Positions 1 through 64,000 of a stretch of 64,000 bases of DNA are shown here, one piece after another. The notes below the pieces were generated by a model. It saw only the letters and a list, made by a program, of their open reading frames with translations, made no database searches and was not told where the DNA came from. Every line of letters begins with the position of its first letter. Positions within the stretch are counted from its first letter, which is position 1. Both the position numbers and the translations under genes were made by a program. Origin of the DNA: Sulfurimonas sp. (GTDB taxonomy: Bacteria > Campylobacterota > Campylobacteria > Campylobacterales > Sulfurimonadaceae); NCBI GenBank assembly GCA_028689055.1, contig JAQTWZ010000001.1:106786-170785 (forward strand), written 5' to 3'.

Positions 1-600
1 GAACTTTGAACGCATACTTTCATCGATGCTGATACCAAAAAAAGTATCCATATATTTACTGTCTGCCCATTCTGTTCCTACTAAAAATGTCAAACTCAGC
101 TTTTCATCTAGTGCAACATGTTTAACTAAAGCGACATCCAGAATGAGACCATTATTATCACTTCCCATATACTGCGTAATGCCTCCTTTTACTGCAAAGG
201 AGTCGAACTGATAGTTGCCGTATGCTCTGGCTCCGAGTGCACTATCAATCTTATCTAGACCATCCAGCGCTCCGTCATTGTTGTTGCCAAATAATGCATT
301 ACCATTTTCATCTCGACCTGGGTCATAGGTTAAACCTATACCTACTTCATAAGGATGCTCTTTTAAAAGACGTACTTTCAATCCTTCTGCTCCAAATGAG
401 ACTTTATCCTTATACATGATAGTGAAGTAAGGAATTGGTAGCAAGGTGTATTTTTCACTCCCTTCATAAATTGGAAAAACTCCGACACCTGCACCAACAG
501 TCGTATGCCAGTTACTTTTAGAATCATCTTTTGCCAAAAGGTTTGTACCGCTTGCTACTAGTACGGCAGTTGTTAGATACGATATAAATCTCTTATGCAT
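1..600 (-). CDS. MipA/OmpV-family outer-membrane protein (partial; 3' end runs off the window)
   Basis: Absent from the ORF track because it is open to the window edge. My minus-strand translation from ATG 600-598 gives MHKRFISYLTTAVLVASGTNLLAKDD (signal-peptide-like), then VGAGVGVFPIYEGSEKYTLLPIPYFTIMYKDKVSFGAEGLKV, a MipA/OmpV-like beta-barrel pattern. Its start overlaps the RND pump stop by 8 nt. Confidence 0.65.
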   Translation of the reverse strand, partial: MHKRFISYLTTAVLVASGTNLLAKDDSKSNWHTTVGAGVGVFPIYEGSEKYTLLPIPYFTIMYKDKVSFGAEGLKVRLLKEHPYEVGIGLTYDPGRDENGNALFGNNNDGALDGLDKIDSALGARAYGNYQFDSFAVKGGITQYMGSDNNGLILDVALVKHVALDEKLSLTFLVGTEWADSKYMDTFFGISIDESMRSKF

Positions 601-3600
601 GACCTATCTCCTTTGTTTTGTTCACGGTTGTAAATTTTGCCGCTATATTCTCGCCTAGCATTAATAGGCATGGTGTTAGAATCAGTGTCAATATCGTCGC
701 AAAAGCAAGACCTCCGACAATTGCACTAGAGAGCTGAATCCACATTTGCGTCGAAGGTGCGCCAATTGTAATTTCTTGAGCAATCAGGTCGATATTTATT
801 GCCAATACCATCGGTAGCAAACCTAAAATAGTCGTTGCAGAAGTTAGAAGTACAGGGCGTATACGCTGTGCTACGGTTCGTAATACCGCCTCCATCGGCT
901 CAATTCCTTTTGCTTTCAAAATGTTATACGTGTCAATTAAAATGATATTGTTGTTCACTACAATTCCGGCAAGGGCGATAACGCCGATTCCTCCCATGAC
1001 TATACCAAATGGATTACCCGTCACAAGCAGACCTAAAAGAACGCCGGCAGTTGAAAATACTATTGCACTCAGAATTAGTCCGGCCTGGTAAAAGCTGTTA
1101 AACTGAGCGACAAGGATAATACTCATAAGGAATACCGCCGCTATAAAAGCTTTTATCAGAAATTCTCCTGCTTCCTTCTGATCAACATCCTGTCCTTTAA
1201 AACGCAGATTTACATCTTTATCAAAACTGCTGTGTGCGATTGCTTCTTTGAGTTTTTTTACCTGTGTGTCAACCAGTACGCCGTCTTCAACATTAGCTCT
1301 GATGCTCATGACCCGCTCCCCATTCACCCGATCTATACTTCCGGTTTTTCCGGCAGTTTCAAAGTGAACAAAATTTTGTACAGGAATATGTCCCTGAAGA
1401 GATGGTATGCGTAGCTGTAAGAGCTGTTCCAGAGAACGATTTTCGGTGGGAAAGCGCATCCGAATATCCAACTCTTCCTCGGCATCGTCAGGCTGATACT
1501 CTCCTACTTTCAAACCGGTTGTCAGCATTTGAACCGTATTGCCGATAGATGTTACATCTACCCCGTAGCGCGCAGCTTGCTCGCGGTTAATTTCAAGACG
1601 CCACTCTATTCCTGGCAAGGGACGAGAGTCTTCCACATCAACAAAGCCGCCGGTTTTATTCATGAGCTCTCTGAGTTTTTCGACCGTGCCACGCAGTTTT
1701 TCAGAATCTGATGAACGAATTTCTATTTGAACCGGCTTGCCCGCAGATGGGCCGCTTTCTTGTTGGCGTACCTCCGCCATTATGCCCGCTACACTTTTAA
1801 GACGCTTGCGCACATCTTCAATAATTTCAGATGCTGGCGGACGCTTTTTCCAATCTATAAATTCAAGCTGAATAATTCCTATCATGTCAAGGGGCATATT
1901 CTGCTGATTGCTCACGTCACTGAATGTGCGTGAATAGATTGTTTTATACACATCCATACCCAGAAGTTTTTTCTCGACTCGGCGCACCAGCTTATCTTTT
2001 TCGTAAACGGACAAATCGCCGCGTGCAAGAACCTGAACCTGAATAAAATCAGGCTCCATTTTTGGAAAAAACTCGACGCCGCGTCCGAATGAAATATATG
2101 CCGCATAAGATAAAAAGAGAAAAATAGTTGCAAAACCAAATACCTTTCCAGGATGTCGTAATAAAGGCTTAATAGCAGCTATATAGATTCCCGTAGCACC
2201 TTTAATATTATCAAGGCTGCCATCTTCTGCCGCGCTAATTGCTTCAGATGCACCAACATCTGCCACTTTTTTATTACCAATGATACCCCCGAGAACGGGA
2301 ATAAATATCAAAGCCATAAACATGGAAGCAAGGAGAGTTAGCAATACAGTGATGGGAAGAAATTTCATAAATTCTCCGACGACTCCCGGCCAAAAAATCA
2401 ATGGTATAAATACGGACAAGGTTGTTGCCGTTGAAGCAATAATCGGCCATGACATGCGTTTGGCTCCGTAAGCATAAGCCTGCTTGCGTTGCATACCCTC
2501 GGCAATTTTTCTATCGGCAAGTTCAATAGTGACAATTGCTCCATCAACTAGCATTCCAACAGAAAGAATAAGGCTAAAAAGTACAACGATATTCATCGTA
2601 TAATCCATTGCCTGTAAGGCTAGAATACCGGCCAAAAACGATCCAGGAATAGCCATACCCACAAGAATGGCCGGTCGCAAGCCCATTGCTGCAACGGCAA
2701 CAATCATTACGAGAATAATGGCTGTTATTACATTGTTTTGCAGGTCTCCGAGCATGGTTTTAACACTTTCAGATTTGTCCTGCATGTAGTTGACTTCAAG
2801 TGTTTTGGGCCATTGTTGGCGTTTTGATTCGATAATACGGCGAACATCTTCAATGGTTTCTATAATGTTGGCTCCCAGACGCTTGGTTACTTCGAGAACA
2901 AGCGCAGGCTTTTCATCAACGCGTGCAAAACCTGTCGGGTCTTTATATGCTCGACGAACGGTAGCGACATCATTAAAAGTAACCACAACTCCATCAACCG
3001 TTTTGATTGGAAGATTTAAAACATCTTTGATATTTTCGATGACTCCCGGGACTTTCATAACCATATGTCCTGCACCTATATCCAGAGCACCCGCAGGTAC
3101 AAGACGGTTGTTTAACTTAAGAAAATTGGCTATATCATCATAAGTGATATTATAGGCTTGCATGACTGAGGGATTTAAAACTACCTCCATCATCTCCTCA
3201 CGATCACCTCCAATTTGCACTTCAAGAACTCCTGAGAGTGCTTCGAGATCTTCTTTAAGGCGCTTGGCAATACTGACTAATTCCTGTTCCGGAAGTCTTC
3301 CAGAGAGCGATACAGAAATAACAGGAAACAATGCCACATTAATTTCCATAACACGTGGTTCATCAGTATCTGGGGGAAGATTTGGAGTAGTAATACTGAC
3401 TTTTTCACGGACATCAATTAATGCTTTGTCAATATCGTATCCGGCATGAAACTCGAGCGTTATAGATGCGTAACCCTCACCAGCAACAGAGCGCATCTCT
3501 TTTAAGCCATCCAAAGACTGTAGTTCCTTTTCCATAGGTTTTACTAAAAGTCTTTCGGCATCTTCAGGAGATATCCCCTCATGAGATATTGAAACAATGA

Positions 3601-3733
3601 AGGTCGGAATAGGAACATCCGGCTCAGACTCTTTTGGAATGGAAATATAAGCAAATGTACCCGCAACAAGAATCATAATAAAAACAAGCATAACTACGCG
3701 GGTTCGGTTAAAAGCGGAATCAATAATGCTCAT
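593..3733 (-). CDS. RND efflux pump inner-membrane permease (AcrB/HAE1-like)
   Basis: Over 1000 aa with the 12-TM RND layout and two large periplasmic loops. The likely true start is MSIIDSAFNRTRVVML (ATG at 3733), not the track's 3829, which would overlap the adaptor gene by 110 nt. Confidence 0.9.
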   Translation of the reverse strand: MSIIDSAFNRTRVVMLVFIMILVAGTFAYISIPKESEPDVPIPTFIVSISHEGISPEDAERLLVKPMEKELQSLDGLKEMRSVAGEGYASITLEFHAGYDIDKALIDVREKVSITTPNLPPDTDEPRVMEINVALFPVISVSLSGRLPEQELVSIAKRLKEDLEALSGVLEVQIGGDREEMMEVVLNPSVMQAYNITYDDIANFLKLNNRLVPAGALDIGAGHMVMKVPGVIENIKDVLNLPIKTVDGVVVTFNDVATVRRAYKDPTGFARVDEKPALVLEVTKRLGANIIETIEDVRRIIESKRQQWPKTLEVNYMQDKSESVKTMLGDLQNNVITAIILVMIVAVAAMGLRPAILVGMAIPGSFLAGILALQAMDYTMNIVVLFSLILSVGMLVDGAIVTIELADRKIAEGMQRKQAYAYGAKRMSWPIIASTATTLSVFIPLIFWPGVVGEFMKFLPITVLLTLLASMFMALIFIPVLGGIIGNKKVADVGASEAISAAEDGSLDNIKGATGIYIAAIKPLLRHPGKVFGFATIFLFLSYAAYISFGRGVEFFPKMEPDFIQVQVLARGDLSVYEKDKLVRRVEKKLLGMDVYKTIYSRTFSDVSNQQNMPLDMIGIIQLEFIDWKKRPPASEIIEDVRKRLKSVAGIMAEVRQQESGPSAGKPVQIEIRSSDSEKLRGTVEKLRELMNKTGGFVDVEDSRPLPGIEWRLEINREQAARYGVDVTSIGNTVQMLTTGLKVGEYQPDDAEEELDIRMRFPTENRSLEQLLQLRIPSLQGHIPVQNFVHFETAGKTGSIDRVNGERVMSIRANVEDGVLVDTQVKKLKEAIAHSSFDKDVNLRFKGQDVDQKEAGEFLIKAFIAAVFLMSIILVAQFNSFYQAGLILSAIVFSTAGVLLGLLVTGNPFGIVMGGIGVIALAGIVVNNNIILIDTYNILKAKGIEPMEAVLRTVAQRIRPVLLTSATTILGLLPMVLAINIDLIAQEITIGAPSTQMWIQLSSAIVGGLAFATILTLILTPCLLMLGENIAAKFTTVNKTKEIGHA

Positions 3734-4826
3734 GATTATTTCCCAAGTTATTTTCTGCTTTTTTAATGTCGCTTGTGTTAACAGCCGTGACTTTGTCCCC
3801 ATCGGAGACAAACCCTTGTCCGGTGACAATAATATTTGCTCTTTTTGGAAGGCCGGTCACATAGATTCCTTCAGTTATAGAACTGATGATTTTTGTTTTA
3901 TGGAATGCTACTAATCCTTCCTCAGTAACACTTTTTACACCAACATTTCCTTGCTGATCAAGCGTCAAAAGGCCAGGCGAAATGAAATGTGCCAGTACTT
4001 GGCGTTTTGGAATTTTAGCAATGATACTGGTTCCAGAAGGCTTGCCTTCTGGATTGGAAATTGCAATCTCAATCCGAAATGTTTTAGTTTGTGAATCAGC
4101 ACGCGGTGCGATAAAGCGAATTGTTCCTTCTTTCTTTTCTCCTGTTGTAAATTCTACTTGTGCCATACCGCCAATCATAAGAGCATTGATTTGCTGCTGA
4201 GGCACCGGTACTGTAGCAATAAGAGGATTGTTTTCTATAATCGTGGAAAGCTCGTCTCCCACAGAGACATAATCACCGATTTCAATCTGCTGGATAGAAA
4301 TAATACCAGCAAACGGTGCTTTTATAGAAGTGTTTTTGATATCAACTTTTATCTGCTCTTCATCAGCTAGAGCGCTCTTATACTCAGAGTAGGCCATATC
4401 GATTTTTGTTTTTGCGGTATAACCTTTTTCTCCAAGATTGCGAACTGCTGTATACTTCTGCTTCATTTCAAAGCTTTTTGCTTCTGCTTTGGCAAGTCTT
4501 GCTTTACGGTCTTTCATATCAAGCTGCAAAATAATATTACCCGCTTTAACAGCGGCACCTTCATCAAGTGTTACTTTTTCAATGCTTCCGGCAGTTTCTG
4601 CACGCAGAGTAACTTCTCGATTTGGCATAACATCGCCGTATGTTACGATATAGCTTGTTACCGGTTGTGCCTCTTGCGTTTTAAACTCGACAACTACTTC
4701 ATGAACTTCATGGCGTAGTTGATTATTTTGCTCAGAGGATGTGTCTTTATCTCCTGTCATGCCTATGGCCATCCAGATAGCAATTGCGCCTACTAGGCCG
4801 GTCGCAGTCAGTAAAGATGTTTTCAT
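3720..4826 (-). CDS. RND efflux periplasmic adaptor (membrane fusion protein, HlyD family)
   Basis: N-terminal TM helix, coiled-coil hairpin region (KDRKARLAKAEAKSFEMKQKY), then beta-barrel domains. It lies directly upstream of and overlaps the RND permease. Confidence 0.85.
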   Translation of the reverse strand: MKTSLLTATGLVGAIAIWMAIGMTGDKDTSSEQNNQLRHEVHEVVVEFKTQEAQPVTSYIVTYGDVMPNREVTLRAETAGSIEKVTLDEGAAVKAGNIILQLDMKDRKARLAKAEAKSFEMKQKYTAVRNLGEKGYTAKTKIDMAYSEYKSALADEEQIKVDIKNTSIKAPFAGIISIQQIEIGDYVSVGDELSTIIENNPLIATVPVPQQQINALMIGGMAQVEFTTGEKKEGTIRFIAPRADSQTKTFRIEIAISNPEGKPSGTSIIAKIPKRQVLAHFISPGLLTLDQQGNVGVKSVTEEGLVAFHKTKIISSITEGIYVTGLPKRANIIVTGQGFVSDGDKVTAVNTSDIKKAENNLGNNHEHY

Positions 4827-5374
4827 GAAGTTTTTTCAATCTCGCCGTCGTCAGACTGACGAACAAACCGATTAGCATTTTTTTCCAGAAATTCTTTTTC
4901 TGCTTCCATCATTGTCATGGCGTAATCAACAAGGAAATGGGGGCCAATCCCTGCGTTTAGGCTTTCGTCACTTGTCTGCCAACTATTACATACATTTGTC
5001 CAATGCCCAAGCTCATTCAGCCTCTCAATCATAATTTCTTGCATACGTTCTGAATTGAGTGTATCTGCAAAAAACATTAACAACATAAGTTGTGAACGTA
5101 CTTTGTGCTTAGGTGAAAGATTCTGAAGGCTCTTTGTCCAAACATTTCGTCCCTTTTCCGTCAAACGGTAGATTTTTTTATCCGGGTATTTTTCCTGTTT
5201 TATTATAGTATAGGTAACAAGATTCTCTTGTGATAGATTTTTCAATGCCGGATAGACAGCGTTCGTAGAAACATCCATAAAGTGACCAAAATTCTCCTCT
5301 AATTGTTTTCGGATATCGTATCCAGAAGCATCTCCAAGCGTTAATATTCCAAGGCAGAGCGTTTTTGTGTTCAT
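4823..5374 (-). CDS. PadR-family transcriptional regulator
   Basis: Winged-helix signature GYDIRKQL...AVYPALKNLSQENLVTY..KKIYRLTEKG. It is the first gene of the efflux operon and overlaps the adaptor gene by 4 nt. Confidence 0.8.
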   Translation of the reverse strand: MNTKTLCLGILTLGDASGYDIRKQLEENFGHFMDVSTNAVYPALKNLSQENLVTYTIIKQEKYPDKKIYRLTEKGRNVWTKSLQNLSPKHKVRSQLMLLMFFADTLNSERMQEIMIERLNELGHWTNVCNSWQTSDESLNAGIGPHFLVDYAMTMMEAEKEFLEKNANRFVRQSDDGEIEKTS

Positions 5375-5521
5375 AAATATTCCTTCAAATAGTTTATTTT
5401 GTACTAGTATATAGTATAATAGTATGAAACAGCTTAACTTTCTGTAATAATTTTATTTTTGCATAATTACTAGATAAGAATAGCTTATTTAATTCAGTAT
5501 AAGTGAGTCAAAAATTTCCAA

Positions 5522-5556
5522 TATATAGTACACAACACTACACTGTGTACTATATA
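5522..5556. repeat. 13-bp perfect inverted repeat (TATATAGTACACA / TGTGTACTATATA) with a 9-nt spacer
   Basis: Read directly from the sequence. It lies about 100 nt downstream of the last gene of the hsd operon (minus strand). It could be a terminator hairpin or a protein-binding site. Confidence 0.6.
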
Positions 5557-5654
5557 ATTGAGTAGTGTTCTATTCTGAGGACTCTTTTATGCAAAGTGAT
5601 CAACTGTTCATATTTGACAATAAGTATTTGTTCAATATGTAACATTTAAGACTG

Positions 5655-6323
5655 CTACATAAATAGATCTGGGCCATTATTTTTAAGCCATTCTTTTTTT
5701 TCTATATAACTTGGCATCAAACGCTGCACTTCTCTCCAGAATCGTTCATTATGCGTATGCTCCTTAAAGTGAGCAATTTCGTGAATGATAATATAGTCAA
5801 TGACACCTATCGGCGCCATAGCAATCTTCCAGTTAAAATTTAAAACGCCGTCTTTTGTGCATGAGCCCCAACGGTAACCAAGTTCCATTATCTTATACTC
5901 GGGAAGTTCTAGGTTCAGATTTTTGTTTAAAGATTCCAGCCGTTCTTTGATTTTATCTTTTAAATGTTGCGTGTACCAGATTTTAAAGAGCTCTTTCGCT
6001 TTTGGTTGATATTTTTTGCCGAGGATAAACCAGCCATTTTTTAATTTTAAAGCAGAGTCTTCATCAACAATTTTAAGCCTATAACTTCTTCCCAAATAAT
6101 AAAAGCTCTCACCTGAAATAAACTTTTTTTGAGTGACTTTATCGTTATGCTCTTTTTTGATAGCAAGCTTTTCCCAAATCCATAATCTCTTTTTATAGAC
6201 ATGCTTATCTATTTCATCTTTCTCTAGCTCTTGAGGCGCATTTACAACTATGCTACCATTTCTCTCAACTGTTATGCCAATGCTAGAGCGTTTCGATCGT
6301 ACTAGGTCATAATCAATTAGCAA
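5655..6323 (-). CDS. DUF45/YgjP-like zinc metallopeptidase (M48/WLM-like) commonly linked to hsdR
   Basis: HExxH motif in IIIHEIAHFKEHTHNERFW. Probable TTG start. It overlaps the hsdR stop by 11 nt. Confidence 0.75.
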   Translation of the reverse strand: MLIDYDLVRSKRSSIGITVERNGSIVVNAPQELEKDEIDKHVYKKRLWIWEKLAIKKEHNDKVTQKKFISGESFYYLGRSYRLKIVDEDSALKLKNGWFILGKKYQPKAKELFKIWYTQHLKDKIKERLESLNKNLNLELPEYKIMELGYRWGSCTKDGVLNFNWKIAMAPIGVIDYIIIHEIAHFKEHTHNERFWREVQRLMPSYIEKKEWLKNNGPDLFM

Positions 6324-9300
6324 GCTCTAACCTCTTGAGCGGTTCATTGTTTTCTTTGGTAAGGCTCATATATTTTTCTTTTATATCAGGAATGTTTTTT
6401 ATGAGATTGGTTTGTTTTGAGTTTGCGATAAGACCTATCAAATAGTTCTCAAGATTGTGTCTTGAGTTCTCTCCTGTTGCGCCCCAAAAATCAACTCTTT
6501 TTATCTCTCGTGAAGCTTGTTCTACACTATTTATGACCAAATCAACGATAGTGTCGCATACTAAAGATGTACACTCTTCTGCGCTAAAATAACTCGTAAA
6601 GAGATCATAATAAGGCATACAGACTTCACAGTTAATTTTTTCAAACACCTCGAGTATTTCTCGTCCACCTTGCATCTCTTTTTTAAACTTAGAGAGCTTC
6701 TCAACTAACTTTTCCCATTCGCCTTTATGCTCAGCAATAATCTTTTCAAGTTTTTCCGCAAGAGACTTGTAATAAATCGGATCTTTATCAATATTTATTC
6801 GAATGGTATATCTCAGTGCATGTTCCATCTCAGAAGCAACAGCTTTATCTGGTCTGCCCTTGATTGCATCGCCAAACTCTTCATCAAAGATAGAGATCGG
6901 TCTCACTTTTGTTTCTATCCCTTCGCTAATGAGGTGCTCATCTATAAGTGCTCTTACTTTTGCGCCAAGACCTTCAATATTTAACTCCATATCTCTATAT
7001 CTGCGTTGTACTTCATTTTTAATAAGTCCCAATATCTTCGCATCATCTAAGTAGTATTTTTTAATTGGATTTGGCAAAATGAAATCAATAAGTTTTGTGA
7101 ACTCTTTAAACAGTACCTTAAATTCTTGGCGAAGCTTTTCGTCTGCAAGCAATATAATTGTATCTTCTAAAGTAGCATCACTTATCTCCTCAATCCCTTT
7201 TTCCGTAAAAAATTGCATCGCTTTTCTATGAGAGAGTTCTAACTGTGAAAGCTCGCTACTTTTATCACTCATGATGTCTGCGACATCACCGGCTTCATAG
7301 GATGCAAGAGCATCTTTAAGATGCGCTCCAACACCGTAATAATCAACAATAAGTCCTCTTGTCTTACCCTCATAAGTACGATTTACCCTAGCTATTGCTT
7401 GAAGCAGATTATGCGCTGTCAACTTTTTGTCCAGATACATAACTTGTTCTATCGGTGCATCAAAACCGGTAAGAAGCATATCGCTTACCACCAAAAAAGC
7501 AAGCTGGGACGTTTTTTGCATGTCGTAAATATCATCGCCATCTTTAGCATCATAAGGCGACATGCTAAAAAGTGGCTTTTTAAAATTGACTACGCTTTGC
7601 TCTTTATGCGTTTTTGAACTGTACTCTTTTGGAAACTCGTCTGCGTTATCGTTATGCTGATGAGATATGACAACTGTACTGCTTAACTTACCTACAAGTA
7701 CTTTATAAGGGTTATTGCCGTCCATTTTTTGATGGTACTCTGCTAACGCTTTTGAAATAGCTGTGTTGTAACGAAGTGCTGCTTTTCTTGATGAGCTAAC
7801 AACTTGTGCTTTGTAGCCGTTTGGCAATATATTTTCTACATAGTGTCTTACCATGTCTTTGGCGATGGCTTCTATGCGTTTGGGAGCTTCTAAAATATTG
7901 CCCTTTGTACCGTATTTCTTTTTTATCTGTTCTTGCTGCTCTTTTGCTAAATCTGCAAACAAGTCTTCAAACTTACCGTCAAATTCACCCTTGTTCTCGA
8001 TGGCATCTTTGGAAGTCATTCCCTCATAGATGATGGGAACCGTAGCCCCATCATCTACAGCTTCTCTAATCTTATAAGTGTCAATGTAAGAGCCAAAAGA
8101 ATCTACTGTTTTTTCAACCGGTGTTCCCGTAAAAGCAATCCTTACTGCGTTTGGAAGAGCGGTCCTAAGTGCTGCGCCAAGTTTTGAGTACTGCGTTCGG
8201 TGCGCTTCGTCTATGAGTACAAGTATCTCCTCTTTATCGCTAAGAGATTTAAAAGCCTCATCATCATTGAACTTTTGCATCATAGTCATCGTGATATCAC
8301 TCACATCATTAGAGAGTTTCTTTTTCAAGTCATTCGCACTTATAGCAACCGATATTTTCTCACTAGTAAGTGTCGCAGTATCTTCAAGTTGTTCTTCCAA
8401 ATCACTTCTATCGACTATGAATAAAATTTTATAATTTTGCATCTCTTTTTGATGTCTTGAGTGTTTGATGAGAAAAACCATCGTAAGTGATTTTCCGCTT
8501 CCCTGAGTATGCCAAATAACGCCGTTGCGCTCTTTTACACTCTTAGCCTCAACGATTCGTTTTATAGTCTTCTTAACTGCTCTATACTGCTGATAACGGC
8601 ATACGACCTTTACACGTTTGCGTCCGCTTCCCATGACGATAGTAAAATCTCTCATAATTTCAAGAAGGTTTTGCTTACAGAGCATTCCGGCAACTAAAAT
8701 ATCCTGTTCATCACTGCCGAATTTTTCTAGTGATTCTGGATATGGGTCTTTCCAACTAAGATAATGCTCTAATTTTGAGCTGATAGTGCCGGATTTTGCT
8801 TGTGTTCTTGAGGAAGTTACCACGAAGGCATTGGTATTGAAAAGTTTAGAAGCACCTTCGGCCTGTTCAGTTCCTCTTGTGTTCATATACCTTTTAAGTT
8901 GATTGACCGCTTCTGCCATCGGGTCTGTTATATCGGGAGCTTTACACTCGACAACAACCAAGGGGATGCCGTTTACGAAAAGTGTAATATCTGGAATGAT
9001 AGTCTGAGCACCATCGACCATAAACTGTGAAATTGCCAAAAAGTCATTGTTTTTTATATTTTCAAAGTCTATATATCGTACCGTAGGAGATTTTGCACCT
9101 GTGTCATGGTTGAGATCCACCGATGTATTTTCAAGCAAGAGTTCGCTACATGCGAGATTGTTTTCAAAAAGAGAAGATTTGTTGATGTTTTCTAAGGTAG
9201 CTATGACCTCCTTTACCTGCTCATCTTTGAGCCATGAGCCGTTGATTCTTTTTATGGCAGATGAGAGTTTATCTTTTAATAGTACCTCTTTAAAGCTAGT

Positions 9301-9435
9301 TCTATTTAAAAGAGCTTTATCGGTTCTATGTTTATTATCCGCGTCTTCTACAACTAAAGTGTCCCATTCAAGCACTTTTAATTGCTCTAAAAATTTCTCT
9401 TCAACATACTTCGCTTCTCGTATCCAACTGCTCAT
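6313..9435 (-). CDS. hsdR: Type I restriction endonuclease subunit R
   Basis: Helicase motif I WHTQGSGKSLTM and DEAH box LIDEAHRTQY, with an N-terminal nuclease region (VVVECKAP). The preferred start is MSSWIREAKY at 9435, which forms an ATGA overlap with the upstream stop. Confidence 0.93.
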   Translation of the reverse strand: MSSWIREAKYVEEKFLEQLKVLEWDTLVVEDADNKHRTDKALLNRTSFKEVLLKDKLSSAIKRINGSWLKDEQVKEVIATLENINKSSLFENNLACSELLLENTSVDLNHDTGAKSPTVRYIDFENIKNNDFLAISQFMVDGAQTIIPDITLFVNGIPLVVVECKAPDITDPMAEAVNQLKRYMNTRGTEQAEGASKLFNTNAFVVTSSRTQAKSGTISSKLEHYLSWKDPYPESLEKFGSDEQDILVAGMLCKQNLLEIMRDFTIVMGSGRKRVKVVCRYQQYRAVKKTIKRIVEAKSVKERNGVIWHTQGSGKSLTMVFLIKHSRHQKEMQNYKILFIVDRSDLEEQLEDTATLTSEKISVAISANDLKKKLSNDVSDITMTMMQKFNDDEAFKSLSDKEEILVLIDEAHRTQYSKLGAALRTALPNAVRIAFTGTPVEKTVDSFGSYIDTYKIREAVDDGATVPIIYEGMTSKDAIENKGEFDGKFEDLFADLAKEQQEQIKKKYGTKGNILEAPKRIEAIAKDMVRHYVENILPNGYKAQVVSSSRKAALRYNTAISKALAEYHQKMDGNNPYKVLVGKLSSTVVISHQHNDNADEFPKEYSSKTHKEQSVVNFKKPLFSMSPYDAKDGDDIYDMQKTSQLAFLVVSDMLLTGFDAPIEQVMYLDKKLTAHNLLQAIARVNRTYEGKTRGLIVDYYGVGAHLKDALASYEAGDVADIMSDKSSELSQLELSHRKAMQFFTEKGIEEISDATLEDTIILLADEKLRQEFKVLFKEFTKLIDFILPNPIKKYYLDDAKILGLIKNEVQRRYRDMELNIEGLGAKVRALIDEHLISEGIETKVRPISIFDEEFGDAIKGRPDKAVASEMEHALRYTIRINIDKDPIYYKSLAEKLEKIIAEHKGEWEKLVEKLSKFKKEMQGGREILEVFEKINCEVCMPYYDLFTSYFSAEECTSLVCDTIVDLVINSVEQASREIKRVDFWGATGENSRHNLENYLIGLIANSKQTNLIKNIPDIKEKYMSLTKENNEPLKRLELAN

Positions 9436-10778
9436 TTCATAATCTCCCAATGTCCGCCTTTGGCACCGCCGACTCTGTCTATATAACCGTTTTCTTTTAA
9501 TGATTTAATATGTTTTTCTATAGCCGTTGTACTAATGTCGAGTTCTTCAGCCATTTTTGTAATTGCAATTTTTGGATTATTCTGCATGAGCTTCATAATA
9601 GCCTGCTGCGTTTCACCCAACTTTTCACCCAACTTTTCACCCAACCCATTTTCAACTTTTTCACCCAAGTCATTAAAATAAAACTCCACCCATAAACCAT
9701 TTTGCCATCTGAAGTTTGGTGTGATGCCATTGAACTTTTGTGACTCTTCTATGATTTTCTCAATCCCTCTTCCCCAAGACTCTATATATCCAGCCAAGAA
9801 AAAAGGATACGCAATAGCAGGGTTAAAAGGTTCCGATGAGTGTTTATGTTTGAGCGTTTCTAGCGTCCATTGTGTCGGTAATTCTCCGGCATTCCACATG
9901 AGCAACTTATCGTCATACACACTTATTTGGATGCTGTTTTGTGAGGCATAGTCTTTATGCACAACCGCATTAACAAGAGCCTCCCGAAATGCAAGTTCAG
10001 AAACAGGAAAACTCTCTACTCTTTGAACCCCTTCATAAGTGATAATCGCTTTGAGATATTTTGTGAAAATCAAGTCCATGGTTTTATCCACTTGAGCAAA
10101 TAAGTTTCCTTCCACTTGGTCTTGATACACAAGGTCACTATCGGATTTAAAGTATCCTATTTTTATAGTGCTTCCTGTTACATACTTTTGTGGGTCTTTA
10201 GAAAAAAGCAGCGTTGTCGCGCGTTTGAGATAATCGCCCTCTCTTAGGTGAAGCTTATCGACGAGCGTCTCATCACTCTCTTTTAAAAGTTCTGCATCTA
10301 TTCTTTTTTTCTTGTTTGCTTTTTCACGAAATAGCTCTATGGCATAATGATCCAAATCTTTGAAGCCAAAATACGGAACAGGCACACCATCCCATTTCTT
10401 GCCTTGTTTTCTCAAAAGAAACTTATCAAGTGCGGCACCCTTTAGCTCTTGAGTACTGCTTCCGCTTCTGTAGTAGTACGAACCTTTGTAGCTGATAGGA
10501 TACGGATAGTTTTCAGTGATGATTTCAAGATACTCTTTGCCGTTTTCCACATGCCGATTCACATCAACCATCACACCCAAAATATCTCTGACTTTGTTCG
10601 GTATGTCTTCAAGTAGTTTTTTAGCGTTCTCGATTCCAACGATTGCGCCGTCGTCTTCTACCCCGATGTAAATCGTACCACCGTCACTATTTGCAAAAGC
10701 ACAAACCCATTTGATGTAATCATCTTTCCATAATCGTTTAAATTCAATGGTTTGGGATTCATTAATATCAAGGTTCAT
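9432..10778 (-). CDS. AlbA_2 (Schlafen-like) / HATPase_c_4 / C-terminal wHTH protein (COG2865-type putative regulator)
   Basis: N-terminal ESQTIEFKR...FANSDGGTIYIGVEDDG (AlbA_2 signature) and C-terminal HTH KIAITKMAEELDISTTAIEKHIKSLKENGYIDR. Confidence 0.75.
   Translation of the reverse strand: MNLDINESQTIEFKRLWKDDYIKWVCAFANSDGGTIYIGVEDDGAIVGIENAKKLLEDIPNKVRDILGVMVDVNRHVENGKEYLEIITENYPYPISYKGSYYYRSGSSTQELKGAALDKFLLRKQGKKWDGVPVPYFGFKDLDHYAIELFREKANKKKRIDAELLKESDETLVDKLHLREGDYLKRATTLLFSKDPQKYVTGSTIKIGYFKSDSDLVYQDQVEGNLFAQVDKTMDLIFTKYLKAIITYEGVQRVESFPVSELAFREALVNAVVHKDYASQNSIQISVYDDKLLMWNAGELPTQWTLETLKHKHSSEPFNPAIAYPFFLAGYIESWGRGIEKIIEESQKFNGITPNFRWQNGLWVEFYFNDLGEKVENGLGEKLGEKLGETQQAIMKLMQNNPKIAITKMAEELDISTTAIEKHIKSLKENGYIDRVGGAKGGHWEIMK
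9611..9668. repeat. In-frame 12-nt tandem repeat (TTTTCACCCAAC, about 3 full copies plus degenerate copies) encoding (LGEK)n
   Basis: Read directly. It encodes GEKVENGLGEKLGEKLGET in the linker before the C-terminal HTH of the AlbA_2 protein. Confidence 0.8.
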
Positions 10779-12571
10779 CTATTTTTACCTTTTTTATATA
10801 ATTCTTCTTCAATTTCTTCTTCTTTTTCTTTAAGATTTCTTTGAATATAACTCATTCTAGCACGAGCTTCTTGCACAAGTTCTTGATAACTCATAGATAT
10901 GGTTCTTATTGGTCCAGAAGTAGTTTCTCTTTGTATTCCTTCTTCATATTCTGAACCAACTATGTAAACATTAAAAAAAGCCTCTTTAGTAAAAGTTTTT
11001 TTAACAACACTTGCATAACGCTCACCCTGAGCTTTATTTTCAAATGTAATTGCTTGTCCTGGCTTTTTTAATTCTAATATAAGAAATTCATTTCTCATTA
11101 AAATATTTTCTTGCATTTTTATGAACAAATCTGGTCGTTTTGAAGAATGATGACCACTATATGAACTATCTAAAATATTTTGTGAAATAGTTTTTAAACT
11201 TTTATTCGATATAAACCACTCATATCTTTCATCAACAATCCAAATATTTTCTGCAAGCACCTTATGAGTACCTTGCAATTCAAGTGTTTTTGGATCATTA
11301 ACCATCTGTTCAAACGCATCAAGAACTTCAAATCGCTGTTGTAATATTGTCAAAACATCAGCTACTTCCTTTATCCCCCACTGCTGTAAAGCTGCAGCTA
11401 ATTTTGTTATATCTTCATGACGAGCTTCATTAAGTCTTTTTAATATTTCATATACTTCATGTTGTTCATACGATTTCAAAGATAGTTCCATAACAGTTTT
11501 TATCAGATCTTTCTTATTGTATTTGATAGTTTTTATTGATTCTTTGATAGTGTTTTCTGCTGCTTTTCTAGTAAAGCTTGGTAAACTTTCTATGCGATGT
11601 TTATACTCTGGAATAGCCATATTTTTTTTGAACTCTTCCTCTACATCTGTATTGATTTGTAGCTCTACCTCTTCCATTAAAATATTTCGTATTTTTTCTT
11701 TCAACTCTCTTGTTATCTCATTATCTAAAATAGAATCCCAACCTGCAGTAAAATTTACACCTTCTAAATCAGTTAAATCTAGTTCACCATAAATATGTTC
11801 TGCTATTTCCTTTGGTAATTTTGCACCAAAAACATTAGTATCTCCTATAGCCCTATCATTAAATTTTAATTGTATTCCATAATCATTAAGTTTATCAACT
11901 GCATTGATAATCCAACCATTTATATCTTGACCAGCGATATTAATTGAAAATTCATGCTTCTCCCCAATAATCTCTTTAGTTTGGAGTTTTTCACCATTAA
12001 TATAAATTTCAAAATCATCATGCAAACCAAAATTGGATAATAATTTCTGTTTTAGGGTGTCAATAGGTATATCTAACTGTGAAATGTCAACTATAATGAT
12101 AAGTACAGAACTATTTTTTGAAGTTTGTTCCGTTTGTATGTTAATATTGATGTCATTAATATCTTTTTGCTTTTTTATCTCATCATGAGATAATTCAAAC
12201 TTATGTTGTATATTATTTTTAATTACCGTATATTTTAACTTTTTACCAAGTTTAAAACCGGACAATCTACCAATGCCTTTATTGCCTTTTCTTTTTCGGC
12301 CATTTGGTGATGTAGGGGGCTGAGAAGAAACACTAATATTAAAAAATCTATTTTTCAACTCGTCCATGTCCATGCCATGACCATTGTCTTCAAATGTGAT
12401 TACTCGTTCTTCCAACTTATCACTAGATAATGATATTTTTATATCTACCCTACTTGCATCGGCATCATAACTATTTGCAACAAGTTCAACAAAAGGCTGA
12501 TATATATCTTTATATATTTCATCACTTAGTAATTTAAAGATATTTGAATCTGCATGAAAATTTTGAGTCAT
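10775..12571 (-). CDS. GHKL-type ATPase (HATPase_c_3-like) fused to a C-terminal PD-(D/E)xK, Shedu/DUF4263-like nuclease motif
   Basis: Bergerat-fold boxes: ELVANSYDA (aa 29-37), FEDNGHGMD (aa 60-68), GNKGIGRLSGF (aa 96-106). C-terminus: ENIWIVDERYEW...SKRPDLFIK...FLILELKKPG (D481, E500, K502). Confidence 0.7.
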   Translation of the reverse strand: MTQNFHADSNIFKLLSDEIYKDIYQPFVELVANSYDADASRVDIKISLSSDKLEERVITFEDNGHGMDMDELKNRFFNISVSSQPPTSPNGRKRKGNKGIGRLSGFKLGKKLKYTVIKNNIQHKFELSHDEIKKQKDINDININIQTEQTSKNSSVLIIIVDISQLDIPIDTLKQKLLSNFGLHDDFEIYINGEKLQTKEIIGEKHEFSINIAGQDINGWIINAVDKLNDYGIQLKFNDRAIGDTNVFGAKLPKEIAEHIYGELDLTDLEGVNFTAGWDSILDNEITRELKEKIRNILMEEVELQINTDVEEEFKKNMAIPEYKHRIESLPSFTRKAAENTIKESIKTIKYNKKDLIKTVMELSLKSYEQHEVYEILKRLNEARHEDITKLAAALQQWGIKEVADVLTILQQRFEVLDAFEQMVNDPKTLELQGTHKVLAENIWIVDERYEWFISNKSLKTISQNILDSSYSGHHSSKRPDLFIKMQENILMRNEFLILELKKPGQAITFENKAQGERYASVVKKTFTKEAFFNVYIVGSEYEEGIQRETTSGPIRTISMSYQELVQEARARMSYIQRNLKEKEEEIEEELYKKGKNR

Positions 12572-12579
12572 TTCTTTCC

Positions 12580-15501
12580 TTAGTTATTTTTATTATTATT
12601 TTTACATTTAAAAATGCGATCTTCCACTTCATCTTTATCAAAATCAGGAGGAGTAGGCTTAAAACTTTTATCATCCTTTTGTAACTCATACTCTAATACT
12701 TGAAATTCACGTAACTTGGCAATATCTAATTTTGTTGTTAAAATTGTTGCATTATTTCCACCCTTAATCTTTATAAGGTCTTTAATATCTGTTCTAGATG
12801 GTTGATGTACTCTATTATCACCATATTTTGCGTCATTAGATTGTATAAAGTAACAATGTAAATCTCTTGCACTAGATTCGATAATATTTGAAAAGTATGA
12901 TGTATCTTTATTAAACTCACTAGCTACAATAAAATCAACCTTAGATTTAAAAAGTGCTCTTGCATGAATATCGGTTAATTCATAACAATTAAAGGTTGTA
13001 AATGAAAGATTTTTCCATAGATACTTATGATAACTTTTTCTTTCATATTCTGGAATTTTATATCTATATCCTTCTAAAATACGTTTTTCCTCTGGTGAAT
13101 AATTATTTTTTAATCTGAAGTCAACAATTAAAGAATTGTATTTACCCATTTTAATTGGTAATAGAGTGACAATAATGTTATATGCTTTATTACCTGATAT
13201 TATATGTTCCATGCCAAATACCATTGCGAGCTGATTTTTATTTGCGTTGTCAATAATCCAGCTTAACCAATTTAATGGAATTGAACATTCTGGTAAGACT
13301 AATAAGTCAACAGATTCTTTTACACTTTGATTAATAAGCTCTTGAATTTCAGTTTTTCTTTGATGTGAAGGTTTTGGATTTCTAATATATTCTTTACTAA
13401 AAATAGTTTCATCAATCCTAATATTTGCCAAAGCTATGTTTAATGATTTTTTGCAATCATCTTCATTGATAGTAATTGAATAAATATGATGATTATTAGG
13501 ATTCACATTTTCATCAATAGCATCAATAGCATCAACAATTCCTAATTTTTTTTCTTTTTTACAATGCTGATAGTTATAGCATTCAAATAATTTTTTAGAT
13601 TTGTTTAATACAGACTCAGCACTTGTTATATTATTACCAAGGATATTTTCTTCAATCCTATATAGGTACTCTAAAATTGATATTTCATGTAAATGAATAA
13701 ATCGTGAAGGATAATTACATGTTTCTTGCAGTTTTGAAATTTTATCTGGTTCTATAAAATCAAGATAAGGTACCGTATTAAATGCTTCTACAAAATTCAG
13801 TATAGAATACTTCATATAACTTTTACGCGTTAAGTCGGCATTTCTTATTTGAAGTATTTTATCAATACTAGGTAGTAACTTTTTAATTTTTTCCGCAGCT
13901 TTTTCAACTATAGAATCTATGAAATATTGAGGACGCAGTGCAGCTGCAGAACTGATTGCGATAGATAAATGTATCAAAAAATCTTCAGCGATTTTTTTAT
14001 CTTTTACTGGTAGTTTTTTTAATGCCAGCTCAATATTTTTAATAAATTTATAGAAACTATTACGATCTTTAGTGATAATAAAATATGTGAATATTTTTTC
14101 CCATAATGTGTAATATTCTAAAGATTTTTTTTCTTTAAAAAATTGTAAAATTTGGGTAGAAGTTGCTTGATCAACTTTACTTTTCATTTGAAGACTTAAA
14201 AATATTTTTTTAGCTAAAAATGAAGAAATAGTAAACCTGTCCTCTTGGAATTCTTTAATGCTTCTTAGTTTATTCACTGAACCGTCATAAATAATTTTAA
14301 TTGTAGATTCTTCAAAACTTTCATTGGCTAAATCTTCATCAGGCAAGAATCTATATTCGCTACTTGATCTTCGAATTTCTTTTACAAATCGATCAAGCAT
14401 TGACAAAGAACTCTTATGATCAAAAAACATTACTGATATTTTGCTATTTTGAATAGTAAGATTACTATATTGTTCAGCTGCTAATTTATAAAGAATATCA
14501 CCATCTTTTTTAGCTATGTTGTCACAACTCTCACATCTAAGTATATTTGTATCAAGAAAGTATTTCTTTATAACTTCCTCAGTTTTTGTATACTTACTTG
14601 AACTATCCACACAAATCGTAAGCAATATATCATCAACATATCTACCATAAAACAAAGGATTTATCTCTTTCTTAGCTAATAGATCAAAATCCCGTAAATA
14701 ATAATTTGCAAGTACTCCAGATGATAAAAAACCAATAGGTAAAATTGGTTTTTTATCATGCTTTTTTAATATTTTTTTTGTATAAAAATCATGGATTGCA
14801 AACAATAATGATGTTAGTGGATTTGCTTTACTGTAAGTACCTATAGTTTTCAGAAGGTTTTCTTCATTTAGTTCAATTGAATGATAATAGTCTTTAATAT
14901 CTAATCCAATTAGTAATGTATTTTTCTTTTCTTCAATAATATTTTTTGCGGTTTGAATAGACTTATCACGCCATTTTTGATACTCTTCATAGTATGGCTT
15001 AAATAATCTTAGCCCATTTACAATTTCACCTTCAGAATCTAATTCTAGTTTATAACCATATAAATCTTCTTGCCCTTTTTGTAATACATAACCTTCTCTC
15101 ATAATCCATAAAACTGTAATTATATGAATCTCGATTGGAGCATTGACAAATTGAATTTCTCTTTTAACTTCAATTTTTTCATTACTTACTACATTGCTAA
15201 GTAGGCTGTCTTTTAATTCTTCATCTTTTTCATAACTCTTTGGAAGAGACCAAAAACTCATCTGCTTTAAAAGATTATTCATATAAGTATTTAATGATTT
15301 TATTGACTCATGATCTCTATTAATAATATCCTCTAATACTATTTGTAGTTCTTCAAATTTATACTCAAAATCTGTTGATTCAAATTCTGCAAGCTGTTCT
15401 CTAAGAAAAAGATTACTGTTATCATAATAAACATAATGCTTTAATTTTTTATAAGCATTTTGAATTTCATTTAATTCTATTTTTAATTTTAATGTACTCA
15501 T
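12580..15501 (-). CDS. Reverse transcriptase fused to a C-N hydrolase (nitrilase-superfamily) domain; DRT type 1 / UG-class-1-like defence RT
   Basis: RT motif A LIGLDIKDYYHSI (D201), motif B ILPIGFLSSGVLANYYLRDFD, motif C FYGRYVDDILLT (YVDD 288-291). A helical region of about 300 aa follows. The C-terminal putative E-K-C triad is LVLPECS (E738), FRLKNNYSPEE (K798), TTFNCYELTD (C839). Confidence 0.8.
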   Translation of the reverse strand: MSTLKLKIELNEIQNAYKKLKHYVYYDNSNLFLREQLAEFESTDFEYKFEELQIVLEDIINRDHESIKSLNTYMNNLLKQMSFWSLPKSYEKDEELKDSLLSNVVSNEKIEVKREIQFVNAPIEIHIITVLWIMREGYVLQKGQEDLYGYKLELDSEGEIVNGLRLFKPYYEEYQKWRDKSIQTAKNIIEEKKNTLLIGLDIKDYYHSIELNEENLLKTIGTYSKANPLTSLLFAIHDFYTKKILKKHDKKPILPIGFLSSGVLANYYLRDFDLLAKKEINPLFYGRYVDDILLTICVDSSSKYTKTEEVIKKYFLDTNILRCESCDNIAKKDGDILYKLAAEQYSNLTIQNSKISVMFFDHKSSLSMLDRFVKEIRRSSSEYRFLPDEDLANESFEESTIKIIYDGSVNKLRSIKEFQEDRFTISSFLAKKIFLSLQMKSKVDQATSTQILQFFKEKKSLEYYTLWEKIFTYFIITKDRNSFYKFIKNIELALKKLPVKDKKIAEDFLIHLSIAISSAAALRPQYFIDSIVEKAAEKIKKLLPSIDKILQIRNADLTRKSYMKYSILNFVEAFNTVPYLDFIEPDKISKLQETCNYPSRFIHLHEISILEYLYRIEENILGNNITSAESVLNKSKKLFECYNYQHCKKEKKLGIVDAIDAIDENVNPNNHHIYSITINEDDCKKSLNIALANIRIDETIFSKEYIRNPKPSHQRKTEIQELINQSVKESVDLLVLPECSIPLNWLSWIIDNANKNQLAMVFGMEHIISGNKAYNIIVTLLPIKMGKYNSLIVDFRLKNNYSPEEKRILEGYRYKIPEYERKSYHKYLWKNLSFTTFNCYELTDIHARALFKSKVDFIVASEFNKDTSYFSNIIESSARDLHCYFIQSNDAKYGDNRVHQPSRTDIKDLIKIKGGNNATILTTKLDIAKLREFQVLEYELQKDDKSFKPTPPDFDKDEVEDRIFKCKNNNKNN

Positions 15502-16724
15502 CTAACCCTCACATTCCCGCTAAGTAAATCATTCATCAAGCCTTTTTTTAGCTCTTTTAGTTTGGCTAGGTTAGCTTCTTCTTTTTCGATTTTTTTATCT
15601 TGAGTGGTTAGGATTTTCGCAGTCTTTTTTTGTTCTTCGATATCTAGTGGACAAGGTAAAAGCAATTTTGAAAAGGATGATTTATTTACAATCGGTACAG
15701 CTTGTAATCCAGCTTCTGTATCCAATTGTCTTTGTAAAAATTGGTTCATGGCATAAAATACAAATCCATAATAATATTTTTTGTTACACATCAAAGCATT
15801 TATTTGTTGATTTGTACAACATTGTTTTATGGTTAAAGCTATTTTCCCAATTGTTGAGCCTATGCATACCGTTAGAATTGCTTTTTCAGAAATTTCTCTT
15901 GAATATTTAAGACCCTCTTGTGATACAGTTTTTTCAGTTTTTACAATATATTTTTGTCCCTTAAAGTCCACTGGACCGATGAAAGGCACATTACCATTGT
16001 AAAATTCTTCATTATCTGTTGAAGGAGTGTTTCCCGTAACTACATTTCCAACTTCTTCTAAACTCACAACCTCCCACTCCTCAGGGATGAGCCCTAATTC
16101 ACTTTGTTTGTATTTATGTGTTTGTGGGGTGCGGATTTTGTTGTTTTTGTCTATGCCGTTGGTTAGCAAGTCGTGCATCAAGCCTTTTTTGATATTTTTT
16201 TCTTTATCGATGAGTTTTGCGGTTGACTCTATAGTTTTATCAAGAGTTGAGAGGACTTTGGCTATTTTTTGCTGTTCTTTTATTTCTTTTGGATATTTAA
16301 TCAATAATTTACCAAAATCATTTTTGCTTATTGCTAGAAATGTGCTTCCTTGAGCTAATCTATCTAATTGAACCTTTTCTTGAAATAAAGAATAAAATCC
16401 GAACTCATTATCTAACTTTGTTATTGTAAGTGCGGCTAAACCTCTTCCAATACAATAACTTTTGTCAGCTAAATTCATATCACCGACAGGTGCTCTAACA
16501 CTAATAAGAATATCACCTTGTTTAGCTATCTTTTTAGGTACGGTAACCCAATATAATTCCATGGGATTTATATTTCCGAACTCTGCATTACCTTGCAAAA
16601 ATGGTATCCCATCCTGACTTTCATTTACAAATTCAGAATCAGGAGATTGCCCCATATTAATGCTTGCTAAAGCTGAAAAAGGTTTTACTTCCCACCCCTC
16701 GGGCACATTCATAACTTCGCTCAT
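15498..16724 (-). CDS. hsdS: Type I R-M specificity subunit S
   Basis: Two target-recognition halves, each followed by a conserved helix ([17 protein letters not shown] and [17 protein letters not shown]). The preferred start is [13 protein letters not shown] at 16724 (ATGA overlap with the hsdM stop), not the track's 16820. Confidence 0.9.
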
Positions 16725-18940
16725 AGATACCCAAGCTCTGCTAAAAACTCTTTTATCTCTGCGGTTGATTCGTCGCGCTCTTTTTCTATCTGCTCTAAAC
16801 TTACTTGGTATTTGTCCCAAAGGTTTTCTGTGCTTTTTATGATGGCTTGTTTTTTCTCATTTAGGTATCTGTTTGCTATTTCAAGTGCATCGGTTTTTAG
16901 CTGTTGTACTACAAAGGGTTTCACATCTGCGATGTTTTCAAATATTTGCTCTTTTATTTGAGCGATTTTTTCTCTTATGACGACTCTGTCGTTTTCTTCT
17001 TTGGCAGATTTTAGTTTTTTGAGAAGCTCCATATACTTGGCATGTGGAAGGTGCGCTTCTTCAGCAAGTGTATCTACAAACGCGCTGCTGCTCAAAAACT
17101 TCTCGCTTAAAAGATTGTAGTCGTAACCGCTGTTTTTTATGGACTTGATTGTAAATTTATTTTCAACCCACCATGAAGCGAAAATGCCTCGTATCTTAAA
17201 TCTGTCTATCACTTCATGGCTTGTTGACGTAAACGCTTTTTCTATGAGAGCATAGCCCTCAACATAGAGTGTGGCGATGTTGCTGCTCTTTTCATCCACA
17301 AGTGTTTGATAGCCATCGTGCCATGTGGAAACTATGCCAAGCACCATTGCATCCGTCTTTTTAAAACCCTCCGAAGCTTCTAACACTTCTCTTATGTTTT
17401 GTTTTTCTTGTATGGTCTGTATAAATTCATAGTAGTTTTCATCTTTGGTTTGAAAAATATCGCTCGGAGTCAGCATGTAGTTAGCCATCAAAGGGGCGTT
17501 CCACTCGCACTTTGGAATGCCGCCCTTGAGATGCGCTTTGACATCGTGAGGTTCTGCCGGGGGAGTGTTGTCTACATAGCGTCTTATGTTTAGGTTGAAA
17601 CCCTCTTTTTCCAACTCTTCTATGCTTACAAGCTTGGAGTAGTTTACAAGCTCAAGAGTGTTTTGATACGCAAAGTTGATTTTTTCTATATCTTCGGCTC
17701 TAAGATTGTTTTGGTTTTTCCCCTCTTTGTACTCTGCGTCTGCGTTTATAAAAAGGATTTTGTCATCTTTTTTGGCTTTGTTGATGATGAGCAGAGAAGC
17801 AGGAATGCCCGTGCCGTAAAACAGCCCCGATGGCAAGCCTATCACCGCTTCAAGAATGCCGAGTTCTTTGATGAGATGCTTTCTAAATTCACCCTCGACA
17901 CTCCCGCGAAAGAGCACTCCATGCGGCATAACCACACCCATTTTACCACTGCTTTTAAGTGAGGCTATCATATGCTGGACAAACATATAATCGCCTTTTT
18001 TGCCACCCTCAGGCATAAAGTGAGAAAATCTCTCTTTGAAAGTCATGTCGGATTTTTTGTAGTTTTGAGAAAAAGGCGGGTTGGCTATAACTCTGTCAAA
18101 CTGCATCAACTGCCCATCTTTTGTGTGGAGCGGTTTTTCTAGCGTGTCTTCGTTCTTTATGTCTGCATTTGATATGCCGTGCAAAATCATATTCATCTTG
18201 CACATCGCCCAAGTGGTCGCTATGGCATCTTGCCCGTTAAGCGAAAAGTCGTTTGAGTTATAAATCTCTTTGATGTGCTCTTTTGCCTGAATGAGCATAC
18301 CACCGCTTCCCACCGTAGGGTCGTAAATGCTCATGCCGGGTTTTGGGTCGAGGATTTTTACCAGAAGTGTCACCACTCCGCTTGGCGTGTAAAACTCTCC
18401 CGCTTTTTTGCCCGCACTATCTGCAAAATACTTTATGAGATACTCATACGCCGCACCTAAGAGGTCGGGAAATTCAAAATCCTCATCCCTGAGACGAATC
18501 TTATCAAAGTGCTGAAGGAGTTGTTGGAGTTTTGCATCGGAGATTTTAGAGTTGCCGACTTTTTTGTTAAAGTCTATATGCTTGAGTACATCTTCTAGGG
18601 ATGAAAGATTGGCTTCTTCTATGGCAGAGAGTGCTATGTTTAGGTTTTCACCTATGTTTTTTTTGAGGTGTCTGAGGGTTTCCCATTTTGCATTTTGAGG
18701 GATGGTAAAAGTAAATTTATGATTTGCTAAAAGTATCTCTATGGTGGCATCGTCATGTCCATCTTTTTTGTAGCTGTCTCTTACTCTGTTGTACTCTACA
18801 TCGTACTGGTCTGAGAGCCGTTTGAGAAAAAGCATACCGAAAATATACTCTTTAAACTCACTCGCCTCCATCTTGCCGCGAAGTATGTCAGCGGCTGAAA
18901 AAAGGTGTTGTTCTAGTTGAGAAAGGGTGAGTTTTTGCAT
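16721..18940 (-). CDS. hsdM: Type I R-M N6-adenine DNA methyltransferase subunit M (with a long C-terminal extension)
   Basis: AdoMet motif [12 protein letters not shown] and catalytic VIANPPFS. N-terminal HsdM_N-like region [14 protein letters not shown]. At 739 aa it is longer than the roughly 520 aa I would expect. Confidence 0.93.
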
Positions 18941-19159
18941 CTATATCAGTCCATCTTTTTGCATTCGTTCTTGTAGGGCTATTGTTATATATGAGTTCAC
19001 AGTTCCACCATAATATGCTTTAATTTTATCTTCCCATTCTATCGGAATGTTGATAAGTTTTTTCTTTTTATTAAACGCTTTTTCATTTTTTACGTTTTCA
19101 TTCATAGCTGCCGAAGATTTTACTTGTTCTATATTTTTGAGAAATGATGATTTTGCCAT
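18941..19159 (-). CDS. Small basic protein following parA (possible ribbon-helix-helix/ParG-like partner); function uncertain
   Basis: 72 aa. It lies 40 nt downstream of parA and its stop abuts the hsdM ATG with no gap. The only fold hint is the C-terminal NSYITIALQERMQKDG. Confidence 0.4.
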   Translation of the reverse strand: MAKSSFLKNIEQVKSSAAMNENVKNEKAFNKKKKLINIPIEWEDKIKAYYGGTVNSYITIALQERMQKDGLI

Positions 19160-19199
19160 TTTATATTCCTTAGATATTTAAAATATATACTTTTAATAT

Positions 19200-19844
19200 T
19201 TATACTATATTTAATTTTAACTTTACTTCTTCAAATAAAGCATCAAATTCTTGGTCAGCCTTAGAAAAGATACGAAACTCTTTTATGCTTTTTCCGACAC
19301 CTATAGAGTTTGCTATATCAACACGCTGTCTTATAACGGAAGTCATAAGTTCAAAGTGTTCTGACATACAAATGAACTCTATCAAGTCACCGAAGTTTTT
19401 CATTGCCGGATTGAGATTGTTAAATAGAACATTTGTTTTAATAGTCTCTTTTTGTATTTCCGAAAGTGATTTCAGTATCTCTTCATATTTTTGTAATCCC
19501 ATTAGATCAAAGGGTTTGTCTGAAACAGGAGTAATGAGTAAATCTGAGCCGACAATTGCAACTCTATTAAACGCACTGTCAAATCCACCAGAGTCAATGA
19601 TGGTCAATGCGTTTGGCTTGTCATTTTCAATGTGCAAAGCAAGCTCACCTGCGTTACTGACATGTTTGATAGTTAGAGGATCTAAACCTTGGGACTTTCT
19701 GATTTGATTTGTTTGCGTTAATGACTGCTGAGTATCTAGGTCAATAATTGTGGTCGGCAGGTGTTTTGAAAAGTGAACAGCCAAATTCCAAGCTATTGTC
19801 GACTTTCCAACACCACCTTTTTGATGAGAGACAGCTAATATCAT
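19200..19844 (-). CDS. parA: ParA/Soj-family partition ATPase
   Basis: Deviant Walker A SHQKGGVGKSTIAWNLA, then IIDLDTQQS and IIDSGG. Confidence 0.85.
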   Translation of the reverse strand: MILAVSHQKGGVGKSTIAWNLAVHFSKHLPTTIIDLDTQQSLTQTNQIRKSQGLDPLTIKHVSNAGELALHIENDKPNALTIIDSGGFDSAFNRVAIVGSDLLITPVSDKPFDLMGLQKYEEILKSLSEIQKETIKTNVLFNNLNPAMKNFGDLIEFICMSEHFELMTSVIRQRVDIANSIGVGKSIKEFRIFSKADQEFDALFEEVKLKLNIV

Positions 19845-19894
19845 ATATACTCTTTATATTTTTAAGATATAAAAAGTATATACTTTATATACTT
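19844..19894. repeat. TATATACT[TC] iterons upstream of parA (three copies, two in tandem; a fourth copy at 19184-19192)
   Basis: Read directly: 19844-19852 TATATACTC; 19877-19885 and 19886-19894 TATATACTT. 19874-19885 forms the 12-bp palindrome AAGTATATACTT. Confidence 0.55.
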
Positions 19895-20300
19895 AATGTT
19901 TACGAGAAAAATTTATAATAAGCTGATGAGCTATGAATAGTTCGGGCCAAATTATCCATTGTCTGTCACTTTGCTCATCTGCACTTTGGTAATAGACACC
20001 AAGCATCAGTGCTTTAAATGTCAATGTTTCTTTGTTTTGACTATCGATAAATATGTATCCTTCTTGAATAAACAAATTGACTAGGTGTGATCGCCTAATT
20101 TTATGTGAATTTGCAAGGGTTGATGTGGAAACATAACCCTTTTTTGTAATTTTAGAGCTTCTTCTTCTTTTTGCTATTTTTTGATAAATTTTTCTATTGA
20201 CAAGATTTGGATAAATGTTGAATTTATGTAACAAGATCAATTTCAATAAATAGAATTTTATAAAAAATTTAATAAGAAACAGTTGCATTTTAATCTCCAT
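19893..20300 (-). CDS. Hypothetical protein
   Basis: ORF only. Its N-terminal 30 aa look non-genic, so the true start may be internal. I recognise no motif. Confidence 0.35.
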   Translation of the reverse strand: MEIKMQLFLIKFFIKFYLLKLILLHKFNIYPNLVNRKIYQKIAKRRRSSKITKKGYVSTSTLANSHKIRRSHLVNLFIQEGYIFIDSQNKETLTFKALMLGVYYQSADEQSDRQWIIWPELFIAHQLIINFSRKH

Positions 20301-20769
20301 TTTTTAAAAATTTGTAAAAATTAGAAACGAGTGTGTGTGAGACTTCTAATCTATGGAATTTAAGTAAATATTGGGAGATTTTTCTAAAAGACAGTTTTTC
20401 TTTTTCTCTCAACTCTAAAATCACATTTTGGATATTCAGCAATTTATCAAACTTATCTCTTTGCTTGTAATTTTGCATCATTTTACTCCTTATTTTTGTG
20501 GGATTTTTAACATTTTTTATGTCATCAGTTCTATTTTTTTTATGAACATTTTTTGCTAAATTATAAATTTCAACGACAGCTTTAACATAGGAAGCCGCGC
20601 CAAGTAAGGATAAATCTAAATCAGAATGTTTACTTTTTAGTTGGAAAAAGTAATTTTTTTGTAATTTAAATATCTCAAGCATTACCTCAAAATGTTGTCT
20701 GCACGCCCACCGGCATGCAGTTTGAAATTCTTTTTCAGAAACCCTTGTGATTTTAATGATCTCTCTCAT
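20290..20769 (-). CDS. Hypothetical protein with a possible C-terminal HTH
   Basis: The ORF overlaps both neighbours. LSFRKISQYLLKFHRLEVSHTLVSNFYKF is HTH-like. Confidence 0.45.
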   Translation of the reverse strand: MREIIKITRVSEKEFQTACRWACRQHFEVMLEIFKLQKNYFFQLKSKHSDLDLSLLGAASYVKAVVEIYNLAKNVHKKNRTDDIKNVKNPTKIRSKMMQNYKQRDKFDKLLNIQNVILELREKEKLSFRKISQYLLKFHRLEVSHTLVSNFYKFLKNGD

Positions 20770-21008
20770 AAACTTACCTTCATTTTGTTTGAGATGATGT
20801 ATTCAGCGACATCATCAATTGAAAACTCTACTGTTGCATTTTTTGCTTCTCCAGCTTTTGAATATGCTAAGCCAAAGCCATTTTTTTGGCGTCTGTCCAG
20901 GGTACTTGTCGATATGTTGAGGATCTCTGCAACTTGAGTTCTGCTTAAAACTAGTGTTTTGTATTTTGCCTCGATTCTGTCTTCCATATGTTTTTGTTTT
21001 TCTTGCAT
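20766..21008 (-). CDS. Small HTH DNA-binding protein (excisionase/AlpA/Cro-like position)
   Basis: LSRTQVAEILNISTSTLDRRQKNG helix-turn-helix. It is the first gene transcribed leftward from the divergent control region. Confidence 0.6.
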   Translation of the reverse strand: MQEKQKHMEDRIEAKYKTLVLSRTQVAEILNISTSTLDRRQKNGFGLAYSKAGEAKNATVEFSIDDVAEYIISNKMKVSL

Positions 21009-21107
21009 TAATACCTCCAGGTATAATTAATTTTTATCAAGTGACGTCATTTTGATATTTAAAATGTATCAAATCAAAAAGAATATTTTTAGTAAGTAAA
21101 GATTTTC

Positions 21108-21136
21108 TTGACTTATAGATTTATAATACTTATAAT
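21108..21136 (+). promoter_or_regulatory. Sigma-70-like promoter TTGACT-17 nt-TATAAT for the XRE repressor gene
   Basis: TTGACT at 21108-21113 and TATAAT at 21131-21136 with a 17-nt spacer (counted). The ATG lies at 21183. Confidence 0.45.
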
Positions 21137-21182
21137 TCAATTAGTGTAAAGGAAATCTTTACTTTATAAATATGGGGAATAT

Positions 21183-21854
21183 ATGGAAAAAATATCTGAT
21201 AGATTAAAATATATAAGAAAAAAATTAAATTTAACGCAAGAAGTGTTGGCAAAAGAAATGAAAGTGTCAAAGCAGACATATAGCACGATTGAGCAAAATA
21301 ATAGAAAACTGCACATAGAAGAAGTAATAATATTGAAAAATACATTTAATATTAATCCAAATTGGCTATTGCTTGGTCTAGGAGACGAAGAATACATTAC
21401 AAACATAAAAGAATCGGAATTAGTTAATCTCATTTTAGACTTTAGAAGAAGTTACGATGGTGAAGTAGACATAGTTAAAATAGAAATTATAAAAAAAATA
21501 TTATTGAAATTTTATCAGCAAGAATATAGTATTTTGGGTGTACCAAAACAATTTCATAGTGTAGGCAATAGATTGCATGCCTACTTCATAAGAATTCTAG
21601 AAAGTACTAATTTTTCAGGTCTCGAAGAAGAATCGAAAAATTATTTGCGGACACAAATTGAAGAATACACCGATAAACCTAGGTTACAACTAGAAATAAA
21701 AAAAGAGTTATATTCTCTACTTGCGAATATAAATAATAAAGATTGTAGCTACATGTTGAAAAATAAAGATATTACTATTAGACTAATTGATCAAAAAATT
21801 CCAGCAATAGATAAAAAAATAAATAATTTTTTGCCTAAGTTTATTTCATTTTAG
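21183..21854 (+). CDS. XRE-family (cI-like) repressor with an uncharacterised C-terminal domain
   Basis: N-terminal HTH LKYIRKKLNLTQEVLAKEMKVSKQTYSTIEQNNRKL. It is divergent from the leftward gene set. Confidence 0.75.
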   Translation: MEKISDRLKYIRKKLNLTQEVLAKEMKVSKQTYSTIEQNNRKLHIEEVIILKNTFNINPNWLLLGLGDEEYITNIKESELVNLILDFRRSYDGEVDIVKIEIIKKILLKFYQQEYSILGVPKQFHSVGNRLHAYFIRILESTNFSGLEEESKNYLRTQIEEYTDKPRLQLEIKKELYSLLANINNKDCSYMLKNKDITIRLIDQKIPAIDKKINNFLPKFISF

Positions 21855-22227
21855 ATTGTCTTAAAATAGCTCCACCAGAACCAACCATGTAGCATCTATC
21901 AAAAGTGCATAAAGTGCAATCAATGTTGCAGAAGTAAAGCGTATCCACTGTCTGACTGAAAAGAGAAGTCCAAACTTTGTTGGGCTCCTCCTCTTGACAA
22001 CTATTAATCGCAAAGAGAAGCTCCTCTTTTTTGAAATACTCTTTGTAAATAACCCATCCATTTTGTTGGCGTACATAATAAAATTTTTTATTTCTCATAA
22101 AGTCTTGACAGATCATAATTACTGAAAGAAACAATATTGCAATTTGCAATATTGTTTGAATGACTTGGTCGTTACCACTATTTTTGATGGCTTTCAGTTG
22201 TCTTATGGTATTTGCTATAAGGACCAA
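21841..22227 (-). CDS. Small membrane protein, paralog family member A
   Basis: TM helix VIQTILQIAILFLSVIMIC and shared motif C..(n)..YYVRQQNGWVIYKEYFKKEELLFAINSC. Confidence 0.5.
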   Translation of the reverse strand: MVLIANTIRQLKAIKNSGNDQVIQTILQIAILFLSVIMICQDFMRNKKFYYVRQQNGWVIYKEYFKKEELLFAINSCQEEEPNKVWTSLFSQTVDTLYFCNIDCTLCTFDRCYMVGSGGAILRQSKMK

Positions 22228-22278
22228 ACCTACGATGACAATGAGATAATCTATTATCTGCTTTTTTTATTGCCTTCT

Positions 22279-22755
22279 CTAGTTTTTAGATTTCTGCTCT
22301 CGCGTATCCTCAACAACGACAGATAGAACTTCACATCTCTGAGTAATTCGATAGTTTTTATGTTCACAGGTGTAGAAAGCTTTTACTTCTCTTGTTACAC
22401 TGCCATTGACACTGTAATATGTAAAAAGTCCTAAAAATGAGCGTTTTTTTATTAACTGCTCTGGGTGTTTGCATAGAAGCTCATCATAGTTAAATCCGCT
22501 GTCAAAATGTTTATTATAAAGAGTTTGCACTCCTTGTATTTGAAGTGCTCCATTTGCATCAACACTTATAGAGGCATCACGAAAGATGGTGTGTAAATCA
22601 TCGCACCCTGAGTTATAAAATCTTTCTCCTGCTTGGTTGATGATAATAGCTTTCTCTTCTTCATCGATTTTTATATCTACATCGCTGTAGAGAAGTTTTA
22701 ATGAAGATGGCTGATTTTTTGCTACTGTTATATCTTCTTGTGTGTCTTGTGGCAT
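22279..22755 (-). CDS. Hypothetical protein
   Basis: 158-aa ORF in the same orientation as its neighbours. No recognisable motif. Confidence 0.5.
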   Translation of the reverse strand: MPQDTQEDITVAKNQPSSLKLLYSDVDIKIDEEEKAIIINQAGERFYNSGCDDLHTIFRDASISVDANGALQIQGVQTLYNKHFDSGFNYDELLCKHPEQLIKKRSFLGLFTYYSVNGSVTREVKAFYTCEHKNYRITQRCEVLSVVVEDTREQKSKN

Positions 22756-22881
22756 GATTTGACTCCTTGTTTATTTATTATTTTTATCTTTGAAAAGGGA
22801 TGAGAAGAAACATAAATATCCCAAATATTACTATCGCTATCTGAGGTGTACTCAAATATTCCATGGCTCTATCCTCTTTTT

Positions 22882-23034
22882 TCACTCATCTTCTTTGCAA
22901 CAATTTATCTCAAAGAGCAAATCCTCTTTTTTGTCTGAAATTGCCGAAAGAATATATACAGCGCCTAGAAAGAGCACTGCTATTAACAACATAATCAAAG
23001 CTGTGGAACTATCGCTTGGATTACTTTTTGGCAT
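22882..23034 (-). CDS. Short (50 aa) truncated member of the small membrane-protein family
   Basis: My own translation: MPKSNPSDSSTALIMLLIAVLFLGAVYILSAISDKKEDLLFEINCCKEDE. It has a TM helix and the family's KKE[DE]LL...C tail. It is below the track's length cut-off. Confidence 0.35.
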   Translation of the reverse strand: MPKSNPSDSSTALIMLLIAVLFLGAVYILSAISDKKEDLLFEINCCKEDE

Positions 23035-23035
23035 C

Positions 23036-23407
23036 TTACTTCTCTTCTGTCAAAACTTCACAACTACTCAAAGAGATAATTTCATTCTCTTTGATGAGAT
23101 AATCATCTCGCTTGACATATCCGCGTGCTTTTGAAACGATGATTGGTTTGTCTTCTGGGTGACACATCAGCTCTTTGCCTTCATTGAAAGATTTTCTTCC
23201 ATTTTGCAGGGTTACGATATAAAGCACTGATGCAAATATCAGAACAAACGCAGTAACGCTTGCATCTATTTTTAGCATAGAAAACCTAGGTTTGTTTTCA
23301 TGGTCTGCAACGGATAGTTGTGCCATCATGACTAAGACGCTCACTAACACGAGCACGAAGCTCACCAAGGCCGTCATTACTAAAATATTGTATGGTGTTA
23401 TTTGCAT
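23036..23407 (-). CDS. Small membrane protein, paralog family member B (divergent)
   Basis: Two N-terminal TM helices, then CHPEDKPIIVSKARGYVKRDDYLIKENEIISLSSC. Confidence 0.55.
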   Translation of the reverse strand: MQITPYNILVMTALVSFVLVLVSVLVMMAQLSVADHENKPRFSMLKIDASVTAFVLIFASVLYIVTLQNGRKSFNEGKELMCHPEDKPIIVSKARGYVKRDDYLIKENEIISLSSCEVLTEEK

Positions 23408-23419
23408 TTAATTATTCTC

Positions 23420-23797
23420 CTAAGTTAAAATTGTCACAACTACATTATCAACAACTTTGATTGAAAATGCTTCTACACTATAGGTGCCATTGCCAAACTC
23501 TTTTATCTGCTCTTGTACTTTAGGTGTAACTATCTCTTTATAGAGTTTCGTGATATTGAGCTTATAGACTCTCTCGAGGTATCTTAGAATTGCGTGTTCA
23601 CTGATAATAATCTCTTTAGAGTCCATTTGTAATGAGAGCAGCTCCTCTTGATACTTTTTAAGTTGAGCGAGTTGCTTGTCCATAGAACTTTGAAGAACTT
23701 TTTGTTGTGCCTTGATGTTATCAATCTCAATGTTGGTTTTTGAGATAAGGACTTGGATACTCTTTATTTGAGAACCTTTGAGATGGTTGCGTTTCAT
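23420..23797 (-). CDS. Hypothetical coiled-coil protein
   Basis: N-terminal heptad-like region (IDNIKAQQKVLQSSMDKQLAQLKKYQEELLSLQ). C-terminal HAILRYLERV segment. Confidence 0.5.
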   Translation of the reverse strand: MKRNHLKGSQIKSIQVLISKTNIEIDNIKAQQKVLQSSMDKQLAQLKKYQEELLSLQMDSKEIIISEHAILRYLERVYKLNITKLYKEIVTPKVQEQIKEFGNGTYSVEAFSIKVVDNVVVTILT

Positions 23798-23832
23798 CTG
23801 AACTCCTATTTGTTCTTGAATATACTTTTCTT

Positions 23833-24198
23833 TTATTGCTCTGTAGTTCTACTGCAGCTCATAAAAGTCATAAGTAAATCTTCCTTTTTAAAATACTTTG
23901 TATCATAGATTTCCCAACCATTCTTTTTTGAGACAAGATATTTAGCACTTGTGAGCATGGGAGAACTTGAACATATAAAAGAGCCACCTTGAAAGAAATA
24001 CGCTTCATCTGACTTAGCTTTTTTTGCTTTTTCGGCTTGACTAAGATTCTCTGACATTCCAGCAAGTTCGTACATAAATACTCCTATGAAGCTAAGGACA
24101 ATGACTACAGCTGTAATGGCATTCCTTGAAATCTCTTTCTCCTCTTTTGAGTGTTGGGGCTGTTCTTGAGTTTGCAACTTTTTTCTCCTTTTTAGCAA
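23833..24198 (-). CDS. Small membrane protein, paralog family member C
   Basis: TM helix AITAVVIVLSFIGVFMY, then C..(n)..YLVSKKNGWEIYDTKYFKKEDLLMTFMSC. Confidence 0.55.
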   Translation of the reverse strand: MLKRRKKLQTQEQPQHSKEEKEISRNAITAVVIVLSFIGVFMYELAGMSENLSQAEKAKKAKSDEAYFFQGGSFICSSSPMLTSAKYLVSKKNGWEIYDTKYFKKEDLLMTFMSCSRTTEQ

Positions 24199-24560
24199 AT
24201 ATCTATGAGTTGTACAGGCATGGGTATATGCTTGGTGTATTTAAGTTTTATCAATACCTATACAGTCATGGAAATATAAAATAGTGCAAAGTCTATCTTC
24301 CAAAATCTATGAAAGATACCCTTGCAACCAAAGCGATTTGAGACCTTTTTTTTACTCTTTGCTTCGAAGCTGGGCATATCATATGCAATAATCCCAAAAC
24401 TGTCAAGCGGGTTTTTTTGTAAAAAAATAGTGAGATAATCAGCCCTGCATGTAAACGTTATAAGAGGGCTTTAATATATTGCCTTATAAAAATCTTGTAG
24501 AGAATATGATAAACTTTTGAGATAAAAATTTATTTTCAAAGATAATAAGGAGTTGCTGTT

Positions 24561-24758
24561 ATGTCTTTTGTTGCACACACTCAAAAAGAGTTAAAAACTT
24601 CTCTGTCGACAATCTCTCAAGAAGCACTAGAATCATCTTTAGAAAAAAAAGAACTTCAAAAATGGGAAAGAGGCGCCCTGCTTGCATCGCAAAACGAAGA
24701 GTACATGCAAACAACAAAAGAGATTGGCAATTTGGGGACACAACTGTATGATTATTAG
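24561..24758 (+). CDS. Hypothetical small protein
   Basis: 65-aa ORF preceded by AAGGAG 8 nt upstream of the ATG. No motif. Confidence 0.4.
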   Translation: MSFVAHTQKELKTSLSTISQEALESSLEKKELQKWERGALLASQNEEYMQTTKEIGNLGTQLYDY

Positions 24759-24809
24759 TTAAAACATACAGTCATTTAAAACATAGAAAAAACTTTTAAA
24801 AAAGAGCGC

Positions 24810-25145
24810 TTAGAGCTCTTCACAATTATCGCAGCGTATCATCAAGCTCTCTTTCACAAACCACTGCTTATCTATCTCCCACCCATCGGATATACTCACA
24901 CGGTAGTTGCTGGAGGCTTCGTAGCATTGAAGAGTATGGCCTTCGCTAAAGGCATCTCTATTGCTTTGCGCAGCATGAGCGTTGTAATAGGTGTTAAAAA
25001 AAATAGTGGCAACTATCAAGGAGATATAGATTGTCATATTTCTCTTGAAACTCTTTGGTCGATATCTTGAAAGCTCAAAGACGGCTAGCACTACAACTGC
25101 AAAAACCATAATTTTTAAAAGCTCACTATTAAAATATTCAAACAT
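24810..25145 (-). CDS. Small membrane protein, paralog family member D
   Basis: Two TM helices, then C..(n)..YRVSISDGWEIDKQWFVKESLMIRCDNC. Confidence 0.55.
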   Translation of the reverse strand: MFEYFNSELLKIMVFAVVVLAVFELSRYRPKSFKRNMTIYISLIVATIFFNTYYNAHAAQSNRDAFSEGHTLQCYEASSNYRVSISDGWEIDKQWFVKESLMIRCDNCEEL

Positions 25146-25227
25146 ATTTTTTTTCCTTTATCAAATGAAATAAGTTTTAAACTCTCCCTGGTTTGAGAGA
25201 GTAAGTTTGTTGACTCTTTTTTATGAG

Positions 25228-25677
25228 CTACTCGCGCTTAATTTTTTTTGCATTTATTTCTTCGAGATAATTAGCAATATCTCTCATGCGTTCATACTCT
25301 TCAATAGGGAGCATCACTGCGTCTGGTTTATCTCCTCTTAGAATTACTAGCTTATTGAGAGGATTTGAGATTACTCTATCTAAATGCTCCTCGAGTGACT
25401 TGGCTAGTTCTGCTTCTTCAATCATCTCCTCTTCTTTATACATCATCGTTTCTTTCTCTTTTTTTATGGTTTGAGAATTAAGGCTGTTGCTCTCTTGTAT
25501 TGCTATATTTGCCAAGCTCAAAATAAGCATAATCGAAGCGAGTAAAATGGCTCCTATATAGGGACCTGTTGTCTGTGTGTCTGAGAAAAGCTGAACAATG
25601 CTATAGACAATGACTCCAAATGAGATAAACGCCAGGATTCTTTCTGATGTTGCTTTGGCTCTTTTGCTTGTTTGCAT
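25228..25677 (-). CDS. Membrane-anchored protein with a Phd/YefM-antitoxin-like C-terminal segment
   Basis: Two N-terminal TM helices. The C-terminus LEEHLDRVISNPLNKLVILRGDKPDAVMLPIEEYERMRDIANYLEE resembles the Phd/YefM N-domain pattern. Confidence 0.45.
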   Translation of the reverse strand: MQTSKRAKATSERILAFISFGVIVYSIVQLFSDTQTTGPYIGAILLASIMLILSLANIAIQESNSLNSQTIKKEKETMMYKEEEMIEEAELAKSLEEHLDRVISNPLNKLVILRGDKPDAVMLPIEEYERMRDIANYLEEINAKKIKRE

Positions 25678-25854
25678 TTAATTACCTCTCTTTTTCGAAG
25701 ATTTTACTTTTAGGAAGTTCTTTTTAAAATCACGTTTTTTCTGTGCTGCGTCTTCTTTAGCGTATTGCTTTCCCTTGTACAACATAAACGCTATAAGTAT
25801 CGCCAAAGCGTTTATGGAGCTTAAAACAATAAATCCAATATTACCTCTATCCAT
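25678..25854 (-). CDS. Possible 58-aa single-TM peptide
   Basis: My translation: MDRGNIGFIVLSSINALAILIAFMLYKGKQYAKEDAAQKKRDFKKNFLKVKSSKKRGN. Its stop abuts the ATG of the next gene. Confidence 0.3.
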   Translation of the reverse strand: MDRGNIGFIVLSSINALAILIAFMLYKGKQYAKEDAAQKKRDFKKNFLKVKSSKKRGN

Positions 25855-26255
25855 CTCTCTTTTCTCCTTTATTAGTTGTTGTTAAATTCATCTCTGACAC
25901 AGGTTTTTCTGTCTACAAAGAGTTTGCAAATAGATTCACAGCAAAAAAGCTTGCTTGTATTCCAAAGAGATGAGACTCTAATACTAATTTCTTTATGTCC
26001 AATTTCTCTTGCTCTGTTTTGAGGTTTTGCATAGTGTTATTCTCCTTTTTGTAAAATGATTTTAGAAATATCACTTGGGTTGTATCATAGTAAAATATCC
26101 AAAAATCACAAAATTGTTTTGCAAAATGTCAAATGATCTTGAAGGAAGTTTGATTGAAAAAAAGTGCGTGTCATTCAGCAGGTTGACGTCAGCATCTTTT
26201 TTTCTTCTGATATAATCCAAAACGCTCAACCCATTTCATTTCAAGAGGTATTACT

Positions 26256-26429
26256 TTGATTGAATTTAATTTTCCTACTTTTTTTATTCCTGTGTTAATT
26301 ACGATTCTTGCCTATGGAGGCTATTACAATTTGATTCTTACATGTATTATATTTGCAGGGTTTGTATCGATCGTTGTCAACAGTGAAAAGTATCCTCGGG
26401 TGAATGAGTTTTTTGATAGGGTGTTTTAG
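26256..26429 (+). CDS. Possible 57-aa two-TM peptide (TTG start)
   Basis: My translation: LIEFNFPTFFIPVLITILAYGGYYNLILTCIIFAGFVSIVVNSEKYPRVNEFFDRVF. AGAGG lies 8 nt upstream. Confidence 0.3.
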   Translation: MIEFNFPTFFIPVLITILAYGGYYNLILTCIIFAGFVSIVVNSEKYPRVNEFFDRVF

Positions 26430-26446
26430 TACAATACATTCAAGTT

Positions 26447-26466
26447 AAAAAACGCCCTGAGCGGCT
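26447..26466. repeat. Copy 1 of a perfect 20-bp direct repeat AAAAAACGCCCTGAGCGGCT
   Basis: Identical 20-mer at 28209-28228, compared base by base. Confidence 0.9.
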
Positions 26467-26713
26467 AGAAATAGATATCTAGTTGTCAAAGGCGAAGCTG
26501 GAATCGGTACAACTAATTGTATAAATAGCCTGACATGAGGACTAATAATAAAAAGAGCTGTCGAAATTTACTCCGCCTATGACACCACTCTCCTATTTGT
26601 TCAACGTTAAAGCGTATCTGTTTGACACAAGTGGGGTTTTTACTGAAGTATAATTCATATTTAAGCATTTAAATCTTATTATAAGAAATAAACTTCATAT
26701 TTAGGAAGAAAAT

Positions 26714-26956
26714 TTGACACTTCATGAGCTAGGCACGACAATAAAAACTTTGCGAAAAGAGAAAAAATGGTCTCAAGATGATTTGGAGCAATATTCTGGC
26801 ATCACTAAACGCACCATCTCTAAAATCGAAAACGGATTTATTGATGAAGTCGGTATCAAAAAAGTTGAGAACATTTTAGATTTACTTGGCTATGAATTTG
26901 CCCTCAGACCAAAAGGGCGTCCAAAGACATTAGAGGAGCTCCAAGATGCAAAATAA
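26714..26956 (+). CDS. hipB: HipB-like XRE-family antitoxin
   Basis: HTH IKTLRKEKKWSQDDLEQYSGITKRTISKIENG. TTG start. It overlaps hipA by 11 nt. Confidence 0.8.
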   Translation: MTLHELGTTIKTLRKEKKWSQDDLEQYSGITKRTISKIENGFIDEVGIKKVENILDLLGYEFALRPKGRPKTLEELQDAK

Positions 26957-28097
26957 TGTACTTAATGTTTACATTAACAAATCCCTCAGCGGTGAACTCT
27001 CTTACGAAAATGAAAAATATATTTACAACTACACCAAAGACGCTGCGTCCGTTGTGAGTCTCACGATGCCTCTTAGAGCTTCTAGCTGGGTAAGTAACTC
27101 TTTACATCCAATATTTGAGATGAATATGCCCGAAGGTGCGCTAAAAGAAGCCATAAAAAACCACTTCGCGAAACTCCAAATCATGAACGATATGAATTTT
27201 TTACGCCTCGTAGGCCCTTATATGTTGGGGCGTGTAAAGTTTGAAAAAATTATAGAAGAGAAAGAGCATATAGAGTTAGATACGATTTTAAACTCCTCTA
27301 AAGAGAGCCTGTTTGAAGAGTTGATGGATAAATTTGCCATTCGCTCAGGGATATCGGGCATTCAGCCAAAGGTCTTACTCTTGGCGCATAATAAAACAAC
27401 CATGAAGTTCGAGCACTTCATTGTAAAGTCTTGGCAGCACGACTATCCACAGCTTGCACTCAACGAGTATTTTTGTATGCGGGCGGTCAAAAATGCAAAT
27501 TTGCTAACGCCTGAGTTTTATCTCAGTGATGATTTGAGTATGTTTGTTATGAAAAGATTTGACATTAAAGAAGATGAGAGTTATCTGGGTTTTGAGGATA
27601 TGTGCGTTTTAACCGGCAGAGGAACCGAGGAAAAATACAGCGGAAGTTATGAGGAGATAGCGAGAGTTATAAAGGATGTCATACCGCCGCAAAAAAGAAA
27701 AGAGAGTCTAAAGATATTTTTCAAAGCGCTCATGATGAATCATCTGCTGCAAAACGGCGATGGACATCTCAAAAACTACGGTATCTTGTATGAAAATGAT
27801 TTTGAGGATGCTTACCTTGCCCCGATTTATGATGTTATTACAACGACTGTATATATCAAAAAAGATATTCCTGCGCTTAAACTCAGCGATGGCAAACTTT
27901 GGTGGAAGGAAAAAACTTATAAAACCTTCGCAAAACTCAGCTGCGGGCTTAGCAACAAAGAGTATGATGACATTTTACAAGAGTGCAAAAACGCCATAGC
28001 AGTTACAAAAAAAGAGATGGATGATTTTGAGTCTGAAGATGCAAAGGTTTTAGAATTTTTGAAAAATCTACGGGAATGCTGGAGGGAGGAGATTTAA
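26946..28097 (+). CDS. hipA: HipA-family serine/threonine kinase toxin (type II TA)
   Basis: N-terminal coupling domain VYINKSLSGELSYENEKYIYNY, P-loop-like GISGIQPKVLL, catalytic NGDGHLKNYGILY, and APIYDVITT. Confidence 0.88.
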   Translation: MQNNVLNVYINKSLSGELSYENEKYIYNYTKDAASVVSLTMPLRASSWVSNSLHPIFEMNMPEGALKEAIKNHFAKLQIMNDMNFLRLVGPYMLGRVKFEKIIEEKEHIELDTILNSSKESLFEELMDKFAIRSGISGIQPKVLLLAHNKTTMKFEHFIVKSWQHDYPQLALNEYFCMRAVKNANLLTPEFYLSDDLSMFVMKRFDIKEDESYLGFEDMCVLTGRGTEEKYSGSYEEIARVIKDVIPPQKRKESLKIFFKALMMNHLLQNGDGHLKNYGILYENDFEDAYLAPIYDVITTTVYIKKDIPALKLSDGKLWWKEKTYKTFAKLSCGLSNKEYDDILQECKNAIAVTKKEMDDFESEDAKVLEFLKNLRECWREEI

Positions 28098-28206
28098 TCT
28101 GCATCTCTAATGCGGAGCTGAAATTAGCACATTTGACATGTTAAACGTAGGTATTCTCAGAGAGATTTAAATTATTCCATAATTGACAATGTATGTGATA
28201 TCTAAC

Positions 28207-29340
28207 TCAAAAAACGCCCTGAGCGGCTTTTTTGTTTGCGTCATCTTGAAGTTTGGCATACTTCATTGTTTGGAGGATGTCGGAATGATTTAAAAGTATT
28301 TGAATCTGTCGAATTGGGACATTTGCTAGGGCTAACTGTGAGGCAAAAGTGTGTCGTAGCGAGTGGATGACAATTCTGTTTGCTCTATCATCTATTTTGA
28401 GTCCTTCATTAAATAAATCATCTAAAACAGGTTTAAGTCGTGTTTGTAGTTGTCGGTCACTTATTTGTTTTCCATCATCAGCAAAGGATACTACAAAGTC
28501 GTTATATTTAAGAAGTTTCATTTTTTTGGTTAATAATTCTCTTGTAGTATCAGTAATATATGCGCTATATACTTCTCCTCCATTTTTAAAGTCCGTGATT
28601 CTGATAATCTCACCTTGCAGGTCAATATCCCGTTTCCTGATATTTAAAATTCCTTTTAATCTGGCACCAGTTGTGAGTGCGAGTTTAGTGAAGGTTTCAA
28701 GCAAGTCACCATGATCTTTTTCACTGTCTATTGTAACTACATGTTGATAGAGTTCGTCAATTTCTGTCTTTCTTAAAAACCTTTCCCTTGTGTTGTTTAT
28801 TTTATATCTCGCCACTTTACTTGCCGGATTGATTGCTTCAAAAAGTTCCTGATTGACTCCGTAGTTGAAAATAGTGCTAAATAGCTCAATGAGCATATTT
28901 GCAGTTTTTTTACTAAGTTTTTTCTTTTCAACAGTAGTTATTTGTAGACTTTCGAGATCACTTTTCTTAATATTGGTGATCGAATATTTACCCAATGATT
29001 CAGTCAGATGCTTATTGTACTTACTTAGTCTTTCATGCGTACTGGTGCTATTATCTTTGGAAGAAAAGTATTTATTTGCAACATCATCAAGCGTTAAGAT
29101 TTTTTTACGATGGTTTTTTACAATTTTCGGAGGTTGTTCACCTTTATTTTGCGCATTCAATATTTCGATGCGTTTATTCTTGCAATAAACTTCTGTTGTT
29201 CCATCGGCTTCATCGCCTATTTTTACTCTTTTGAGCTGATTATTTTCATCTTTATAGCGTACATAAAATGATTTCGTTCCGTTGGCTTTTAGATAGTATT
29301 GGACGCCTTCGTATTTTTTAGAATTAATAAATTGTGCCAC
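28207..29340 (-). CDS. int: Tyrosine site-specific recombinase (integrase)
   Basis: C-terminal catalytic region ARLKGILNIRKRDI ... HSLRHTFASQLA ... LLNHSDILQTMKYA. I prefer the GTG start at 29340 (AAGGG 7 nt upstream). The track's 29481 start would overlap the upstream gene by 130 nt. Confidence 0.88.
   Translation of the reverse strand: MAQFINSKKYEGVQYYLKANGTKSFYVRYKDENNQLKRVKIGDEADGTTEVYCKNKRIEILNAQNKGEQPPKIVKNHRKKILTLDDVANKYFSSKDNSTSTHERLSKYNKHLTESLGKYSITNIKKSDLESLQITTVEKKKLSKKTANMLIELFSTIFNYGVNQELFEAINPASKVARYKINNTRERFLRKTEIDELYQHVVTIDSEKDHGDLLETFTKLALTTGARLKGILNIRKRDIDLQGEIIRITDFKNGGEVYSAYITDTTRELLTKKMKLLKYNDFVVSFADDGKQISDRQLQTRLKPVLDDLFNEGLKIDDRANRIVIHSLRHTFASQLALANVPIRQIQILLNHSDILQTMKYAKLQDDANKKAAQGVF
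28209..28228. repeat. Copy 2 of the 20-bp direct repeat; it coincides with the last codons (AAQGVF-stop) of the integrase gene
   Basis: Identical to 26447-26466. It is followed by T6, so locally it reads A6-CGCCCTGAGCGGC-T6. Confidence 0.9.
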
Positions 29341-29350
29341 TTTTAAGCCC

Positions 29351-30592
29351 TTAGTACAGAAATCCAAAAAGCCAGAGCGGTATTTTGTTACCAAATCCAA
29401 ACTCAATATCATCCGCAGCAATATAGGAATTTGGAATATCTTTGATTTGTTTAAAGTCTTTATTTTTACCGCCAACTTCAAACGTATACTTTTCTTCTAA
29501 ATAGAAATCACCTTTATCAGAAGCATAAATACCAACTTTTAAAAAGCTGTTTTTATTGTTGTAATAATTATCAAGCTGATTCATAAAAAATGTTTCTCTA
29601 ATATTACCTATGTTTGGCGAAGCTAATTGCATTAGATTAGTGTTTGCTAAGTATATTTTTTCAGGTTTGTCTAGTGCTTTCATTGAGAGGGATGATTTCA
29701 TTAGCAGCTTGATTAATCCTGCGTCATCAAGTTTACATAAGTACTCTTTTAGGGTTCTATCATCTTTGACTTCAATGGCATTTTTTAAATCTGCGAGTTT
29801 AGGTGTAAAAGGAACACTTTGCATAATAACGGCCAAAAGAAGTTTTATTTTTCTAATGCTTACACCATTTAATTTTGGGTAGATATTTAACAAATCACTC
29901 TCAATCGATACATTGATATTTTGTTCCAATGTTGCAAAGAACATTGTTTTATTTGGCATAGAGTTAAAGTATGGGTAGTATCCATATTCAAGATACTCTT
30001 TAAACAGGGGTATGACTTTTTGTTCTTGCGCACTTAGAATATCTCTTATCTTGATAGATATATCTATATGCTTACTCAGTATCTCTTCTAACGAGTATGC
30101 AGGTAACTCATAGCCATGGCTTAGCTCTAAATATTCTCTAAAACTCATTCCTTTCATATGATACACAATTGCTCTGCGACTTAAATCATGAGTTCCTTTA
30201 TTTATCTCCAAGGCTGAACTGCCAGTGGCAATAACTTTGAGATCCGGATATGTGTCATAAATGGCTTTAAGTTCAGCCGACCAGTTTTCATACTTATGAA
30301 TTTCATCAAAACAGAGCAGCTTCCCGTTGTTGAGATTAAACTCTTGGGCAATTTCAAGCATGCTAAATTTGTGAATATTTTTTATATTATCCATGCTTAC
30401 ATAGAGAGCCTCATTATTTTTATAATAGTGGTGAATATATTGTGCAATAACGGTCGTTTTTCCAATTCCTCGTGGACCAAGGATAATCGAGAGTCTGTGT
30501 TCAAGTGAGTGAAGGTGAAAAAAATATCTTTTATAACTAAGGTCATTGAGCCTAATAAACTCTTGTGTCTGTGCAAAAAAATCTGTTAACAT
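29351..30592 (-). CDS. AAA-family ATPase (AAA_14 + DUF4143-like architecture)
   Basis: Walker A LGPRGIGKTTV and Walker B-like LLCFDEIH. Its length and C-terminal region are typical of the DUF4143 family. Confidence 0.75.
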   Translation of the reverse strand: MLTDFFAQTQEFIRLNDLSYKRYFFHLHSLEHRLSIILGPRGIGKTTVIAQYIHHYYKNNEALYVSMDNIKNIHKFSMLEIAQEFNLNNGKLLCFDEIHKYENWSAELKAIYDTYPDLKVIATGSSALEINKGTHDLSRRAIVYHMKGMSFREYLELSHGYELPAYSLEEILSKHIDISIKIRDILSAQEQKVIPLFKEYLEYGYYPYFNSMPNKTMFFATLEQNINVSIESDLLNIYPKLNGVSIRKIKLLLAVIMQSVPFTPKLADLKNAIEVKDDRTLKEYLCKLDDAGLIKLLMKSSLSMKALDKPEKIYLANTNLMQLASPNIGNIRETFFMNQLDNYYNNKNSFLKVGIYASDKGDFYLEEKYTFEVGGKNKDFKQIKDIPNSYIAADDIEFGFGNKIPLWLFGFLY

Positions 30593-30713
30593 TTTCCACC
30601 TTTAAAATCGTATTACATATTATATCAAAATTATATGTAATGCAATACATATAATCAGAAGTTTATACATCTTATTACGTTGAATAATTATAACTAAATT
30701 AGGTGACTAAAGT

Positions 30714-30731
30714 GGTGACTAATTAGTCACC
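30714..30731. promoter_or_regulatory. Perfect 18-bp palindrome GGTGACTAATTAGTCACC, with extra half-sites at 30702-30710 and 30956-30964
   Basis: Read directly. It lies in the 458-bp intergenic region between the island's AAA ATPase gene and the malic enzyme gene. The binding protein is unknown. Confidence 0.5.
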
Positions 30732-31062
30732 ATTATTGAAAAAACTTGATTTTACATGACTTTACTTGATATAATGGATACCTTTGAAATACCGTGTAAA
30801 TGGCGATATTTGATGATAGTTGACGATACTTTAAGAAACTTGAAAAAACACTATTTTTCAAGTCCTCTCATCCGCACTATCAACAATAACAAATCTCTCA
30901 AAATTACCTTATCAAAGAGCTTTAAGAGCCTCTTTAAATTTCAGAAAAAATCATTTTAGTCACCAAATATCCAAATACAATTCCTTCAATTTTAAAATCA
31001 AGAATTTAATTTACATCTCTTCTTTTAGCTATAATGATTAAAAAGCTACGTTGGAGAAAATC

Positions 31063-32325
31063 ATGCCAAAACACTCAAAAAAAGATCAAGAAGCGCTTGA
31101 TTATCATCAATACCCACAACCTGGAAAAATTTCTGTGGAGACTACAAAAAAAGTAGATACGCAAAAAGATCTTGCACTTGCATATACTCCGGGTGTGGCT
31201 GTTCCATGTTTGGAGATACAAAAAAATCCGGAAAATGCTTATAAATATACATCCAAAGGCAATCTTGTCGCCGTTATATCCAACGGAACTGCTGTTTTGG
31301 GACTTGGAAATATTGGTCCGCTTGCTTCAAAGCCTGTTATGGAAGGCAAGGGCGTTTTATTTAAAAAGTTTGCGGGACTTGATAGTTTTGACATTGAAGT
31401 AGATACGCTTAGTATTGATAGATTTTGTTCAGTTGTGACAGCGATTGCACCTACTTTTGGTGGGATAAATCTTGAAGATATCAAAGCTCCAGAGTGTTTT
31501 GAGATAGAGAGACGCCTCGTTGCAGAGCTCAAAATCCCCGTGATGCATGATGACCAACATGGCACGGCAGTTATCTCTGCGGCTGCGATTATCAATGCTT
31601 GTGAGATTACGCATCGTCGTCTCGATGAGCTGAAGATTGTAGTTATTGGGGCTGGAGCGGCGGCTATTTCATGTGCTAGACTTTATAGATATCTTGGTGT
31701 CAAAGAGATTTATATGTTGGATTCAAAAGGGCTTGTACATCATGGACGCAGCGACTTAAATGATTTTAAGCGTGAATTTAGTGCAGCCCATTATATGACC
31801 CACTCAGAAGTTTTTGACTCTGCAGATGTTGCAGTAGGTTTGTCTCAACCGGGCTCTTTTAATATTGAAGATGTTAAACGTATGGCTCCGGAGCCAATTA
31901 TCTTTACACTAGCCAATCCAACACCTGAGATTTTCCCCGATGATGTGAGAGCAGCGAGACCAGACGCACTTATAGCGACAGGGAGAAGCGATTTTGACAA
32001 TCAGGTGAACAATGTCCTTGGTTTTCCTTTTATCTTCAGAGGTGCGATGGATGTGCGTGCTACCAAGATAAATATAGAGATGAAAATAGCAGCGGCAAAA
32101 GCTTTGGCAGAACTGGCTAAAAAAGAGGTTCCAGAGTATCTCCATGAGCTCTATGGAAAAAAGATAGTATTTGGCAAAGAGTATATTATCCCAAAACCTT
32201 TTGATAAAAGGCTGGTCGTAGAGATATCAAGTGCAGTTGCTCTTGCGGCGATACAAAGTGGTGCTTCGACTTTAGAAAATTTTGATTTGGATACTTATAA
32301 AAAAGAGCTTGCTACGAGAATATAA
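31063..32325 (+). CDS. maeB: NAD(P)-dependent malic enzyme (short, single-module form)
   Basis: ALDYHQYPQPGKISV...LALAYTPGVA...NGTAVLGLGNIGP...PVMEGK...INLEDIKAPECF...VIGAGAAA. I prefer the ATG at 31063 (GGAG upstream) over the TTG at 31051. Confidence 0.88.
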   Translation: MPKHSKKDQEALDYHQYPQPGKISVETTKKVDTQKDLALAYTPGVAVPCLEIQKNPENAYKYTSKGNLVAVISNGTAVLGLGNIGPLASKPVMEGKGVLFKKFAGLDSFDIEVDTLSIDRFCSVVTAIAPTFGGINLEDIKAPECFEIERRLVAELKIPVMHDDQHGTAVISAAAIINACEITHRRLDELKIVVIGAGAAAISCARLYRYLGVKEIYMLDSKGLVHHGRSDLNDFKREFSAAHYMTHSEVFDSADVAVGLSQPGSFNIEDVKRMAPEPIIFTLANPTPEIFPDDVRAARPDALIATGRSDFDNQVNNVLGFPFIFRGAMDVRATKINIEMKIAAAKALAELAKKEVPEYLHELYGKKIVFGKEYIIPKPFDKRLVVEISSAVALAAIQSGASTLENFDLDTYKKELATRI

Positions 32326-34420
32326 TTTCATCTCGCTCTAGCGGCGCAGGCAGTGGATGCCCAAAATAGTATCCCTGCGCATATTCTACGCCTACTTCTT
32401 TGAGCAACATAGCTGTTTCCTGCGTTTCTACAAATTCTGCGATATTCACGATATCCATACCGTGTGAAAAGTTATGAATACTACGCAACATATGCATTTT
32501 TCTATTGTTTGTAGCAATTTCACTGATGATAGAGCCATCTATTTTTATGGTGTCGATATCCAAATGTGCAAAGTATGCAAAATTGGAATAACCACTGCCA
32601 AAGTCATCTATCAAAATTTTTGAGCCAAAGCTGTGTAGTTTGTCGATAAAAGCTTGTACTAATTCTATATCGTGGAGATCTTCTGATTCGAGAAGTTCTA
32701 TATCTATCCTAGAAGCAACTTCTTTTTCCTCTTCAAACATTTCAAATATGCTCTTCGTAAGGGTATCGTTTAGAATGTCTCGCATAGCAAGATTGATGGA
32801 AAATCGGTACTGTGGATATACTTTGGCAACGCGCATACTTTTTTCAAACATGATACGCGTGATTTCTTCATAAAGATAACTTTTTCTAGCCGTATCGAGA
32901 AATTTATAGGGAGTGAGGTATCTTCCATTTTTGAGTTCAAGTCTCACCAGCGCTTCATATTTTTCTATTTTAAGCGTTTTGAGATTGATGACAGGTTGAA
33001 AAAAAGGAAGAATCCTATCATCAAGAAGTGCTGTTTTGATTGTTTCGAGCATTTGTAGATTTTCTTGAACACTTTTTTTGAGATTGAGATTTTCTCTGTA
33101 TTCAATCACTCTTTTTGTTGGATCTTTTTTGATACGTTTGAGTGCAAGGTCTGCGTTTTCTAAGATGGGATCGATAAAGTTACTTGCGATAGAGATAGTG
33201 ATGTGAATCTCTAACTCTCCAAAAATAAAGCTATGAGAAGCGATATTTTTTTCGAGTATATGTGCAATGTTGAGGACTTTTGAACTGAGTGCATTTGTAA
33301 ACAAAACACCAAATTCATCAGCACCTAGTCGATAAATTTCGATATTGTCTATATGAGAGAGTTTTGTCTCCAATAATCTTGCGATTTTTTTCAAGAGAGC
33401 ATTTCCTATACTGTTTCCATAAATATCATTGATGTTTTTGAAACTATCAATATTGATGAGCATGAAGTGCGGGTGTTCTATCGTTTTGAGTTTTTTTTCT
33501 AGTGAAGTTCTGTTGTAAAGTCCTGTGAGTTGGTCATATACCAAAGAGTATTCAAGGGACTCTTTTGTCTCCAAAAGTTTTTTATTTTCTCGCATATAGA
33601 TAAGAAACAAAAAAGATATGGTTGTCAAAAAGAGAATCAGAATTGAAAAAAGAATGATGCTAAACGCGTTGAGTGCTTTAAAATCATTGAGTGCAAGTGC
33701 AGTAAAATTGGCACGTATTTGTTGTAAAGTGAGACCTATTTGACTCTTGAAGATACTTTTTGTAGTAGCGATATATTGTGGATATTGTTCTTGTAAAAAT
33801 GTTGCATGTAAATTAAAGCTCTGTATAAAATCAATATTTTTTTTCTCTTTTGCACCATTACTTAGTATAAGTTTTGCATCTTTTATATAATCAAGATCTT
33901 GCATACGAATTGCATTGTTATATTGTCTCAAGATAAGATTTGCATTTAAAAATATATCTTTACACTCTTGGCTACACTGCTCTTGTTTCAAAGATTCTGC
34001 AGCATTATCGATATGGCGAGTTAAAAACAAAAGAGAATTTTTCACACCTGCGTTTAATTGGAGAAATTTTTCTATTTTTGTGTTGCTTTCTTGGATCTGA
34101 CTTTGTAATTTTTCCAAAGAGAGACCAATGGATTTGTAGTGTGCGTCTTGTAATATTTTGGATATTTGTAATACTCTAAAAGTATCATTGATTTCTTGTT
34201 GTTTTTGCGCAATGGCATCATGGTTATGATAGGTATATATGGCATTTTGCAAGATGAGATAGTTGAGTGTCTCTTCTGCGTTTTCAAGATAGTACATGGC
34301 GCTTAAAAACTGCTTGTAGTTTTCGCTAAAAGCTTTTTGTTTGGTATAAAAATAGACCATTGCAAAAGAAGAGAAAAGACCCACAATGAGTACAATATAA
34401 ATCATCCCTTTGAGTTTCAA
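32312..34420 (-). CDS. GGDEF-EAL c-di-GMP protein with an N-terminal membrane/sensor region (GGDEF motif degenerate: GADEF)
   Basis: YRLGADEFGVLF in the GGDEF position. The EAL domain has YEALVRL...DDFGSGYSN. There are two TM segments. Its stop overlaps the convergent malic enzyme gene by 14 nt. Confidence 0.85.
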   Translation of the reverse strand: MKLKGMIYIVLIVGLFSSFAMVYFYTKQKAFSENYKQFLSAMYYLENAEETLNYLILQNAIYTYHNHDAIAQKQQEINDTFRVLQISKILQDAHYKSIGLSLEKLQSQIQESNTKIEKFLQLNAGVKNSLLFLTRHIDNAAESLKQEQCSQECKDIFLNANLILRQYNNAIRMQDLDYIKDAKLILSNGAKEKKNIDFIQSFNLHATFLQEQYPQYIATTKSIFKSQIGLTLQQIRANFTALALNDFKALNAFSIILFSILILFLTTISFLFLIYMRENKKLLETKESLEYSLVYDQLTGLYNRTSLEKKLKTIEHPHFMLINIDSFKNINDIYGNSIGNALLKKIARLLETKLSHIDNIEIYRLGADEFGVLFTNALSSKVLNIAHILEKNIASHSFIFGELEIHITISIASNFIDPILENADLALKRIKKDPTKRVIEYRENLNLKKSVQENLQMLETIKTALLDDRILPFFQPVINLKTLKIEKYEALVRLELKNGRYLTPYKFLDTARKSYLYEEITRIMFEKSMRVAKVYPQYRFSINLAMRDILNDTLTKSIFEMFEEEKEVASRIDIELLESEDLHDIELVQAFIDKLHSFGSKILIDDFGSGYSNFAYFAHLDIDTIKIDGSIISEIATNNRKMHMLRSIHNFSHGMDIVNIAEFVETQETAMLLKEVGVEYAQGYYFGHPLPAPLERDEIIFS

Positions 34421-35343
34421 AATGTATCCAATATCTTCGGTGCTTCACCGCTGAGTGTTTCTAAAAAGAGGATTATTTTGTCGCTCTCTTGGTTGGAGAG
34501 TTCTATACCTAGATTGTGTTTGGACATAACACTGAGTGCTTCTTTGAGTGTTCGGGCACTTGCATCATGAAAGTATGGAGCAGTTTTGGCTATGTTCCTG
34601 AGTGTCGGCACTTTGAAGACATTGATATCTTCCATGTTGTGTGTTATTTCCGATCTGTCGGGGAAAGTTGTGCTTGCATTATATGCGACAAATGTACCCA
34701 TTTTTTGAAAAGAGTTTCCTCCGACATTTATCCCATTGTGGCAAGTAATACAGCCATATTGTTTAAAAAGTTTATAACCTTCTTGTTCCTCATGTGTAAG
34801 CTTTATTTCACCACGCAGATATTTGTCAAACTTTGCGTTTGGTGTTGTAAGTGCGTTTTCAAATTCGACAATAGCATCTAAAATAAGTTCGTAAGTGATA
34901 GAGTAAGTCCCATACACTTCTTTGAACATTTTTTTGTATTTATTTGACAAACTGACGCGATCTTGTACTTTTTTGGGATCCATATTATGCTCAGTTGGAT
35001 TACTCAAAGGTCCTGTTGCTTGTTCCAAAAGAGTGTTGGCACGCCCGTTCCAAAACTGTTTGAAATTGTATCTTGCGTTTAGGACGGTTGGCGCTTGAAT
35101 ATTGCCTTTTGCACCATTAAATCCTATCGAAACAGAGCGCTCATCAGCACCACCGCTATAAATGTCGTGACAACTAACGCAGGCTGTAGAGTTGTCTCGA
35201 GAAAGTAGCGTGTCAAAAAAAAGTTCTTGTCCGAGCTTGGCTTTTGGTATATCAATAGGTTCATCTAAGGGAATAGGAACAATGGGCTCATCCGCAAGAA
35301 GAGGCAAAAGAAAAAAATAAGAGAGTAGCAACCATTTAATCAT
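34417..35343 (-). CDS. Di-haem cytochrome c peroxidase (CCP/MauG family)
   Basis: Two CxxCH motifs (CVSCHD, CITCHNG), a signal peptide, and FKVPTLRNIAKTAPYFHD. Confidence 0.88.
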   Translation of the reverse strand: MIKWLLLSYFFLLPLLADEPIVPIPLDEPIDIPKAKLGQELFFDTLLSRDNSTACVSCHDIYSGGADERSVSIGFNGAKGNIQAPTVLNARYNFKQFWNGRANTLLEQATGPLSNPTEHNMDPKKVQDRVSLSNKYKKMFKEVYGTYSITYELILDAIVEFENALTTPNAKFDKYLRGEIKLTHEEQEGYKLFKQYGCITCHNGINVGGNSFQKMGTFVAYNASTTFPDRSEITHNMEDINVFKVPTLRNIAKTAPYFHDASARTLKEALSVMSKHNLGIELSNQESDKIILFLETLSGEAPKILDTF

Positions 35344-35351
35344 GAGTTATT

Positions 35352-36026
35352 TTACACTAAAGTCTTTAAATATGCTGCGTTTGTATGAAATTTCTTCAGC
35401 CCTAGTTGTGCTTTTTTATCCAAATCGTATGAGATATATTGTAGATAATGCAGGATATCTTTTTTTGATATTTTTGTACGGCTAGAAGCTTCTTCGAGGA
35501 TATACTGAGGGATTTTTATCTTTTGTCTGGTAAATAATTTTTCTATTCTTTTATAGATATTTTTATCTTTGTGATAGCATAGAAGGGCAAAAACAAAAGG
35601 AAGGTGATACTTTTCATGCCAAAACGCAGCCATATCCTGATGCGGTGCGCCACTAAGGTAGTAACGCAGGGCTTTATCGCCTATGAGGACTTTACCTTGA
35701 AGTTTCAGTATTTTGGCAAGGATATTGGATGTGGCAGATTCACTGTCGCTCATGTTGCTATCATTTGGAACCACCAAAACACTCAGCACCTCTTTTTTGG
35801 CGATGATGCCGAGCTTAACATGTTTTTGACCTTTTGCACTTATACTCGATATAAACGCAGCATCAACCCGTCTTGCTAAGAACTCTTGATTGATTTTTGA
35901 AGGTACACTGCGTTTATGATGCATACTCATCTTCGCTTGAGAGCTTTGAAGATAGCGTTTCATAAAGAGATGAAATGGCAAGAGATTTAAATATTCAATT
36001 TTTCCAAAAACCAAATTGTTCTCCAT
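35352..36026 (-). CDS. mqnA: MqnA-like chorismate dehydratase (futalosine menaquinone pathway)
   Basis: FGKIEYLNLLPF, VDAAFISSI, LGIIAKKEVLSVLVV, SATSNILAKIL, LIGDKALRYY and HLPFVFALL match my recollection of the MqnA/VitK2_biosynth family. The start is probably MENNLVF. Confidence 0.65.
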   Translation of the reverse strand: MENNLVFGKIEYLNLLPFHLFMKRYLQSSQAKMSMHHKRSVPSKINQEFLARRVDAAFISSISAKGQKHVKLGIIAKKEVLSVLVVPNDSNMSDSESATSNILAKILKLQGKVLIGDKALRYYLSGAPHQDMAAFWHEKYHLPFVFALLCYHKDKNIYKRIEKLFTRQKIKIPQYILEEASSRTKISKKDILHYLQYISYDLDKKAQLGLKKFHTNAAYLKTLV

Positions 36027-36134
36027 TTTTTTATGATGGAAATTATACACGGCTTAACTTATCTTTGATATAATCACAGCTATTTGCAAACGAAAAGCTT
36101 GCAGCAGCTTCAAGATAAATCTAAGGAATAAAAG

Positions 36135-36356
36135 TTGATACAAGTAGAATTTTTGGGTCCGATACAAAAAGAACCGTTAGAAGTAAACATAACAAACCTC
36201 AATGAATTGGCAAAACTTTTGCAAAATGATGCAGAACTTACGCAGTGGCTTGAAAATTCGGCTGTTGCCGTAAATGATGCTCTTGTAAGCTCACTTGAGC
36301 ATCCGCTAAAAGATGGAGACAAAGTCTCACTTCTTCCTCCAGTTTGCGGAGGTTGA
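36135..36356 (+). CDS. moaD: Molybdopterin synthase sulfur-carrier subunit
   Basis: 73 aa with a ThiS/MoaD-like fold, ending in the diagnostic C-terminal GG (LLPPVCGG). It is followed by moaE. Confidence 0.75.
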   Translation: MIQVEFLGPIQKEPLEVNITNLNELAKLLQNDAELTQWLENSAVAVNDALVSSLEHPLKDGDKVSLLPPVCGG

Positions 36357-36805
36357 GTTTGTTATATCTCTACGATGGCTCTCTTGATGTGCCAAAAATT
36401 TTAAAAGAGTGGTATGAACAAGAAGCAAAGAGCAACTACGGAGCTTATATCCCTTTTGTGGGAACTGTTAGAAGTGAAGACGGGATTGATGGGCTTAGTT
36501 TTGATATTTATGAGCCGATACTTGGCTCATGGTTTGCCTCTTGGCAGCAAAAAGCCAAAGAAAAAGGCGCTGTTATAAAAATGGCACATAGCAAAGGTGA
36601 TGTAATGTTGCATGAATCTTCCTATATCGCCGCTGTTTTTTCACCTAAACGCAGGGTTGCTCTGGAGTTTATAGATGCCTTTGTGGAGGATTTCAAAGCA
36701 AGTGCTCCTATCTGGAAATATGATCTTATAGATGGTAAACGCGTTTATGCACTTGAACGTTCTACAGCGATTGCCGGAAGCGGTATTTTGGGAGTGAAAA
36801 AGTGA
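36344..36805 (+). CDS. moaE: Molybdopterin synthase catalytic subunit
   Basis: GAYIPFVGTVRSEDGIDGLSFDIYEPIL and APIWKYD. The true start is probably the TTG at 36353 or 36359, after GGAGG. Confidence 0.8.
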   Translation: MRRLSLLYLYDGSLDVPKILKEWYEQEAKSNYGAYIPFVGTVRSEDGIDGLSFDIYEPILGSWFASWQQKAKEKGAVIKMAHSKGDVMLHESSYIAAVFSPKRRVALEFIDAFVEDFKASAPIWKYDLIDGKRVYALERSTAIAGSGILGVKK

Positions 36806-38013
36806 GTTTTTTATCTTATGAAACAAGCCAAAATATGCTTGAACTACTGCATATCAATAGCACTAGATATGAAAAGGTTCCTCTTTCTTCATCTTTAGGA
36901 AGAGTTTTGACGCAGGATATCGTGGCTGCGTTTCATGATCCTCAGTTCCCGACGGCTTCTATGGACGGTTATGCGCTCATATACGAAGATATGGATGCTC
37001 CAACGGTTACTATCATAGGTGAGAATCCTGCGGGAAGTGATGAAAAAAGAACACTTTCTCGCGGCACATGTATCAAAACATTCACAGGCTCTATCATGCC
37101 TCATGGCGCAGATACGCTCATACAGATAGAAAATGTCACTGTAGAAGACGGCAAGATTATCATCAATGAAAAGGTTGCGTTTGGTTCTTCCGTGCGTCCT
37201 GTGGGTGAGAGCTACAGAGCCGGAGATGTTTTGATAGAAAAAGGGACAAAGATAGGATTTGCAGAAATCGGCGTGATGGCGGGGCTCAATCATGTGATGG
37301 TGCAAGTCGCACCGCGTCCCCGTGTAGCTGTGATAGCTACTGGAAGCGAGATCCTTGACCTTGGTGAAAACAGTAACAACCCCTCACAGATACGAAGTTC
37401 AAATAACTATACTCTTGCAGCTCTTTTTGAGTCTGCAGGTGCCCAAGTGCTTCAGTTGGGAACTGTCGGAGACAACAAAGAGTCCATCGCAAAAAGCTTT
37501 GAAAACGCACTTGCTTCAGCAGACATCTTAGTAAGTACGGGCGGTGTGAGTGTCGGAGATTATGATTTTGTAAAAGATATCATCCCGCGTTTAGGCGCTG
37601 AAGTAGTTTTTCAGGGTGTTGCTATCAAACCGGGCAAACACATAATCCTTGCACAAAAAGAGGGTAAATTTATCGTCTCTCTTCCCGGATTTGCTTACTC
37701 TTCAACGGTAACAGCTGTTTTGTACGTACTGCCTCTTATCGCTAAAATGCTTGGCAAAGAAGCCCCTTACAAAATGGTTGCTGCAAAACTCGCAGATGAT
37801 TTCAATAAACGCAGCAAACTTACTGAGTTTACCGCCTGTAATGTTCGCATTGAAGAGAATGAATATTTTGTAGATTTTGAAGGAAAAAAAACAGGCAGTT
37901 CAGCTATCCTCACAAATCTTTTGAGAGAAAGTGCGCTCATGATAAGCGGTGAAGAAGATAGTAATCTTTCTGCAGGCACTTTAGTGAATGTTATATTGTT
38001 AGAGAATTTTTAG
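36802..38013 (+). CDS. moeA: Molybdopterin molybdenumtransferase
   Basis: SMDGYAL, VRPVGES, ILVSTGGVSVGDYDFVKD, IKPGKH. Confidence 0.88.
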   Translation: MSFLSYETSQNMLELLHINSTRYEKVPLSSSLGRVLTQDIVAAFHDPQFPTASMDGYALIYEDMDAPTVTIIGENPAGSDEKRTLSRGTCIKTFTGSIMPHGADTLIQIENVTVEDGKIIINEKVAFGSSVRPVGESYRAGDVLIEKGTKIGFAEIGVMAGLNHVMVQVAPRPRVAVIATGSEILDLGENSNNPSQIRSSNNYTLAALFESAGAQVLQLGTVGDNKESIAKSFENALASADILVSTGGVSVGDYDFVKDIIPRLGAEVVFQGVAIKPGKHIILAQKEGKFIVSLPGFAYSSTVTAVLYVLPLIAKMLGKEAPYKMVAAKLADDFNKRSKLTEFTACNVRIEENEYFVDFEGKKTGSSAILTNLLRESALMISGEEDSNLSAGTLVNVILLENF

Positions 38014-38561
38014 TCGAATAAACCTTTTTCTAAAGCTTTGATCTTATAACTCTTTCTATGGATTTCAGAGTAGCCGTATTGTTTGATAAGTGCGACATGA
38101 CGAGCAGTTCCGTATCCTTTGTGTTTGTGGAGTTCATACTGCGGATACTCTTTTGCCAGTAGCAGTATATCTCTATCATGCGTCACCTTCGCAAGTATAG
38201 ATGCGGCACTCACCGCCGCTATTTTCCCATCCGCTTGTATCATTGTCTCAAGTCCATGGACTCCATAGGCAGAGTTGCCGTCAAAAAGATAATGCTCACT
38301 TTGTATGTTACCCATTATCTCTAAAAGTCCGCGTTTGAGGCAATTTGATATACCGTTTTCATCAATATCTTTGGCAGAGAATTTCACAATATGATAGCTT
38401 GCGTTTTGGATTATCAGTTCAAAAAGTGCTTCGCGTTTTTTCTCCGTAAGTTTTTTTGAGTCATTTAACCCTTCTATATGATTATGCAAAACGCAGCCTG
38501 CCATAACGAGGTCTCCAGCAAGAGGTCCGCGACCTGCTTCATCTATCCCACATAAACGCAT
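38010..38561 (-). CDS. rnhB: Ribonuclease HII
   Basis: MRLCGIDEAGRGPLAGDLV and DSKKLTEKKRE. Confidence 0.9.
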   Translation of the reverse strand: MRLCGIDEAGRGPLAGDLVMAGCVLHNHIEGLNDSKKLTEKKREALFELIIQNASYHIVKFSAKDIDENGISNCLKRGLLEIMGNIQSEHYLFDGNSAYGVHGLETMIQADGKIAAVSAASILAKVTHDRDILLLAKEYPQYELHKHKGYGTARHVALIKQYGYSEIHRKSYKIKALEKGLFD

Positions 38562-38562
38562 C

Positions 38563-39627
38563 TTAATCTCCTATCGCCCAAATATCAAATGGTACCATTT
38601 CTACTCTTGAGAGTGGGTGAGAGATACCTCCTTCTCTATTCATGGTTATTGCTGTTATCTTTTTTACCTGATATGAGAAGATAAAAGCTTCAATCTGCTC
38701 TATCTTTTTGAACAAAGAACGCTCATCGGCAAAGGGCATACAAAGGATAATCTCTTCACTTTGTGGCAGATAAAAATCTATACCGTCTTCATAATAACAC
38801 TCAACATCTGATTTGAGGAGCTCTAAAAACACCATGTTCTCAAAAAGTCTGCCAAAATGTTTTTCGATTGTGAGCGCTGATTTGAGTGCTATGTCGCAAA
38901 GATAAAGTTTTTTTGTTGCGTTTGGATTGTGAAATTTTTGAAGCTGATGGATATAGTTTTTTGTAAGAAGCGCTTCAAAAACTCTATAGAGTTTGTCTTT
39001 GGATATTTTTCTGCTTCCTTTGAGTCTCTCGTAGATAGTAAACGCAGAGAGTTTTTGTGCCATCATCTTCGTACAAAAACACAAAACATCAAACTCCATA
39101 ACATCAAGTGCAGCTTGCAAAATCTTTTGCACATAGATATTGCGGACATCTGCGTTTACCTTCTGCATAGAAGGCAAACCTCCAAGCTGAAAAAAGTGGT
39201 TGAGTGCACTTGAATCATACTTATATTCAAAGGCAAGAAACTCTTCATAATCAAGAGGATAAAGCCGTAGAGTTTTGAGATTATTAGTAGGATAGTGCTC
39301 TTCACAGACTATCATGAGCTGTGAAACATTTGGAAAGATTATGGACTCAATGTAGTTGTCTAAAACCAAGGTGTCGATTTTATTTTTTTTGCAAAAATCT
39401 CCTAAATATGTGTTTAGCTCATGGAGCTCAATACGCACATCACTACAGTCTATATAAAGGTAAGAGCTTTTTTTTAATGAGAGAAGATAATTTTTTACGA
39501 GTGAGCTTTTGCCGCTTTTAGTAATTCCATTGATTTGATAACTCATATCTTCCAAAAACATCTTTCTATCATGAAATTTATCTATCTGTAAATCAGTTTT
39601 GTAGAGTTCTTCAAGTAATATTTCCAT
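38563..39627 (-). CDS. Putative ATP-binding protein (AAA-like)
   Basis: Walker A-like INGITKSGKSSLV and Walker B-like TLVLDNY. Otherwise unrecognised. Confidence 0.55.
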   Translation of the reverse strand: MEILLEELYKTDLQIDKFHDRKMFLEDMSYQINGITKSGKSSLVKNYLLSLKKSSYLYIDCSDVRIELHELNTYLGDFCKKNKIDTLVLDNYIESIIFPNVSQLMIVCEEHYPTNNLKTLRLYPLDYEEFLAFEYKYDSSALNHFFQLGGLPSMQKVNADVRNIYVQKILQAALDVMEFDVLCFCTKMMAQKLSAFTIYERLKGSRKISKDKLYRVFEALLTKNYIHQLQKFHNPNATKKLYLCDIALKSALTIEKHFGRLFENMVFLELLKSDVECYYEDGIDFYLPQSEEIILCMPFADERSLFKKIEQIEAFIFSYQVKKITAITMNREGGISHPLSRVEMVPFDIWAIGD

Positions 39628-39803
39628 GTTTATCCATAAATTGAGTATTTAGAATTTTATCATTTCCTTATTAAAAGGAAATAAATTTAGCGTAAAATCA
39701 AAATTTACCCCTAAAATACTTGAATATGCAAAAGGGTTTGGGTACAATTCCACTCCCTTAAATAGTTAGGATAGGACCTAACGAGTTCTTTAGAAGGAAA
39801 AAC

Positions 39804-40115
39804 ATGGAAAAAATTCGTTTAAAATTGAAAGCTTACGATCATCGTGTATTAGATAGATCTGTAGCGTCAATCGTTGAGGCTGTAAAGCGTACTGGTGCTG
39901 TAATATGCGGACCGATCCCTTTACCAACAAAGATTCGTAAATATACTGTTTTAAAATCAGTTCACGTAAACAAAAAGTCTCGTGAGCAATTTGAAATTCG
40001 TATGCACGCAAGAATGATCGACATCATTTCTGCAACGCCAGAGACTGTTGATTCATTAATGAAACTAGATCTTGCACCGGAAGTGGACGTAGAAGTTCGC
40101 TCTATGGATAAGTAA
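39804..40115 (+). CDS. rpsJ: 30S ribosomal protein S10
   Basis: [19 protein letters not shown]... Confidence 0.97.
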
Positions 40116-40125
40116 GGAGCTCATC

Positions 40126-40701
40126 GTGGAATATATTGTTGAAAAAATCGGTATGAGCCGTACGATCACGGTTCCAAGTAAACCAGTTACTCTTTTAAGA
40201 GTTTTGGATGCTACGGTATGTGAAGTAACTGAAGGTACTGCTATTGTTTCTTACAAAAGCGGTAAAAAAATGAATAAGTCAATTGAAGGTCAACAGAAAA
40301 AATACAGCCTTTCATCTGAGTTTAACCGTTTTGTTACTATGGAAGTAACAAACTCTGAAGCTGGTGAGTTAGATTTAACACCTTTAGCAGAAGCTAAAGT
40401 TTTAAAATCAACTTTCACAACTAAGGGTCGCGGTTTTACAGGTGCTATGAAGCGTTGGAATTTTAGCGGTGGTCCTGCTGAACACGGTCATAGATTTGGT
40501 CGTAGAACAGGTTCAATCGGTAATGCTGAGTGGCCAGGTCGTGTAATGAAGGGTAAAAAAATGCCTGGACAATACGGAAACACACAAAATAGTGTAAAAA
40601 ATGAGATCGTTTCTTATGACGCTGAAAACAAAATCATTGCGGTTTTAGGATCAGTTTCTGGTGCAAACGGTACTTTAGGTCGTGTAAAGGTAGCTAAGTA
40701 A
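40126..40701 (+). CDS. rplC: 50S ribosomal protein L3
   Basis: GTG start. [22 protein letters not shown]. Confidence 0.96.
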
Positions 40702-41315
40702 TGAATGCAATCGTTTTAAATGAAAAAATGGAAAAAGCTTCTGAGTTAGCATTACCAGAGAGTTTTTCTGGAATTAATCCACACAACTTATATCTGTATG
40801 TAAAGTCTGCTCAGGCTGCACAACGTGCAAACTCAGCATCTGCTTTAACGCGTGCAGAAGTTCGTGGTGGTGGTAAAAAACCTTGGGCTCAAAAAGGTGG
40901 CGGACGTGCTCGTGCCGGTTCACGTCGTTCTCCAGTATTCGTAGGTGGTGGTAAGGCTTTTGGCCCGAAAAACAACCGTAACTACGATTTAAAAGTAAAT
41001 AAAAAGCAGAAAAAACTTGCTTTGAACTTTGCTTTAAATGAGCATGCTCAAAATGGAACTTTGTTTATTGTTGATAACTTTGAAGTTGCGTCTGGTAAAA
41101 CTAAAGATGCAAACGCAATGTTTAAAGCACTAAACCAAAGAGATGTACTTATTGTTAAGTCTATCTTGGATGAGAACACATTTTTAGCATTCAATAACCT
41201 TGCTCCGACATATGTTATTGAATCAAATGAATTAAACGCTTTCTTAGCTGCAAATTATCGTTCAATCGTGATCGAAAAAGCGGTATGGGAAAATCTTGTA
41301 AGTGAGGCTAAGTAA
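40701..41315 (+). CDS. rplD: 50S ribosomal protein L4
   Basis: [24 protein letters not shown]. Confidence 0.96.
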
Positions 41316-41596
41316 TGGCAGATATTACAGATATTAAATCTATACTATATACAGAGAAGACTCTTGGTATGCAAGAAAACGGTGTTATCGTTGTTCAAAC
41401 GTCAACACGTATGACTAAGCCAGGTCTTAAAGAGGTTTTTCGTGAGTATTTTGGGATTATTCCAAACAAAATCAACTCATTGAATCAAGACGGAAAAAAG
41501 AAAAAATTCCGTGGTGTGTCAGGTAAACAAAACGACTTCAAAAAGTTCTATGTTACTCTACCTGAAGGTGCACAAATAGAAAGTTTGGCGGTGTAA
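41315..41596 (+). CDS. rplW: 50S ribosomal protein L23
   Basis: Position in the S10 operon. ILYTEKTL...KFYVTL. Confidence 0.93.
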
Positions 41597-41597
41597 T

Positions 41598-42443
41598 ATG
41601 GCAATAAAAACATATAAACCAGTAACTCCATCACGTCGTTTTTATACGAACGTTGATTCTAGTGACATCACTGCAAAAGCAAGTGTTCGTTCTTTATTGA
41701 TTAAACTACCGGCTCATGCTGGACGTAACAATAATGGCCGTATAACATCTCGCCATAAGCAAGCTGGTGCAAAAAAGTTATATCGTATTGTTGACTTCAA
41801 AAGAAACAAATTTGATATTCCTGCAACTGTAAGTGCTATCGAATACGATCCATATCGTAACTGCCGTATCGCACTTGTTTCATACGCTGATGGTGAAAAG
41901 AGATATATTCTTCAACCAAAAGGTTTGAATGTAGGTGATGTTATCGCTTCTGCTGAATCTGGCTTGGACGTTAAACCAGGTAATGCAATGAAACTTAAAA
42001 ATATCCCTGTTGGTACAACTGTACACAACGTTGAGCTTAAAACTGGAAAAGGCGGACAAATGGTTCGTGCTGCTGGAACTTCTGCTCAAATCATGGGTCG
42101 TGATGGTAAATATGTATCACTACGTATGCCTTCGTCTGAAATGCGTTTAGTTTTAGGTGAGTGTTTAGCTACTATCGGAACTGTTGGTAATGAAGAGTAC
42201 GGCAATATCGTTATAGCGAAAGCTGGTCGTTCACGTCACATGGGTATTCGTCCTCAAACTCGTGGTTCTGCAATGAACCCTGTCGATCACCCGCATGGTG
42301 GTGGTGAAGGTAAAACGAATTCAGGTCGTCACCCAGTTACTCCATGGGGTAAACCAACGAAGGGTTCTAAAACTCGTCGTAACAAAGCTAGTGATAAACT
42401 TATTATTACTCGCCGTAAACCAAATGCAAAAAGGGTGGGATAA
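41598..42443 (+). CDS. rplB: 50S ribosomal protein L2
   Basis: [14 protein letters not shown]...[13 protein letters not shown]. Confidence 0.97.
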
Positions 42444-42721
42444 TGGCTCGTTCAGTAAAAAAAGGTCCATTTGTTGATGCTCATTTAATGAAAAAAGTTG
42501 AGGCTGCTAAAGCTGAAGGCAACAAAAAACCTATAAAAACATGGTCAAGAAGATCAGTAGTTCTTCCTGATATGATAGGTTTAACATTAAATGTTCACAA
42601 CGGACGTCAATTCGTTCCTGTATTCGTTTCAGAGAACCATATTGGTTATAAATTAGGTGAATTCGCACCAACTCGTACATTTAAGGGCCATAAAGGTTCT
42701 GTACAGAAAAAGGTAGGTTAA
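42443..42721 (+). CDS. rpsS: 30S ribosomal protein S19
   Basis: [12 protein letters not shown]...HNGRQFVPV. Confidence 0.97.
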
Positions 42722-42723
42722 TC

Positions 42724-43041
42724 ATGGCTAGAGCATTATTAAAATTCATCCGTGTATCACCTATCAAATCTCGTCTTATTGCAAGAGAGATTCAAGGTAT
42801 GAATGCTGAAGCAGCACTTGCAGCATTAGAGTTTACTCCAAACAAAGCTGCTAAAATCATTGCTAAAGTAGTTGCATCTGCAGTTGCTAACAGTGGCAGT
42901 GAAGCTGAAGATTGTATTATCACATCTTGTCGTGTTGATAATGGTCCAGTACTAAAACGTTTCCGTCCACGTGCTCGTGGTATGGCTTCAGGTATTAGAA
43001 AACCGACAGCACACATCTTAGTAGAAGTAGAGGGTAAATAA
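42724..43041 (+). CDS. rplV: 50S ribosomal protein L22
   Basis: [24 protein letters not shown]...[15 protein letters not shown]. Confidence 0.96.
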
Positions 43042-43042
43042 T

Positions 43043-43762
43043 ATGGGTCAGAAAGTTAATCCTATTGGTTTACGTCTTGGTATAAACCGCAATTGGGAGA
43101 GCCGTTGGTTCCCTAATTTTAAAACTGCTCCAGCAGCTTTGGGTGAAGATCACAAGATAAGAACATATTTGAAAAAAGAACTTTACTATGCGGGTGTTTC
43201 TAACATCATTATAGAAAGAACAGTAAAGAGACTTCGTGTAACTATCGTTGCTGCACGTCCTGGTATCATTATTGGTAAAAAAGGTGCTGACATTGAGAAA
43301 ATCAAAACTTCTCTTCAGACTTTAATCGGTAAAGAAGTTTCTGTAAACATCAAAGAAGAGAAAAAAGCTCAAACTTCAGCGCAACTTGTTGCTGAAAATG
43401 TAGCAACTCAACTTGAGCGTCGTGTTGCGTTTAGACGTGCGATGAAGAAAGTTATGCAAGGTGCTCAGAGATCTGGCGCTAAAGGTATCAAAGTTTCTGT
43501 TTCTGGCCGTTTGGGCGGAGCTGAAATGGCTCGTACTGAGTGGTACTTAGAGGGACGTGTTCCTCTTCATACTCTTCGTGCAAAAATCGATTACGGTTTT
43601 GCTGAAGCACACACTACATACGGTTGTATCGGTGTAAAAGTTTGGATATTCAAAGGTGAGGTTCTTACTAAAGGTATTCCTGCTGAAGCTAAAGAAGAAA
43701 AAACTGAGCAACGTCCACGTAAACGTGCTCCAAGACGTGAAAATAACGAAAAGGCTGAATAA
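43043..43762 (+). CDS. rpsC: 30S ribosomal protein S3
   Basis: [23 protein letters not shown]. Confidence 0.97.
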
Positions 43763-43764
43763 TT

Positions 43765-44190
43765 ATGTTGATGCCAAAAAGAACAAAATATCGTAAAGTA
43801 ATGAAAGGTCGTAACCGTGGCTATGCACGCTCTGGTTATACACTAGCTTTTGGTGATATCGGATTTAAAGCTGTAGAAGCGGGCCGTATTAACTCTCGTC
43901 AAATAGAGTCGGCTCGTATCTCTGCTACGCGTCACATCAAAAGATCTGGTAAGATTTGGATTCGTGTATTCCCAGCTAAACCATTGACAGCAAAACCTCT
44001 TGAAACTCGTATGGGTAAAGGTAAAGGTGGAGTTGATACATGGGTTATGAATATTAAACCAGGTCGTATAATATTCGAGATGGCTGGTGTACCGGAAGAG
44101 TTGGCGCGTGAAGCTCTAGCTCTTGCAATGCACAAATTACCATTTAAAACTAAAATTATCACTGCGGAGATGAACAATGAAATATTCTGA
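43765..44190 (+). CDS. rplP: 50S ribosomal protein L16
   Basis: [19 protein letters not shown]. Confidence 0.97.
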
Positions 44191-44365
44191 TTTAGCAGAT
44201 AAAAATTCAGCTGAGCTTTTAGCAATGCTAAAAACTAAAAAGACTGAACTTTTTACATTAAAAATTAAACAAAAGATGATGCAATTGCAAGATAGTAGTG
44301 AACTTAGAACTACTAAAAAAGACATTGCAAGAATCAATACTGCACTTACTGCAGTAGCAAACTAG
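44177..44365 (+). CDS. rpmC: 50S ribosomal protein L29
   Basis: Position, size (62 aa) and [20 protein letters not shown]. Confidence 0.93.
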
Positions 44366-44375
44366 GAGCACGGCA

Positions 44376-44624
44376 ATGACACATAAACGTGAAATTCAAG
44401 GTAACGTAGTAAAAATTGCAGGTGACAAAACAGTATCAATCGTTGTTGAGCGTCGTGTAATGCACCCTCGCTACCACAAAGTTGTAAAGCGTTTCAAAAA
44501 GTACCTAGTACATGATGAACGTAATGAAGTAAAAGTTGGCGATGAGATTATTGCAATCGAATGTCGTCCACTTTCTAAGACTAAATCTTTTAGACTTAAA
44601 ACTGTAATTTCAGGAGCGGAATAA
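44376..44624 (+). CDS. rpsQ: 30S ribosomal protein S17
   Basis: [27 protein letters not shown]. Confidence 0.96.
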
Positions 44625-44992
44625 TGATTCAAAGTTTTTCTCGTCTGAATGTAGCTGATAACACAGGTGCAAAAGAAATTATGTGTATTAAGGTACTTGG
44701 CGGTTCAAAACGTCGTTATGCTACAGTAGGTGATGTTATCATCGCTTCTGTAAAAAAAGCGATTCCAACTGCAAGAGTAAAAAAAGGTAAAGTTGTAAAA
44801 GCTGTTATCGTTAGAACAAAAAAAGAGATTCAACGTGAAAACGGTTCTCTTATTCGTTTTGATGACAATGCAGCTGTTATATTAGATGACAAGAGAGAAC
44901 CTATCGGTACTCGTATCTTCGGACCAATTGGTCGTGAAGTTCGTTACGCTGGATTTATGAAAATCGTATCTCTTGCACCGGAGGTTGTTTAA
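44624..44992 (+). CDS. rplN: 50S ribosomal protein L14
   Basis: [28 protein letters not shown]. Confidence 0.97.
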
Positions 44993-45222
44993 TGGCAAAG
45001 TTTAATTTCAAAAAAGGTGATTTAGTAGAAATCATCGCGGGCGACGATCGTGGGACTAAAGCAACTGTTTTATCAGTAATGCCTAAGAAAAACAAGGTTA
45101 TCGTTGAGGGTTGTAAAATAGCTAAAAAAGCTATCAAACCAACTGAAGAGAATACTAAGGGCGGACACGTAAATAAAGAGATGCCTATTGATGTTTCTAA
45201 TGTTCGCAAAGTGGAGGCATAA
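44992..45222 (+). CDS. rplX: 50S ribosomal protein L24
   Basis: KKGDLVEIIAGDDRGTKATV (KOW motif). Confidence 0.95.
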   Translation: MAKFNFKKGDLVEIIAGDDRGTKATVLSVMPKKNKVIVEGCKIAKKAIKPTEENTKGGHVNKEMPIDVSNVRKVEA

Positions 45223-45226
45223 TTAG

Positions 45227-45772
45227 ATGGCTCGTTTAAAAGATAAATATTTAGCTTTGAAATCTGAATTACAAGCTGATTTAGGGATTAAAAACCCTAT
45301 GCAAACACCACAGTTAGATAAAATTGTTATCTCTGTTGGTGCTGGTTTTGCGATGAAAGATAACAAACTTATTCAAAACATTGAAGACACTATTACAGCG
45401 ATTGCCGGTCAAAAAGCATCTACAGTAATAGCAAAAAAATCAGTTGCTGGTTTTAAAGTGCGTGAAGGTATGCCAGTTGGTATCCGTGTAACACTTCGTG
45501 GTGAAAAAATGTATGATTTCTTTGATCGTTTGGTATCTATTGCACTTCCACGTGTAAAAGACTTCCGTGGTGTTCCAAGAAATGGTTTTGATGGTCGTGG
45601 TAACTATAACTTCGGTCTTCAAGAGCAACTTATTTTTACAGAAGTAAACTATGATTCTATCATGCAAATTCATGGTATGAACATTACTGTAGTTACAACT
45701 GCACAAACAGATAAGGCTTCATTTGCTCTTTTAGAGAAAATGGGTATGCCTTTTAGCAAAGGGAGCAAGTAA
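45227..45772 (+). CDS. rplE: 50S ribosomal protein L5
   Basis: MARLKDKY...[11 protein letters not shown]...[25 protein letters not shown]. Confidence 0.97.
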
Positions 45773-45957
45773 TGGCTAAGAAGTCAATGATTGCAAAAGC
45801 AAAAAGAACTCCAAAGTTTGCGGTACGTGCTTATACACGTTGTCAGATCTGTGGTCGTCCACACTCTGTAATAAGTGACTTCGGAATCTGTCGTATTTGT
45901 TTTAGAAAAATGGCAAATGAGGGATTAATCCCAGGTGTTAGAAAGTCTTCTTGGTAA
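45772..45957 (+). CDS. rpsN: 30S ribosomal protein S14 (short, zinc-ribbon type)
   Basis: 61 aa. CQICGRPHS...CRICFR. Confidence 0.96.
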
Positions 45958-46023
45958 GCCAAGAAGAAACTCCTAATAATTAGCAGTCTGCGTTTGTGGA
46001 CTTGCAACAAAAGGAATTTATGA

Positions 46024-46419
46024 ATGATTAATGATTTAGTATCAGATGCATTGACACGTGTTCGTAATGCAGGTATGAGAAGATTAGCTGTTACTACTTT
46101 GGTTCACTCTAAGAGTGTTGAAGCTGTAGCAAATATCTTAGTTGAAAAAGGGTACCTTGAAAGTGCTAACGTTATCGAAGATGGCGTTAAAAAAACTATC
46201 AAAGTAGTACTTAAGTATGATGATAATGAAAAAAGTGTTATCAACGAACTTAAAAGAATATCTAAGCCAAGTCGCCGTATCTATAAAGGCAAAGATGAAA
46301 TTAAGCGTTTTAAAAACGGTTACGGTACTATTATTGTTAGTACATCACATGGCGTACTTGCTAATGATAAAGCTTATGAGCTTGGCATTGGTGGCGAAGT
46401 TATGTGTACTGTATGGTAG
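46024..46419 (+). CDS. rpsH: 30S ribosomal protein S8
   Basis: [18 protein letters not shown]. Confidence 0.97.
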
Positions 46420-46431
46420 GGGGAGAATAAC

Positions 46432-46968
46432 ATGTCAAGAATTGGAAAAAATCCAGTAGAAGTTACTGCTGACATCAATGTTAGCGTAAATGGGAATGTT
46501 ATTACTTTTGCTAAAGGCAAAAATAGTGTAGATCTAGATACTAAAGGTAATGTTGGCTTTGTTGTCGATGGAAATCTTTTGACTTTCAGTACACTTTCTG
46601 ATGCACGTGAACACAGAGCTTTCTGGGGTACTTATCGCGCATTAGCTGCCAATATAGTTACTGGTTTAACAACTGGTTATACTAGAAAATTAGAGATTAA
46701 TGGTGTTGGTTACCGTGCTGCAGTTGATGGAAAAGTTTTAAAACTTCAACTTGGTTTTTCTCATGATATCAATTATGAGTTACCGGCTGGTATCGACGCT
46801 GTAGTTGAAAAAAATGTCATTACTCTTACGGGTCATGAAAAACAAACGATTGGTCAAGTAGCTGCTGAGATTAGATCATTCCGTCCACCAGAGCCTTACA
46901 AGGGTAAAGGTGTTAAATATATGGAAGAGTTTATTGTGCGTAAAGCCGGTAAAACTTCTAAAAAATAA
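46432..46968 (+). CDS. rplF: 50S ribosomal protein L6
   Basis: [11 protein letters not shown]...[12 protein letters not shown]. Confidence 0.97.
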
Positions 46969-46981
46969 GGGAGGATGATAG

Positions 46982-47338
46982 ATGAATGCTAAAATATTAA
47001 AAAGCAAAGTAGCGAATCGTTTAAAACGTAAGCGTCGTATTCGTGCAAAAATATCTGGTTGTGCTTCTATGCCTCGTGTTTCTGTATTTCGTTCAAACCG
47101 CTATTTAAGTGTACAAGCTATTGATGATGCAACTGCAACAACATTGGCTGCATTACACTCAAAGGCTACAGGTCATAAATCGAACAAAGAAGGTGCTATT
47201 GCACTTGGTTCTGCATTCGCTGCAAAACTAAAAGAAGCAAACATTTCTGAGATCGTTTTTGATCGTAATGGTTACCAGTACCACGGCGTTATCGCTGCGT
47301 TTGGTGACGCACTTCGTGCAAACGAAATTAAGTTCTAG
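46982..47338 (+). CDS. rplR: 50S ribosomal protein L18
   Basis: [11 protein letters not shown]...[18 protein letters not shown]. Confidence 0.96.
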
Positions 47339-47343
47339 GGGTT

Positions 47344-47787
47344 ATGATGGAAATCAATAGAGAAGAATTTGAAGAATCAATAGTTAATATTGGTCGTGTT
47401 ACTAAAGTTGTTAAAGGTGGACGTCGTTTTCGTTTTACTGCTCTTATAGTGGTTGGAAACAAAAACGGTACTGTTGGATATGGCGTTGGTAAAGCAAAAG
47501 AGGTTCCGGATGCTATTAAAAAAGCTGTTGATAGTGCTTTCAAAAATTTAACAACTGTTAAAATTAAAGGTTCTACAATAGCTCATGATATCGAGCATAA
47601 ATACAATGCAAGTCGCATTTTATTGAAGCCTGCATCAGAAGGTACAGGGGTTATCGCCGGTGGAGCTGCTCGTCCAGTTCTTGAGCTTGCAGGTATTCAA
47701 GATATACTTACAAAATCAATCGGCTCAAACAATCCAAACACACTTGTACGTGCTACTGTTGAAGCACTGTCTCGTATAAAAGGATAG
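47344..47787 (+). CDS. rpsE: 30S ribosomal protein S5
   Basis: [42 protein letters not shown]. Confidence 0.97.
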
Positions 47788-48189
47788 ATGATGGGTATTG
47801 AAAATTTAACACCTGCAGAAGGTTCAACGGCAGCACGTAAGCGTGTTGGCCGTGGACAAGGTTCTGGTACTGGTAAGACTGCAGCTCGTGGTCAAAAAGG
47901 TCAGAAATCTCGTACAGGTTACAAAAGAAAAAGAAACTTTGAGGGTGGACAACAACCACTTGCAAAACGTTTACCAAAAATTGGTTTTACAGTGAATAAC
48001 ATAAAACCATATGTAATCAATGTAGAAAGAATTACAGCTGTTGCTGAACTAGCTGAGATTACTATGGAATCAATCCGTGGTGTTCATAAAGTTGCTGCAT
48101 CAGTGAAAATGATAAAACTAGTAGGTGCATCTGCAAAAGATTTAGCATCGAAAATTAAAGACGAAAACGTTATTACTACAGGTAAATAA
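47788..48189 (+). CDS. rplO: 50S ribosomal protein L15
   Basis: [24 protein letters not shown]. It follows rpsE directly, with no rpmD between them. Confidence 0.96.
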
Positions 48190-48191
48190 TT

Positions 48192-49454
48192 GTGAATAAA
48201 AATCTAGTTAATAAGATACTTATTACGATTGGGTTTTTATTTATCTACCGCCTACTGGCTTATGTGCCAGTCCCAGGCGTAGATACTGCTGTTATAGCTT
48301 CATTCTTTGATTCACATCAATCAGACGCATTAGGTCTATTTAATATGTTCAGCGGAAACGCTGTCGAGAGACTTTCAATCATTTCCCTAGGCATCATGCC
48401 GTATATCACCGCCTCAATTATTATGGAGCTTTTAGCTGCAACATTTCCAACTCTTGGTCAAATGAAAAAAGAACGTGATGGTATGGTGAAATATATGCAA
48501 ATAATTCGTTATGCGACTATCGTTATAACAGTTATTCAAGCAATAGGTGTAAGTGTTGGGCTTCAAAGTTTAACAGGACCAAGCGGCAATAGCGCTATTT
48601 TAGCCGATCATAATACATTTATAATGCTTGCTGCTATCTCTATGCTTGCAGGAACAATGTTACTTATGTGGATAGGGGAACAGATCACACAAAGCGGTAT
48701 AGGCAATGGTATCTCACTGATAATCTTTGCTGGAATCGTTTCTGCAATCCCTAGTGCTATAGGACAAACTGTTACAATGGTAAATACGGGAGCTATGGGC
48801 TTTCTTACTGTTATAGCAATTCTTGCTCTCATTTTTGCTACTGTTGCTGTGATTATATATGTTGAACTTGGTGAGCGTCGTATTCCTGTTACATATGCGA
48901 AGAAGACTATGATGCAAAATCAAAATAAAAGAGTGATGAATTACATCCCTATCAAAGTAAACTTAGCCGGTGTTATTCCTGTTATCTTTGCATCTGCGAT
49001 ATTGATGTTTCCTATGACGGTTTTATCAAGTAGTACAAACCCTACAATTGTGGCAATTGCTGACTTGTTAAATCCTAACGGATATTTCTTTCAGTTTTTA
49101 ACATTTGCTTTTGTTGTGTTCTTTGCGTTTTTCTATGCATCGATTACATTTAATGCAAAAGATATCTCGGATAATTTAAAACGCCAAGGTGGATTTATTC
49201 CTGGTATTCGTACAGGTGATGCTACAAGAGAGTTTCTAAATGAAACTGCAAGTAGATTAACTTTTACAGGCGCTATTTATCTCGGTCTTGTAGCTACACT
49301 TCCATTTATGATTATTCATGGTATGGGTGTTGGTTTCTTCTTCGGGGGTACTGCAGTTTTGATTGTTGTTCAGGTTGCACTTGATACAATGAGAAAAATT
49401 GAGGCTCAGATCTACATGAGCAAATACGAAACACTAAGTGCGGTTGGTCTATAA
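48192..49454 (+). CDS. secY: Preprotein translocase subunit SecY
   Basis: GTG start, 10-TM protein. FNMFSGNAVERLSIISLGIMPYITASIIMELL. Confidence 0.97.
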   Translation: MNKNLVNKILITIGFLFIYRLLAYVPVPGVDTAVIASFFDSHQSDALGLFNMFSGNAVERLSIISLGIMPYITASIIMELLAATFPTLGQMKKERDGMVKYMQIIRYATIVITVIQAIGVSVGLQSLTGPSGNSAILADHNTFIMLAAISMLAGTMLLMWIGEQITQSGIGNGISLIIFAGIVSAIPSAIGQTVTMVNTGAMGFLTVIAILALIFATVAVIIYVELGERRIPVTYAKKTMMQNQNKRVMNYIPIKVNLAGVIPVIFASAILMFPMTVLSSSTNPTIVAIADLLNPNGYFFQFLTFAFVVFFAFFYASITFNAKDISDNLKRQGGFIPGIRTGDATREFLNETASRLTFTGAIYLGLVATLPFMIIHGMGVGFFFGGTAVLIVVQVALDTMRKIEAQIYMSKYETLSAVGL

Positions 49455-49456
49455 AA

Positions 49457-50215
49457 ATGGCCATTGCGCTTAGAAAACCTGATGAAATAGAAAAATTAAG
49501 GGCTGCTAACAAAATAGTTGGCGGCACATTAGAACTTCTTCGAGCAAATACAAAAGTCGGTATTTCTTTAAAAGAACTTGATGCTATGGGTGAGGATTAT
49601 ATCCGCGCTCATGGTGCAAAGCCTTCTTTCAAGGGTCTATACGGCTTCCCAAACAGTGTTTGTACTTCACTCAATCAAGTTATCATTCACGGTATTCCAA
49701 CCGACTATAAACTCCAAGAAGGCGATATCATAGGTTATGATGTCGGCACAGAACTTGATGGTTATTTCGGCGATGCTGCTATCACAGTTGCTGTGGGCAG
49801 AGTGAGTGATGAAGATGAGGCTTTGATAGCCTGTGCTAAAGATACCCTTTATCATGCGATTAGTGAGATAAAAGATGGGATGCGATTTAAAGAGCTTTCT
49901 CTGATAATGGAAAACTTTATAAAATCTCGCGGCTTTGTTCCACTTCACAATTTTTGTGGACACGGAATAGGCAAAAAACCTCATGAAGAACCTGAAATAC
50001 CAAACTATCTCAATGGTCAAAATGCAAAATCAGGGCCAAAGATAAAAAACGGAATGGTTTTTTGTCTTGAACCTATGATTTGCCAAAAAAACTCCAAACC
50101 TGTTATTTTAGAAAACAAGTGGGATGTTGTTAGTGCCGACGGTTTACGCGGTTCACATTATGAGCATACTGTTGCAGTTATCAACGGTAAAGCTGAAATT
50201 TTATCTCTTGCTTAA
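49457..50215 (+). CDS. map: Type I methionine aminopeptidase
   Basis: VCTSLNQVIIHGIP...DGYFGD...GHGIGKKPHEEP...EPMI...HYEHTV. Confidence 0.96.
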   Translation: MAIALRKPDEIEKLRAANKIVGGTLELLRANTKVGISLKELDAMGEDYIRAHGAKPSFKGLYGFPNSVCTSLNQVIIHGIPTDYKLQEGDIIGYDVGTELDGYFGDAAITVAVGRVSDEDEALIACAKDTLYHAISEIKDGMRFKELSLIMENFIKSRGFVPLHNFCGHGIGKKPHEEPEIPNYLNGQNAKSGPKIKNGMVFCLEPMICQKNSKPVILENKWDVVSADGLRGSHYEHTVAVINGKAEILSLA

Positions 50216-50236
50216 GAGTTATTTGAAGGACTAAGA

Positions 50237-50455
50237 ATGGCTAAATCAGATGTTATCGAAGTAGATGGTAAGATTATTGAAGCTTTACCAAACGCAACAT
50301 TTCGTGTAGAGTTAGAAAACGGACATATTATTTTATGTCATATCGCAGGTAAAATGCGTATGAACTATATCAAAATATTACCAGGCGACAAAGTTAAACT
50401 TGAGCTAACTCCATACTCACTTGACAAAGGTCGTATCACTTATAGATACAAATAG
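50237..50455 (+). CDS. infA: Translation initiation factor IF-1
   Basis: [41 protein letters not shown]. Confidence 0.97.
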
Positions 50456-50458
50456 ACT

Positions 50459-50480
50459 CAAAAGGGCTTGTGCCTTTTTG
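50459..50480. terminator. Bidirectional rho-independent terminator hairpin between convergent infA and chorismate mutase
   Basis: CAAAAGGGC-TTGT-GCCTTTTTG. It forms a 9-bp stem (one G-T wobble) with A-run/T-run arms and starts 4 nt after the infA stop. Confidence 0.7.
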
Positions 50481-50491
50481 AATACTGCGTT

Positions 50492-50785
50492 TTAAAACTT
50501 ACCCGAATTCCTAAACTCTGCAATTTCCAATTCAACCATATCATTTATCATTATTGTAAAGAGTTCTGATATCATATTTGGTGAAACACCAAGTTCGATG
50601 GCTTTGTGACGAACTTTTTGAACTATAAAGTCCATTCGGTCATCTGCCTTGACTTCATCGATACTGTTTTTAAAAGAAGCTGCTTGACGAACAAGATGAC
50701 TTCGTTCTGAAATAAGCTCCACAAGTTGTGAATCGATTTTGTCTATCTCTTGTCTGACTTCTATCAGTGAATTACATTTTTTCAT
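50492..50785 (-). CDS. Chorismate mutase (AroQ/type II, small monofunctional)
   Basis: 97 aa. LIEVRQEIDKIDSQLVELISERSHLVRQAASFK. Confidence 0.75.
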   Translation of the reverse strand: MKKCNSLIEVRQEIDKIDSQLVELISERSHLVRQAASFKNSIDEVKADDRMDFIVQKVRHKAIELGVSPNMISELFTIMINDMVELEIAEFRNSGKF

Positions 50786-50794
50786 ATTTACTCC

Positions 50795-51220
50795 TTAAAG
50801 TGCTTGCGCTAAAAATGGATTATCAGCTATTTCTATAGCTTTTCTGCCTGCTTCGGATACTAAAGCATATTGATGTAACAAATACGCTGATTGCTTAAGT
50901 TTTTCTGCTATATGTTTATCGACGGCTTCTAAATCATAATTATATGCTATTCCAAGAGCATCTTCATTTAATTCAAATAAATTTTTTAAGTCTCTATGGA
51001 TACTTACAATTTGCTCCATAATGGATAAGCTCTTATTTCGAGCATCTAAAAACGCAGGAGATTTTTGTGCATAGACACGCATATCGTCTGGGGCTATAGA
51101 AGACATTTGATTGAAGAGTTCGTCATACTCCTCACATCTTGCAGTAAAATTTTGAGATAAAACAAAATTTGCGATTTTAGCCTGAAATTTTGGGTATTCG
51201 TTTGAGAATTTTTCTTTCAT
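50795..51220 (-). CDS. Hypothetical protein
   Basis: 141-aa ORF lying 9 nt upstream of chorismate mutase. No motif recognised. Confidence 0.5.
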   Translation of the reverse strand: MKEKFSNEYPKFQAKIANFVLSQNFTARCEEYDELFNQMSSIAPDDMRVYAQKSPAFLDARNKSLSIMEQIVSIHRDLKNLFELNEDALGIAYNYDLEAVDKHIAEKLKQSAYLLHQYALVSEAGRKAIEIADNPFLAQAL

Positions 51221-51521
51221 AATCTACCTGTAGTTATATGTATTTTGTATGGTAACTAAAAAGAGATAATAAATCTGTTAACGCTTTTGTAACTATTGGA
51301 ATATATAATACTACTCACGATTCTCCTGTATATGCTTATGCTGATTCCATGAGCAAATACTAAACCTTCTCGATTTCGGTTGAGAAGGTTTACCTTTCTA
51401 TATCTTTATTTATCCATGCCAAATAACCTACCCCAATCACAAGAATAGTAAACATAACCACCCATATAAAAAAATCTCCACCACTTGCAGCTTTATCAAT
51501 TGTTTCATTCATTTTTTCTAC

Positions 51522-52739
51522 TTAAAACTTTGCGTTTGGAATAGGGTAGTTTTCTATCACAAAATCGATATCTTTATCGCCGCGTCCACTTAGGTTGACT
51601 AAGATAGTTTTATCTTTTGGTAGCGTTTTCGCAAGTTTCATGGCAAACGCAACTGCATGAGCAGATTCTAAGGCCGGGATAATACCTTCAAGCTGAGAAA
51701 GTTTATAAAACGCATCGACGGCTTCTTCATCATTACTCAGACCGATTTGTGTTCTTCCTGTCTCTTTGAGATAGGCATGTTCAGGCCCGACAGATGGATA
51801 GTCTATTCCAGAACCGATAGAATAAACAGGAGCAGGTTCACCATTTGCATCTTTGAGCATGATGGAGTTAAATCCGTGCATCACACCTTCACTGCCGTAG
51901 GTGAGCGTCGCCGCATGATCTCCGAGTTTATCTCCTCTTCCCATAGGCTCAACGCCGTAAAGCGCTACTTCTTTATCGTCTATAAACGCAGAGAAGATAC
52001 CCATTGCGTTTGAGCCGCCGCCTACGCAGGCGATGATATTGTCGGGGAGATTTTCTTCATGTTCCAAAAACTGCTCTTTGGCTTCAAAACCTATAACCGA
52101 CTGAAAATCTCGTACCATCATCGGAAATGGATGTGGTCCTACGACGGAACCTATACAGTAGATAGCTTCATCCGCTTGCGGTACATAACTCTCAAACGCA
52201 GAGTCCACCGCCTCTTTAAGTGTTTTGAGACCGTGAGTCGCAGGGATAACTTTAGCACCTAATATCTTCATGCGGACAACATTTGGATGTTCTTTTATGA
52301 TATCTACTTCGCCCATGTGTATCTCACATTCAAGTCCAAAATATGCTGCAGCTGTTGCAAGTGCTACGCCGTGTTGTCCGGCACCTGTTTCAGCGATGAC
52401 CTTTTTCTTGCCAAGATGTTTCGCAAGAATAACTTCTGCCATACAGTGGTTGAGTTTGTGCGCTCCGGTGTGATTGAGATCTTCGCGTTTGAGATAGATT
52501 TTTGCACCGCCGCAGTGCTCAGTGAGGTTTTTTGCATAAGAGATAGGAGTTGGACGGCCTTGATAATGCTTACGAACATATTTGAGGTCACTGATAAATT
52601 TGGGTGAGTTTTTAAGCTCCGCGTAGGCTTGTGTGATATCTGCAAAGGGTTTTTCCAAAACAGGAGGAATAAAAGAACCTCCATATTTTCCAAAAAAACC
52701 ATTTGCATCCAGATGTGTTTCAAGATAAGATTTTGGCAC
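51522..52739 (-). CDS. trpB: Tryptophan synthase beta chain (or TrpB-like PLP enzyme), stand-alone
   Basis: [13 protein letters not shown]...[14 protein letters not shown]...[17 protein letters not shown]...GGGSNAMG... Confidence 0.85.
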
Positions 52740-52775
52740 GCTAACTCCCTTTTTTGTTGTTTGGGAATATTATAG

Positions 52776-52982
52776 TTAATTTGGTTTTACAAGTTTCTTT
52801 ATCTCTTTTGGCAGATGTGCAAAAGGGAGTTTAAGCATCCCTTTTTTGACTCCGTTTTCGAGTATATTGACATCGACTGTCATATGTTCAGGATGTAAAC
52901 GCAGGACTTTGTAAACGCAGTTCTTTTCCTTGTAGGAGATGTTTTGTTCTGCAAAATCTATGATTTGTTTTTTTACAGCCAT
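52776..52982 (-). CDS. Hypothetical small protein
   Basis: 68-aa ORF directly downstream of the S1-domain gene. Confidence 0.4.
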   Translation of the reverse strand: MAVKKQIIDFAEQNISYKEKNCVYKVLRLHPEHMTVDVNILENGVKKGMLKLPFAHLPKEIKKLVKPN

Positions 52983-52984
52983 GC

Positions 52985-53896
52985 TTAGTCTCGTAGGTAG
53001 ATGCCGCTATCTTTGACATCAATTTTTTCATCATCCACGAGAGTAGTGAGCGCACGTTTAAAATCTTTTTTGCTCAGTCCAAATACATCTTTGATAAGCT
53101 CGGCATCACTTTTATAGTTGTATGGCATGATGCCTTTATTTTCTTGTAAAAGTTCAAGAACTTTCTCAGCAGAACCGCCACTTTTTTTGCTTCCCGGTTT
53201 GCGAAGAACAAGGTCGATATTGCCGTCTTTGCGTATAGTTTTGACATAGGCTGATTTTTCATCACAGAGATTGATACTTTCAAAGATCTCAGTGTGGTAG
53301 ATAAGCCCTTCGTACTTGCCGTTGACGATACATTTAAATCCCAGCGGCGTTTCTGAAATAACAAGGATTTTGACTTCGTCGTTTACCTTTAGGTCTCTTA
53401 CGCGGCGTTGGAAAAACTCACCTAGTTTTTCCGTCCCGACAAGGCGGTGGGTGCGATCATCATAGATGACTTTGAGAAATCTTTTTTCTCCGACTTTAAA
53501 AGGTGTTTTTTGAAACATGTTTGGCACAAACAAATCCTTTGCAAGTCCCCATTTCATAAACGCTCCAAAAGGAGCAGTGTCCACGACCTCAAAAATCGCA
53601 TATTCATCAAGCATTGCCGTAGGCGTGAGGGTTGTGGCTATAAGTCTGTCTTCTGAGTCTGTATATAAAAAGACATCGATAAGTGAGTCTTCCACCATCG
53701 CTTCTGTTACATAAGATTGCGGTAAAAGGACATCTCTGCCATCATGAGCCATAAGAAATACACCGTGTGGCGTATGTCTATCAACTCTAAGTGTATTAAT
53801 ATATCCCAATTCTAAGTATTCACTTTGTTTCATTTTTTTCCTTGCGTTATTCCGTATTTTAGTTATCGTGCTTGGGACACGATCTAAGTGCGACAT
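52985..53896 (-). CDS. S1-like RNA-binding protein (CvfB/YitL family)
   Basis: About 300 aa with repeated S1/OB-like segments and a C-terminal winged-helix-like tail (LSKKDFKRALTTLVDDEKI). Confidence 0.7.
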   Translation of the reverse strand: MSHLDRVPSTITKIRNNARKKMKQSEYLELGYINTLRVDRHTPHGVFLMAHDGRDVLLPQSYVTEAMVEDSLIDVFLYTDSEDRLIATTLTPTAMLDEYAIFEVVDTAPFGAFMKWGLAKDLFVPNMFQKTPFKVGEKRFLKVIYDDRTHRLVGTEKLGEFFQRRVRDLKVNDEVKILVISETPLGFKCIVNGKYEGLIYHTEIFESINLCDEKSAYVKTIRKDGNIDLVLRKPGSKKSGGSAEKVLELLQENKGIMPYNYKSDAELIKDVFGLSKKDFKRALTTLVDDEKIDVKDSGIYLRD

Positions 53897-54043
53897 TATA
53901 GCTGTTTATCATGACAACTGCGTTTAGCTCTATTGTTGGAAAATTGTATCGTATCTTAAAAGATTTTTCTCTCCTACACTACTCAGTAAAGTCCAAGCAC
54001 ATTCGGATATTATTGCAAAAATAATAGAACAAAAGGAAATAAT

Positions 54044-54286
54044 ATGTTTAAAATAGTAGTAGAAAAAGAGTGCGGATGTTTCAAAAGAAGTGATCTTCAA
54101 AACAATATAGCGATGCCTTCAAAAGACGAAGCATTGACAAAAACTCTTGAGATGCGTGATCACATGAACGATGAGTTTTGTGGTAAACACCAGTTTAAAG
54201 TTCAAGAAGTAGGTGATACTTTTGTTATCGCAATGAGTGATTCTACAAGCAATGGCTGTTGTGGCGGGGGATGTGGTTCTCACTAA
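54044..54286 (+). CDS. Small protein with a Cys/Gly-rich C-terminal tail
   Basis: 80 aa ending NGCCGGGCGSH. AAGGAAA precedes the ATG. Confidence 0.5.
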   Translation: MFKIVVEKECGCFKRSDLQNNIAMPSKDEALTKTLEMRDHMNDEFCGKHQFKVQEVGDTFVIAMSDSTSNGCCGGGCGSH

Positions 54287-54413
54287 TCCTCTTCTTGTAT
54301 TTTTGACGAATTAATAAATATCTTGATTTAATTAATTCGTCAGTTAACATAATATATACTTCTCAAACGTATAACTTGTAATGATTTTATTATAAGTTCT
54401 CAGGAGATATATT

Positions 54414-55376
54414 ATGGAACTTCAATCAAGGTCACTTGAACACTTCCCGATTCAACTTTTCGCCGTCATTATGGGACTCTCAGGTCTTTCAATAGTTTTT
54501 GCAAAAGCTTATCACATACTTAATATGCCTTATACAATATACCTTACACTGCTTGGTATTGATACTGTTTTGTTTTTTGGTATTTTTATTACTTATATGA
54601 TGAAATGGCTTTATTATCCAAACGCGGTCAAAAAAGAGTTTTATCATCCTATAAAAAGTTCGTTTATGGCGGCGATATCTATTAGCTTTTTATTGGTCTC
54701 CATCGCTTATTATGATTTTGCACCGAGTGTTTCGATACTTTTTTGGTATATCGGTACGCCCTTACAGCTTTTTTTTACACTGATTATTATGCGCTACTGG
54801 ATACGTAATGAGCTTCAGGTGGTTCATAGTAATCCTGCTTGGTTTATTCCGATAGTAGGCAATGTTTTGGTTCCGGTCGTCGGAGTGGATGCTGCTCCTA
54901 TTTATGTCTCTCTTTTCTTTTTTGCGCTTGGAATGTTTTTTTGGATTGTTCTTTTTACGGTGATGTTATACCGTATCATCTTCCATCATCCATTGGCAAA
55001 AAAACTTGTACCGACTTTTTTTATCTTTATAGCACCTCCTGCAGTAGGTTTTATAAGTTATTTTCGTATCACAAACGGCAGTCTTGATATGATGAGTCTT
55101 TCGCTCTATTTTATAGCGCTCTTTACATTGCTGCTTCTGCTTTTTATGATGAGGATGTATGACACAAAAGAGTTTTTTATCTCTTGGTGGGCATATACTT
55201 TTCCCCTTGCAGCGGTAACGATAGCAACACTTTTTTTGCATATGGTATTGGAAAATACACTTACCTATTTGGGTTCAGTGGCACTTATTACACTTACATC
55301 AGTTGTCGTTGCGTTTGTGACATATAAAACGCTCGAAGCGAGCAAAAACACAAAAATTTGTATATCAGAGGAGTAA
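54414..55376 (+). CDS. TehA/Mae1/SLAC1-family (TDT) anion transporter
   Basis: About 10 TM helices. N-terminal HFPIQLFAVIMGLSGLS and WFIPIVGNVLVP are typical of the family. Confidence 0.72.
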   Translation: MELQSRSLEHFPIQLFAVIMGLSGLSIVFAKAYHILNMPYTIYLTLLGIDTVLFFGIFITYMMKWLYYPNAVKKEFYHPIKSSFMAAISISFLLVSIAYYDFAPSVSILFWYIGTPLQLFFTLIIMRYWIRNELQVVHSNPAWFIPIVGNVLVPVVGVDAAPIYVSLFFFALGMFFWIVLFTVMLYRIIFHHPLAKKLVPTFFIFIAPPAVGFISYFRITNGSLDMMSLSLYFIALFTLLLLLFMMRMYDTKEFFISWWAYTFPLAAVTIATLFLHMVLENTLTYLGSVALITLTSVVVAFVTYKTLEASKNTKICISEE

Positions 55377-55378
55377 AC

Positions 55379-55888
55379 ATGAGCCAAAAATTTGGAATTT
55401 TCATCGGCATAATCTTAGGAATGGTTTTAAGTCTTTTTGTTACGGGTATTGCGCTTAAAGTGGCTGCGCCAAGTATGTTTTTTAAAGAAGTTACTTCTAC
55501 ATACGACTTTGAAAAGACGGTTGCGCTTATAAGTTCTCGTATCAATAAACAAGAAGGTTGGCATGTGACTGAGATTATTGACCAGCAAAAAGAGATCTTA
55601 GACAACGGCGGTGCTGATGTGGGAAAGGTCAAGATTATCAAGTTTTGTAATGCGAAATATGCAGCGCAGATGCTTAGCAAAGATGCAAGTAAATATATGT
55701 CTGTAAAGATGCCTCTGAGTATTTCCGTCTATGAAAAAGACGACGGCAGAGTAAGTATAGGACTGATGAACGGCTATGTGATGGCGCGAATGTTTTCAGG
55801 TTCTTATGAAGCTGAAGTGATGGAAAAAGTCATCAAAGATACAGAAGATATTTTGGGATTTTTACACTTTAGATACAGTTTATTTTAA
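55379..55888 (+). CDS. DUF302-domain protein with an N-terminal TM anchor
   Basis: The ATG at 55379 follows AGGAG. KIIKFCNAKYAAQML...MPLSISVYE. Confidence 0.65.
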   Translation: MSQKFGIFIGIILGMVLSLFVTGIALKVAAPSMFFKEVTSTYDFEKTVALISSRINKQEGWHVTEIIDQQKEILDNGGADVGKVKIIKFCNAKYAAQMLSKDASKYMSVKMPLSISVYEKDDGRVSIGLMNGYVMARMFSGSYEAEVMEKVIKDTEDILGFLHFRYSLF

Positions 55889-55932
55889 AAAAAAGATTTG
55901 GGAATATTTTTTGCTATTTTCGTTTATCACAC

Positions 55933-56187
55933 ATGAGCGGGAAAAATATGATACTTTTTAAAAACACAAAAGAGAGAGTGAACTACTATAAAATCGACAT
56001 CTATCCGACACTCTTTGGAGACTATCTCATCCAAAGAGAGTACGGCGCCATCCATCATAAAGCCCCGACAAACATCATCAAAGAGTATGCAGACACGCAC
56101 AAAGAAGCTCTTTTACATATCCTCAACCTTGCCGTGGATAAAAAAAGTCTCGGTTATCTACGCATCAATAAACACGGAGTTTGCTAG
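55933..56187 (+). CDS. WGR-domain protein
   Basis: VNYYKIDIYPTLFGDYLIQREYGAI...KKSLGYLRI. Confidence 0.65.
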   Translation: MSGKNMILFKNTKERVNYYKIDIYPTLFGDYLIQREYGAIHHKAPTNIIKEYADTHKEALLHILNLAVDKKSLGYLRINKHGVC

Positions 56188-56227
56188 AAAAAACATCCCT
56201 GATGCGATAGCAAGATAGAATGTTTCG

Positions 56228-57256
56228 CTAAGTATCGAGCAGAACATGCACCCTATCTCGTCCTGCTTCTTTGGCATTATAAAGTGCCATGTCGGCTCTG
56301 TCAAAAAGTTTGGCTCCTGTATCATGAGCATGAAGTTGCGCTATACCGATACTGATAGTAATTGAGCCGATTTTTTCAAATTGGCTTGCTTTAATCTCTT
56401 TGCGAAGTCGTTCTGCAAACTCTGTGGCATCTTCCAAGCTTTTATGAATGGAAAAAATAGCAAATTCTTCGCCTCCAATCCTATAAAATTTATCATGTTC
56501 ACGTATGCTTTTTGAGATGATCTCACTCAGCTGCATCAGGACTTTGTCCCCTGTTGCATGACCAAAAGTATCATTTACGGATTTAAAATAGTCTATATCA
56601 ATAATCATAAGATACTGACCGATACTCTTTCTTTGGTTGTCCATTCTTTCAATATCTTCGTTAAAGACATGTCTGTTATAGATTTTTGTGAGTGCATCTT
56701 TATTTGCTTGCTCCAAAAGTTTAGCATCTCTATGGTCGAGTTGTTTGATAAAGTAAAAGATGATACTAAAAACGACTAATAACAATACCAGTAGTGCAGA
56801 AGCAAAAAGTTTAAACATCCTTTGCATTTTTTTTAACTCAGCATCAAGGGGCATTGTCACGGATACAAAGGCACGAATGTCTCCAATATTTTCATAGAAT
56901 CCAGCCTTATCACCATAATATGCCACCAATGATTTGGGTGCTTTTTGCGGGTCACTGTGACATTGCATACACGACTCTACGTTTGTCGCAACAGGCATAG
57001 CATAAAAAATATACTCATTATTGTTGATAACCATGTGCTCATGATGCTTGTCTGTCTTTTTCGCATTGAACTCTTTTAAGATTTGCAGCTCATGAACACT
57101 TGCCTGATTTACTGGATTTCTAGGGTTATTTGAGGCAAATTTGTAGTGTATCTCTTCTATCTTATGTGCAGCTCTTTGTTTGTTATACTCTTGCATAATA
57201 TTTCTTGACATATTAAGTAAAAGAGAGAAGTTTTGGATCAAAAAAATCTTTATCAA
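56228..57256 (-). CDS. Diguanylate cyclase (GGDEF, motif GGEEF) with a haem-c-type (CxxCH) DUF3365-like sensor; 5' end possibly disrupted
   Basis: CMQCHS in the sensor, one TM helix (LFASALLVLLLVVFSIIFYF), and RIGGEEFAIF. See the finding on upstream frame breaks. Confidence 0.8.
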   Translation of the reverse strand: MIKIFLIQNFSLLLNMSRNIMQEYNKQRAAHKIEEIHYKFASNNPRNPVNQASVHELQILKEFNAKKTDKHHEHMVINNNEYIFYAMPVATNVESCMQCHSDPQKAPKSLVAYYGDKAGFYENIGDIRAFVSVTMPLDAELKKMQRMFKLFASALLVLLLVVFSIIFYFIKQLDHRDAKLLEQANKDALTKIYNRHVFNEDIERMDNQRKSIGQYLMIIDIDYFKSVNDTFGHATGDKVLMQLSEIISKSIREHDKFYRIGGEEFAIFSIHKSLEDATEFAERLRKEIKASQFEKIGSITISIGIAQLHAHDTGAKLFDRADMALYNAKEAGRDRVHVLLDT

Positions 57257-57647
57257 TACTGCCTTGATTTTTTAAAGCATATACAACAGGTTTTAGTTGC
57301 TCTTCTACGTAGGTATGAAGCGCTTTATTGTGCCTTGCATCTTTGCCTCGTTTTCTTCAAGCGCATAGTTTTTAAACATCAGATAAGCACTCAAAAGGAC
57401 AACGATATAAACCCCACTCATCAATATAAAAGTCTTCAGTAAAAGTTTTTTATTTTCAACGCTCATGATAAGCCTTTCTATAGTGTGTAGTGCAAAATTA
57501 TATTAACAATGTATGAAATATTTATGAAATGAGATAAAAATAGTAATATATTTAAAATTATTCTTTATTTATATTTCAATTTGCAATATAAATAGACTTT
57601 ATAAATCAAATAGTATATCTTTTTGTATAAAAAAGAGTGGGGTTAGA

Positions 57648-57992
57648 ATGATTTTAGGAAAATGTCCTTATTGTGATGATGGAAATATAGAAGTCAAAGA
57701 AAAAGAAGTCCGTGGCAAAAAAGTCAAGCTGTATGTTTGTACAAACGCAGCATGGACAACACAAGATGGAGAAATGTTTGAACTTACTCCTGATGCTACT
57801 TGCGACTTTAGAATCTGGCAAAACTCTTTGGCAAAGTATGGAAAATGGCTCACATATAAAGAAGTACGAACTTTACTTGAAGAAAAAGTCCTTGAAGTAG
57901 AACTTTTGAGTAAAAAATATGGCAAAAAAATCTATTATGAAAAGAATATAATACTGAGTCAAGAGTATGGGGTCAGCGTGCTTTGGGAATGA
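57648..57992 (+). CDS. Small zinc-ribbon protein resembling a topoisomerase IA C-terminal repeat
   Basis: KCPYCDDG...YVCTN...CDFRIWQNSLAKYGKWLTYKEVRTLLEEKVLEVELLSKKYGKKIY matches my recollection of the Toprim_C_rpt pattern. Confidence 0.45.
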   Translation: MILGKCPYCDDGNIEVKEKEVRGKKVKLYVCTNAAWTTQDGEMFELTPDATCDFRIWQNSLAKYGKWLTYKEVRTLLEEKVLEVELLSKKYGKKIYYEKNIILSQEYGVSVLWE

Positions 57993-58067
57993 GTATATAG
58001 AGGGTATCAGATACTTTTGATATGGATTTTGATATATTTGATAATAAAGAATTTTTTGAGGTGAATC

Positions 58068-59270
58068 GTGCAAAATAGTTACCAAGAGAGTTTAGATATC
58101 AGCAAACAACTTGAGAAAGAAGGCAAAAAAGTCGAGATAAAAAAATGGCTGATTGTTGCAATTATATTTGTAGGCATGATAGCTTTGGGCGCTTATTTTA
58201 TGACAACAGCTGGTAAAAATGAAAAAATCAAATATCTTACAGCAGCGATAGAAAAAAAAGACCTCCTTGTCAAAGTCTCCGCAACTGGAAATATAGAACC
58301 GACAAACACCGTGGATGTGGGAATAGAAGTATCAGGAACAATCATCGAAGTCGGTGCGGATTTTAATCAACAAGTCAAAAGAGGAGATATCCTCGCTCGC
58401 CTTGATACTACGAAACTTGAATCAAAAGTAAAAAATTCACAAGCAGCTCTTCTTGTAGCAAAAGCCAATTTTTTAGAGAAAAAAATATCACTTGAAGATA
58501 CAAGAAACGAGCTAGAGCGTGGTAAAACTACATATAAATCTACAAGCGGAAAATATCCTTCAGATAAAGATCTTGATGCCCTTACAAACAATCATGAAAG
58601 AGCACTTGCAAATTATGCTGCTTCAGAAGCGGGTGTGACGCAAGTTCGTGCACAACTCAAATCCGACGAAGATGATCTCAAAAAAGCTGTTGTGAAATCA
58701 CCTATAAATGGAATAGTGCTAGATAAAAAGGTAGAAGTTGGACAGAGTGTTGTTTCCGTTATGCAAATACCTGTGCTGTTTACTCTTGCTGAAGATCTGA
58801 GTAAGATGCAGGTAGTTTTGAGCGTAGATGAAGCAGATATCGGGCAGGTTGCTGAGGGTCAGAATGTTGAGTTTTTCGTAGATGCATACCCACATGAGCA
58901 GTTCCAAGGAAAGATAACACAGGTAAGGCTCAATTCTATCATAGTCAGTGGAGTTGTTACATACGCAACGGTCGTTGCTGTAGATAATCCGCGTTTACTT
59001 TTAAAACCGGGCATGACGACAAGTGCGGATATCGTGACTGAAGTGGTGAAAAATAGGCTTAGTGTACCAAACAGTGCGCTGCGTTTTACGCCAAAAGATG
59101 AAAAAAAAGATGAAAAAAATCAGGGCAAACAGGTATGGATTTTAGAAAATAATCTGCCTAAAAGTCTAAGTGTGGCAGCTCAAAAAAGTGACGGCATATT
59201 TACAGCCATATCAGGTGAAGGCATCAAAGAAGGTATGCAAGTTATCATAGGTACACAAAAAGAACAATAA
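58068..59270 (+). CDS. MacA-like periplasmic adaptor (HlyD family) of an ABC efflux system
   Basis: GTG start, TM anchor, long coiled-coil hairpin and beta-barrel domain. It is followed by an ABC ATPase and an FtsX-type permease. Confidence 0.8.
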   Translation: MQNSYQESLDISKQLEKEGKKVEIKKWLIVAIIFVGMIALGAYFMTTAGKNEKIKYLTAAIEKKDLLVKVSATGNIEPTNTVDVGIEVSGTIIEVGADFNQQVKRGDILARLDTTKLESKVKNSQAALLVAKANFLEKKISLEDTRNELERGKTTYKSTSGKYPSDKDLDALTNNHERALANYAASEAGVTQVRAQLKSDEDDLKKAVVKSPINGIVLDKKVEVGQSVVSVMQIPVLFTLAEDLSKMQVVLSVDEADIGQVAEGQNVEFFVDAYPHEQFQGKITQVRLNSIIVSGVVTYATVVAVDNPRLLLKPGMTTSADIVTEVVKNRLSVPNSALRFTPKDEKKDEKNQGKQVWILENNLPKSLSVAAQKSDGIFTAISGEGIKEGMQVIIGTQKEQ

Positions 59271-59271
59271 G

Positions 59272-59964
59272 ATGAAAACAAAATCCGCACTCATAGAACT
59301 CAGAGATGTTTCAAAAGTATATGGACACATGAGCACCGCTACATACGCACTCAAAAATGTCAATATAAAGATTCAGCGCGGTGAGTTTATTGCAATCATG
59401 GGCCCAAGCGGCTCTGGAAAATCAACTTGTATGAATATTATCGGCTGTCTTGATTCACCAAGTGATGGCTCATTTTTGTTCGAAGGGCTCAATGTCACAG
59501 GACTCAACCGCAATCAAAGAGCTGTTTTAAGGCGTAACTACCTTGGTTTCGTTTTTCAGGGTTTTAATCTCTTAGGAAGAACATCGGCTTTGGAGAATGT
59601 AGAATTGCCCCTTATTTATAAAGGTGTCAAAGCTTTGGAAAGAAAAGAGATGGCGACAAAGGCACTTGAAATGGTCGGTCTTGCAGATGTGCTAAGCCAT
59701 ACTCCGGGTGAACTTTCGGGCGGACAGCAACAAAGAGTCGCTATTGCTAGAGCAATAGTGACACAGCCTTTGATTTTGCTTGCAGATGAACCGACGGGTA
59801 ATCTTGACAGTAAACGCAGTAGAGAGATCATGGAGCTTCTGAAGAAATTCAATAAAGAAAAAAATATCACAATCATCATGGTCACGCATGAAGAAGAGAT
59901 GGCTTTGTATGCGGATAAAATATTCCGTTTTAAAGACGGTATGATAGTAGAAGGAGAAAAGTGA
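59272..59964 (+). CDS. ABC transporter ATP-binding protein (MacB/LolD-type)
   Basis: GPSGSGKST, LSGGQQQRVAIARA, LLADEPTGNLD. Confidence 0.92.
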   Translation: MKTKSALIELRDVSKVYGHMSTATYALKNVNIKIQRGEFIAIMGPSGSGKSTCMNIIGCLDSPSDGSFLFEGLNVTGLNRNQRAVLRRNYLGFVFQGFNLLGRTSALENVELPLIYKGVKALERKEMATKALEMVGLADVLSHTPGELSGGQQQRVAIARAIVTQPLILLADEPTGNLDSKRSREIMELLKKFNKEKNITIIMVTHEEEMALYADKIFRFKDGMIVEGEK

Positions 59965-61175
59965 TGTTGTGGAACGCTTTTGTGCTTGCACTTAGAGCAA
60001 TTTACCGTAATATGATGCGCTCAATTTTGACAGTACTTGGCGTAGTTATAGGTGTTGCGTCTGTAATAGCTATGGTTTTTTTAGGAGACGGGACGACGGC
60101 TTATATCACGCAAAATATCTCAAAACTCGGAAGTAATATGCTTATCATTCTTCCAGGTCAGGATAAGAGTGGTCCAAGAACTCAAGATACATCTATAAAA
60201 CTTTTTAAGATAGAAGACGTAGAAGCGATTAAACGCGAGATATACGGTATAAAAGCGGTGGCTCCCGGAGCTTCAAAAGGAGTAAACGCAGTCTATAGCA
60301 ATAAAAACTATTCTACCTCTGTTGAGGGAAGAGACAATGATTATTTTATTGTAAAGGATTGGGGATTGGAAGATGGAAGAATTTTTTTGCCAAATGAACT
60401 CAAATCAGGTAAGGCTGTTTGCATCATCGGACAAACCGTAAAGAAAGAGCTTTTTGGTGAGCAAAATGCAATGGGAGCAAATATACGACTTGAGAAATTT
60501 TCATGTCAAATCATAGGAGTTCTTCAAACAAAAGGAGCTTCGACTTTTGGTTTAGATCAGGATAATATCATTCTTGTACCTTTAAAAATGTTTCAAAGGC
60601 GTTTAAGCGGAAACCTTGATATTCCGATGATTCAGGTCTCTGCTCATGATAATATTTCTACAGAAGAAGTAAAAAATAATCTTCTTGAGTTATTCCGTGA
60701 ACGCCGTCGTATTCGACATGGACTTGAAGATGATTTTTATATCAGAGATCTCAAAGATATCATCGAAACTGTTGGTTCTACGACAAAAATGCTGACTCTT
60801 TTACTTGGAGCGGTTGCTGCTATCAGCCTGCTTGTAGGCGGTATAGGAATAATGAATATCATGTTGGTTTCTGTGACGGAGCGCACGAGAGAGATAGGAA
60901 TCAGACTAGCAATCGGAGCATTTGAACGCGAAGTACTACTGCAGTTTTTGGTTGAAGCGATAGTACTGTCATCATTGGGAGGGATAATAGGGATATTTTT
61001 GGGTATTTCTATAGCTTATTTTGCCGCTATGTCCTTTGAGATACCTTTTATCTTTAACAAAGAAATTGTTCTTATAGCATTTTTCTTTTCAACACTAGTT
61101 GGTGTTGTGTTTGGATATTTTCCGGCAAGAAAAGCTGCTAGGCTTGACCCAATTGATGCCCTAAGACATGAATAA
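59961..61175 (+). CDS. ABC transporter permease (MacB periplasmic domain + FtsX)
   Basis: N-terminal TM helix, large periplasmic domain, and a C-terminal FtsX-like 3-TM segment ending ARKAARLDPIDALRHE. Confidence 0.88.
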   Translation: MMLWNAFVLALRAIYRNMMRSILTVLGVVIGVASVIAMVFLGDGTTAYITQNISKLGSNMLIILPGQDKSGPRTQDTSIKLFKIEDVEAIKREIYGIKAVAPGASKGVNAVYSNKNYSTSVEGRDNDYFIVKDWGLEDGRIFLPNELKSGKAVCIIGQTVKKELFGEQNAMGANIRLEKFSCQIIGVLQTKGASTFGLDQDNIILVPLKMFQRRLSGNLDIPMIQVSAHDNISTEEVKNNLLELFRERRRIRHGLEDDFYIRDLKDIIETVGSTTKMLTLLLGAVAAISLLVGGIGIMNIMLVSVTERTREIGIRLAIGAFEREVLLQFLVEAIVLSSLGGIIGIFLGISIAYFAAMSFEIPFIFNKEIVLIAFFFSTLVGVVFGYFPARKAARLDPIDALRHE

Positions 61176-61402
61176 TCTAGTGTTGAGAATACACGAAAGA
61201 GAGCATTACATAGAAAAAATATACAACTTAATAAATCTTTTACATTTATTTATGTATAATCCCAGTCCGCTTTGCTGTTTTAACAAAAAAAGTAAGAGTA
61301 TTTCTATCTCTATATGTAATGTAAAGATAAAAGTATTGGCAAGCCGGTTCAAGTGGTTTGCCTCAAAGCAGCAAAGAAAAAGAAAAATAGAAGGAACTTT
61401 CA

Positions 61403-61516
61403 ATGAAAGTAAGAGCTTCAGTTAAGAAGATGTGTGATGACTGTAAAGTTGTTAAAAGAAAAGGCATTGTTAGAGTAATCTGCAAAGTTAAAAAACATAA
61501 ACAGAGACAAGGATAA
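61403..61516 (+). CDS. rpmJ: 50S ribosomal protein L36
   Basis: Below the track cut-off. My translation: [37 protein letters not shown]. Confidence 0.92.
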
Positions 61517-61518
61517 TC

Positions 61519-61881
61519 ATGGCTCGTATATCTGGTGTCGATTTACCTAAAAAGAAAAGAGTAGAGTACGGTCTAACGTATATCTATGGTATTGGTCTTC
61601 ATGCTTCTCGTCTAATCCTAGACGCAACAGGCATTGACTATAACAAAAGAGTTTACGAACTCGATGAAGCTGATGTAGCAGCTATTACAAATGAAATCCG
61701 TGAAAACCATATGGTTGAGGGTGATTTACGTAAAAAAGTAGCTATGGATATTAAGGCACTTATGGATTTAGGTTCATACAGAGGTCTCCGTCACCGTCGT
61801 GGTCTTCCATGCCGTGGTCAAAAAACTAAGACAAATGCGCGTACTCGTAAGGGTAAACGTAAAACTGTCGGCGCAGCGTAA
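61519..61881 (+). CDS. rpsM: 30S ribosomal protein S13
   Basis: [26 protein letters not shown]. Confidence 0.97.
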
Positions 61882-61891
61882 GGATTAGCAG

Positions 61892-62284
61892 ATGGCAAAA
61901 AGAAAAGCTGTTAGAAAAAAAGTAGTAAAGAAAAATATTGCACGCGGTATAGTTCATATCTCTGCTTCATTTAACAATACACTTGTAACAATTACAGATG
62001 AAATGGGCAACATGATTGCTTGGAGTTCTGCTGGAAGTTTAGGCTTCAAAGGTAGTAAAAAATCTACTCCATTCGCGGCTCAGGCAGCAGTTGAAGATGC
62101 GGTAGCAAAAGCTCAAGTGCATGGTATAAAAGAACTTGGTATTAAAGTTCAAGGTCCTGGTTCAGGTCGTGAAACAGCAACTAAAGCTGTAGGTGCTATC
62201 GAAGGTATCCGCGTTACGTTTATGAAAGACGTTACTGCATTACCACACAACGGTTGTCGCGCACCTAAGCGTCGTAGAGTTTAA
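61892..62284 (+). CDS. rpsK: 30S ribosomal protein S11
   Basis: [18 protein letters not shown]...[13 protein letters not shown]. Confidence 0.97.
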
Positions 62285-62295
62285 GGAGATTACTG

Positions 62296-62922
62296 ATGGC
62301 AAGATATAGAGGTCCAGTAGAAAAAATCGAAAGAAGATTTGGTGTTAGTCTTAACCTTAAAGGTGAGCGTCGTTTAGCAGGGAAATCTGCATTAGACAAA
62401 CGTCCTTATGCTCCAGGTCAACACGGTCAACGTCGTAAAAAAGTATCTGAGTATGGTTTACAGTTAAATGAAAAGCAAAAAGCGAAATTCATGTATGGTG
62501 TTTCTGAGAAACAATTCCGTGCTATATTCGTTGAAGCTAAGCGTCGTGAAGGTAATACAGGTACAAACCTTGTAACACTTATCGAACAAAGATTAGACAA
62601 TGTTGTTTACAGAATGGGATTTGCATCGACGCGTCGTTTTGCTCGCCAACTTGTAACTCATGGTCACATCTTAGTAGATGGTAAAAAATTGGATATTCCT
62701 TCTTACCGTGTACAACCTGGTCAAAAAGTTGAAGTTCGTGAATCAAGCAAGAAAAATGCTCAGATCACACGTGCTATTGAATTAACTAACCAAACAGGTA
62801 TAGCTCCATGGGTTGATATCGATGCTGATAAAGTATTTGGTATCTTTACTCGTTTACCAGAGCGTGAAGAAGTTGTTATTCCAGTAGAAGAACGTTTAAT
62901 CGTTGAGCTTTACTCGAAATAA
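62296..62922 (+). CDS. rpsD: 30S ribosomal protein S4
   Basis: [19 protein letters not shown]. Confidence 0.97.
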
Positions 62923-62947
62923 TAAATAATATAAAGGGCGTTAAAGA

Positions 62948-63940
62948 ATGAAAAAAATTAAAACTACTCCACTTGCTCCTAAAGAATTTGAGGTAGAACA
63001 GATTAGTGAGAATGAAGCTAATATAATGGCATACCCTTTTGAAACAGGGTATGCTATATCATTAGCACATCCACTTCGCCGTTTTCTATTAAGTAGCTCA
63101 GTTGGTTATGCACCAATAGCTATAAAAATCGAGGGTGCTAAGCATGAGTTTGACTCTGTTCGTGGTATGCTTGAAGATATTTCAGACTTTATCTTAAATC
63201 TTAAAGAGATTCGCTTTAAATTAAATGGTGATGTTACTGAAGCGGAGATAAATTACTCATTTGCTGGACCATGTACAATCATCGGTTCAGATTTGACAAA
63301 TGATGAAGTTGAGATTGTAACTCCACATGCTCCACTTGCAACTTTGAATGAAGATGCAACACTTAACTTTACTATAAAAATCGCACAAGGTATAGGATAT
63401 GTACCGAGTGAAGATACTTATACTGAGTTAGAAGATGGATACATAGCATTGGATGCTTATTTTACTCCTGTTCGCAGTGCAACATATAAAATTGAAAATG
63501 TTCTCGTTGAAGATAATCCTAACTTTGAGAGAGTGATTATAAACATAAGAACTGATGGACAAATTTCACCGGTTGATGCGTTTAGAAACTCTTTAGAGGT
63601 TATGTATGCTCAATTAGCAGTATTTAATTCTGAAATCAGCATCAAATCTCCTGCTACTATAGAGAGAGTTGAAGAAAATCCTGATGTGAAAAAATTATCT
63701 ACGAACATTGATAGTTTAGGACTAAGCGCGAGAAGTTTTAATTGCCTTGACCGCTCAAATATTAAACTTATAGGTGAAATAGCATTGATGAGTATTAATG
63801 ACTTAAAAAATGTAAAAAACCTTGGCAAAAAATCATATGATGAGATCGTAGAAAAAGTGCAAGAGTATGGTTTTGCAGTTGGTGGCGATCTTGCAGATGA
63901 CGTAGTTGCTGCATTAAAAAAGAAAATAGAAGCTTTATAA
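62948..63940 (+). CDS. rpoA: DNA-directed RNA polymerase alpha subunit
   Basis: 330 aa, located after rpsD. C-terminal domain [22 protein letters not shown]. Confidence 0.96.
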
Positions 63941-63960
63941 GCTAAATAGAGGAATAACAG

Positions 63961-64000
63961 ATGAGACATCGTCATGGATACCGTAAACTAGGTCGTACAA
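63961..64000 (+). CDS. rplQ: 50S ribosomal protein L17 (5' end only; runs off the window)
   Basis: MRHRHGYRKLGRT... Confidence 0.9.
   Translation, partial: MRHRHGYRKLGRT

Follow-up and report, generated by a model that had tools for sequence, protein, structure and literature searches.

Seven genes form one compact array

We analysed a 64,000-nt stretch of DNA, hereafter the window, to which all positions refer. Seven open reading frames, all on the minus strand, fill positions 5655-18940, listed here from hsdM onwards.

16721..18940, minus strand: hsdM, type I methyltransferase subunit, 739 aa (HsdM_N + N6_Mtase, 3e-101; PADLOC MTase_I, 8e-232)
15498..16724, minus strand: hsdS, specificity subunit, 408 aa from ATG 16724 (two Methylase_S domains; ATGA shared with hsdM)
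12580..15501, minus strand: UG5-large reverse transcriptase (RT)-nitrilase fusion, DRT11 family, 973 aa (PADLOC RT_UG5-nitrilase, 4e-227, residues 7-962)
10775..12571, minus strand: paraMORC3-like protein, 598 aa, with MORC-type GHKL ATPase, S5/transducer, coiled coil and C-terminal PD-(D/E)xK nuclease (HATPase_c_3, 7e-20)
9432..10778, minus strand: "Schlatpase"-wHTH protein, 448 aa, with SLFN/AlbA_2, HATPase_c_4 GHKL ATPase and winged helix; COG2865 (Pfam AlbA_2, 7e-19; HATPase_c_4, 1e-15; HTH_24, 5e-10)
6313..9435, minus strand: hsdR, restriction/translocase subunit, 1040 aa from ATG 9435 (HSDR_N, SWI2_SNF2, T1R_D3-like; TIGR00348, 3e-151)
5655..6323, minus strand: ygjP, YgjP-like (DUF45, SprT-type) zinc metallopeptidase, 222 aa (PF01863, 2e-57)

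An ORF check returned all seven at these coordinates, the domain calls agreed with the labels given in the initial annotation, and direct reading of the junctions bore out the four ATGA overlaps described there. These are common to the hsdM stop and the hsdS ATG (16724-16721), to hsdS and the RT gene (15501-15498), to the GHKL and AlbA_2 genes (10778-10775), and to the AlbA_2 gene and hsdR (9435-9432). The RT and GHKL genes are separated by an 8-nt spacer containing GGAAAG, and the 11-nt overlap reported between hsdR and ygjP is present given a YgjP start at TTG 6323. Four-nucleotide overlaps occupy 4 of the 6 junctions in the locus, above the local background of 4 in 49 for same-strand junctions in the rest of the window (p ~0.003, hypergeometric on these counts), and they are kept in relatives. 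The public gene call of the same contig starts hsdR at TTG 9450, giving a 19-nt overlap. ATG 9435 is the better start, because homologues align with the ATG version from its first residue, a GGGAG precedes it by 8 nt, and the 4-nt overlap at this position recurs in related loci L084, L168 and L177.

The operon had been bounded at 5655-18940. The compact same-strand array was found as described, but its proposed start at hsdM did not hold, as the packing runs upstream into a further small gene.

18941..19159, minus strand: orf72, 72 aa; its TAG stop abuts the hsdM ATG at the junction ...TGATATAGATGCAA
19200..19844, minus strand: ParA-like ATPase, 214 aa (Pfam AAA_31/CbiA; NCBIfam ParA_partition 1.6e-28, under the model cutoff)

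Orf72 is annotated as a gene on the public contig and was without a family match in profile and domain searches. Because its stop abuts the hsdM ATG and the ParA-like gene lies only 40 nt further up, the transcription unit probably begins upstream of 18940. The packed array probably extends past orf72 to the ParA-like gene, which is possibly the first gene of the unit; a sigma-70 consensus scan placed a promoter-like site (19902-19875) just 5' of it.

Transcription of the array

The initial annotation held that no gap is long enough for a promoter, which is correct for the intergenic gaps and says nothing of promoters within coding sequence. The sigma-70 scan was uninformative on this point, with 62 promoter-like sites versus 63.2 +/- 8 in shuffles, which is chance level. 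Since the array contains a single terminator-like hairpin on the coding strand, a weak one at 10395-10373, and since the 4-nt overlaps are conserved in relatives, co-transcription would be the most economical reading. All array genes would then be transcribed together from one or more promoters at or upstream of hsdM, and translation would probably be coupled through the ATGA overlaps at four junctions. Two outlying features may mark the ends of the unit.

21123..21150, minus strand: promoter-like site TTTACA-16-TATTAT, the best minus-strand site of the region, by consensus match only
5518..5562, minus strand: hairpin with a 14-bp core stem (ATATAGTACACA...TGTGTACTATAT), then ATTGGAAATTTTTG, ~100 nt past the YgjP stop

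The promoter-like site faces a divergent 11/12 site and is a possible far-upstream start. The hairpin (-16.8 kcal/mol for the 45-nt window, RNAfold) was not reported by the consensus terminator scan and is a candidate terminator for this unit or else an operator for PadR.

A conserved backbone with three inserts

Comparison with ~180 related loci identified a type IC-like backbone with the order hsdM-hsdS-[slot]-hsdR-ygjP. HsdM carries a C-terminal extension of ~230 aa, and the hsdS gene call of L001 likewise gives 408 aa. The best solved relative of HsdR is that of EcoR124I (4e-35), with which Walker A (GSGKS), motif II (DEAHR) and the D...ExK nuclease motif all align. The backbone closes with the conserved ygjP gene, which follows hsdR in L005, L008, L028, L037, L061, L085, L086, L088, L089, L120, L168, L176 and L177. 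The hsd genes and the AlbA_2 gene have a G+C content of 38-44% (AlbA_2 38-39%), as opposed to 26-30% for the RT and GHKL genes (RT 26%).

The first insert matches the UG5-nitrilase model of DRT11 over its full length (PMC13436386; Mestre et al. 2022, PMC9226505; system reported by Rousset et al. 2022), and its YVDD (288-291) and nitrilase triad E738/K798/C839 are invariant in 20 homologues. DRT11 is autonomous, in that the RT-nitrilase alone protects and an ncRNA is not involved; it was active by itself in a heterologous Sinorhizobium strain and behaves as an abortive infection (Abi) system (PMC13436386). The present locus leaves no room for a flanking ncRNA, consistent with DRT11. It differs in that the protein is 25.6% identical to the validated one (S. 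meliloti RMO17 pSymA; tblastn, 5e-25), in that the downstream TM protein is absent, and in that the RT gene lies within an R-M operon, where its translation is predicted to be coupled to that of hsdS.

The second insert resembles both paraMORC3 (Iyer, Abhiman & Aravind 2008, PMC2292703) and the GHKL-Shedu protein VcSduA (PMC12137116), which combine a GHKL + S5 ATPase with a C-terminal restriction-endonuclease-fold domain bearing D-ExK and are both tied to R-M loci. Foldseek aligned it with MORC2/MORC3 at E ~1e-14 over ~375 columns. Its invariant residues are E29, N33, D36, D62, G64 and G96/G99/G101 and, towards the C-terminus, D481, E500 and K502. Unlike that of VcSduA, its nuclease domain is not detectably DUF4263/SduA_C; the top fold matches (NucS, MspJI, McrC, Cap4) were all weak (E >= 0.02), and homologues gave weak HSDR_N_2 hits (18 of 25) and, in a few, SduA_C/VRR_NUC/NucS_C. 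Against the BbrUII/HgiDII restriction enzyme family the score fell under the family cutoff.

The third insert shares the AlbA_2 (PF04326) + GHKL (PF13749) supradomain with the Schlatpase of SLFN-pAgo, where the SLFN domain is the RNase/tRNase effector and the GHKL domain an oligomerisation switch; here a C-terminal wHTH takes the place of the Argonaute core (bioRxiv 10.64898/2026.05.29.728809). Invariant residues are E7, E12, K14, the FxN of a SAFAN-like motif, and E266/N270. The same report describes an HsdS-fused Schlatpase module and stand-alone genes in R-M operons.

Cassettes are exchanged, probably gene by gene, between hsdS and hsdR

We sought to establish whether the inserts vary by comparing hsd loci in related genomes, as the initial annotation had suggested. 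They do vary, and the same backbone holds quite different cargo. In close relatives the slot contains KAP NTPase, SLATT+DUF87, PIN, Fic, RT or GHKL genes. Sulfuricurvum L168, whose backbone is close to ours (HsdM 66%, HsdR 64%, YgjP 55% identical), carries 199aa-GHKL-388aa-308aa-DUF4325-PIN-AlbA_2(597 aa) and is without the RT. The slot reads hyp-SLATT-DUF87-AlbA_2 on Arcobacter plasmid L176, KAP NTPase-AlbA_2 on Aliarcobacter plasmid L177, RT-AlbA_2(597 aa) in L084 and 382aa-RT-Fic in L085.

The three inserts are not a single co-adapted cargo, since blocks of DNA identity end at gene borders. The RT block (15642-12613) is shared with L083 (94%) and L084 (74%), GHKL alone (12579-10795) with L168 (73%), GHKL+AlbA_2 (12577-9434) with L166 and L174 (75%), and AlbA_2 alone (10778-9432) with L176 (76%) and L177 (73%). 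Because identity stops at these borders and G+C steps from 26-30% to 38-44%, the inserts are at least two, and probably three, independently shuffling cassettes, each of which is also found away from hsd genes. Since the slot is combinatorial, the combination counts as unusual in a trivial sense only; the functional coupling suggested earlier is a possibility that the anatomy does not imply.

Of 163 UG5-large loci, at least 12 have the RT placed between hsdS and hsdR; they represent at least five RT subclades and are spread over Bacteroidota, Gammaproteobacteria, a Melioribacteraceae MAG and Campylobacterota relatives. These loci carry the same hsdM/hsdR/ygjP family throughout (HsdM 41-52% identical) and are tightly packed, the distance from RT stop to hsdR start running from an 8-nt overlap to ~40 nt in seven of those that were read. 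A further 138 of the 163 showed no detectable hsd gene, a figure that is partly a sensitivity limit, as the tblastn queries were the window's own Hsd proteins and undercount divergent hsd families. Within the window's RT clade, all members with visible flanks (L083-L087, 46-94% identity) are linked to hsd genes. So is L088 (36%), a branch next to the clade; no hsd gene shows in L003 and L004, which are interleaved. RT identity declines in step with Hsd identity, and the linkage persists more than simple hitch-hiking would lead one to expect.

The GHKL gene abuts hsdS in 6 of 7 close loci. Outside type I R-M it is carried by an Aliarcobacter island lacking hsd genes, a P2-like prophage and a type III-like R-M locus. 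In Campylobacterota the Schlatpase is an almost fixed neighbour of hsdR. An AlbA_2 gene stands directly 5' of hsdR with overlapping start in the window, L084, L168, L176 and L177. Two unrelated AlbA_2 lineages, one of 448 aa and one of 597 aa with 23% identity, share this place. In L166 and L174 the Schlatpase is the last gene in the operon of another type I family, the GHKL-AlbA_2 pair being joined to two different type I families within one genome. On Bacteroidota plasmids, homologues with 48-50% identity stand by themselves and have no hsd operon next to them; L180 carries no more than a divergent S + methyltransferase pair, ~3 kb off and on the opposite strand.

A probable carrier operon for independent defence genes

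We favour, with a probability of roughly 0.7, the reading that the type IC-like R-M operon is a carrier in whose hsdS-hsdR slot independent defence cassettes are exchanged gene by gene. The operon resides on an integrase-bearing mobile island of a Sulfurimonas-like MAG, and the interval would be a recombination-tolerant slot into which self-sufficient cassettes are inserted and swapped singly. The RT-nitrilase would be expected to cause abortive infection, needing its YVDD and nitrilase E-K-C centres and no ncRNA; the GHKL protein would perform ATP-gated DNA cleavage, as proposed for VcSduA; and the Schlatpase would act through an SLFN RNase/tRNase effector with a GHKL switch, after SLFN-pAgo. 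Such layers would act independently, their linkage serving mainly co-regulation and co-transfer.

Alternatively, the assembled HsdMSR might hold one or several of the embedded proteins inactive, or be monitored by them, the RT-nitrilase adjoining hsdS and the Schlatpase adjoining hsdR being the likeliest candidates; in the manner of PrrC, these would fire a back-up abortive response when a phage anti-restriction protein disables the complex. The slot is that of prrC in type IC EcoprrI (PMC12707154), the closest solved relative, EcoR124I, is also type IC, and packed hsdS-RT-hsdR arrangements recur with one backbone family. Translational coupling would yield fixed subunit ratios, and by analogy the Abi behaviour of DRT11 would suit a second line. 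However, most UG5-large loci lack an hsd neighbour, DRT11 works alone in the heterologous strain, the similar L168 backbone (64-66%) dispenses with the RT, and the defence-system search of the window found no PrrC/RloC-type ABC ATPase-anticodon nuclease, so that we regard such a guard as unlikely.

It is distinctly unlikely that the Schlatpase is an accessory part of the type I system rather than cargo, for instance by binding DNA to control hsdR expression or by serving as an adaptor, with the GHKL nuclease perhaps its partner. Its winged helix, the eggNOG placement of the family under transcription, its backbone-like G+C, its positions before hsdR and at the end of the other type I operon, and the reported HsdS fusion are what such a role would predict. 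The solitary plasmid homologues speak against it, the invariant SLFN E7/E12 and GHKL ExxxN suggest an enzyme and not a mere repressor, and the two lineages in one position look like cargo replacement. Finally, the initial annotation had raised a decayed locus with a non-functional hsdR; on such a reading the insertions would have inactivated restriction and left a methylase with passengers. The gene does sit 6 kb beyond hsdS, on the far side of AT-rich foreign DNA, yet it encodes 1040 aa, like that of L168, with no frameshift or stop; its D...ExK, Walker A and DEAH motifs are intact, the hsdR/YgjP pair and overlaps are conserved, and the architecture recurs across phyla, which makes decay highly improbable.

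Relation to known nested defence loci

The locus adds an example to a described pattern, defence genes nested within restriction operons, and does not constitute a novel type of system. The analogy first drawn with Campylobacter rlo genes and PrrC is apt, because the place of PrrC in its type IC system is likewise the hsdS-hsdR slot (PMC12707154). EcoprrI-PrrC shares the order hsdM-hsdS-[embedded gene]-hsdR and a second-line role for the embedded gene; it differs in that its embedded nuclease is an anticodon nuclease, whereas here three genes of other families are embedded, with no PrrC/RloC homologue. TgvAB, in the type I R-M cluster of Vibrio cholerae VPI-2, and the rlo genes are likewise functional defence genes that act on their own from within an active type I R-M operon. 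TgvAB protects without HsdR activity (PMC11411939) and differs from the present cargo in being a GmrSD-like type IV system.

Embedding has been catalogued systematically as "guilt-by-embedding" in Hma, BREX, DISARM and type I R-M operons (Payne et al. 2024, bioRxiv 10.1101/2024.01.29.577857). In that catalogue, embedded genes have the same orientation in 96.7% of type I R-M cases, AlbA_2/HATPase_c_4/HTH_24 appears as FAM_00002 in the supplementary tables, and the phenomenon is interpreted, as here, as a genomic sink with co-transfer, co-regulation and possible back-up. Its text and the portion of its supplements covered here do not mention UG5 or nitrilase, and the study records DRT type III as embedded once only. 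The recurrent placement of UG5-large RTs between hsdS and hsdR looks new, as does the finding that, within one genome, the GHKL-Schlatpase pair is joined to two distinct type I systems.

Gene packing and extent of the array

The ORF list reproduced the seven genes that the initial annotation had placed at 5655-18940, all on the minus strand and in the order hsdM, hsdS, RT-nitrilase (RT), GHKL nuclease (GHKL), AlbA_2, hsdR and ygjP (DUF45). Every junction was read, and ATGA is indeed shared at hsdM/hsdS, hsdS/RT, GHKL/AlbA_2 and AlbA_2/hsdR; the 11-nt overlap claimed for hsdR and ygjP holds if the TTG is taken as the ygjP start codon. The locus is rich in four-base overlaps: 4 of its 6 junctions have one, versus 4 of the 49 same-strand junctions elsewhere in the window (p ~0.003, hypergeometric calculation on these counts). 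The spacer between RT and GHKL is 8 nt long and contains a GGAAAG ribosome-binding site. In the public gene call for the matching contig (L001, GCA_028713105.1), hsdR starts at a TTG 15 nt upstream of the ATG. We consider the ATG the better start, since homologues align from the residue that this ATG encodes and the 4-nt overlap repeats in related loci.

The packing is therefore real, but the array is not bounded by hsdM as the annotation had it. It goes on upstream:

18941-19844, directly upstream of hsdM: 72-aa ORF and ParA-like ATPase gene

The TAG stop of the 72-aa ORF abuts the hsdM ATG, and the ParA-like gene lies 40 nt above the ORF, with a promoter-like site nearby at 19902-19875. The related loci compared have neither gene upstream of hsdM, and the two may be island maintenance genes that are co-transcribed with the restriction-modification (R-M) operon. 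A consensus promoter and terminator scan returned site counts equal to those of shuffled sequence; Campylobacterota promoters are poorly modelled by consensus, and a scan at chance level leaves room for internal promoters. On the coding strand inside the array there is only one weak terminator-like hairpin. A strong one lies ~100 nt past ygjP and may act as terminator of the operon or as an operator for PadR:

~5518-5562, between the ygjP stop and padR: hairpin, 14-bp core stem ATATAGTACACA...TGTGTACTATAT

From the single orientation, gaps of at most 8 nt, the conserved overlaps, the single weak internal hairpin and the strong hairpin after ygjP, we infer that the genes are co-transcribed.

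The type I backbone is intact

By their domain content, HsdM, HsdS and HsdR are standard type I subunits. HsdM matched HsdM_N (PF12161, 3e-29), the N6 adenine methyltransferase domain (PF02384, 3e-101) and PADLOC MTase_I (8e-232), and HsdS has two target recognition domains, with Methylase_S matching in two stretches and PADLOC Specificity_I at 7e-66. HsdR is full length and joins a PD-(D/E)xK nuclease at its N terminus to an SF2 motor (TIGR00348, 3e-151, above cutoff). The sole solved relative that we found was the HsdR of EcoR124I, a type IC enzyme (124 bits, E 4e-35), with which the nuclease D...ExK, the Walker A GSGKS and the DEAHR motif all align; the M-S-R gene order fits type IC, a possible subfamily for this system. 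A decayed locus, which the initial annotation had named as a reading that would overturn its own, was dropped because HsdR is full length and its nuclease and motor motifs are kept. The final gene encodes a YgjP/SprT-type metallopeptidase and lies 3' of hsdR in essentially every related locus.

HsdM also carries a C-terminal extension of ~230 aa (residues ~470-739, window 16721-17530) that has no Pfam domain. The extension is common to a Sulfuricurvum locus (737 aa) and to L088, another related locus (901 aa), and most other RT-carrying hsd loci encode an HsdM without it (about 505-525 aa).

UG5-large RT-nitrilases recur between hsdS and hsdR

The RT matched the PADLOC RT_UG5-nitrilase model over its full length (4e-227). 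In 20 homologues, Y288-V-D-D291 of its RVT_1 domain (UG/Abi class 3) and the triad E738, K798 and C839 of its C-terminal nitrilase (C-N hydrolase) are invariant. UG5-large is the RT-nitrilase family of the validated DRT11 system, and the RT matched the DRT11 locus of Sinorhizobium meliloti RMO17 at 26% identity. In DRT11 the RT-nitrilase protein alone suffices, no ncRNA takes part, and the system shows abortive-infection behaviour (PMC13436386). A tRNA scan and an Rfam search at gathering thresholds over the whole window returned nothing, so that neither a DRT-type ncRNA nor a tRNA attachment site is supported; together with the lack of flanking non-coding space, the empty Rfam scan fits a DRT11-like system that works without ncRNA. 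A transmembrane partner is absent downstream of the RT, where the next gene, 8 nt past the stop, is the GHKL nuclease. Such a partner occurs in a minority of UG5-large loci and is required in an E. coli system, not in DRT11, so it is not obligatory for the family.

The genomic context of the RT was compared across 163 UG5-large loci from GTDB genomes and metagenomes. In 12 of the 163 the RT has hsdM/hsdS on one side and hsdR on the other, all on the same strand, and a further 13 either adjoin hsd genes or are truncated at a contig end. If only the 81 loci whose flanks are adequate are counted, the RT is embedded in 10. A neighbour-joining tree spreads the embedded loci over at least five subclades, and their hosts include Tenacibaculum, Aquimarina, Marinomonas, Bermanella and a Melioribacteraceae MAG. 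All share one backbone family (HsdM 41-52% identical), with the RT usually 2-40 nt from hsdR and with ygjP after hsdR where the downstream flank is present. The close relatives of the window RT come from metagenomes only, and all lie within hsd operons.

Gene order at loci related to the window RT (RT identity in brackets)
L083 (94%): hsdS-RT-GHKL
L084 (74%): hsdM-hsdS-RT-AlbA_2 (597 aa)-hsdR
L085 and L086 (46%): hsdM-hsdS-x-RT-Fic-hsdR-ygjP

L083 is a sister locus with RT and GHKL in common with the window at 94% DNA identity. Upstream of the last ~135 nt of hsdS (L083 528-662, window 15635-15501), its HsdS is just ~35% identical to that of the window. Judged from this alignment, the specificity subunit was swapped and the cargo kept.

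A MORC-type ATPase with a candidate nuclease domain

The GHKL protein consists of a MORC-type GHKL and S5 ATPase, a coiled coil and a C-terminal domain. The ATPase motifs E29, N33, D36, D62xG64 and G96/99/101 are invariant, and the GHKL and S5/transducer module matched MORC2/3 both in Foldseek (366-387 columns, E ~1e-14) and in a PDB profile search. This module dominates the fold matches of the whole model; the C-terminal domain was also modelled separately. Its D481, E500 and K502 are invariant and lie on consecutive beta strands. Profile matches to HSDR_N_2 (18 of 25 homologues), SduA_C, VRR_NUC and NucS_C were weak, as were the fold matches to NucS, MspJI and McrC (E >= 0.02). The invariant D-ExK above all, and the weak profile matches, indicate a PD-(D/E)xK nuclease, with which the weak fold matches are consistent.

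The protein has the same architecture as paraMORC3 of Iyer et al. (PMC2292703) and is analogous to the GHKL-Shedu protein VcSduA (PMC12137116). Assignment to Shedu (SduA, DUF4263) was rejected, as PF14082 is missing from the window protein and weak in 2 of 25 homologues, and PADLOC gave no Shedu match. The BbrUII/HgiDII family was likewise rejected: NF050001 scored 127.7 bits versus a cutoff of 550, with its best stretch in the GHKL part (residues 11-200).

The family comprises 2210 clusters (50% identity, E <= 1e-30). Close homologues (53-97%) are found in Sulfurimonas, Sulfuricurvum and Aliarcobacter, and hsdS adjoins GHKL in six of the seven distinct close loci, the exception being an Aliarcobacter island. 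More distant members occur in a type III-like R-M locus, a P2-like prophage and an integrase island. L181 (963-14814) has a homologue (58% identical) inside a further multi-gene system, whose order is SNF2 helicase, DUF4391, DUF3800, N6_N4 methylase, a 414-aa protein, GHKL, a metallo-beta-lactamase fold protein and ResIII/RE_endonuc.

The Schlatpase and its pairing with the GHKL nuclease

The AlbA_2 gene encodes a Schlatpase, that is, an SLFN/AlbA_2 and HATPase_c_4 GHKL protein (COG2865). AlbA_2 (PF04326, 7e-19) is followed by HATPase_c_4 (PF13749, 1e-15), both above cutoffs, and a winged helix is present. The SAFAN-like motif, the SLFN acidic residues E7 and E12 and the GHKL ExxxN residues E266 and N270 are conserved. 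In SLFN-pAgo systems, the Schlatpase module is an effector that cleaves tRNA and has an oligomerisation switch dependent on ATP, and in R-M operons it occurs as a stand-alone gene or as an HsdS fusion (bioRxiv 10.64898/2026.05.29.728809).

Three related loci (L166, L172 and L174) encode this AlbA_2 protein as well (56-79% identical), in the gene after GHKL; the two genes overlap by the same 4 nt in L166 and L174 and lie 2 nt apart in L172. L166 is on another contig of the window's own MAG (JAQTOW010000007, 10001-13128), so this genome has a second GHKL and AlbA_2/HATPase_c_4/wHTH pair, 73% (GHKL) and 75% (AlbA_2) identical in amino acids to the first. There the pair comes after an AAA_21 ATPase and a 336-aa protein and has been added to a type I system that differs from the one in the window (gene order hsdR-hsdM-hsdS, EcoEI_R_C domain). 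The pairing is frequent, not obligate: GHKL occurs without this partner in L168, L170 and L181, and AlbA_2 occurs without GHKL in L176-L180. Two Arcobacteraceae plasmids carry AlbA_2 directly 5' of hsdR-sprT with no GHKL, preceded by a KAP NTPase in one and by hyp-SLATT-DUF87 in the other, and on Bacteroidota plasmids AlbA_2 is a solitary gene.

In L172 (3856-10003) and L173, the GHKL nuclease and AlbA_2 come immediately after an N6_Mtase of 642 aa and an HsdS of 350 aa. hsdR is absent from the 17-kb contig of this locus, and the GHKL nuclease could conceivably serve there as a restriction component.

A probable carrier operon with exchangeable cargo

The initial annotation had seen in the three inserts an unusual-looking combination that suggested functional coupling and had proposed comparing hsd loci among relatives. 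Its interpretation is partly upheld: the array is compact and its R-M system intact, but the comparison did not uphold one co-adapted cargo. A Sulfuricurvum locus whose backbone is 64-66% identical to that of the window carries 199aa-GHKL-388aa-308aa-DUF4325-PIN-AlbA_2 (597 aa) and no RT. DNA blocks common to the window and other loci start and stop at gene borders, and G+C is 26-30% in RT and GHKL versus 38-44% in AlbA_2 and the hsd genes. Contexts, block borders and composition together argue that the three embedded genes are independently exchangeable cassettes, of which AlbA_2 is a semi-permanent resident beside hsdR.

A RhuM-family gene lies between hsdM and a full-length hsdS on two Arcobacteraceae plasmids (L176 3317-4300 and L177 5747-6730), both of which have a truncated extra hsdS 5' of hsdM. 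This site is, as far as gene order can tell, a second insertion point of the same backbone.

The best-supported explanation is a carrier operon, in which autonomous defence cassettes are stacked between hsdS and hsdR. The R-M backbone would lend them its promoter and carry them along on a mobile island, and the predicted layers would be restriction of unmethylated DNA, abortive infection by the RT-nitrilase, an ATP-gated nuclease and an SLFN-type RNase. The main rival is a guard of the PrrC kind. If UG5-large RT-nitrilases, and possibly the GHKL-nuclease/Schlatpase pair, were dedicated guardians of one type I enzyme family, then translational coupling would hold them at a fixed ratio with HsdS and HsdR, and loss of Hsd to phage anti-restriction proteins would be sensed and answered by abortive infection. 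The slot is identical to that of PrrC, the backbone is type IC-like, and the RT-hsd and GHKL/Schlatpase-hsd links persist; but DRT11 is autonomous, many homologues are hsd-free, and cargo turns over among close backbones, and we regard such guardianship as unlikely. No embedded protein matched a PrrC/RloC model (ABC ATPase-anticodon nuclease). In a third reading, the Schlatpase, with its winged helix, would regulate the type I enzyme or be an accessory to it.

Relation to known nested defence genes

Defence genes nested in type I R-M operons are an established phenomenon, with PrrC in EcoprrI, the Campylobacter rlo genes and TgvAB in Vibrio cholerae VPI-2 (PMC11411939). The guilt-by-embedding survey of Payne et al. 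2024 (bioRxiv 10.1101/2024.01.29.577857) covers type I R-M, reports the same orientation in 96.7% and discusses sink, co-transfer, co-regulation and back-up explanations. By the criteria of that survey the three inserts count as embedded, being non-system genes with genes of one defence system on either side, all in the same orientation. AlbA_2/HATPase_c_4/HTH_24 appears as FAM_00002 in the accessible part of its supplementary tables of embedded genes, and the main text mentions a single embedded DRT type III. 'UG5' and 'nitrilase' are absent from that part of the supplements, which is not proof that RTs in hsd operons went unseen there, and our literature search found no report of RT-nitrilases inside hsd operons.

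Because this kind of nesting is known, the locus is a further case, with two comparative observations worth following up. Both merit a census: DRT11-type RTs in the PrrC position of hsd operons in several phyla, and the paraMORC3-Schlatpase pair, which tracks type I systems of different families. Should either association reflect sensing of restriction failure, it would provide the trigger that is still missing for class 3 DRTs or stand-alone prokaryotic Schlafen proteins, and guardianship, if true, would carry the PrrC principle over to effectors of the reverse-transcriptase and Schlafen types. The locus itself is a natural case, clean and intact, in which four layers of defence are probably expressed as one unit, and the hsdS-to-hsdR slot of this type IC-like backbone is delimited well enough that it could be mined for new defence genes.

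Island setting

The locus sits on an island. To its left are PadR and an AcrB-type efflux operon, and to its right ParA, HTH genes and the following:

Region 26946-30592, right of the locus (this and the next two entries together): HipA-family toxin kinase, its start overlapped by 11 nt by a small ORF (26714-26956)
28207-29481, right of the locus: tyrosine integrase
29351-30592, right of the locus: AAA_14/DUF4143 ATPase

The left border (4700-5700) and the integrase region (26000-31200) were found to have no direct repeats of at least 13 nt in common, and megablast of 5000-20000 against PLSDB plasmids gave no match. Divergent strong promoter-like sites (11/12 and 10/12 matches) lie at 21108-21150, between an HTH_3/HTH_19 gene (21183-21854, plus strand) and a minus-strand run of small ORFs that leads into parA (an 80-aa ORF with a faint Xre-like match, then 159 aa and 135 aa). 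This region looks like a regulatory switch of the island.

Follow-up and report, generated by a model that had tools for sequence, protein, structure and literature searches.

A divergent GHKL ATPase-nuclease, probably an autonomous defence gene of the paraMORC3/type I-D Shedu kind, in a type I restriction-modification operon of Sulfurimonas sp.

In a type I restriction-modification (R-M) operon of Sulfurimonas sp., the gene of a GHKL ATPase with a C-terminal nuclease motif directly follows that of a reverse transcriptase (RT)-nitrilase, which raises the question whether the two proteins form one defence system or whether the GHKL protein acts on its own. The locus was analyzed within a stretch of 64,000 nucleotides (GCA_028689055.1 JAQTWZ010000001.1:106786-170785; hereafter the window) by profile searches, structure models and a survey of gene neighbourhoods. 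The GHKL protein is probably (roughly 75%) a defence nuclease of the paraMORC3 / type I-D Shedu kind that works autonomously, as a single protein; its gene would be carried as independent cargo, and the RT-nitrilase would be a separate system.

All genes of the operon lie on the minus strand, in the order HsdM-HsdS-[UG5 RT-nitrilase][GHKL nuclease]-AlbA_2 protein-HsdR-YgjP. The hsd genes encode the methyltransferase HsdM (16721..18940; N6_Mtase 3e-101, HsdM_N), the specificity subunit HsdS (15498..16724, with the likely ATG at 16724 judged from the junction sequence and a mechanical ORF to 16820; Methylase_S 4e-44 in two stretches) and the restriction subunit HsdR (6313..9435, with the likely ATG at 9435 and a mechanical ORF from 9450; HSDR_N, SWI2_SNF2, ResIII, and T1R_D3-like matches), followed by a YgjP/SprT-like metallopeptidase (5655..6323; YgjP-like 2e-57), the usual final gene of such hsd operons, which holds the same position in loci L081, L101, L185, and L186. 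Between HsdS and HsdR lie the UG5-large RT-nitrilase (12580..15501, 973 aa), the GHKL gene (10775..12571, an ORF of 598 aa) and, identified by Pfam matches and neighbourhoods, an AlbA_2 (Schlafen-like)/HATPase_c_4/winged-HTH protein (9432..10778, 448 aa), the ATG of which overlaps the GHKL stop codon (ATGA). The GC3 values of the RT (0.153) and GHKL (0.174) genes contrast with 0.34-0.45 for AlbA_2, HsdR, and HsdM, and the same contrast between cargo and backbone is repeated in seven other loci. The type I R-M operon has a variable slot, which the RT and GHKL genes occupy as low-GC cargo. Embedding of this kind is known: defence genes within type I R-M operons have been documented for PrrC, for TgvAB (V. 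cholerae VPI-2) and for 'guilt-by-embedding' cassettes (PMC11411939; 10.1101/2024.01.29.577857), and Shedu genes frequently lie inside R-M operons (602/5,499). As in these cases, independent cassettes sit between hsd genes and are swapped among similar operons, whereas the window differs in holding two unrelated cassettes side by side, and in several Campylobacterota operons the slot is bounded downstream by the AlbA_2/winged-HTH gene.

The GHKL protein can be divided into four parts. Residues 1-150 (12122..12571) form a Bergerat-fold GHKL ATP-binding domain, recognized by its motifs, by Foldseek, and by Pfam HATPase_c_3 (E = 7e-20, 71.8 bits vs. a cutoff of 25), the family that the initial annotation had proposed searching for. 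Motif I reads E29LVAN33SYD36A, motif II D62NG64HG66MD, and motif III G96NKG99IG101RLSGF; the residues E29, N33, D36, D62, G64, G96, G99, and G101 show no variation across 29 homologues (19-75% identity) and are at least 90% conserved in 71 family representatives of 16-29% identity, the pattern of a GHKL domain with conserved ATP-binding motifs, as in paraMORC3. Residues 151-283 (11723..12121) correspond to a beta-rich, S5/transducer-like middle domain (Foldseek span and strand-rich DSSP pattern), residues 284-425 (11297..11722) to a long helical linker in the AF2 model (low confidence at residues 374-401), and residues 426-598 (10778..11296) to a PD-(D/E)xK nuclease domain with a C-terminal helix behind it (invariant columns, sub-threshold Pfam matches, AF2, and Foldseek). 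The whole-chain AF2 model (pLDDT 78) had its best Foldseek matches in MORC2, MORC3, and TRAP1 (E 1e-14 to 1e-13, TM(target) 0.5-0.58), with alignments to the MORC2/MORC3 ATPase modules and the TRAP1 N-terminal/middle domains that run over ~365-385 columns and past the GHKL domain; judged from the model, an S5/transducer-like domain follows the GHKL domain, as expected of a paraMORC3 protein. In the C-terminal block, W444, R479-P-D481, E500-L-K502, and Q515...Y519 do not vary in the 29-homologue or the 71-representative alignment, nor does E431 in the latter. This conservation is far beyond chance, and with E431, D481, E500, and K502 the domain carries the E-D-ExK signature of the paraMORC3 restriction-endonuclease fold. 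The initial reading of the gene as a GHKL ATPase with a C-terminal PD-(D/E)xK domain was thus confirmed, with the motifs at the residues named and D481/E500/K502 invariant.

The additional proposal that this C-terminus is Shedu/DUF4263-like held at the level of the clan and of the relatives, but not for the window protein itself. Among nuclease families, the Shedu/HsdR-N/VRR-NUC/NucS clan comes nearest, and family members gave sub-threshold Pfam matches to HSDR_N_2, VRR_NUC, SduA_C, and NucS_C. SduA_C is the sole nuclease family that recurs across relatives (16/71 members, with E = 1.7e-5 to 5e-4 only, under the 27-bit cutoff), and PADLOC SduA matched 9 of the 71 representatives. The only Pfam nuclease match of the window protein was HSDR_N_2 (E = 0.056); a search with SduA_C (DUF4263; PF14082) found nothing in it even at E ≤ 10, and PADLOC SduA did not match it either. 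The separate AF2 model of the C-terminal domain (pLDDT 81) agreed in part with the predicted restriction-endonuclease-like fold, as Foldseek retrieved NucS/EndoMS with a probability of 0.99 as well as FokI, MspJI, and McrC, but all of these at E > 1e-3 (≥ 7e-3). No solved Shedu structure was found among its top 50 PDB matches, and the domain profile searched against PDB sequences gave two spurious matches and nothing relevant. These weak matches support a generic PD-(D/E)xK fold and cannot place the domain in Shedu. Since the window protein lacks SduA_C and PADLOC SduA matches and its C-terminal model lacks Foldseek matches at E ≤ 1e-3, the DUF4263 assignment rests on family-level sub-threshold signals together with the equation of paraMORC3 with Shedu I-D in the literature.

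The architecture itself is of an already known kind, of which the window protein is a new, divergent member. The paraMORC3 proteins (Iyer, Abhiman and Aravind 2008, PMC2292703) were defined computationally only, as GHKL and S5 domains with a C-terminal restriction-endonuclease fold carrying E-D-ExK, and occur sporadically, in R-M neighbourhoods or alone. They have been described as an autonomous kind equivalent to type I-D Shedu/VcSduA (PMC2292703; 10.1101/2023.08.10.552793; PMC12137116), and Gu et al. (2025) assign HATPase_c_3 plus a middle domain to the type 1D Shedu class. The window protein shares with paraMORC3 the intact GHKL ATP motifs, the S5-like middle, and the E-D-ExK C-terminus, but belongs to a divergent Campylobacterota clade, which reduces to a single representative when clustered at 50% identity and is only 16-29% identical to the other representatives. 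VcSduA of the Vibrio cholerae VSP-II island has the same GHKL-nuclease architecture and provides defence as a one-gene system, also when expressed alone in E. coli, and its defence is abolished by E27A or K557A (Adams et al. 2025, PMC12137116). Like VcSduA, the window protein joins GHKL ATPase, middle domain, and PD-(D/E)xK nuclease in one polypeptide and is defence-island cargo; by residue correspondence rather than direct alignment, the essential E27 and K557 become E29 and K502, both present and invariant. The two differ in their surroundings, as VcSduA adjoins GrwAB and the window gene sits in an hsd operon, and the window protein falls under the Pfam SduA_C and PADLOC SduA thresholds for a type I-D Shedu protein.

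By analogy with MORC, Hsp90, and MutL and with VcSduA, the N-terminal GHKL domains would bind ATP and dimerise, and the S5-like and helical middle region may close around DNA as a clamp. A conformational change that depends on ATP would then license the PD-(D/E)xK domains (D481, E500, K502) to cut invading DNA. An anti-phage function of this type, again modelled on VcSduA, would act by direct cutting of invading DNA, presumably sparing self DNA, and the host would not be killed.

Gene context shows that the GHKL gene is independent of the RT. The two genes adjoin each other in the window and in no other contig but the twin L089 (97% identical); eight other distinct contexts of close GHKL homologues (75, 74, 73, 71, 70, 65, 59, and 58% identity) are without the RT-nitrilase, and conversely no GHKL gene adjoins the RT in five contexts of RT relatives (74, 46, 45, 33, and 32% identity). 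Among the matches listed, 172 of the 173 loci with a GHKL match lack an RT-nitrilase, and none was found at the ~160 distant GHKL loci. A common hsd backbone underlies loci L081 and L100 (HsdM 91%, SLFN598 93% identical), with a GHKL gene and no RT in the former and an RT and no GHKL gene in the latter, which shows independent assortment of both genes on one backbone. The upstream and downstream genes vary among the nine close GHKL contexts, none of them is a conserved partner (AlbA_2 is missing in 4/9), as expected of a single-gene type I-D Shedu system, and in three contexts free of R-M genes it lies 126-423 nt past the upstream gene, the GHKL gene therefore heading its own transcription unit. 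The genome-contig scan with the family alignment gave at least 600 rows, in which relatives were 19-37% identical (≤ 26% at full length, among the matches listed), and was useful for the broad family and not for the close clade. The metagenome-contig scan with the RT-nitrilase gave only two distant loci, and tblastn of the GHKL protein against plasmids only genes of 21-38% identity, annotated as 'ATP-binding protein'. As many of the metagenome contigs sampled are short and the genome scan covers the matches listed, some close relatives in reference genomes could have escaped the survey.

The RT-nitrilase is a UG5-large (DRT11-type) protein and a separate known defence gene outside the GHKL system. 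It matches PADLOC RT_UG5-nitrilase (PDLC03780) at 4e-227 over residues 7-962, i.e., full-length, its nitrilase part matches RTasNitrilase (7e-29, residues 714-956), and RVT_1 is found at 1.9e-9; the translation shows the YVDD and nitrilase PE...CYE motifs. The UG5-large class has already been shown to defend alone, as DRT11 of Sinorhizobium meliloti (PMC13436386), and an RT-nitrilase+TM system is known from E. coli E101 (PMC13436386; PMC9226505); a downstream transmembrane partner occurs in 31 of 299 UG5-large members and is dispensable in DRT11. No such partner lies downstream of the window RT, where the next gene encodes the soluble GHKL protein. The window RT therefore resembles DRT11 in its full-length UG5-nitrilase match, its YVDD and nitrilase Cys motifs, and the missing transmembrane partner, but differs from DRT11 and E101 in that its neighbours are hsdS and a second cargo gene, within a type I R-M operon, and that its defence activity is predicted.

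Another neighbour of the GHKL gene is recurrent. That the GHKL nuclease forms a two-gene module with the downstream AlbA_2 protein (9432-10778), the latter acting as a DNA/RNA-binding sensor or transcriptional regulator, is unlikely, even though in five contexts (the window, L090, L092, L095, and L183) the AlbA_2 gene lies directly 3' of its GHKL neighbour, joined to it by ATGA overlaps in four of them and separated by a 2-nt gap in L090. In L183 the pair stands alone between housekeeping genes (GlnD/ABM, FGGY kinase) without any R-M genes, in L090 it occurs without HsdR, and in multi-gene slots the GHKL gene is always the final cargo gene, adjoining AlbA_2. The partner is missing, however, at GHKL homologues of 70, 65, 59, and 58% identity, which are followed instead by a 388-390-aa ORF without assigned family (L081), AAA_21, DUF6119, or an MBL-fold hydrolase, and no AlbA_2 neighbour was seen at distant GHKL relatives, among the matches listed. 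Arcobacter plasmids carry AlbA_2 proteins 78% and 71% identical to that of the window directly before HsdR, with SLATT+DUF87 or a KAP NTPase as cargo and no GHKL gene. The identity matrices of the two proteins are also incongruent (L090 and L092 share 91% in GHKL and 56% in AlbA_2), and the GC3 of the window AlbA_2 gene (0.38) fits the hsd backbone and not the GHKL gene (0.17). The AlbA_2 protein as a true GHKL partner was given up on the GC3 values and the Arcobacter plasmids, and its opposite, AlbA_2 as pure hsd backbone, was given up as well; neither extreme holds, because L183 and L090 carry the pair without HsdR. It is a decidedly doubtful possibility that AlbA_2 is a shared sensor/regulator that couples interchangeable cargo to type I R-M, with GHKL-AlbA_2 as an undescribed two-gene Shedu variant. 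The cargo concerned would comprise the GHKL nuclease, the UG5 RT-nitrilase, the KAP NTPase, and SLATT+DUF87.

We regard it as very improbable that the GHKL protein is instead a methylation-sensitive endonuclease against which the resident methyltransferase (HsdM/S) protects the host, in the manner of the BbrUII/HgiDII restriction enzymes with their C5 methyltransferase. The BbrUII/HgiDII model (NCBIfam NF050001) is the best-scoring curated family over the whole protein (5e-37, two stretches) and matches 69 of the 71 representatives, and the overall architecture is shared with these enzymes (NF050001; PADLOC REase_II PDLC03419), but the window protein, at 127.7 bits, stays far below the cutoff of 550. 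Among distant full-length loci, 24 of 40 have a C5-methyltransferase-like ORF upstream and 12 of 40 a Vsr-like ORF downstream (motifs read by eye), whereas neither a cognate C5 methyltransferase nor Vsr adjoins the GHKL gene in the window operon or at close homologues. Six of the nine distinct close contexts lie inside R-M operons, downstream of methylase genes, which may reflect a functional dependence on R-M, and L090 consists of HsdM-HsdS-GHKL without HsdR; in L084, L183, and L184, on the other hand, no R-M genes lie within reach. Where R-M systems accompany the GHKL gene, they belong to unrelated families (HsdM identities 24-31%; type III-like in L087), so that a single nuclease reading all of these specificities is hardly plausible, and the activity of VcSduA alone in E. 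coli likewise speaks against such a dependence.

Scarcely credible is a sensor/effector pair of RT-nitrilase and GHKL nuclease working through coupled translation, as first proposed: the two share a very low GC3 and a close junction, are kept together in L089 (94% and 97% identity), and are not named together in the literature searched (nitrilase, reverse transcriptase, GHKL), but their pairing is confined to a single lineage, the partner is absent from eight other close GHKL contexts and from five RT contexts, the RT-nitrilase is no conserved neighbour of GHKL homologues elsewhere, the L081/L100 backbone separates them, each protein class defends alone in published experiments, and the remaining operon junctions are equally tight or tighter. 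At the junction (minus strand, AAT AAC TAA GGAAAGAA ATG), the spacer of 8 nt that separates the end of the RT-nitrilase gene from the GHKL ATG (12572..12579) and the Shine-Dalgarno-like AAGGA overlapping the stop codon are as initially described. Taking the likely ATG starts, HsdM/HsdS, HsdS/RT, GHKL/AlbA_2, and AlbA_2/HsdR are joined by 4-nt ATGA overlaps; the RT-GHKL spacing is therefore not special and is the loosest of the five, and it reflects operon packing, with no shared mechanism implied. Scanning the region for Rfam families and tRNAs returned nothing, and promoter and terminator scans only background-level signals.

Taken as an autonomous nuclease, the GHKL protein makes the locus read as three stacked independent defences, namely type I R-M, the UG5 RT-nitrilase, and paraMORC3/Shedu I-D, and not as a new RT-based system, and as a clear case from nature in which defence cassettes are exchanged in one slot of near-identical hsd operons. 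Pfam SduA_C and PADLOC SduA miss the divergent GHKL-nuclease clade, to which annotation pipelines would give only the name 'ATP-binding protein', and beyond annotation the finding matters little. The AlbA_2/winged-HTH protein recurring beside the GHKL nuclease offers a modest lead. Finally, the RT and GHKL genes have near-identical GC3 and occur together in the twin L089, for which reason they may have been acquired together.

The 598-aa GHKL protein (window 12571-10775, minus strand) carries all three Bergerat-fold motifs at the residues reported in the initial annotation, with a HATPase_c_3 match in Pfam (7e-20) and with invariance of E29, N33, D36, D62, G64, G96, G99, and G101 in an alignment of 29 homologues sharing 19-75% identity. 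In the C-terminal part, W444, R479, D481, E500, K502, Q515, and Y519 are invariant in the same alignment, and the same holds for E431, W444, D481, E500, K502, Q515, and Y519 when the wider family is sampled by 71 representatives (16-29% identity). The best PDB matches of a full-protein AlphaFold2 model (mean pLDDT 78) were the MORC2, MORC3, and MORC4 ATPase modules as well as TRAP1/Hsp90, with alignments of ~375 columns (E ~1e-14) spanning the GHKL and the S5-like transducer domain. The C-terminal 194 residues, modelled separately (pLDDT 81), have the strand-strand-helix-strand core expected for PD-(D/E)xK enzymes; their Foldseek matches were weak (none with E ≤ 1e-3) and mostly PD-(D/E)xK-fold nucleases (FokI, NucS/EndoMS with a probability of 0.99, MspJI, McrC, SgrAI, DdmD), while sub-threshold Pfam matches of 15 C-terminal domains fell in one clan only (HSDR_N_2 in 10 of the 15, VRR_NUC in 7, SduA_C in 5, HSDR_N in 3, and NucS_C in 1). 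The domains and catalytic residues of the protein are shown by this analysis, and the earlier observation (motifs, conserved residues, and 8-nt junction with the RT-nitrilase gene) is confirmed as a whole.

This GHKL-nuclease architecture is common: the nuclease-domain profile retrieved 2,726 clusters at 50% identity, most of them ~590-670 aa long and carrying the domain C-terminally, and at this clustering level one representative stands for the entire Campylobacterota clade to which the window protein belongs. HATPase_c_3 was present in 68 of 71 full-length representatives and the NCBIfam BbrUII/HgiDII restriction-enzyme model matched 69, while SduA_C was the only recurrent nuclease family (16/71, best E 1.7e-5) and PADLOC SduA matched 9; the window protein itself scored 127.7 bits against the BbrUII/HgiDII model, below the cut-off of 550. 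ParaMORC3 proteins were defined by GHKL, S5, and a C-terminal RE-fold domain with E-D-ExK, and are sporadically distributed, alone or in R-M neighbourhoods (Iyer, Abhiman and Aravind 2008, PMC2292703). Type 1D Shedu proteins include ones with HATPase_c_3 and an Hsp90/MORC-like middle domain, and 602 of 5,499 Shedu genes are embedded in R-M systems, type I included (Gu et al., 10.1101/2023.08.10.552793). One protein with the GHKL-middle-nuclease architecture, VcSduA, protects as a single gene and non-abortively, its protection being abolished by either E27A (ATPase) or K557A (nuclease), and VcSduA-like proteins have been equated with paraMORC3 (Adams et al., PMC12137116). Since the window protein has every paraMORC3 feature tested but falls below the formal DUF4263 HMM thresholds of Shedu, it is classed here as a divergent paraMORC3/Shedu I-D protein and not as a certified DUF4263 protein. 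By analogy with MORC/Hsp90/MutL and VcSduA, its GHKL domains would dimerise, driven by ATP, and the middle region would make a clamp, upon which the PD-(D/E)xK sites may be licensed to cleave invading DNA directly. Defence-annotation HMMs overlook this clade: the only PADLOC matches were weak ones to REase_II, confined to residues 10-163 of the GHKL part at the N-terminus, the only Pfam match was HATPase_c_3, and public records call the relatives 'ATP-binding protein'.

The gene lies within a tightly packed seven-gene operon on the minus strand, in the order HsdM (18940-16721), HsdS (16724-15498), RT-nitrilase (973 aa, 15501-12580), GHKL protein, a 448-aa AlbA_2/HATPase_c_4/winged-HTH protein (10778-9432, hereafter AlbA_2), HsdR (9435-6313), and a YgjP/SprT-like peptidase (6323-5655). 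The GHKL ATG is 8 nt from the RT stop codon, which is overlain by AAGGA; because the other junctions are mostly 4-nt ATGA overlaps (four out of five, assuming the likely ATG starts), this spacing marks the operon and not a pair. For HsdS and HsdR, the mechanical ORF calls (TTG at 16820 and TTG at 9450, respectively) probably begin too early, and the ATGs at 16724 and 9435 give ATGA overlaps with the preceding genes.

A functional partnership between the GHKL and AlbA_2 proteins appears unlikely. Five contexts have the AlbA_2 gene (447-455 aa) directly after the GHKL gene, namely the window (junction 10775-10778), L183 (GHKL 75% identical; GlnD/ABM, then GHKL-AlbA_2 at 3131-6279, then FGGY kinase), L090 (74%; HsdM-HsdS-GHKL-AlbA_2, the pair at 6855-10003), L092 (73%; HsdR-M-S-AAA_21-336aa-GHKL-AlbA_2, the pair at 10001-13128), and L095 (71%; HsdR-M-S-AAA_15-GHKL-AlbA_2, the pair at 10001-13128), with an ATGA overlap in four of them and a 2-nt gap in L090. 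Two of these (L090 and L183) are without HsdR, and in L183 the pair sits amid housekeeping genes with no R-M. Nevertheless, at similar divergence either gene was also found unaccompanied by the other, and the identity matrices of the two proteins disagree; AlbA_2 itself forms two lineages, ~55% identical to each other. The HsdR-less arrangement of L090 (3856-10003 on a 17-kb contig), flanked by toxin-antitoxin and housekeeping genes, is either a decayed R-M system or an M/S pair retained with a different nuclease. In homologues without AlbA_2, another downstream gene still abuts or overlaps the GHKL stop, encoding an MBL-fold hydrolase in L087 11802-12851 (58%; methylase-414aa-GHKL-MBL-Res), DUF6119 in L184 3293-5062 (59%; GHKL-DUF6119), and an AAA_21 ATPase in L084 11791-13458 (65%; integrase ... 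407aa-GHKL-AAA_21-294aa), which may reflect plain compaction or interchangeable partners.

Dependence of the GHKL nuclease on a resident methylase was also considered. Upstream of distant full-length relatives (20-26% identity; L004-L038, L066, L108, L137, L173), a ~340-aa C5-methyltransferase-like ORF bearing FCGAGG, a C5 DNA methyltransferase motif, was found at 24 of 40 loci, and downstream a ~140-aa Vsr-like ORF at 12 of 40, both called by sequence motif and not by HMM; such loci represent the family's BbrUII/HgiDII type II R-M branch. The window clade has no such partners and is hosted by R-M systems of unrelated families, so this dependence is highly improbable.

The neighbouring RT-nitrilase is also of a known kind, matching PADLOC RT_UG5-nitrilase end to end (4e-227); in UG5-large systems, defence comes either from the RT-nitrilase and a transmembrane partner together (E. 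coli E101) or from the RT-nitrilase by itself (DRT11) (PMC13436386; PMC9226505). While the domain assignment of the initial annotation stood, its proposal that RT-nitrilase and GHKL gene form an undescribed two-gene DRT variant did not, as homologues of either gene occur without the other outside L089, a twin of the window locus (GHKL 97% identical; HsdS-RT-GHKL). Among the nine loci with close GHKL homologues an RT-nitrilase was adjacent only in this twin, which was also the only one to have it among the matches listed for 173 fetched GHKL-match loci. No GHKL gene was found at five loci with RT relatives, namely L100 (RT 74%; HsdS-RT-SLFN598-HsdR), L101 (46%; HsdM-S-382aa-RT-Fic-HsdR-YgjP), L102 (45%; Abi_2-RT-140aa), L098 (33%), and L099 (32%). 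The clearest case that the pairing is not conserved is given by L100, with the RT and no GHKL gene, and L081 (GHKL 70%; HsdM-S-199aa-GHKL-388aa-308aa-DUF4325-PIN-SLFN598-HsdR-YgjP), with the GHKL gene and no RT, which have a common hsd backbone (HsdM 91% and SLFN598 93% identical).

Both the RT-nitrilase and the GHKL gene are cargo of the hsd operon. Their GC3 values (0.153 and 0.174, respectively) stand against 0.381 for AlbA_2, 0.342 for HsdR, and 0.451 for HsdM, and a low-GC3 middle within a higher-GC3 backbone was also seen in L081, L087, L090, L092, L095, L100, and L101. The operon frame of the window recurs in the Arcobacter plasmids CP146529 and NZ_CP099557, with AlbA_2 proteins 78% and 71% identical to that of the window just before HsdR, and SLATT+DUF87 or a KAP NTPase as cargo. 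Independent defence genes inside type I R-M operons are established (PrrC, TgvAB, 'guilt by embedding'; PMC11411939; 10.1101/2024.01.29.577857).

Adjoining mobile-element genes, i.e., a ParA-like gene (window 19200-19844, minus strand), an HTH_3 regulator (21183-21854, plus), a HipA toxin (26946-28097, plus), a tyrosine integrase (28207-29481, minus), and an AAA_14 ATPase (29351-30592, minus), suggest that the hsd operon is seated on an integrative island; numerous small unannotated ORFs lie among them (19200-30592), and scans for tRNA and Rfam families near the operon found none. Between hsdS and the AlbA_2/winged-HTH gene, type I R-M operons of Campylobacterota have a cargo slot that is variable and low in GC (window 9432-16724; L081 9362-14820; L100 1734-4646; and, in the Arcobacter plasmids, L185 4770-9017 and L186 7300-8994). 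Among its cargo are the GHKL nuclease, UG5 RT-nitrilase, PIN+DUF4325, Fic, AAA_21 pairs, KAP NTPase, and SLATT+DUF87, and the near-identical backbones of L081 and L100 hold different cargo.

Follow-up and report, generated by a model that had tools for sequence, protein, structure and literature searches.

A UG5-large reverse transcriptase–nitrilase gene as cargo of a type I restriction-modification operon in Sulfurimonas sp.

The 64,000-nucleotide stretch of Sulfurimonas sp. DNA analysed here (the window) carries a gene for a reverse transcriptase (RT) fused to a nitrilase-superfamily domain, and sequence comparison makes it almost certain that the product is a member of the UG5-large group of Class 3 UG/Abi RTs (the DRT11 or 'DRT5L' family). 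The explanation that we favour, with a probability of about 0.8, is that the gene encodes a self-contained, single-polypeptide abortive-infection module and is carried as cargo in a type I restriction-modification (R-M) operon. The family, the catalytic residues, the fold, the lack of a cis RNA and the cargo status are results of this analysis, and the gene is a clear, largely ordinary example of an already described defence module.

The order of genes on the minus strand is hsdM, hsdS, RT-nitrilase, GHKL ATPase, Schlafen/AlbA_2–HATPase_c_4–wHTH, hsdR and YgjP-like. The initial annotation had put the RT between hsdS and hsdR, which is correct as to position but not as to sole occupancy, the slot being filled by three genes (the RT, a MORC-type GHKL ATPase and a Schlafen/AlbA_2 gene). 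The genes, in window coordinates, are given below.

16721-18940, minus strand: hsdM, type I R-M methyltransferase, 739 aa (Pfam N6_Mtase E = 3e-101, HsdM_N; PADLOC MTase_I)
15498..16724, minus strand: hsdS, specificity subunit, 408 aa (Pfam Methylase_S, two stretches; gene call in the identical NCBI contig)
12580..15501, minus strand: UG5-large (DRT11 / 'DRT5L' family) RT-nitrilase gene, ATG start, 973 aa plus stop codon
10775..12571, minus strand: MORC-type GHKL ATPase, 598 aa, with a C-terminal PD-(D/E)xK-like motif (Pfam HATPase_c_3; Foldseek)
9432..10778, minus strand: Schlafen/AlbA_2–HATPase_c_4–winged-helix protein, 448 aa (Pfam), directly upstream of hsdR
6313..9450, minus strand: hsdR, type I restriction subunit (Pfam HSDR_N, SWI2_SNF2, ResIII, T1R_D3-like)
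5655..6323, minus strand: YgjP-like metallopeptidase (Pfam YgjP-like E = 2e-57)

The start of the RT gene overlaps the hsdS stop in ATGA (4 nt), and the next gene begins after a gap of 8 nt. The gene overlaps, our sole grounds here, suggest that the RT-nitrilase gene is probably co-transcribed with hsdMS and translationally coupled with hsdS; a scan for promoters and terminators gave a signal at chance level. hsdR likely starts at the ATG at 9435, overlapping the stop codon of the gene before it. A Schlafen/AlbA_2 gene of the same type also lies upstream of hsdR in the related loci L002 and L088, and operons of this type usually end with the YgjP-like gene, which follows hsdR in L003, L007, L010, L026, L034, L059 and L088.

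The family assignment is carried by the PADLOC model RT_UG5-nitrilase (PDLC03780), which matches aa 7–962 of the protein over positions 20–898 of its 907 (E = 4e-227, 755 bits), while no other family reaches 100 bits, the score of Drt1a being 88 bits in the RT core only. Since Pfam RVT_1 also matches (E = 1.9e-9, aa 184–301) and 621 homologues were found, the observation is not due to chance. The reading frame at 12580–15501 and all motif residue numbers of the initial annotation were reproduced; the fusion of an RT to a nitrilase-superfamily domain was borne out by the PADLOC match and the fold search described below, and the placement among defence-associated UG/Abi RTs by the UG5 profile and by alignment with DRT5L, DRT11 and DRT1. 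The finer label, DRT type 1 or UG class 1, has to be replaced. DRT type 1 (UG1) is rejected on the bit scores given above and on size, the protein having 973 aa against 1200–1300 aa for UG1. Class 1 is rejected because a nitrilase domain is present, Class 1 consisting of HEAT-like or alpha-repeat fusions without a hydrolase domain; in the classification of Mestre et al. 2022, UG1, UG5, UG6 and UG29, the nitrilase-associated RTs, fall in Class 3 and the HEAT-repeat-fused ones in Class 1 (PMC9226505). A retron or group II intron RT, against which a check had been proposed, is also rejected: in a profile search of the PDB, DRT1 (9YFD) is the best sequence match and covers both domains (E = 8.6e-26), whereas retron-labelled RTs (8e-8 to 1.3e-4) and group II intron RTs (1.8e-4 to 8.6e-3) match the RT core only, and no retron or intron RNA of Rfam is present in the window.

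Identity to characterised proteins is only 24–29%, and homology with them makes an anti-phage function very probable. The purified UG5-large protein DRT5L (Neville et al. 2026, PMC13275509) has the same motifs and is collinear with the window protein over its full length (aa 13–962; E = 3e-97), with 29% identity to a machine-read comparison sequence that contains OCR errors. DRT11, the UG5-large RT-nitrilase of Sinorhizobium meliloti RMO17 pSymA, needs both YVDD and the nitrilase Cys for defence (PMC13436386). Like the window protein, it consists of an RT, a helical or connector region and a C-terminal nitrilase in about 1000 aa, with neither a transmembrane (TM) partner nor an ncRNA; the two proteins can be aligned in both terminal domains (E = 3e-24 and 3e-32; 24–28% identity), with YVDD and the K, C and E residues matching residue for residue, whereas the middle region cannot be aligned by BLASTP. 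The DRT11 host belongs to the Alphaproteobacteria and the window to the Campylobacterota, and DRT11 adjoins TA modules on a megaplasmid, whereas the window gene lies inside a type I R-M operon. DRT1 of Klebsiella pneumoniae (UG1) is, like the window protein, a Class 3 RT-nitrilase; the two can be aligned at the catalytic Cys and along the C-terminal tail, and a weak alignment puts a conserved Ser of a flexible loop beyond the palm at roughly the same position in both. It differs in length (1229 against 973 aa) and in UG group, the motif around its Ser402 has no sequence counterpart in the window protein, and its essential lid Lys1219 is not clearly conserved. The structure of the DRT1 filament has been solved (PMC13275509), and DRT1 is the probable mechanistic template for the window protein.

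The anti-phage role, protein priming without a template and the abortive-infection outcome are drawn from the literature on such homologues. [quoted passage not shown] The data reported for DRT5L are DNA synthesis and covalent attachment only, with no priming site, structure or phage data (PMC13275509). The RT-nitrilase with a TM protein of E. coli E101 (Rousset et al. 2022), as it is described in PMC9226505 and PMC13436386, is an anti-phage UG5-large system of a variable defence hotspot in a mobile element; by that description it needs the downstream TM protein, whereas the next gene in the window encodes a GHKL ATPase, a soluble protein. A TM partner (clusters 85/1858) is optional in UG5-large, being present in 31 of 299 members (Mestre 2022, PMC9226505), and it is not defining for the group because DRT11 works without one. 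No TM gene follows the RT in the window, and a TM-like ORF lies downstream in just 6 of 72 family loci. AbiK, Abi-P2 and DRT4 (UG15) are also UG/Abi RTs that attach untemplated DNA covalently to themselves; they differ in belonging to Class 1 or 2, in lacking a nitrilase effector, in priming from Tyr, which in AbiK-type enzymes is N-terminal, and in having different helical C-terminal domains.

The AlphaFold2 (AF2) model of the protein has a pLDDT of 84.9 and a pTM of 0.84. The features of the protein are as follows.

14422..15168, minus strand: RT fingers and palm, aa ~112–360, with D201 and YVDD 288–291 (YVDD at nt 14629-14640; RVT_1, conservation, DRT11 alignment, Foldseek)
14332..14367, minus strand: predicted priming loop, aa 379–390 (SSSEYRFLPDED), with Ser381 at nt 14359-14361 (conservation, low pLDDT, shared motif)
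13570..14238, minus strand: alpha-helical middle region, aa 422–644 (DSSP on the AF2 model)
12637..13446, minus strand: nitrilase (C-N hydrolase) superfamily domain, aa ~686–955 (PADLOC, profile, Foldseek, conservation)
13288-13290, 13108-13110, 12985-12987 and 12979-12981, minus strand: nitrilase catalytic residues E738, K798, C839 and E841
12640..12663, minus strand: C-terminal tail motif F947-K948-P-T-P951-P952-D-F (conservation, alignment with the DRT1 C-terminus)

The catalytic residues of both domains are intact, as judged from conservation. In the RT half, whose motifs are LIGLDIKDYYHSI (aa 197–209), ILPIGFLSSGVLANYYLRDFD (aa 253–273) and YVDD (aa 288–291), the residues D201, Y288, V289, D290 and D291 are 100% conserved in 196 relatives, YVDD aligns with YVDD 294–297 of DRT11, and Foldseek matches the RT half of the model to the RTs of DRT4/UG15, AbiK and G2L4. 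The helical region of about 300 aa that had been noted after the RT is confirmed for aa 422–554 and 604–644, where the model has helices, and is followed by a small beta unit at aa 659–693 before the nitrilase domain.

In the C-terminal half, E738 (in LVLPECS), K798 (in FRLKNNY) and C839 (in FNCYELTD), which had been proposed as a catalytic triad, are together with E841 invariant in the same 196 relatives. K798, C839 and E841 align with K833, C876 and E878 of DRT11, and C839 aligns with the catalytic C1116 of DRT1. The Pfam search that had been suggested as a check gives a divided answer, RVT_1 matching and CN_hydrolase finding no match on the protein. The nitrilase assignment is made because PADLOC RTasNitrilase matches the domain (E = 6.7e-29), because the domain is similar to the nitrilase domains of DRT11 and DRT1 (E = 1.3e-14 for its profile against the latter) and because nitrilase-superfamily enzymes fill the first 12 places among the Foldseek matches of the C-terminal domain (E from 4.8e-9, target-normalised TM 0.51–0.68); in the predicted model, the domain has a nitrilase fold. 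Since CN_hydrolase does not match and canonical nitrilases have no significant sequence similarity to the domain, its substrate may be unusual. The C-terminal tail is strongly conserved as well (K948 in 195, P951 in 192 and P952 in 184 of 196 relatives) and aligns with the DRT1 C-terminus ...PAGFK1226. In DRT1, the tail forms a lid on the nitrilase site, and both it and K1219 are essential (PMC13275509); the tail of the window protein is a candidate equivalent of this domain-swapped lid segment. The correspondence to K1219 is ambiguous, K942, its HMM equivalent, being conserved in just 84 of 196 relatives.

No priming residue for UG5 is named in the literature that we found. From conservation and from the model, we predict that DNA is attached at Ser381, at roughly even odds. 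Of 196 relatives, 193 have Ser and 2 have Thr at position 381 (a hydroxyl in 195 of 196), P387 is conserved in 189 of 196, and the loop of aa 379–390 is the block of lowest confidence in the AF2 model (mean pLDDT 48). The motif, of the form S-E-[YFW]-R-x-x-P, is common to DRT11 (S385), DRT5L and DRT5S. By ungapped extension of a weak alignment (E~0.2–0.5), S381 falls within about 2 residues of Ser402, the priming serine of DRT1, with a different surrounding motif, and the DRT1 study reports no conservation of Ser402 among the other class 3 DRTs (PMC13275509). Other near-invariant hydroxyl residues are Y170, Y174 and Y285. That the family primes from the near-invariant Ser of its N-S-S-E-F-R-F-L-P loop (Ser381 in the window protein and Ser385 in DRT11) is a new, specific prediction that would be cheap to test.

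On the favoured explanation, the RT domain would work without an RNA template and begin DNA synthesis on its own side chain, predicted to be Ser381, giving a short, semi-random, covalently attached single-stranded DNA. This adduct would cause the protein to assemble via its nitrilase domains into an oligomer that is armed but auto-inhibited, the nitrilase site probably being covered by the conserved C-terminal tail. A phage factor of the replication stage would then release the inhibition, and the E738-K798-C839-E841 site would act on an essential substrate, stopping both the infected cell and the phage. By analogy with the homologues, template-free protein priming is likely. The Ser381 priming site and a DRT1-like filament or lid regulation are our own extrapolations; filament formation, lid inhibition and a helicase trigger are described for DRT1 only (PMC13275509), and filament control of this kind may be considered for the window protein tentatively, at somewhat less than even odds.

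Protein priming competes with the other two sources of a template or primer that had been listed, an RNA supplied in trans or one lying within a coding sequence, on the model of retrons, DRT2, DRT3 and DRT9. An intact RT active site is compatible with templated synthesis, and 28 of about 70 family loci have an upstream gap of more than 200 nt. Against this, the overlap and the 8-nt gap leave no room for a flanking cis ncRNA in the window, as had been pointed out, and 9 of 72 family loci are similarly confined (60 nt or less on both flanks); Rfam has no match in the window, and comparison with L001 and L002 revealed no consistent suppression of synonymous sites inside the RT gene. The conserved ~135 nt upstream of the RT are accounted for by coding for the conserved C-terminal region of HsdS, and not by an RNA, because their substitutions are third-position-biased and their fold z-score is −0.02. 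DRT11 has no ncRNA by RNA-seq and tolerates deletion of 179 bp upstream (PMC13436386). We conclude that the locus lacks a cis RNA, favour protein priming over both RNA sources, and regard templated synthesis as the least probable of the explanations considered. A two-gene system, in which, for example, DNA made by the RT would license or guide the PD-(D/E)xK nuclease of the downstream GHKL ATPase, is also highly improbable. The GHKL protein is matched by MORC3, MORC2 and MORC4 in Foldseek (E~1e-14), and its residues R479-P-D481...E500-L-K502 are invariant. The two genes are 8 nt apart and alike in GC content (26.2% for the RT and 29% for the GHKL gene, against 34–42% for the hsd and flanking genes), and the pair is kept in L001 (94% and 97% aa identity). 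The pair is, however, confined to the window and this 94% relative, a GHKL homologue being found in 0 of 83 other RT loci examined; L002, a 74% relative, has no GHKL in the same slot; a type I R-M slot, a type III-like R-M cluster and a locus with an adjacent AAA_21 ATPase carry GHKL homologues of 58–70% identity but no RT; and characterised family members need no partner. The GHKL ATPase is neighbouring cargo and lies outside the RT system.

The position itself raises another explanation, a guard like PrrC. The intact Hsd complex would then keep the RT-nitrilase inactive, or be monitored by it, and the loss of the complex to a phage anti-restriction protein would set the enzyme off. PrrC, TgvAB and the C. 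jejuni rlo genes are independent defence genes that have been inserted into type I R-M operons among the hsd genes, in a slot of the same kind as that of the window gene, an arrangement that is documented (Payne et al., 'guilt by embedding'), and the slot between hsdS and hsdR is the same as that of PrrC, which per Payne et al. is almost exclusively embedded in type I R-M. The ATGA overlap suggests expression coupled with hsdS, TgvAB protects 10–100-fold better within the full R-M cluster than alone, and embedding of the RT has recurred in at least 4 clades and across 3 phyla, the RT stop lying 1–5 nt from the hsdR start in L007, L010 and L034. If true, this explanation would connect a polymerase that works without a template to surveillance of the R-M system, and would involve co-translation with HsdS. 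PrrC and the other embedded genes, however, are unrelated to the RT-nitrilase in protein and chemistry; PrrC is physically controlled by the R-M complex, and the RT-nitrilase family is found mostly elsewhere: strict embedding was seen in 5 of 80 reference-genome loci and any type I gene within 10 kb in about 12 of 80, so that about 85% have none. In the tree, embedded RTs are polyphyletic and interleaved with non-embedded ones, no residues or domains specific to embedded members were found, the slot elsewhere holds unrelated cargo (MORC-like GHKL, PIN, Fic), and DRT11 or DRT1 alone is enough to protect a heterologous host. We consider such a guard highly improbable, if a little less so than the two-gene system.

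On the favoured explanation, the gene would be an independent second line of defence behind restriction. The scaffold hsdM–hsdS...SLFN–hsdR–YgjP occurs in Sulfuricurvum with other genes and without the RT, and together with the low GC content of the RT gene and the variable contents of the slot this identifies the RT-nitrilase gene as horizontally acquired cargo of a variable hsdS–hsdR slot, in an integrase-bearing island of the Sulfurimonas chromosome.

Taken together, the results call for the locus to be labelled as a UG5-large/DRT11-type defence RT-nitrilase rather than as DRT1, carried as cargo in a type I R-M operon. Capture of UG5-large genes into the hsdS–hsdR slot is recurrent, with the genes often joined to their neighbours by overlaps or gaps of 1–5 nt, which goes beyond the literature that we found, and the embedded operons offer a convenient natural setting in which to study whether defences layered in this way just share a location or also depend on each other in function.

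The open reading frame at 12580..15501 on the minus strand starts with ATG and encodes a protein of 973 aa. Its start codon overlaps the stop codon of the upstream gene as ATGA, and its own stop codon is separated from the next start codon by 8 nt with a AAGGAAAG ribosome-binding site. The six strings quoted from this protein in the initial annotation were all found at the residue numbers given, with E738, K798 and C839 being the residues named; since the reading frame, the strings, the overlap and the spacing are all as stated, the underlying observation is confirmed.

The Pfam RVT_1 model gives a significant match at aa 184-301 (E=1.9e-9), as the initial annotation had expected, and the Pfam CN_hydrolase model, from which a match had likewise been expected, gives none at E<=0.01. 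The PADLOC model RT_UG5-nitrilase matches aa 7-962 with E=4e-227 and 755 bits, RTasNitrilase matches aa 714-956 with E=6.7e-29, and Drt1a reaches only 88 bits, in the RT core. We consider this defence-specific library decisive for the family predicted from the protein sequence. In a search of the family profile against the PDB, the best match is DRT1, the UG1 RT-nitrilase of Klebsiella pneumoniae (cryo-EM structure 9YFD), which aligns over both domains with E=8.6e-26; below it come Drt3a and a series of retron RTs, then group II intron RTs, all aligned in the RT core only. Placement among retron or group II intron RTs was thus not seen, and neither of the two outcomes held in advance to refute the initial assignment did so.

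The profile of the nitrilase domain alone matches DRT1 with E=1.3e-14, aligning C839 to C1116, which is essential by experiment, and shows no significant match to canonical nitrilases (E~0.4-1). The AlphaFold2 model, built from 42 sequences, is of good confidence, with a mean pLDDT of 84.9 and a pTM of 0.84; in a Foldseek comparison with a copy of the PDB older than 9YFD, its C-terminal domain matches amidases and nitrilases of the nitrilase superfamily, 6ypa, 2w1v, 1j31 and 3ivz among them, the best E value being 4.8e-9 and the target-normalised TM scores about 0.51-0.70, in line with the predicted nitrilase fold, and its N-terminal half matches the DRT4/UG15, AbiK and G2L4 RTs. Because neither CN_hydrolase nor the canonical nitrilases are matched, the nitrilase assignment rests on the PADLOC model, the similarity to DRT1 and DRT11, and the fold search.

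From 5.8 billion proteins searched we obtained 621 homologues, almost all of 940-1140 aa and with 97-100% of the query aligned. When one genome per species was scanned, at least 523 relatives came to light, spread over Bacteroidota, Firmicutes, Proteobacteria, Cyanobacteria and several archaea. Full-length archaeal homologues, with 27-31% identity, lie in metagenome-assembled genomes of Methanoregulaceae, Methanolinea, Methanoregula and Thermoplasmata (loci L036, L043, L051 and L077). A scan of viral contigs found only about 8 near-full-length members and adds nothing beyond Mestre 2022 (PMC9226505). Across 196 aligned family members, the most distant at ~26% identity, D201, Y288-V289-D290-D291, E738, K798, C839 and E841 are 100% conserved. 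At aa 599 (nt 13705-13707, minus strand), in the coil that links the helical region to the connector, the protein has Ser where 98% of the 196 members have Pro.

Mestre et al. (2022, PMC9226505) assign the RTs associated with a nitrilase or a phosphohydrolase, namely UG1, UG5, UG6 and UG29, to Class 3, reserve Class 1 for the group fused to HEAT repeats, and describe UG5-large as the variant with a fused nitrilase, a transmembrane protein being encoded downstream in 31 of 299 members. The name DRT11 was given to a UG5-large gene lacking the transmembrane partner (Sanchez-Nieto et al. 2026, PMC13436386), which we took from S. meliloti RMO17 pSymA (NZ_CP009145.1 109344-112361). Its RT and nitrilase domains align with those of the present protein with E=3e-24 and E=3e-32, respectively; YVDD 288-291 corresponds to its residues 294-297, and K798, C839 and E841 fall exactly on its published K833, C876 and E878. 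The sequences of the purified proteins DRT5S and DRT5L come from the supplement of Neville et al. (2026, PMC13275509), in which DRT5S is labelled UG5-small; DRT5L, which bears all the hallmarks of UG5-large, aligns with residues 13-962 at 29% identity (E=3e-97), its published sequence containing OCR noise. The initial annotation was right about the type of protein and about its catalytic residues and wrong in the names of group and class, DRT type 1 / UG class 1 being replaced by UG5-large, Class 3. The protein clearly belongs to a family already described and validated by experiment (UG5-large, DRT11), with all catalytic residues intact.

DRT11 shields S. meliloti from podovirus-like phages in an MOI-dependent manner, as abortive-infection systems do, and this defence requires both the YVDD motif and the nitrilase cysteine; no ncRNA was seen by RNA-seq, and 179 bp upstream of the predicted promoter were dispensable (PMC13436386). 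The DNA made by DRT1 and DRT5 is freed only by proteinase K, which indicates covalent attachment to protein; in DRT1, DNA synthesis is primed by Ser402, which lies in a loop unresolved in the map, the DNA adducts drive the formation of tetramers and then of dormant filaments, the nitrilase site is closed by a domain-swapped C-terminal tail, and activation requires the T4 helicase Dda (PMC13275509). Owing to this 2026 work on DRT1, DRT5 and DRT11, the earlier remark that the mechanism is unresolved is partly out of date: DNA synthesis without a template has been published for DRT1, DRT5S and DRT5L.

Reading of the junctions shows no non-coding space at the RT-nitrilase locus; the reasoning of the initial annotation against a template RNA encoded beside the gene was correct. 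The flanks were usable in 72 family loci: the upstream space is at most 20 nt in 12 of them, and in nine neither side exceeds 60 nt, so that a flanking RNA cannot be a requirement of the family. Rfam models gave no match over the whole window, and a promoter and terminator scan gave chance-level, uninformative results. A scan of synonymous rates against the relatives at 94% (locus L001) and 74% identity (L002) found no region silent in both. At aa 776-850 (window 12952-13176, minus strand), silent changes relative to L001 are absent (0/75, with about 10 expected), and the synonymous rate against L002 is normal to high; we accordingly rejected an embedded RNA here in favour of a recombination tract or chance, a recent recombination tract over the K798-C839 part of the nitrilase domain being the likely explanation.

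Within hsdS, the remainder of which is unrelated, nucleotide homology with both relatives sets in ~135-141 nt before the RT start. We rejected this block as an element travelling with the RT: it encodes the conserved C-terminal region of HsdS (...LKKGLMxDLLSGxVRV[KR]), its conservation is just as high in the hsdS genes of a Sulfuricurvum locus (L088) and the 46%-identity relative (L003), where no RT follows directly, its substitutions are biased to third positions (14/25 and 23/39), and its RNA fold is no better than that of shuffled sequences (z = -0.02). Of the three options left by the initial annotation, namely protein priming, a template supplied in trans and a template embedded in coding sequence, protein priming now has direct support from a full-length homologue.

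In the stretch that joins the palm to the helical region, Ser381 is the sole nearly invariant Ser/Thr/Tyr position: out of 196 members, 193 have Ser and 2 have Thr. It lies in the motif N-S-S-E-F-R-F-L-P-x-E-D, which is common to DRT11 (Ser385), DRT5L and the UG5-small protein DRT5S, and aa 381-390 are the lowest-confidence stretch of the AlphaFold2 model, with a mean pLDDT of 48. The alignment of a profile of this region with DRT1 is weak (E~0.2-0.5) and reaches to Ile395; continued without gaps, it would bring Ser381 to about DRT1 residue 400, which lies past the equivalent helix and two residues away from the priming Ser402. On these four grounds, near-invariance, a low-confidence loop, a shared motif and proximity to Ser402, we predict Ser381 as the priming residue, at roughly even odds. 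Caution is called for because Ser402, according to the DRT1 authors, lacks conservation in other class 3 enzymes (PMC13275509), because other tyrosines are also invariant (Y170, Y174 and Y285), and because the alignment with DRT1 is weak. A literature search found no residue named as the priming residue of UG5. The C-terminal tail F-K948-P-T-P-P-[DN]-[FY] is nearly invariant and aligns with that of DRT1, the match to the essential K1219 being ambiguous, and would fit a lid-like role.

The initial annotation placed the RT gene between hsdS and hsdR; the position holds, and the interval contains three genes rather than one, the other two, missed by that annotation, being:

10775..12571, minus strand: HATPase_c_3 (GHKL) protein, 598 aa (Pfam)
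9432..10778, minus strand: Schlafen/AlbA_2 - HATPase_c_4 - winged-helix protein, 448 aa (Pfam)

The seven genes from hsdM to the YgjP-like peptidase lie on one strand, with ATGA overlaps or very short gaps at their junctions. The window belongs to a chromosome (SecY, RpoA and TrpB are present), the host is Sulfurimonas, its SecY sharing a 90%-identity cluster with that of S. gotlandica, and an identical RT is present in the metagenome-assembled genome GCA_028713105.1. The GC content is 26.2% for the RT gene and 29.3% for the GHKL gene, against 34-42% for the hsd genes and 36.4% for the window. Within this type I R-M operon of Sulfurimonas, the RT-nitrilase gene is acquired cargo.

The region of this operon also bears a tyrosine integrase, HipA and a ParA-like ATPase, and ~19200-30600, upstream of hsdM, where many small ORFs also occur, looks like the remainder of an integrated island:

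19200-19844: ParA-like ATPase
21183-21854: HTH protein
26946-28097: HipA
28207-29481: tyrosine integrase
29351-30592: Hda/DnaA-like ATPase, weak match

No att-like direct repeats of at least 14 nt were found between 5300-5700 and 18900-31200, and the window contains no tRNA genes.

A Schlafen/AlbA_2 and HATPase_c_4 gene adjoins hsdR upstream through an ATGA overlap in the window, where the copy has the winged helix, as well as in L002 (4662-6458) and L088 (13884-15677), whose operons carry different cargo; the gene looks like a fixed part of the type I R-M scaffold and not variable cargo.

Homologues of the GHKL gene (58-75% identity) are found in Sulfurimonas, Sulfuricurvum and Aliarcobacter, and their surroundings led us to reject the gene as a partner of the RT. 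The contexts examined never include an RT and are of three kinds: an hsdM-hsdS...Schlafen-like-hsdR-YgjP scaffold that also has a PIN protein and further genes, a type III-like R-M cluster, and a position beside an AAA_21 ATPase. The protein is of the MORC type (Foldseek matches to MORC3/2/4, E~1e-14), belongs to a small, mostly Campylobacterota family, and has weak PADLOC matches to REase_II and a sub-threshold NCBIfam match to BbrUII/HgiDII. Its invariant C-terminal signature R-P-D481...E500-L-K502 looks like a PD-(D/E)xK nuclease by motif and secondary structure, and the gene may be an uncharacterised ATP-dependent restriction-like defence gene.

Among the relatives of the RT, the arrangement is hsdS-RT-GHKL in L001, hsdM-hsdS-RT-Schlafen-like-hsdR in L002, and hsdM-hsdS-[382-aa gene]-RT-Fic-hsdR-YgjP in L003, with an integrase adjacent; R-M genes are absent from L004 (45% identity). 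In the L003 slot the 382-aa gene before the RT is unannotated (7793-8941), the Fic-domain gene lies at 11792-12586, and all are joined by overlaps. Of the 80 loci from reference genomes, five show strict embedding of the form hsdM-hsdS...RT...hsdR-YgjP, in Tenacibaculum, Aquimarina, Marinomonas, Bermanella and a Melioribacteraceae metagenome-assembled genome, and ~12 have some type I gene within 10 kb. The RT stop lies 1-5 nt from the hsdR start in three phylogenetically separate embedded loci (L007, L010 and L034) and 40 nt from it in a fourth (L026); the RT is coupled to hsdR there and to hsdS in the window. In Sulfuricurvum (L088/L089, 8362-13820), a version of the scaffold has as its cargo a block of six genes (a 199-aa gene, GHKL, 388-aa and 308-aa genes, DUF4325 and PIN), most of them lacking Pfam annotation; by "guilt by embedding", these would be candidate defence genes.

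Given these contexts of the RT and GHKL relatives, we regard the hsdS-hsdR interval as a slot that collects independent defence genes. Defence genes embedded in R-M operons are documented for TgvAB of V. cholerae, the rlo genes of C. jejuni and PrrC, and systematically by Payne et al. (2024). A single RT subfamily dedicated to R-M was rejected, the embedded RTs forming at least four separate groups among non-embedded relatives on a neighbour-joining tree computed without bootstrap, which makes the clade count approximate. A PrrC-like arrangement, in which the RT-nitrilase would stand in a guard relation to the type I R-M system, is very improbable; the small chance we leave it comes from the recurrence and tight coupling of the embedding. 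For the RT-nitrilase as acquired cargo of the slot, this recurrent, tightly coupled embedding in R-M operons and the prediction of Ser381 are the points of interest.
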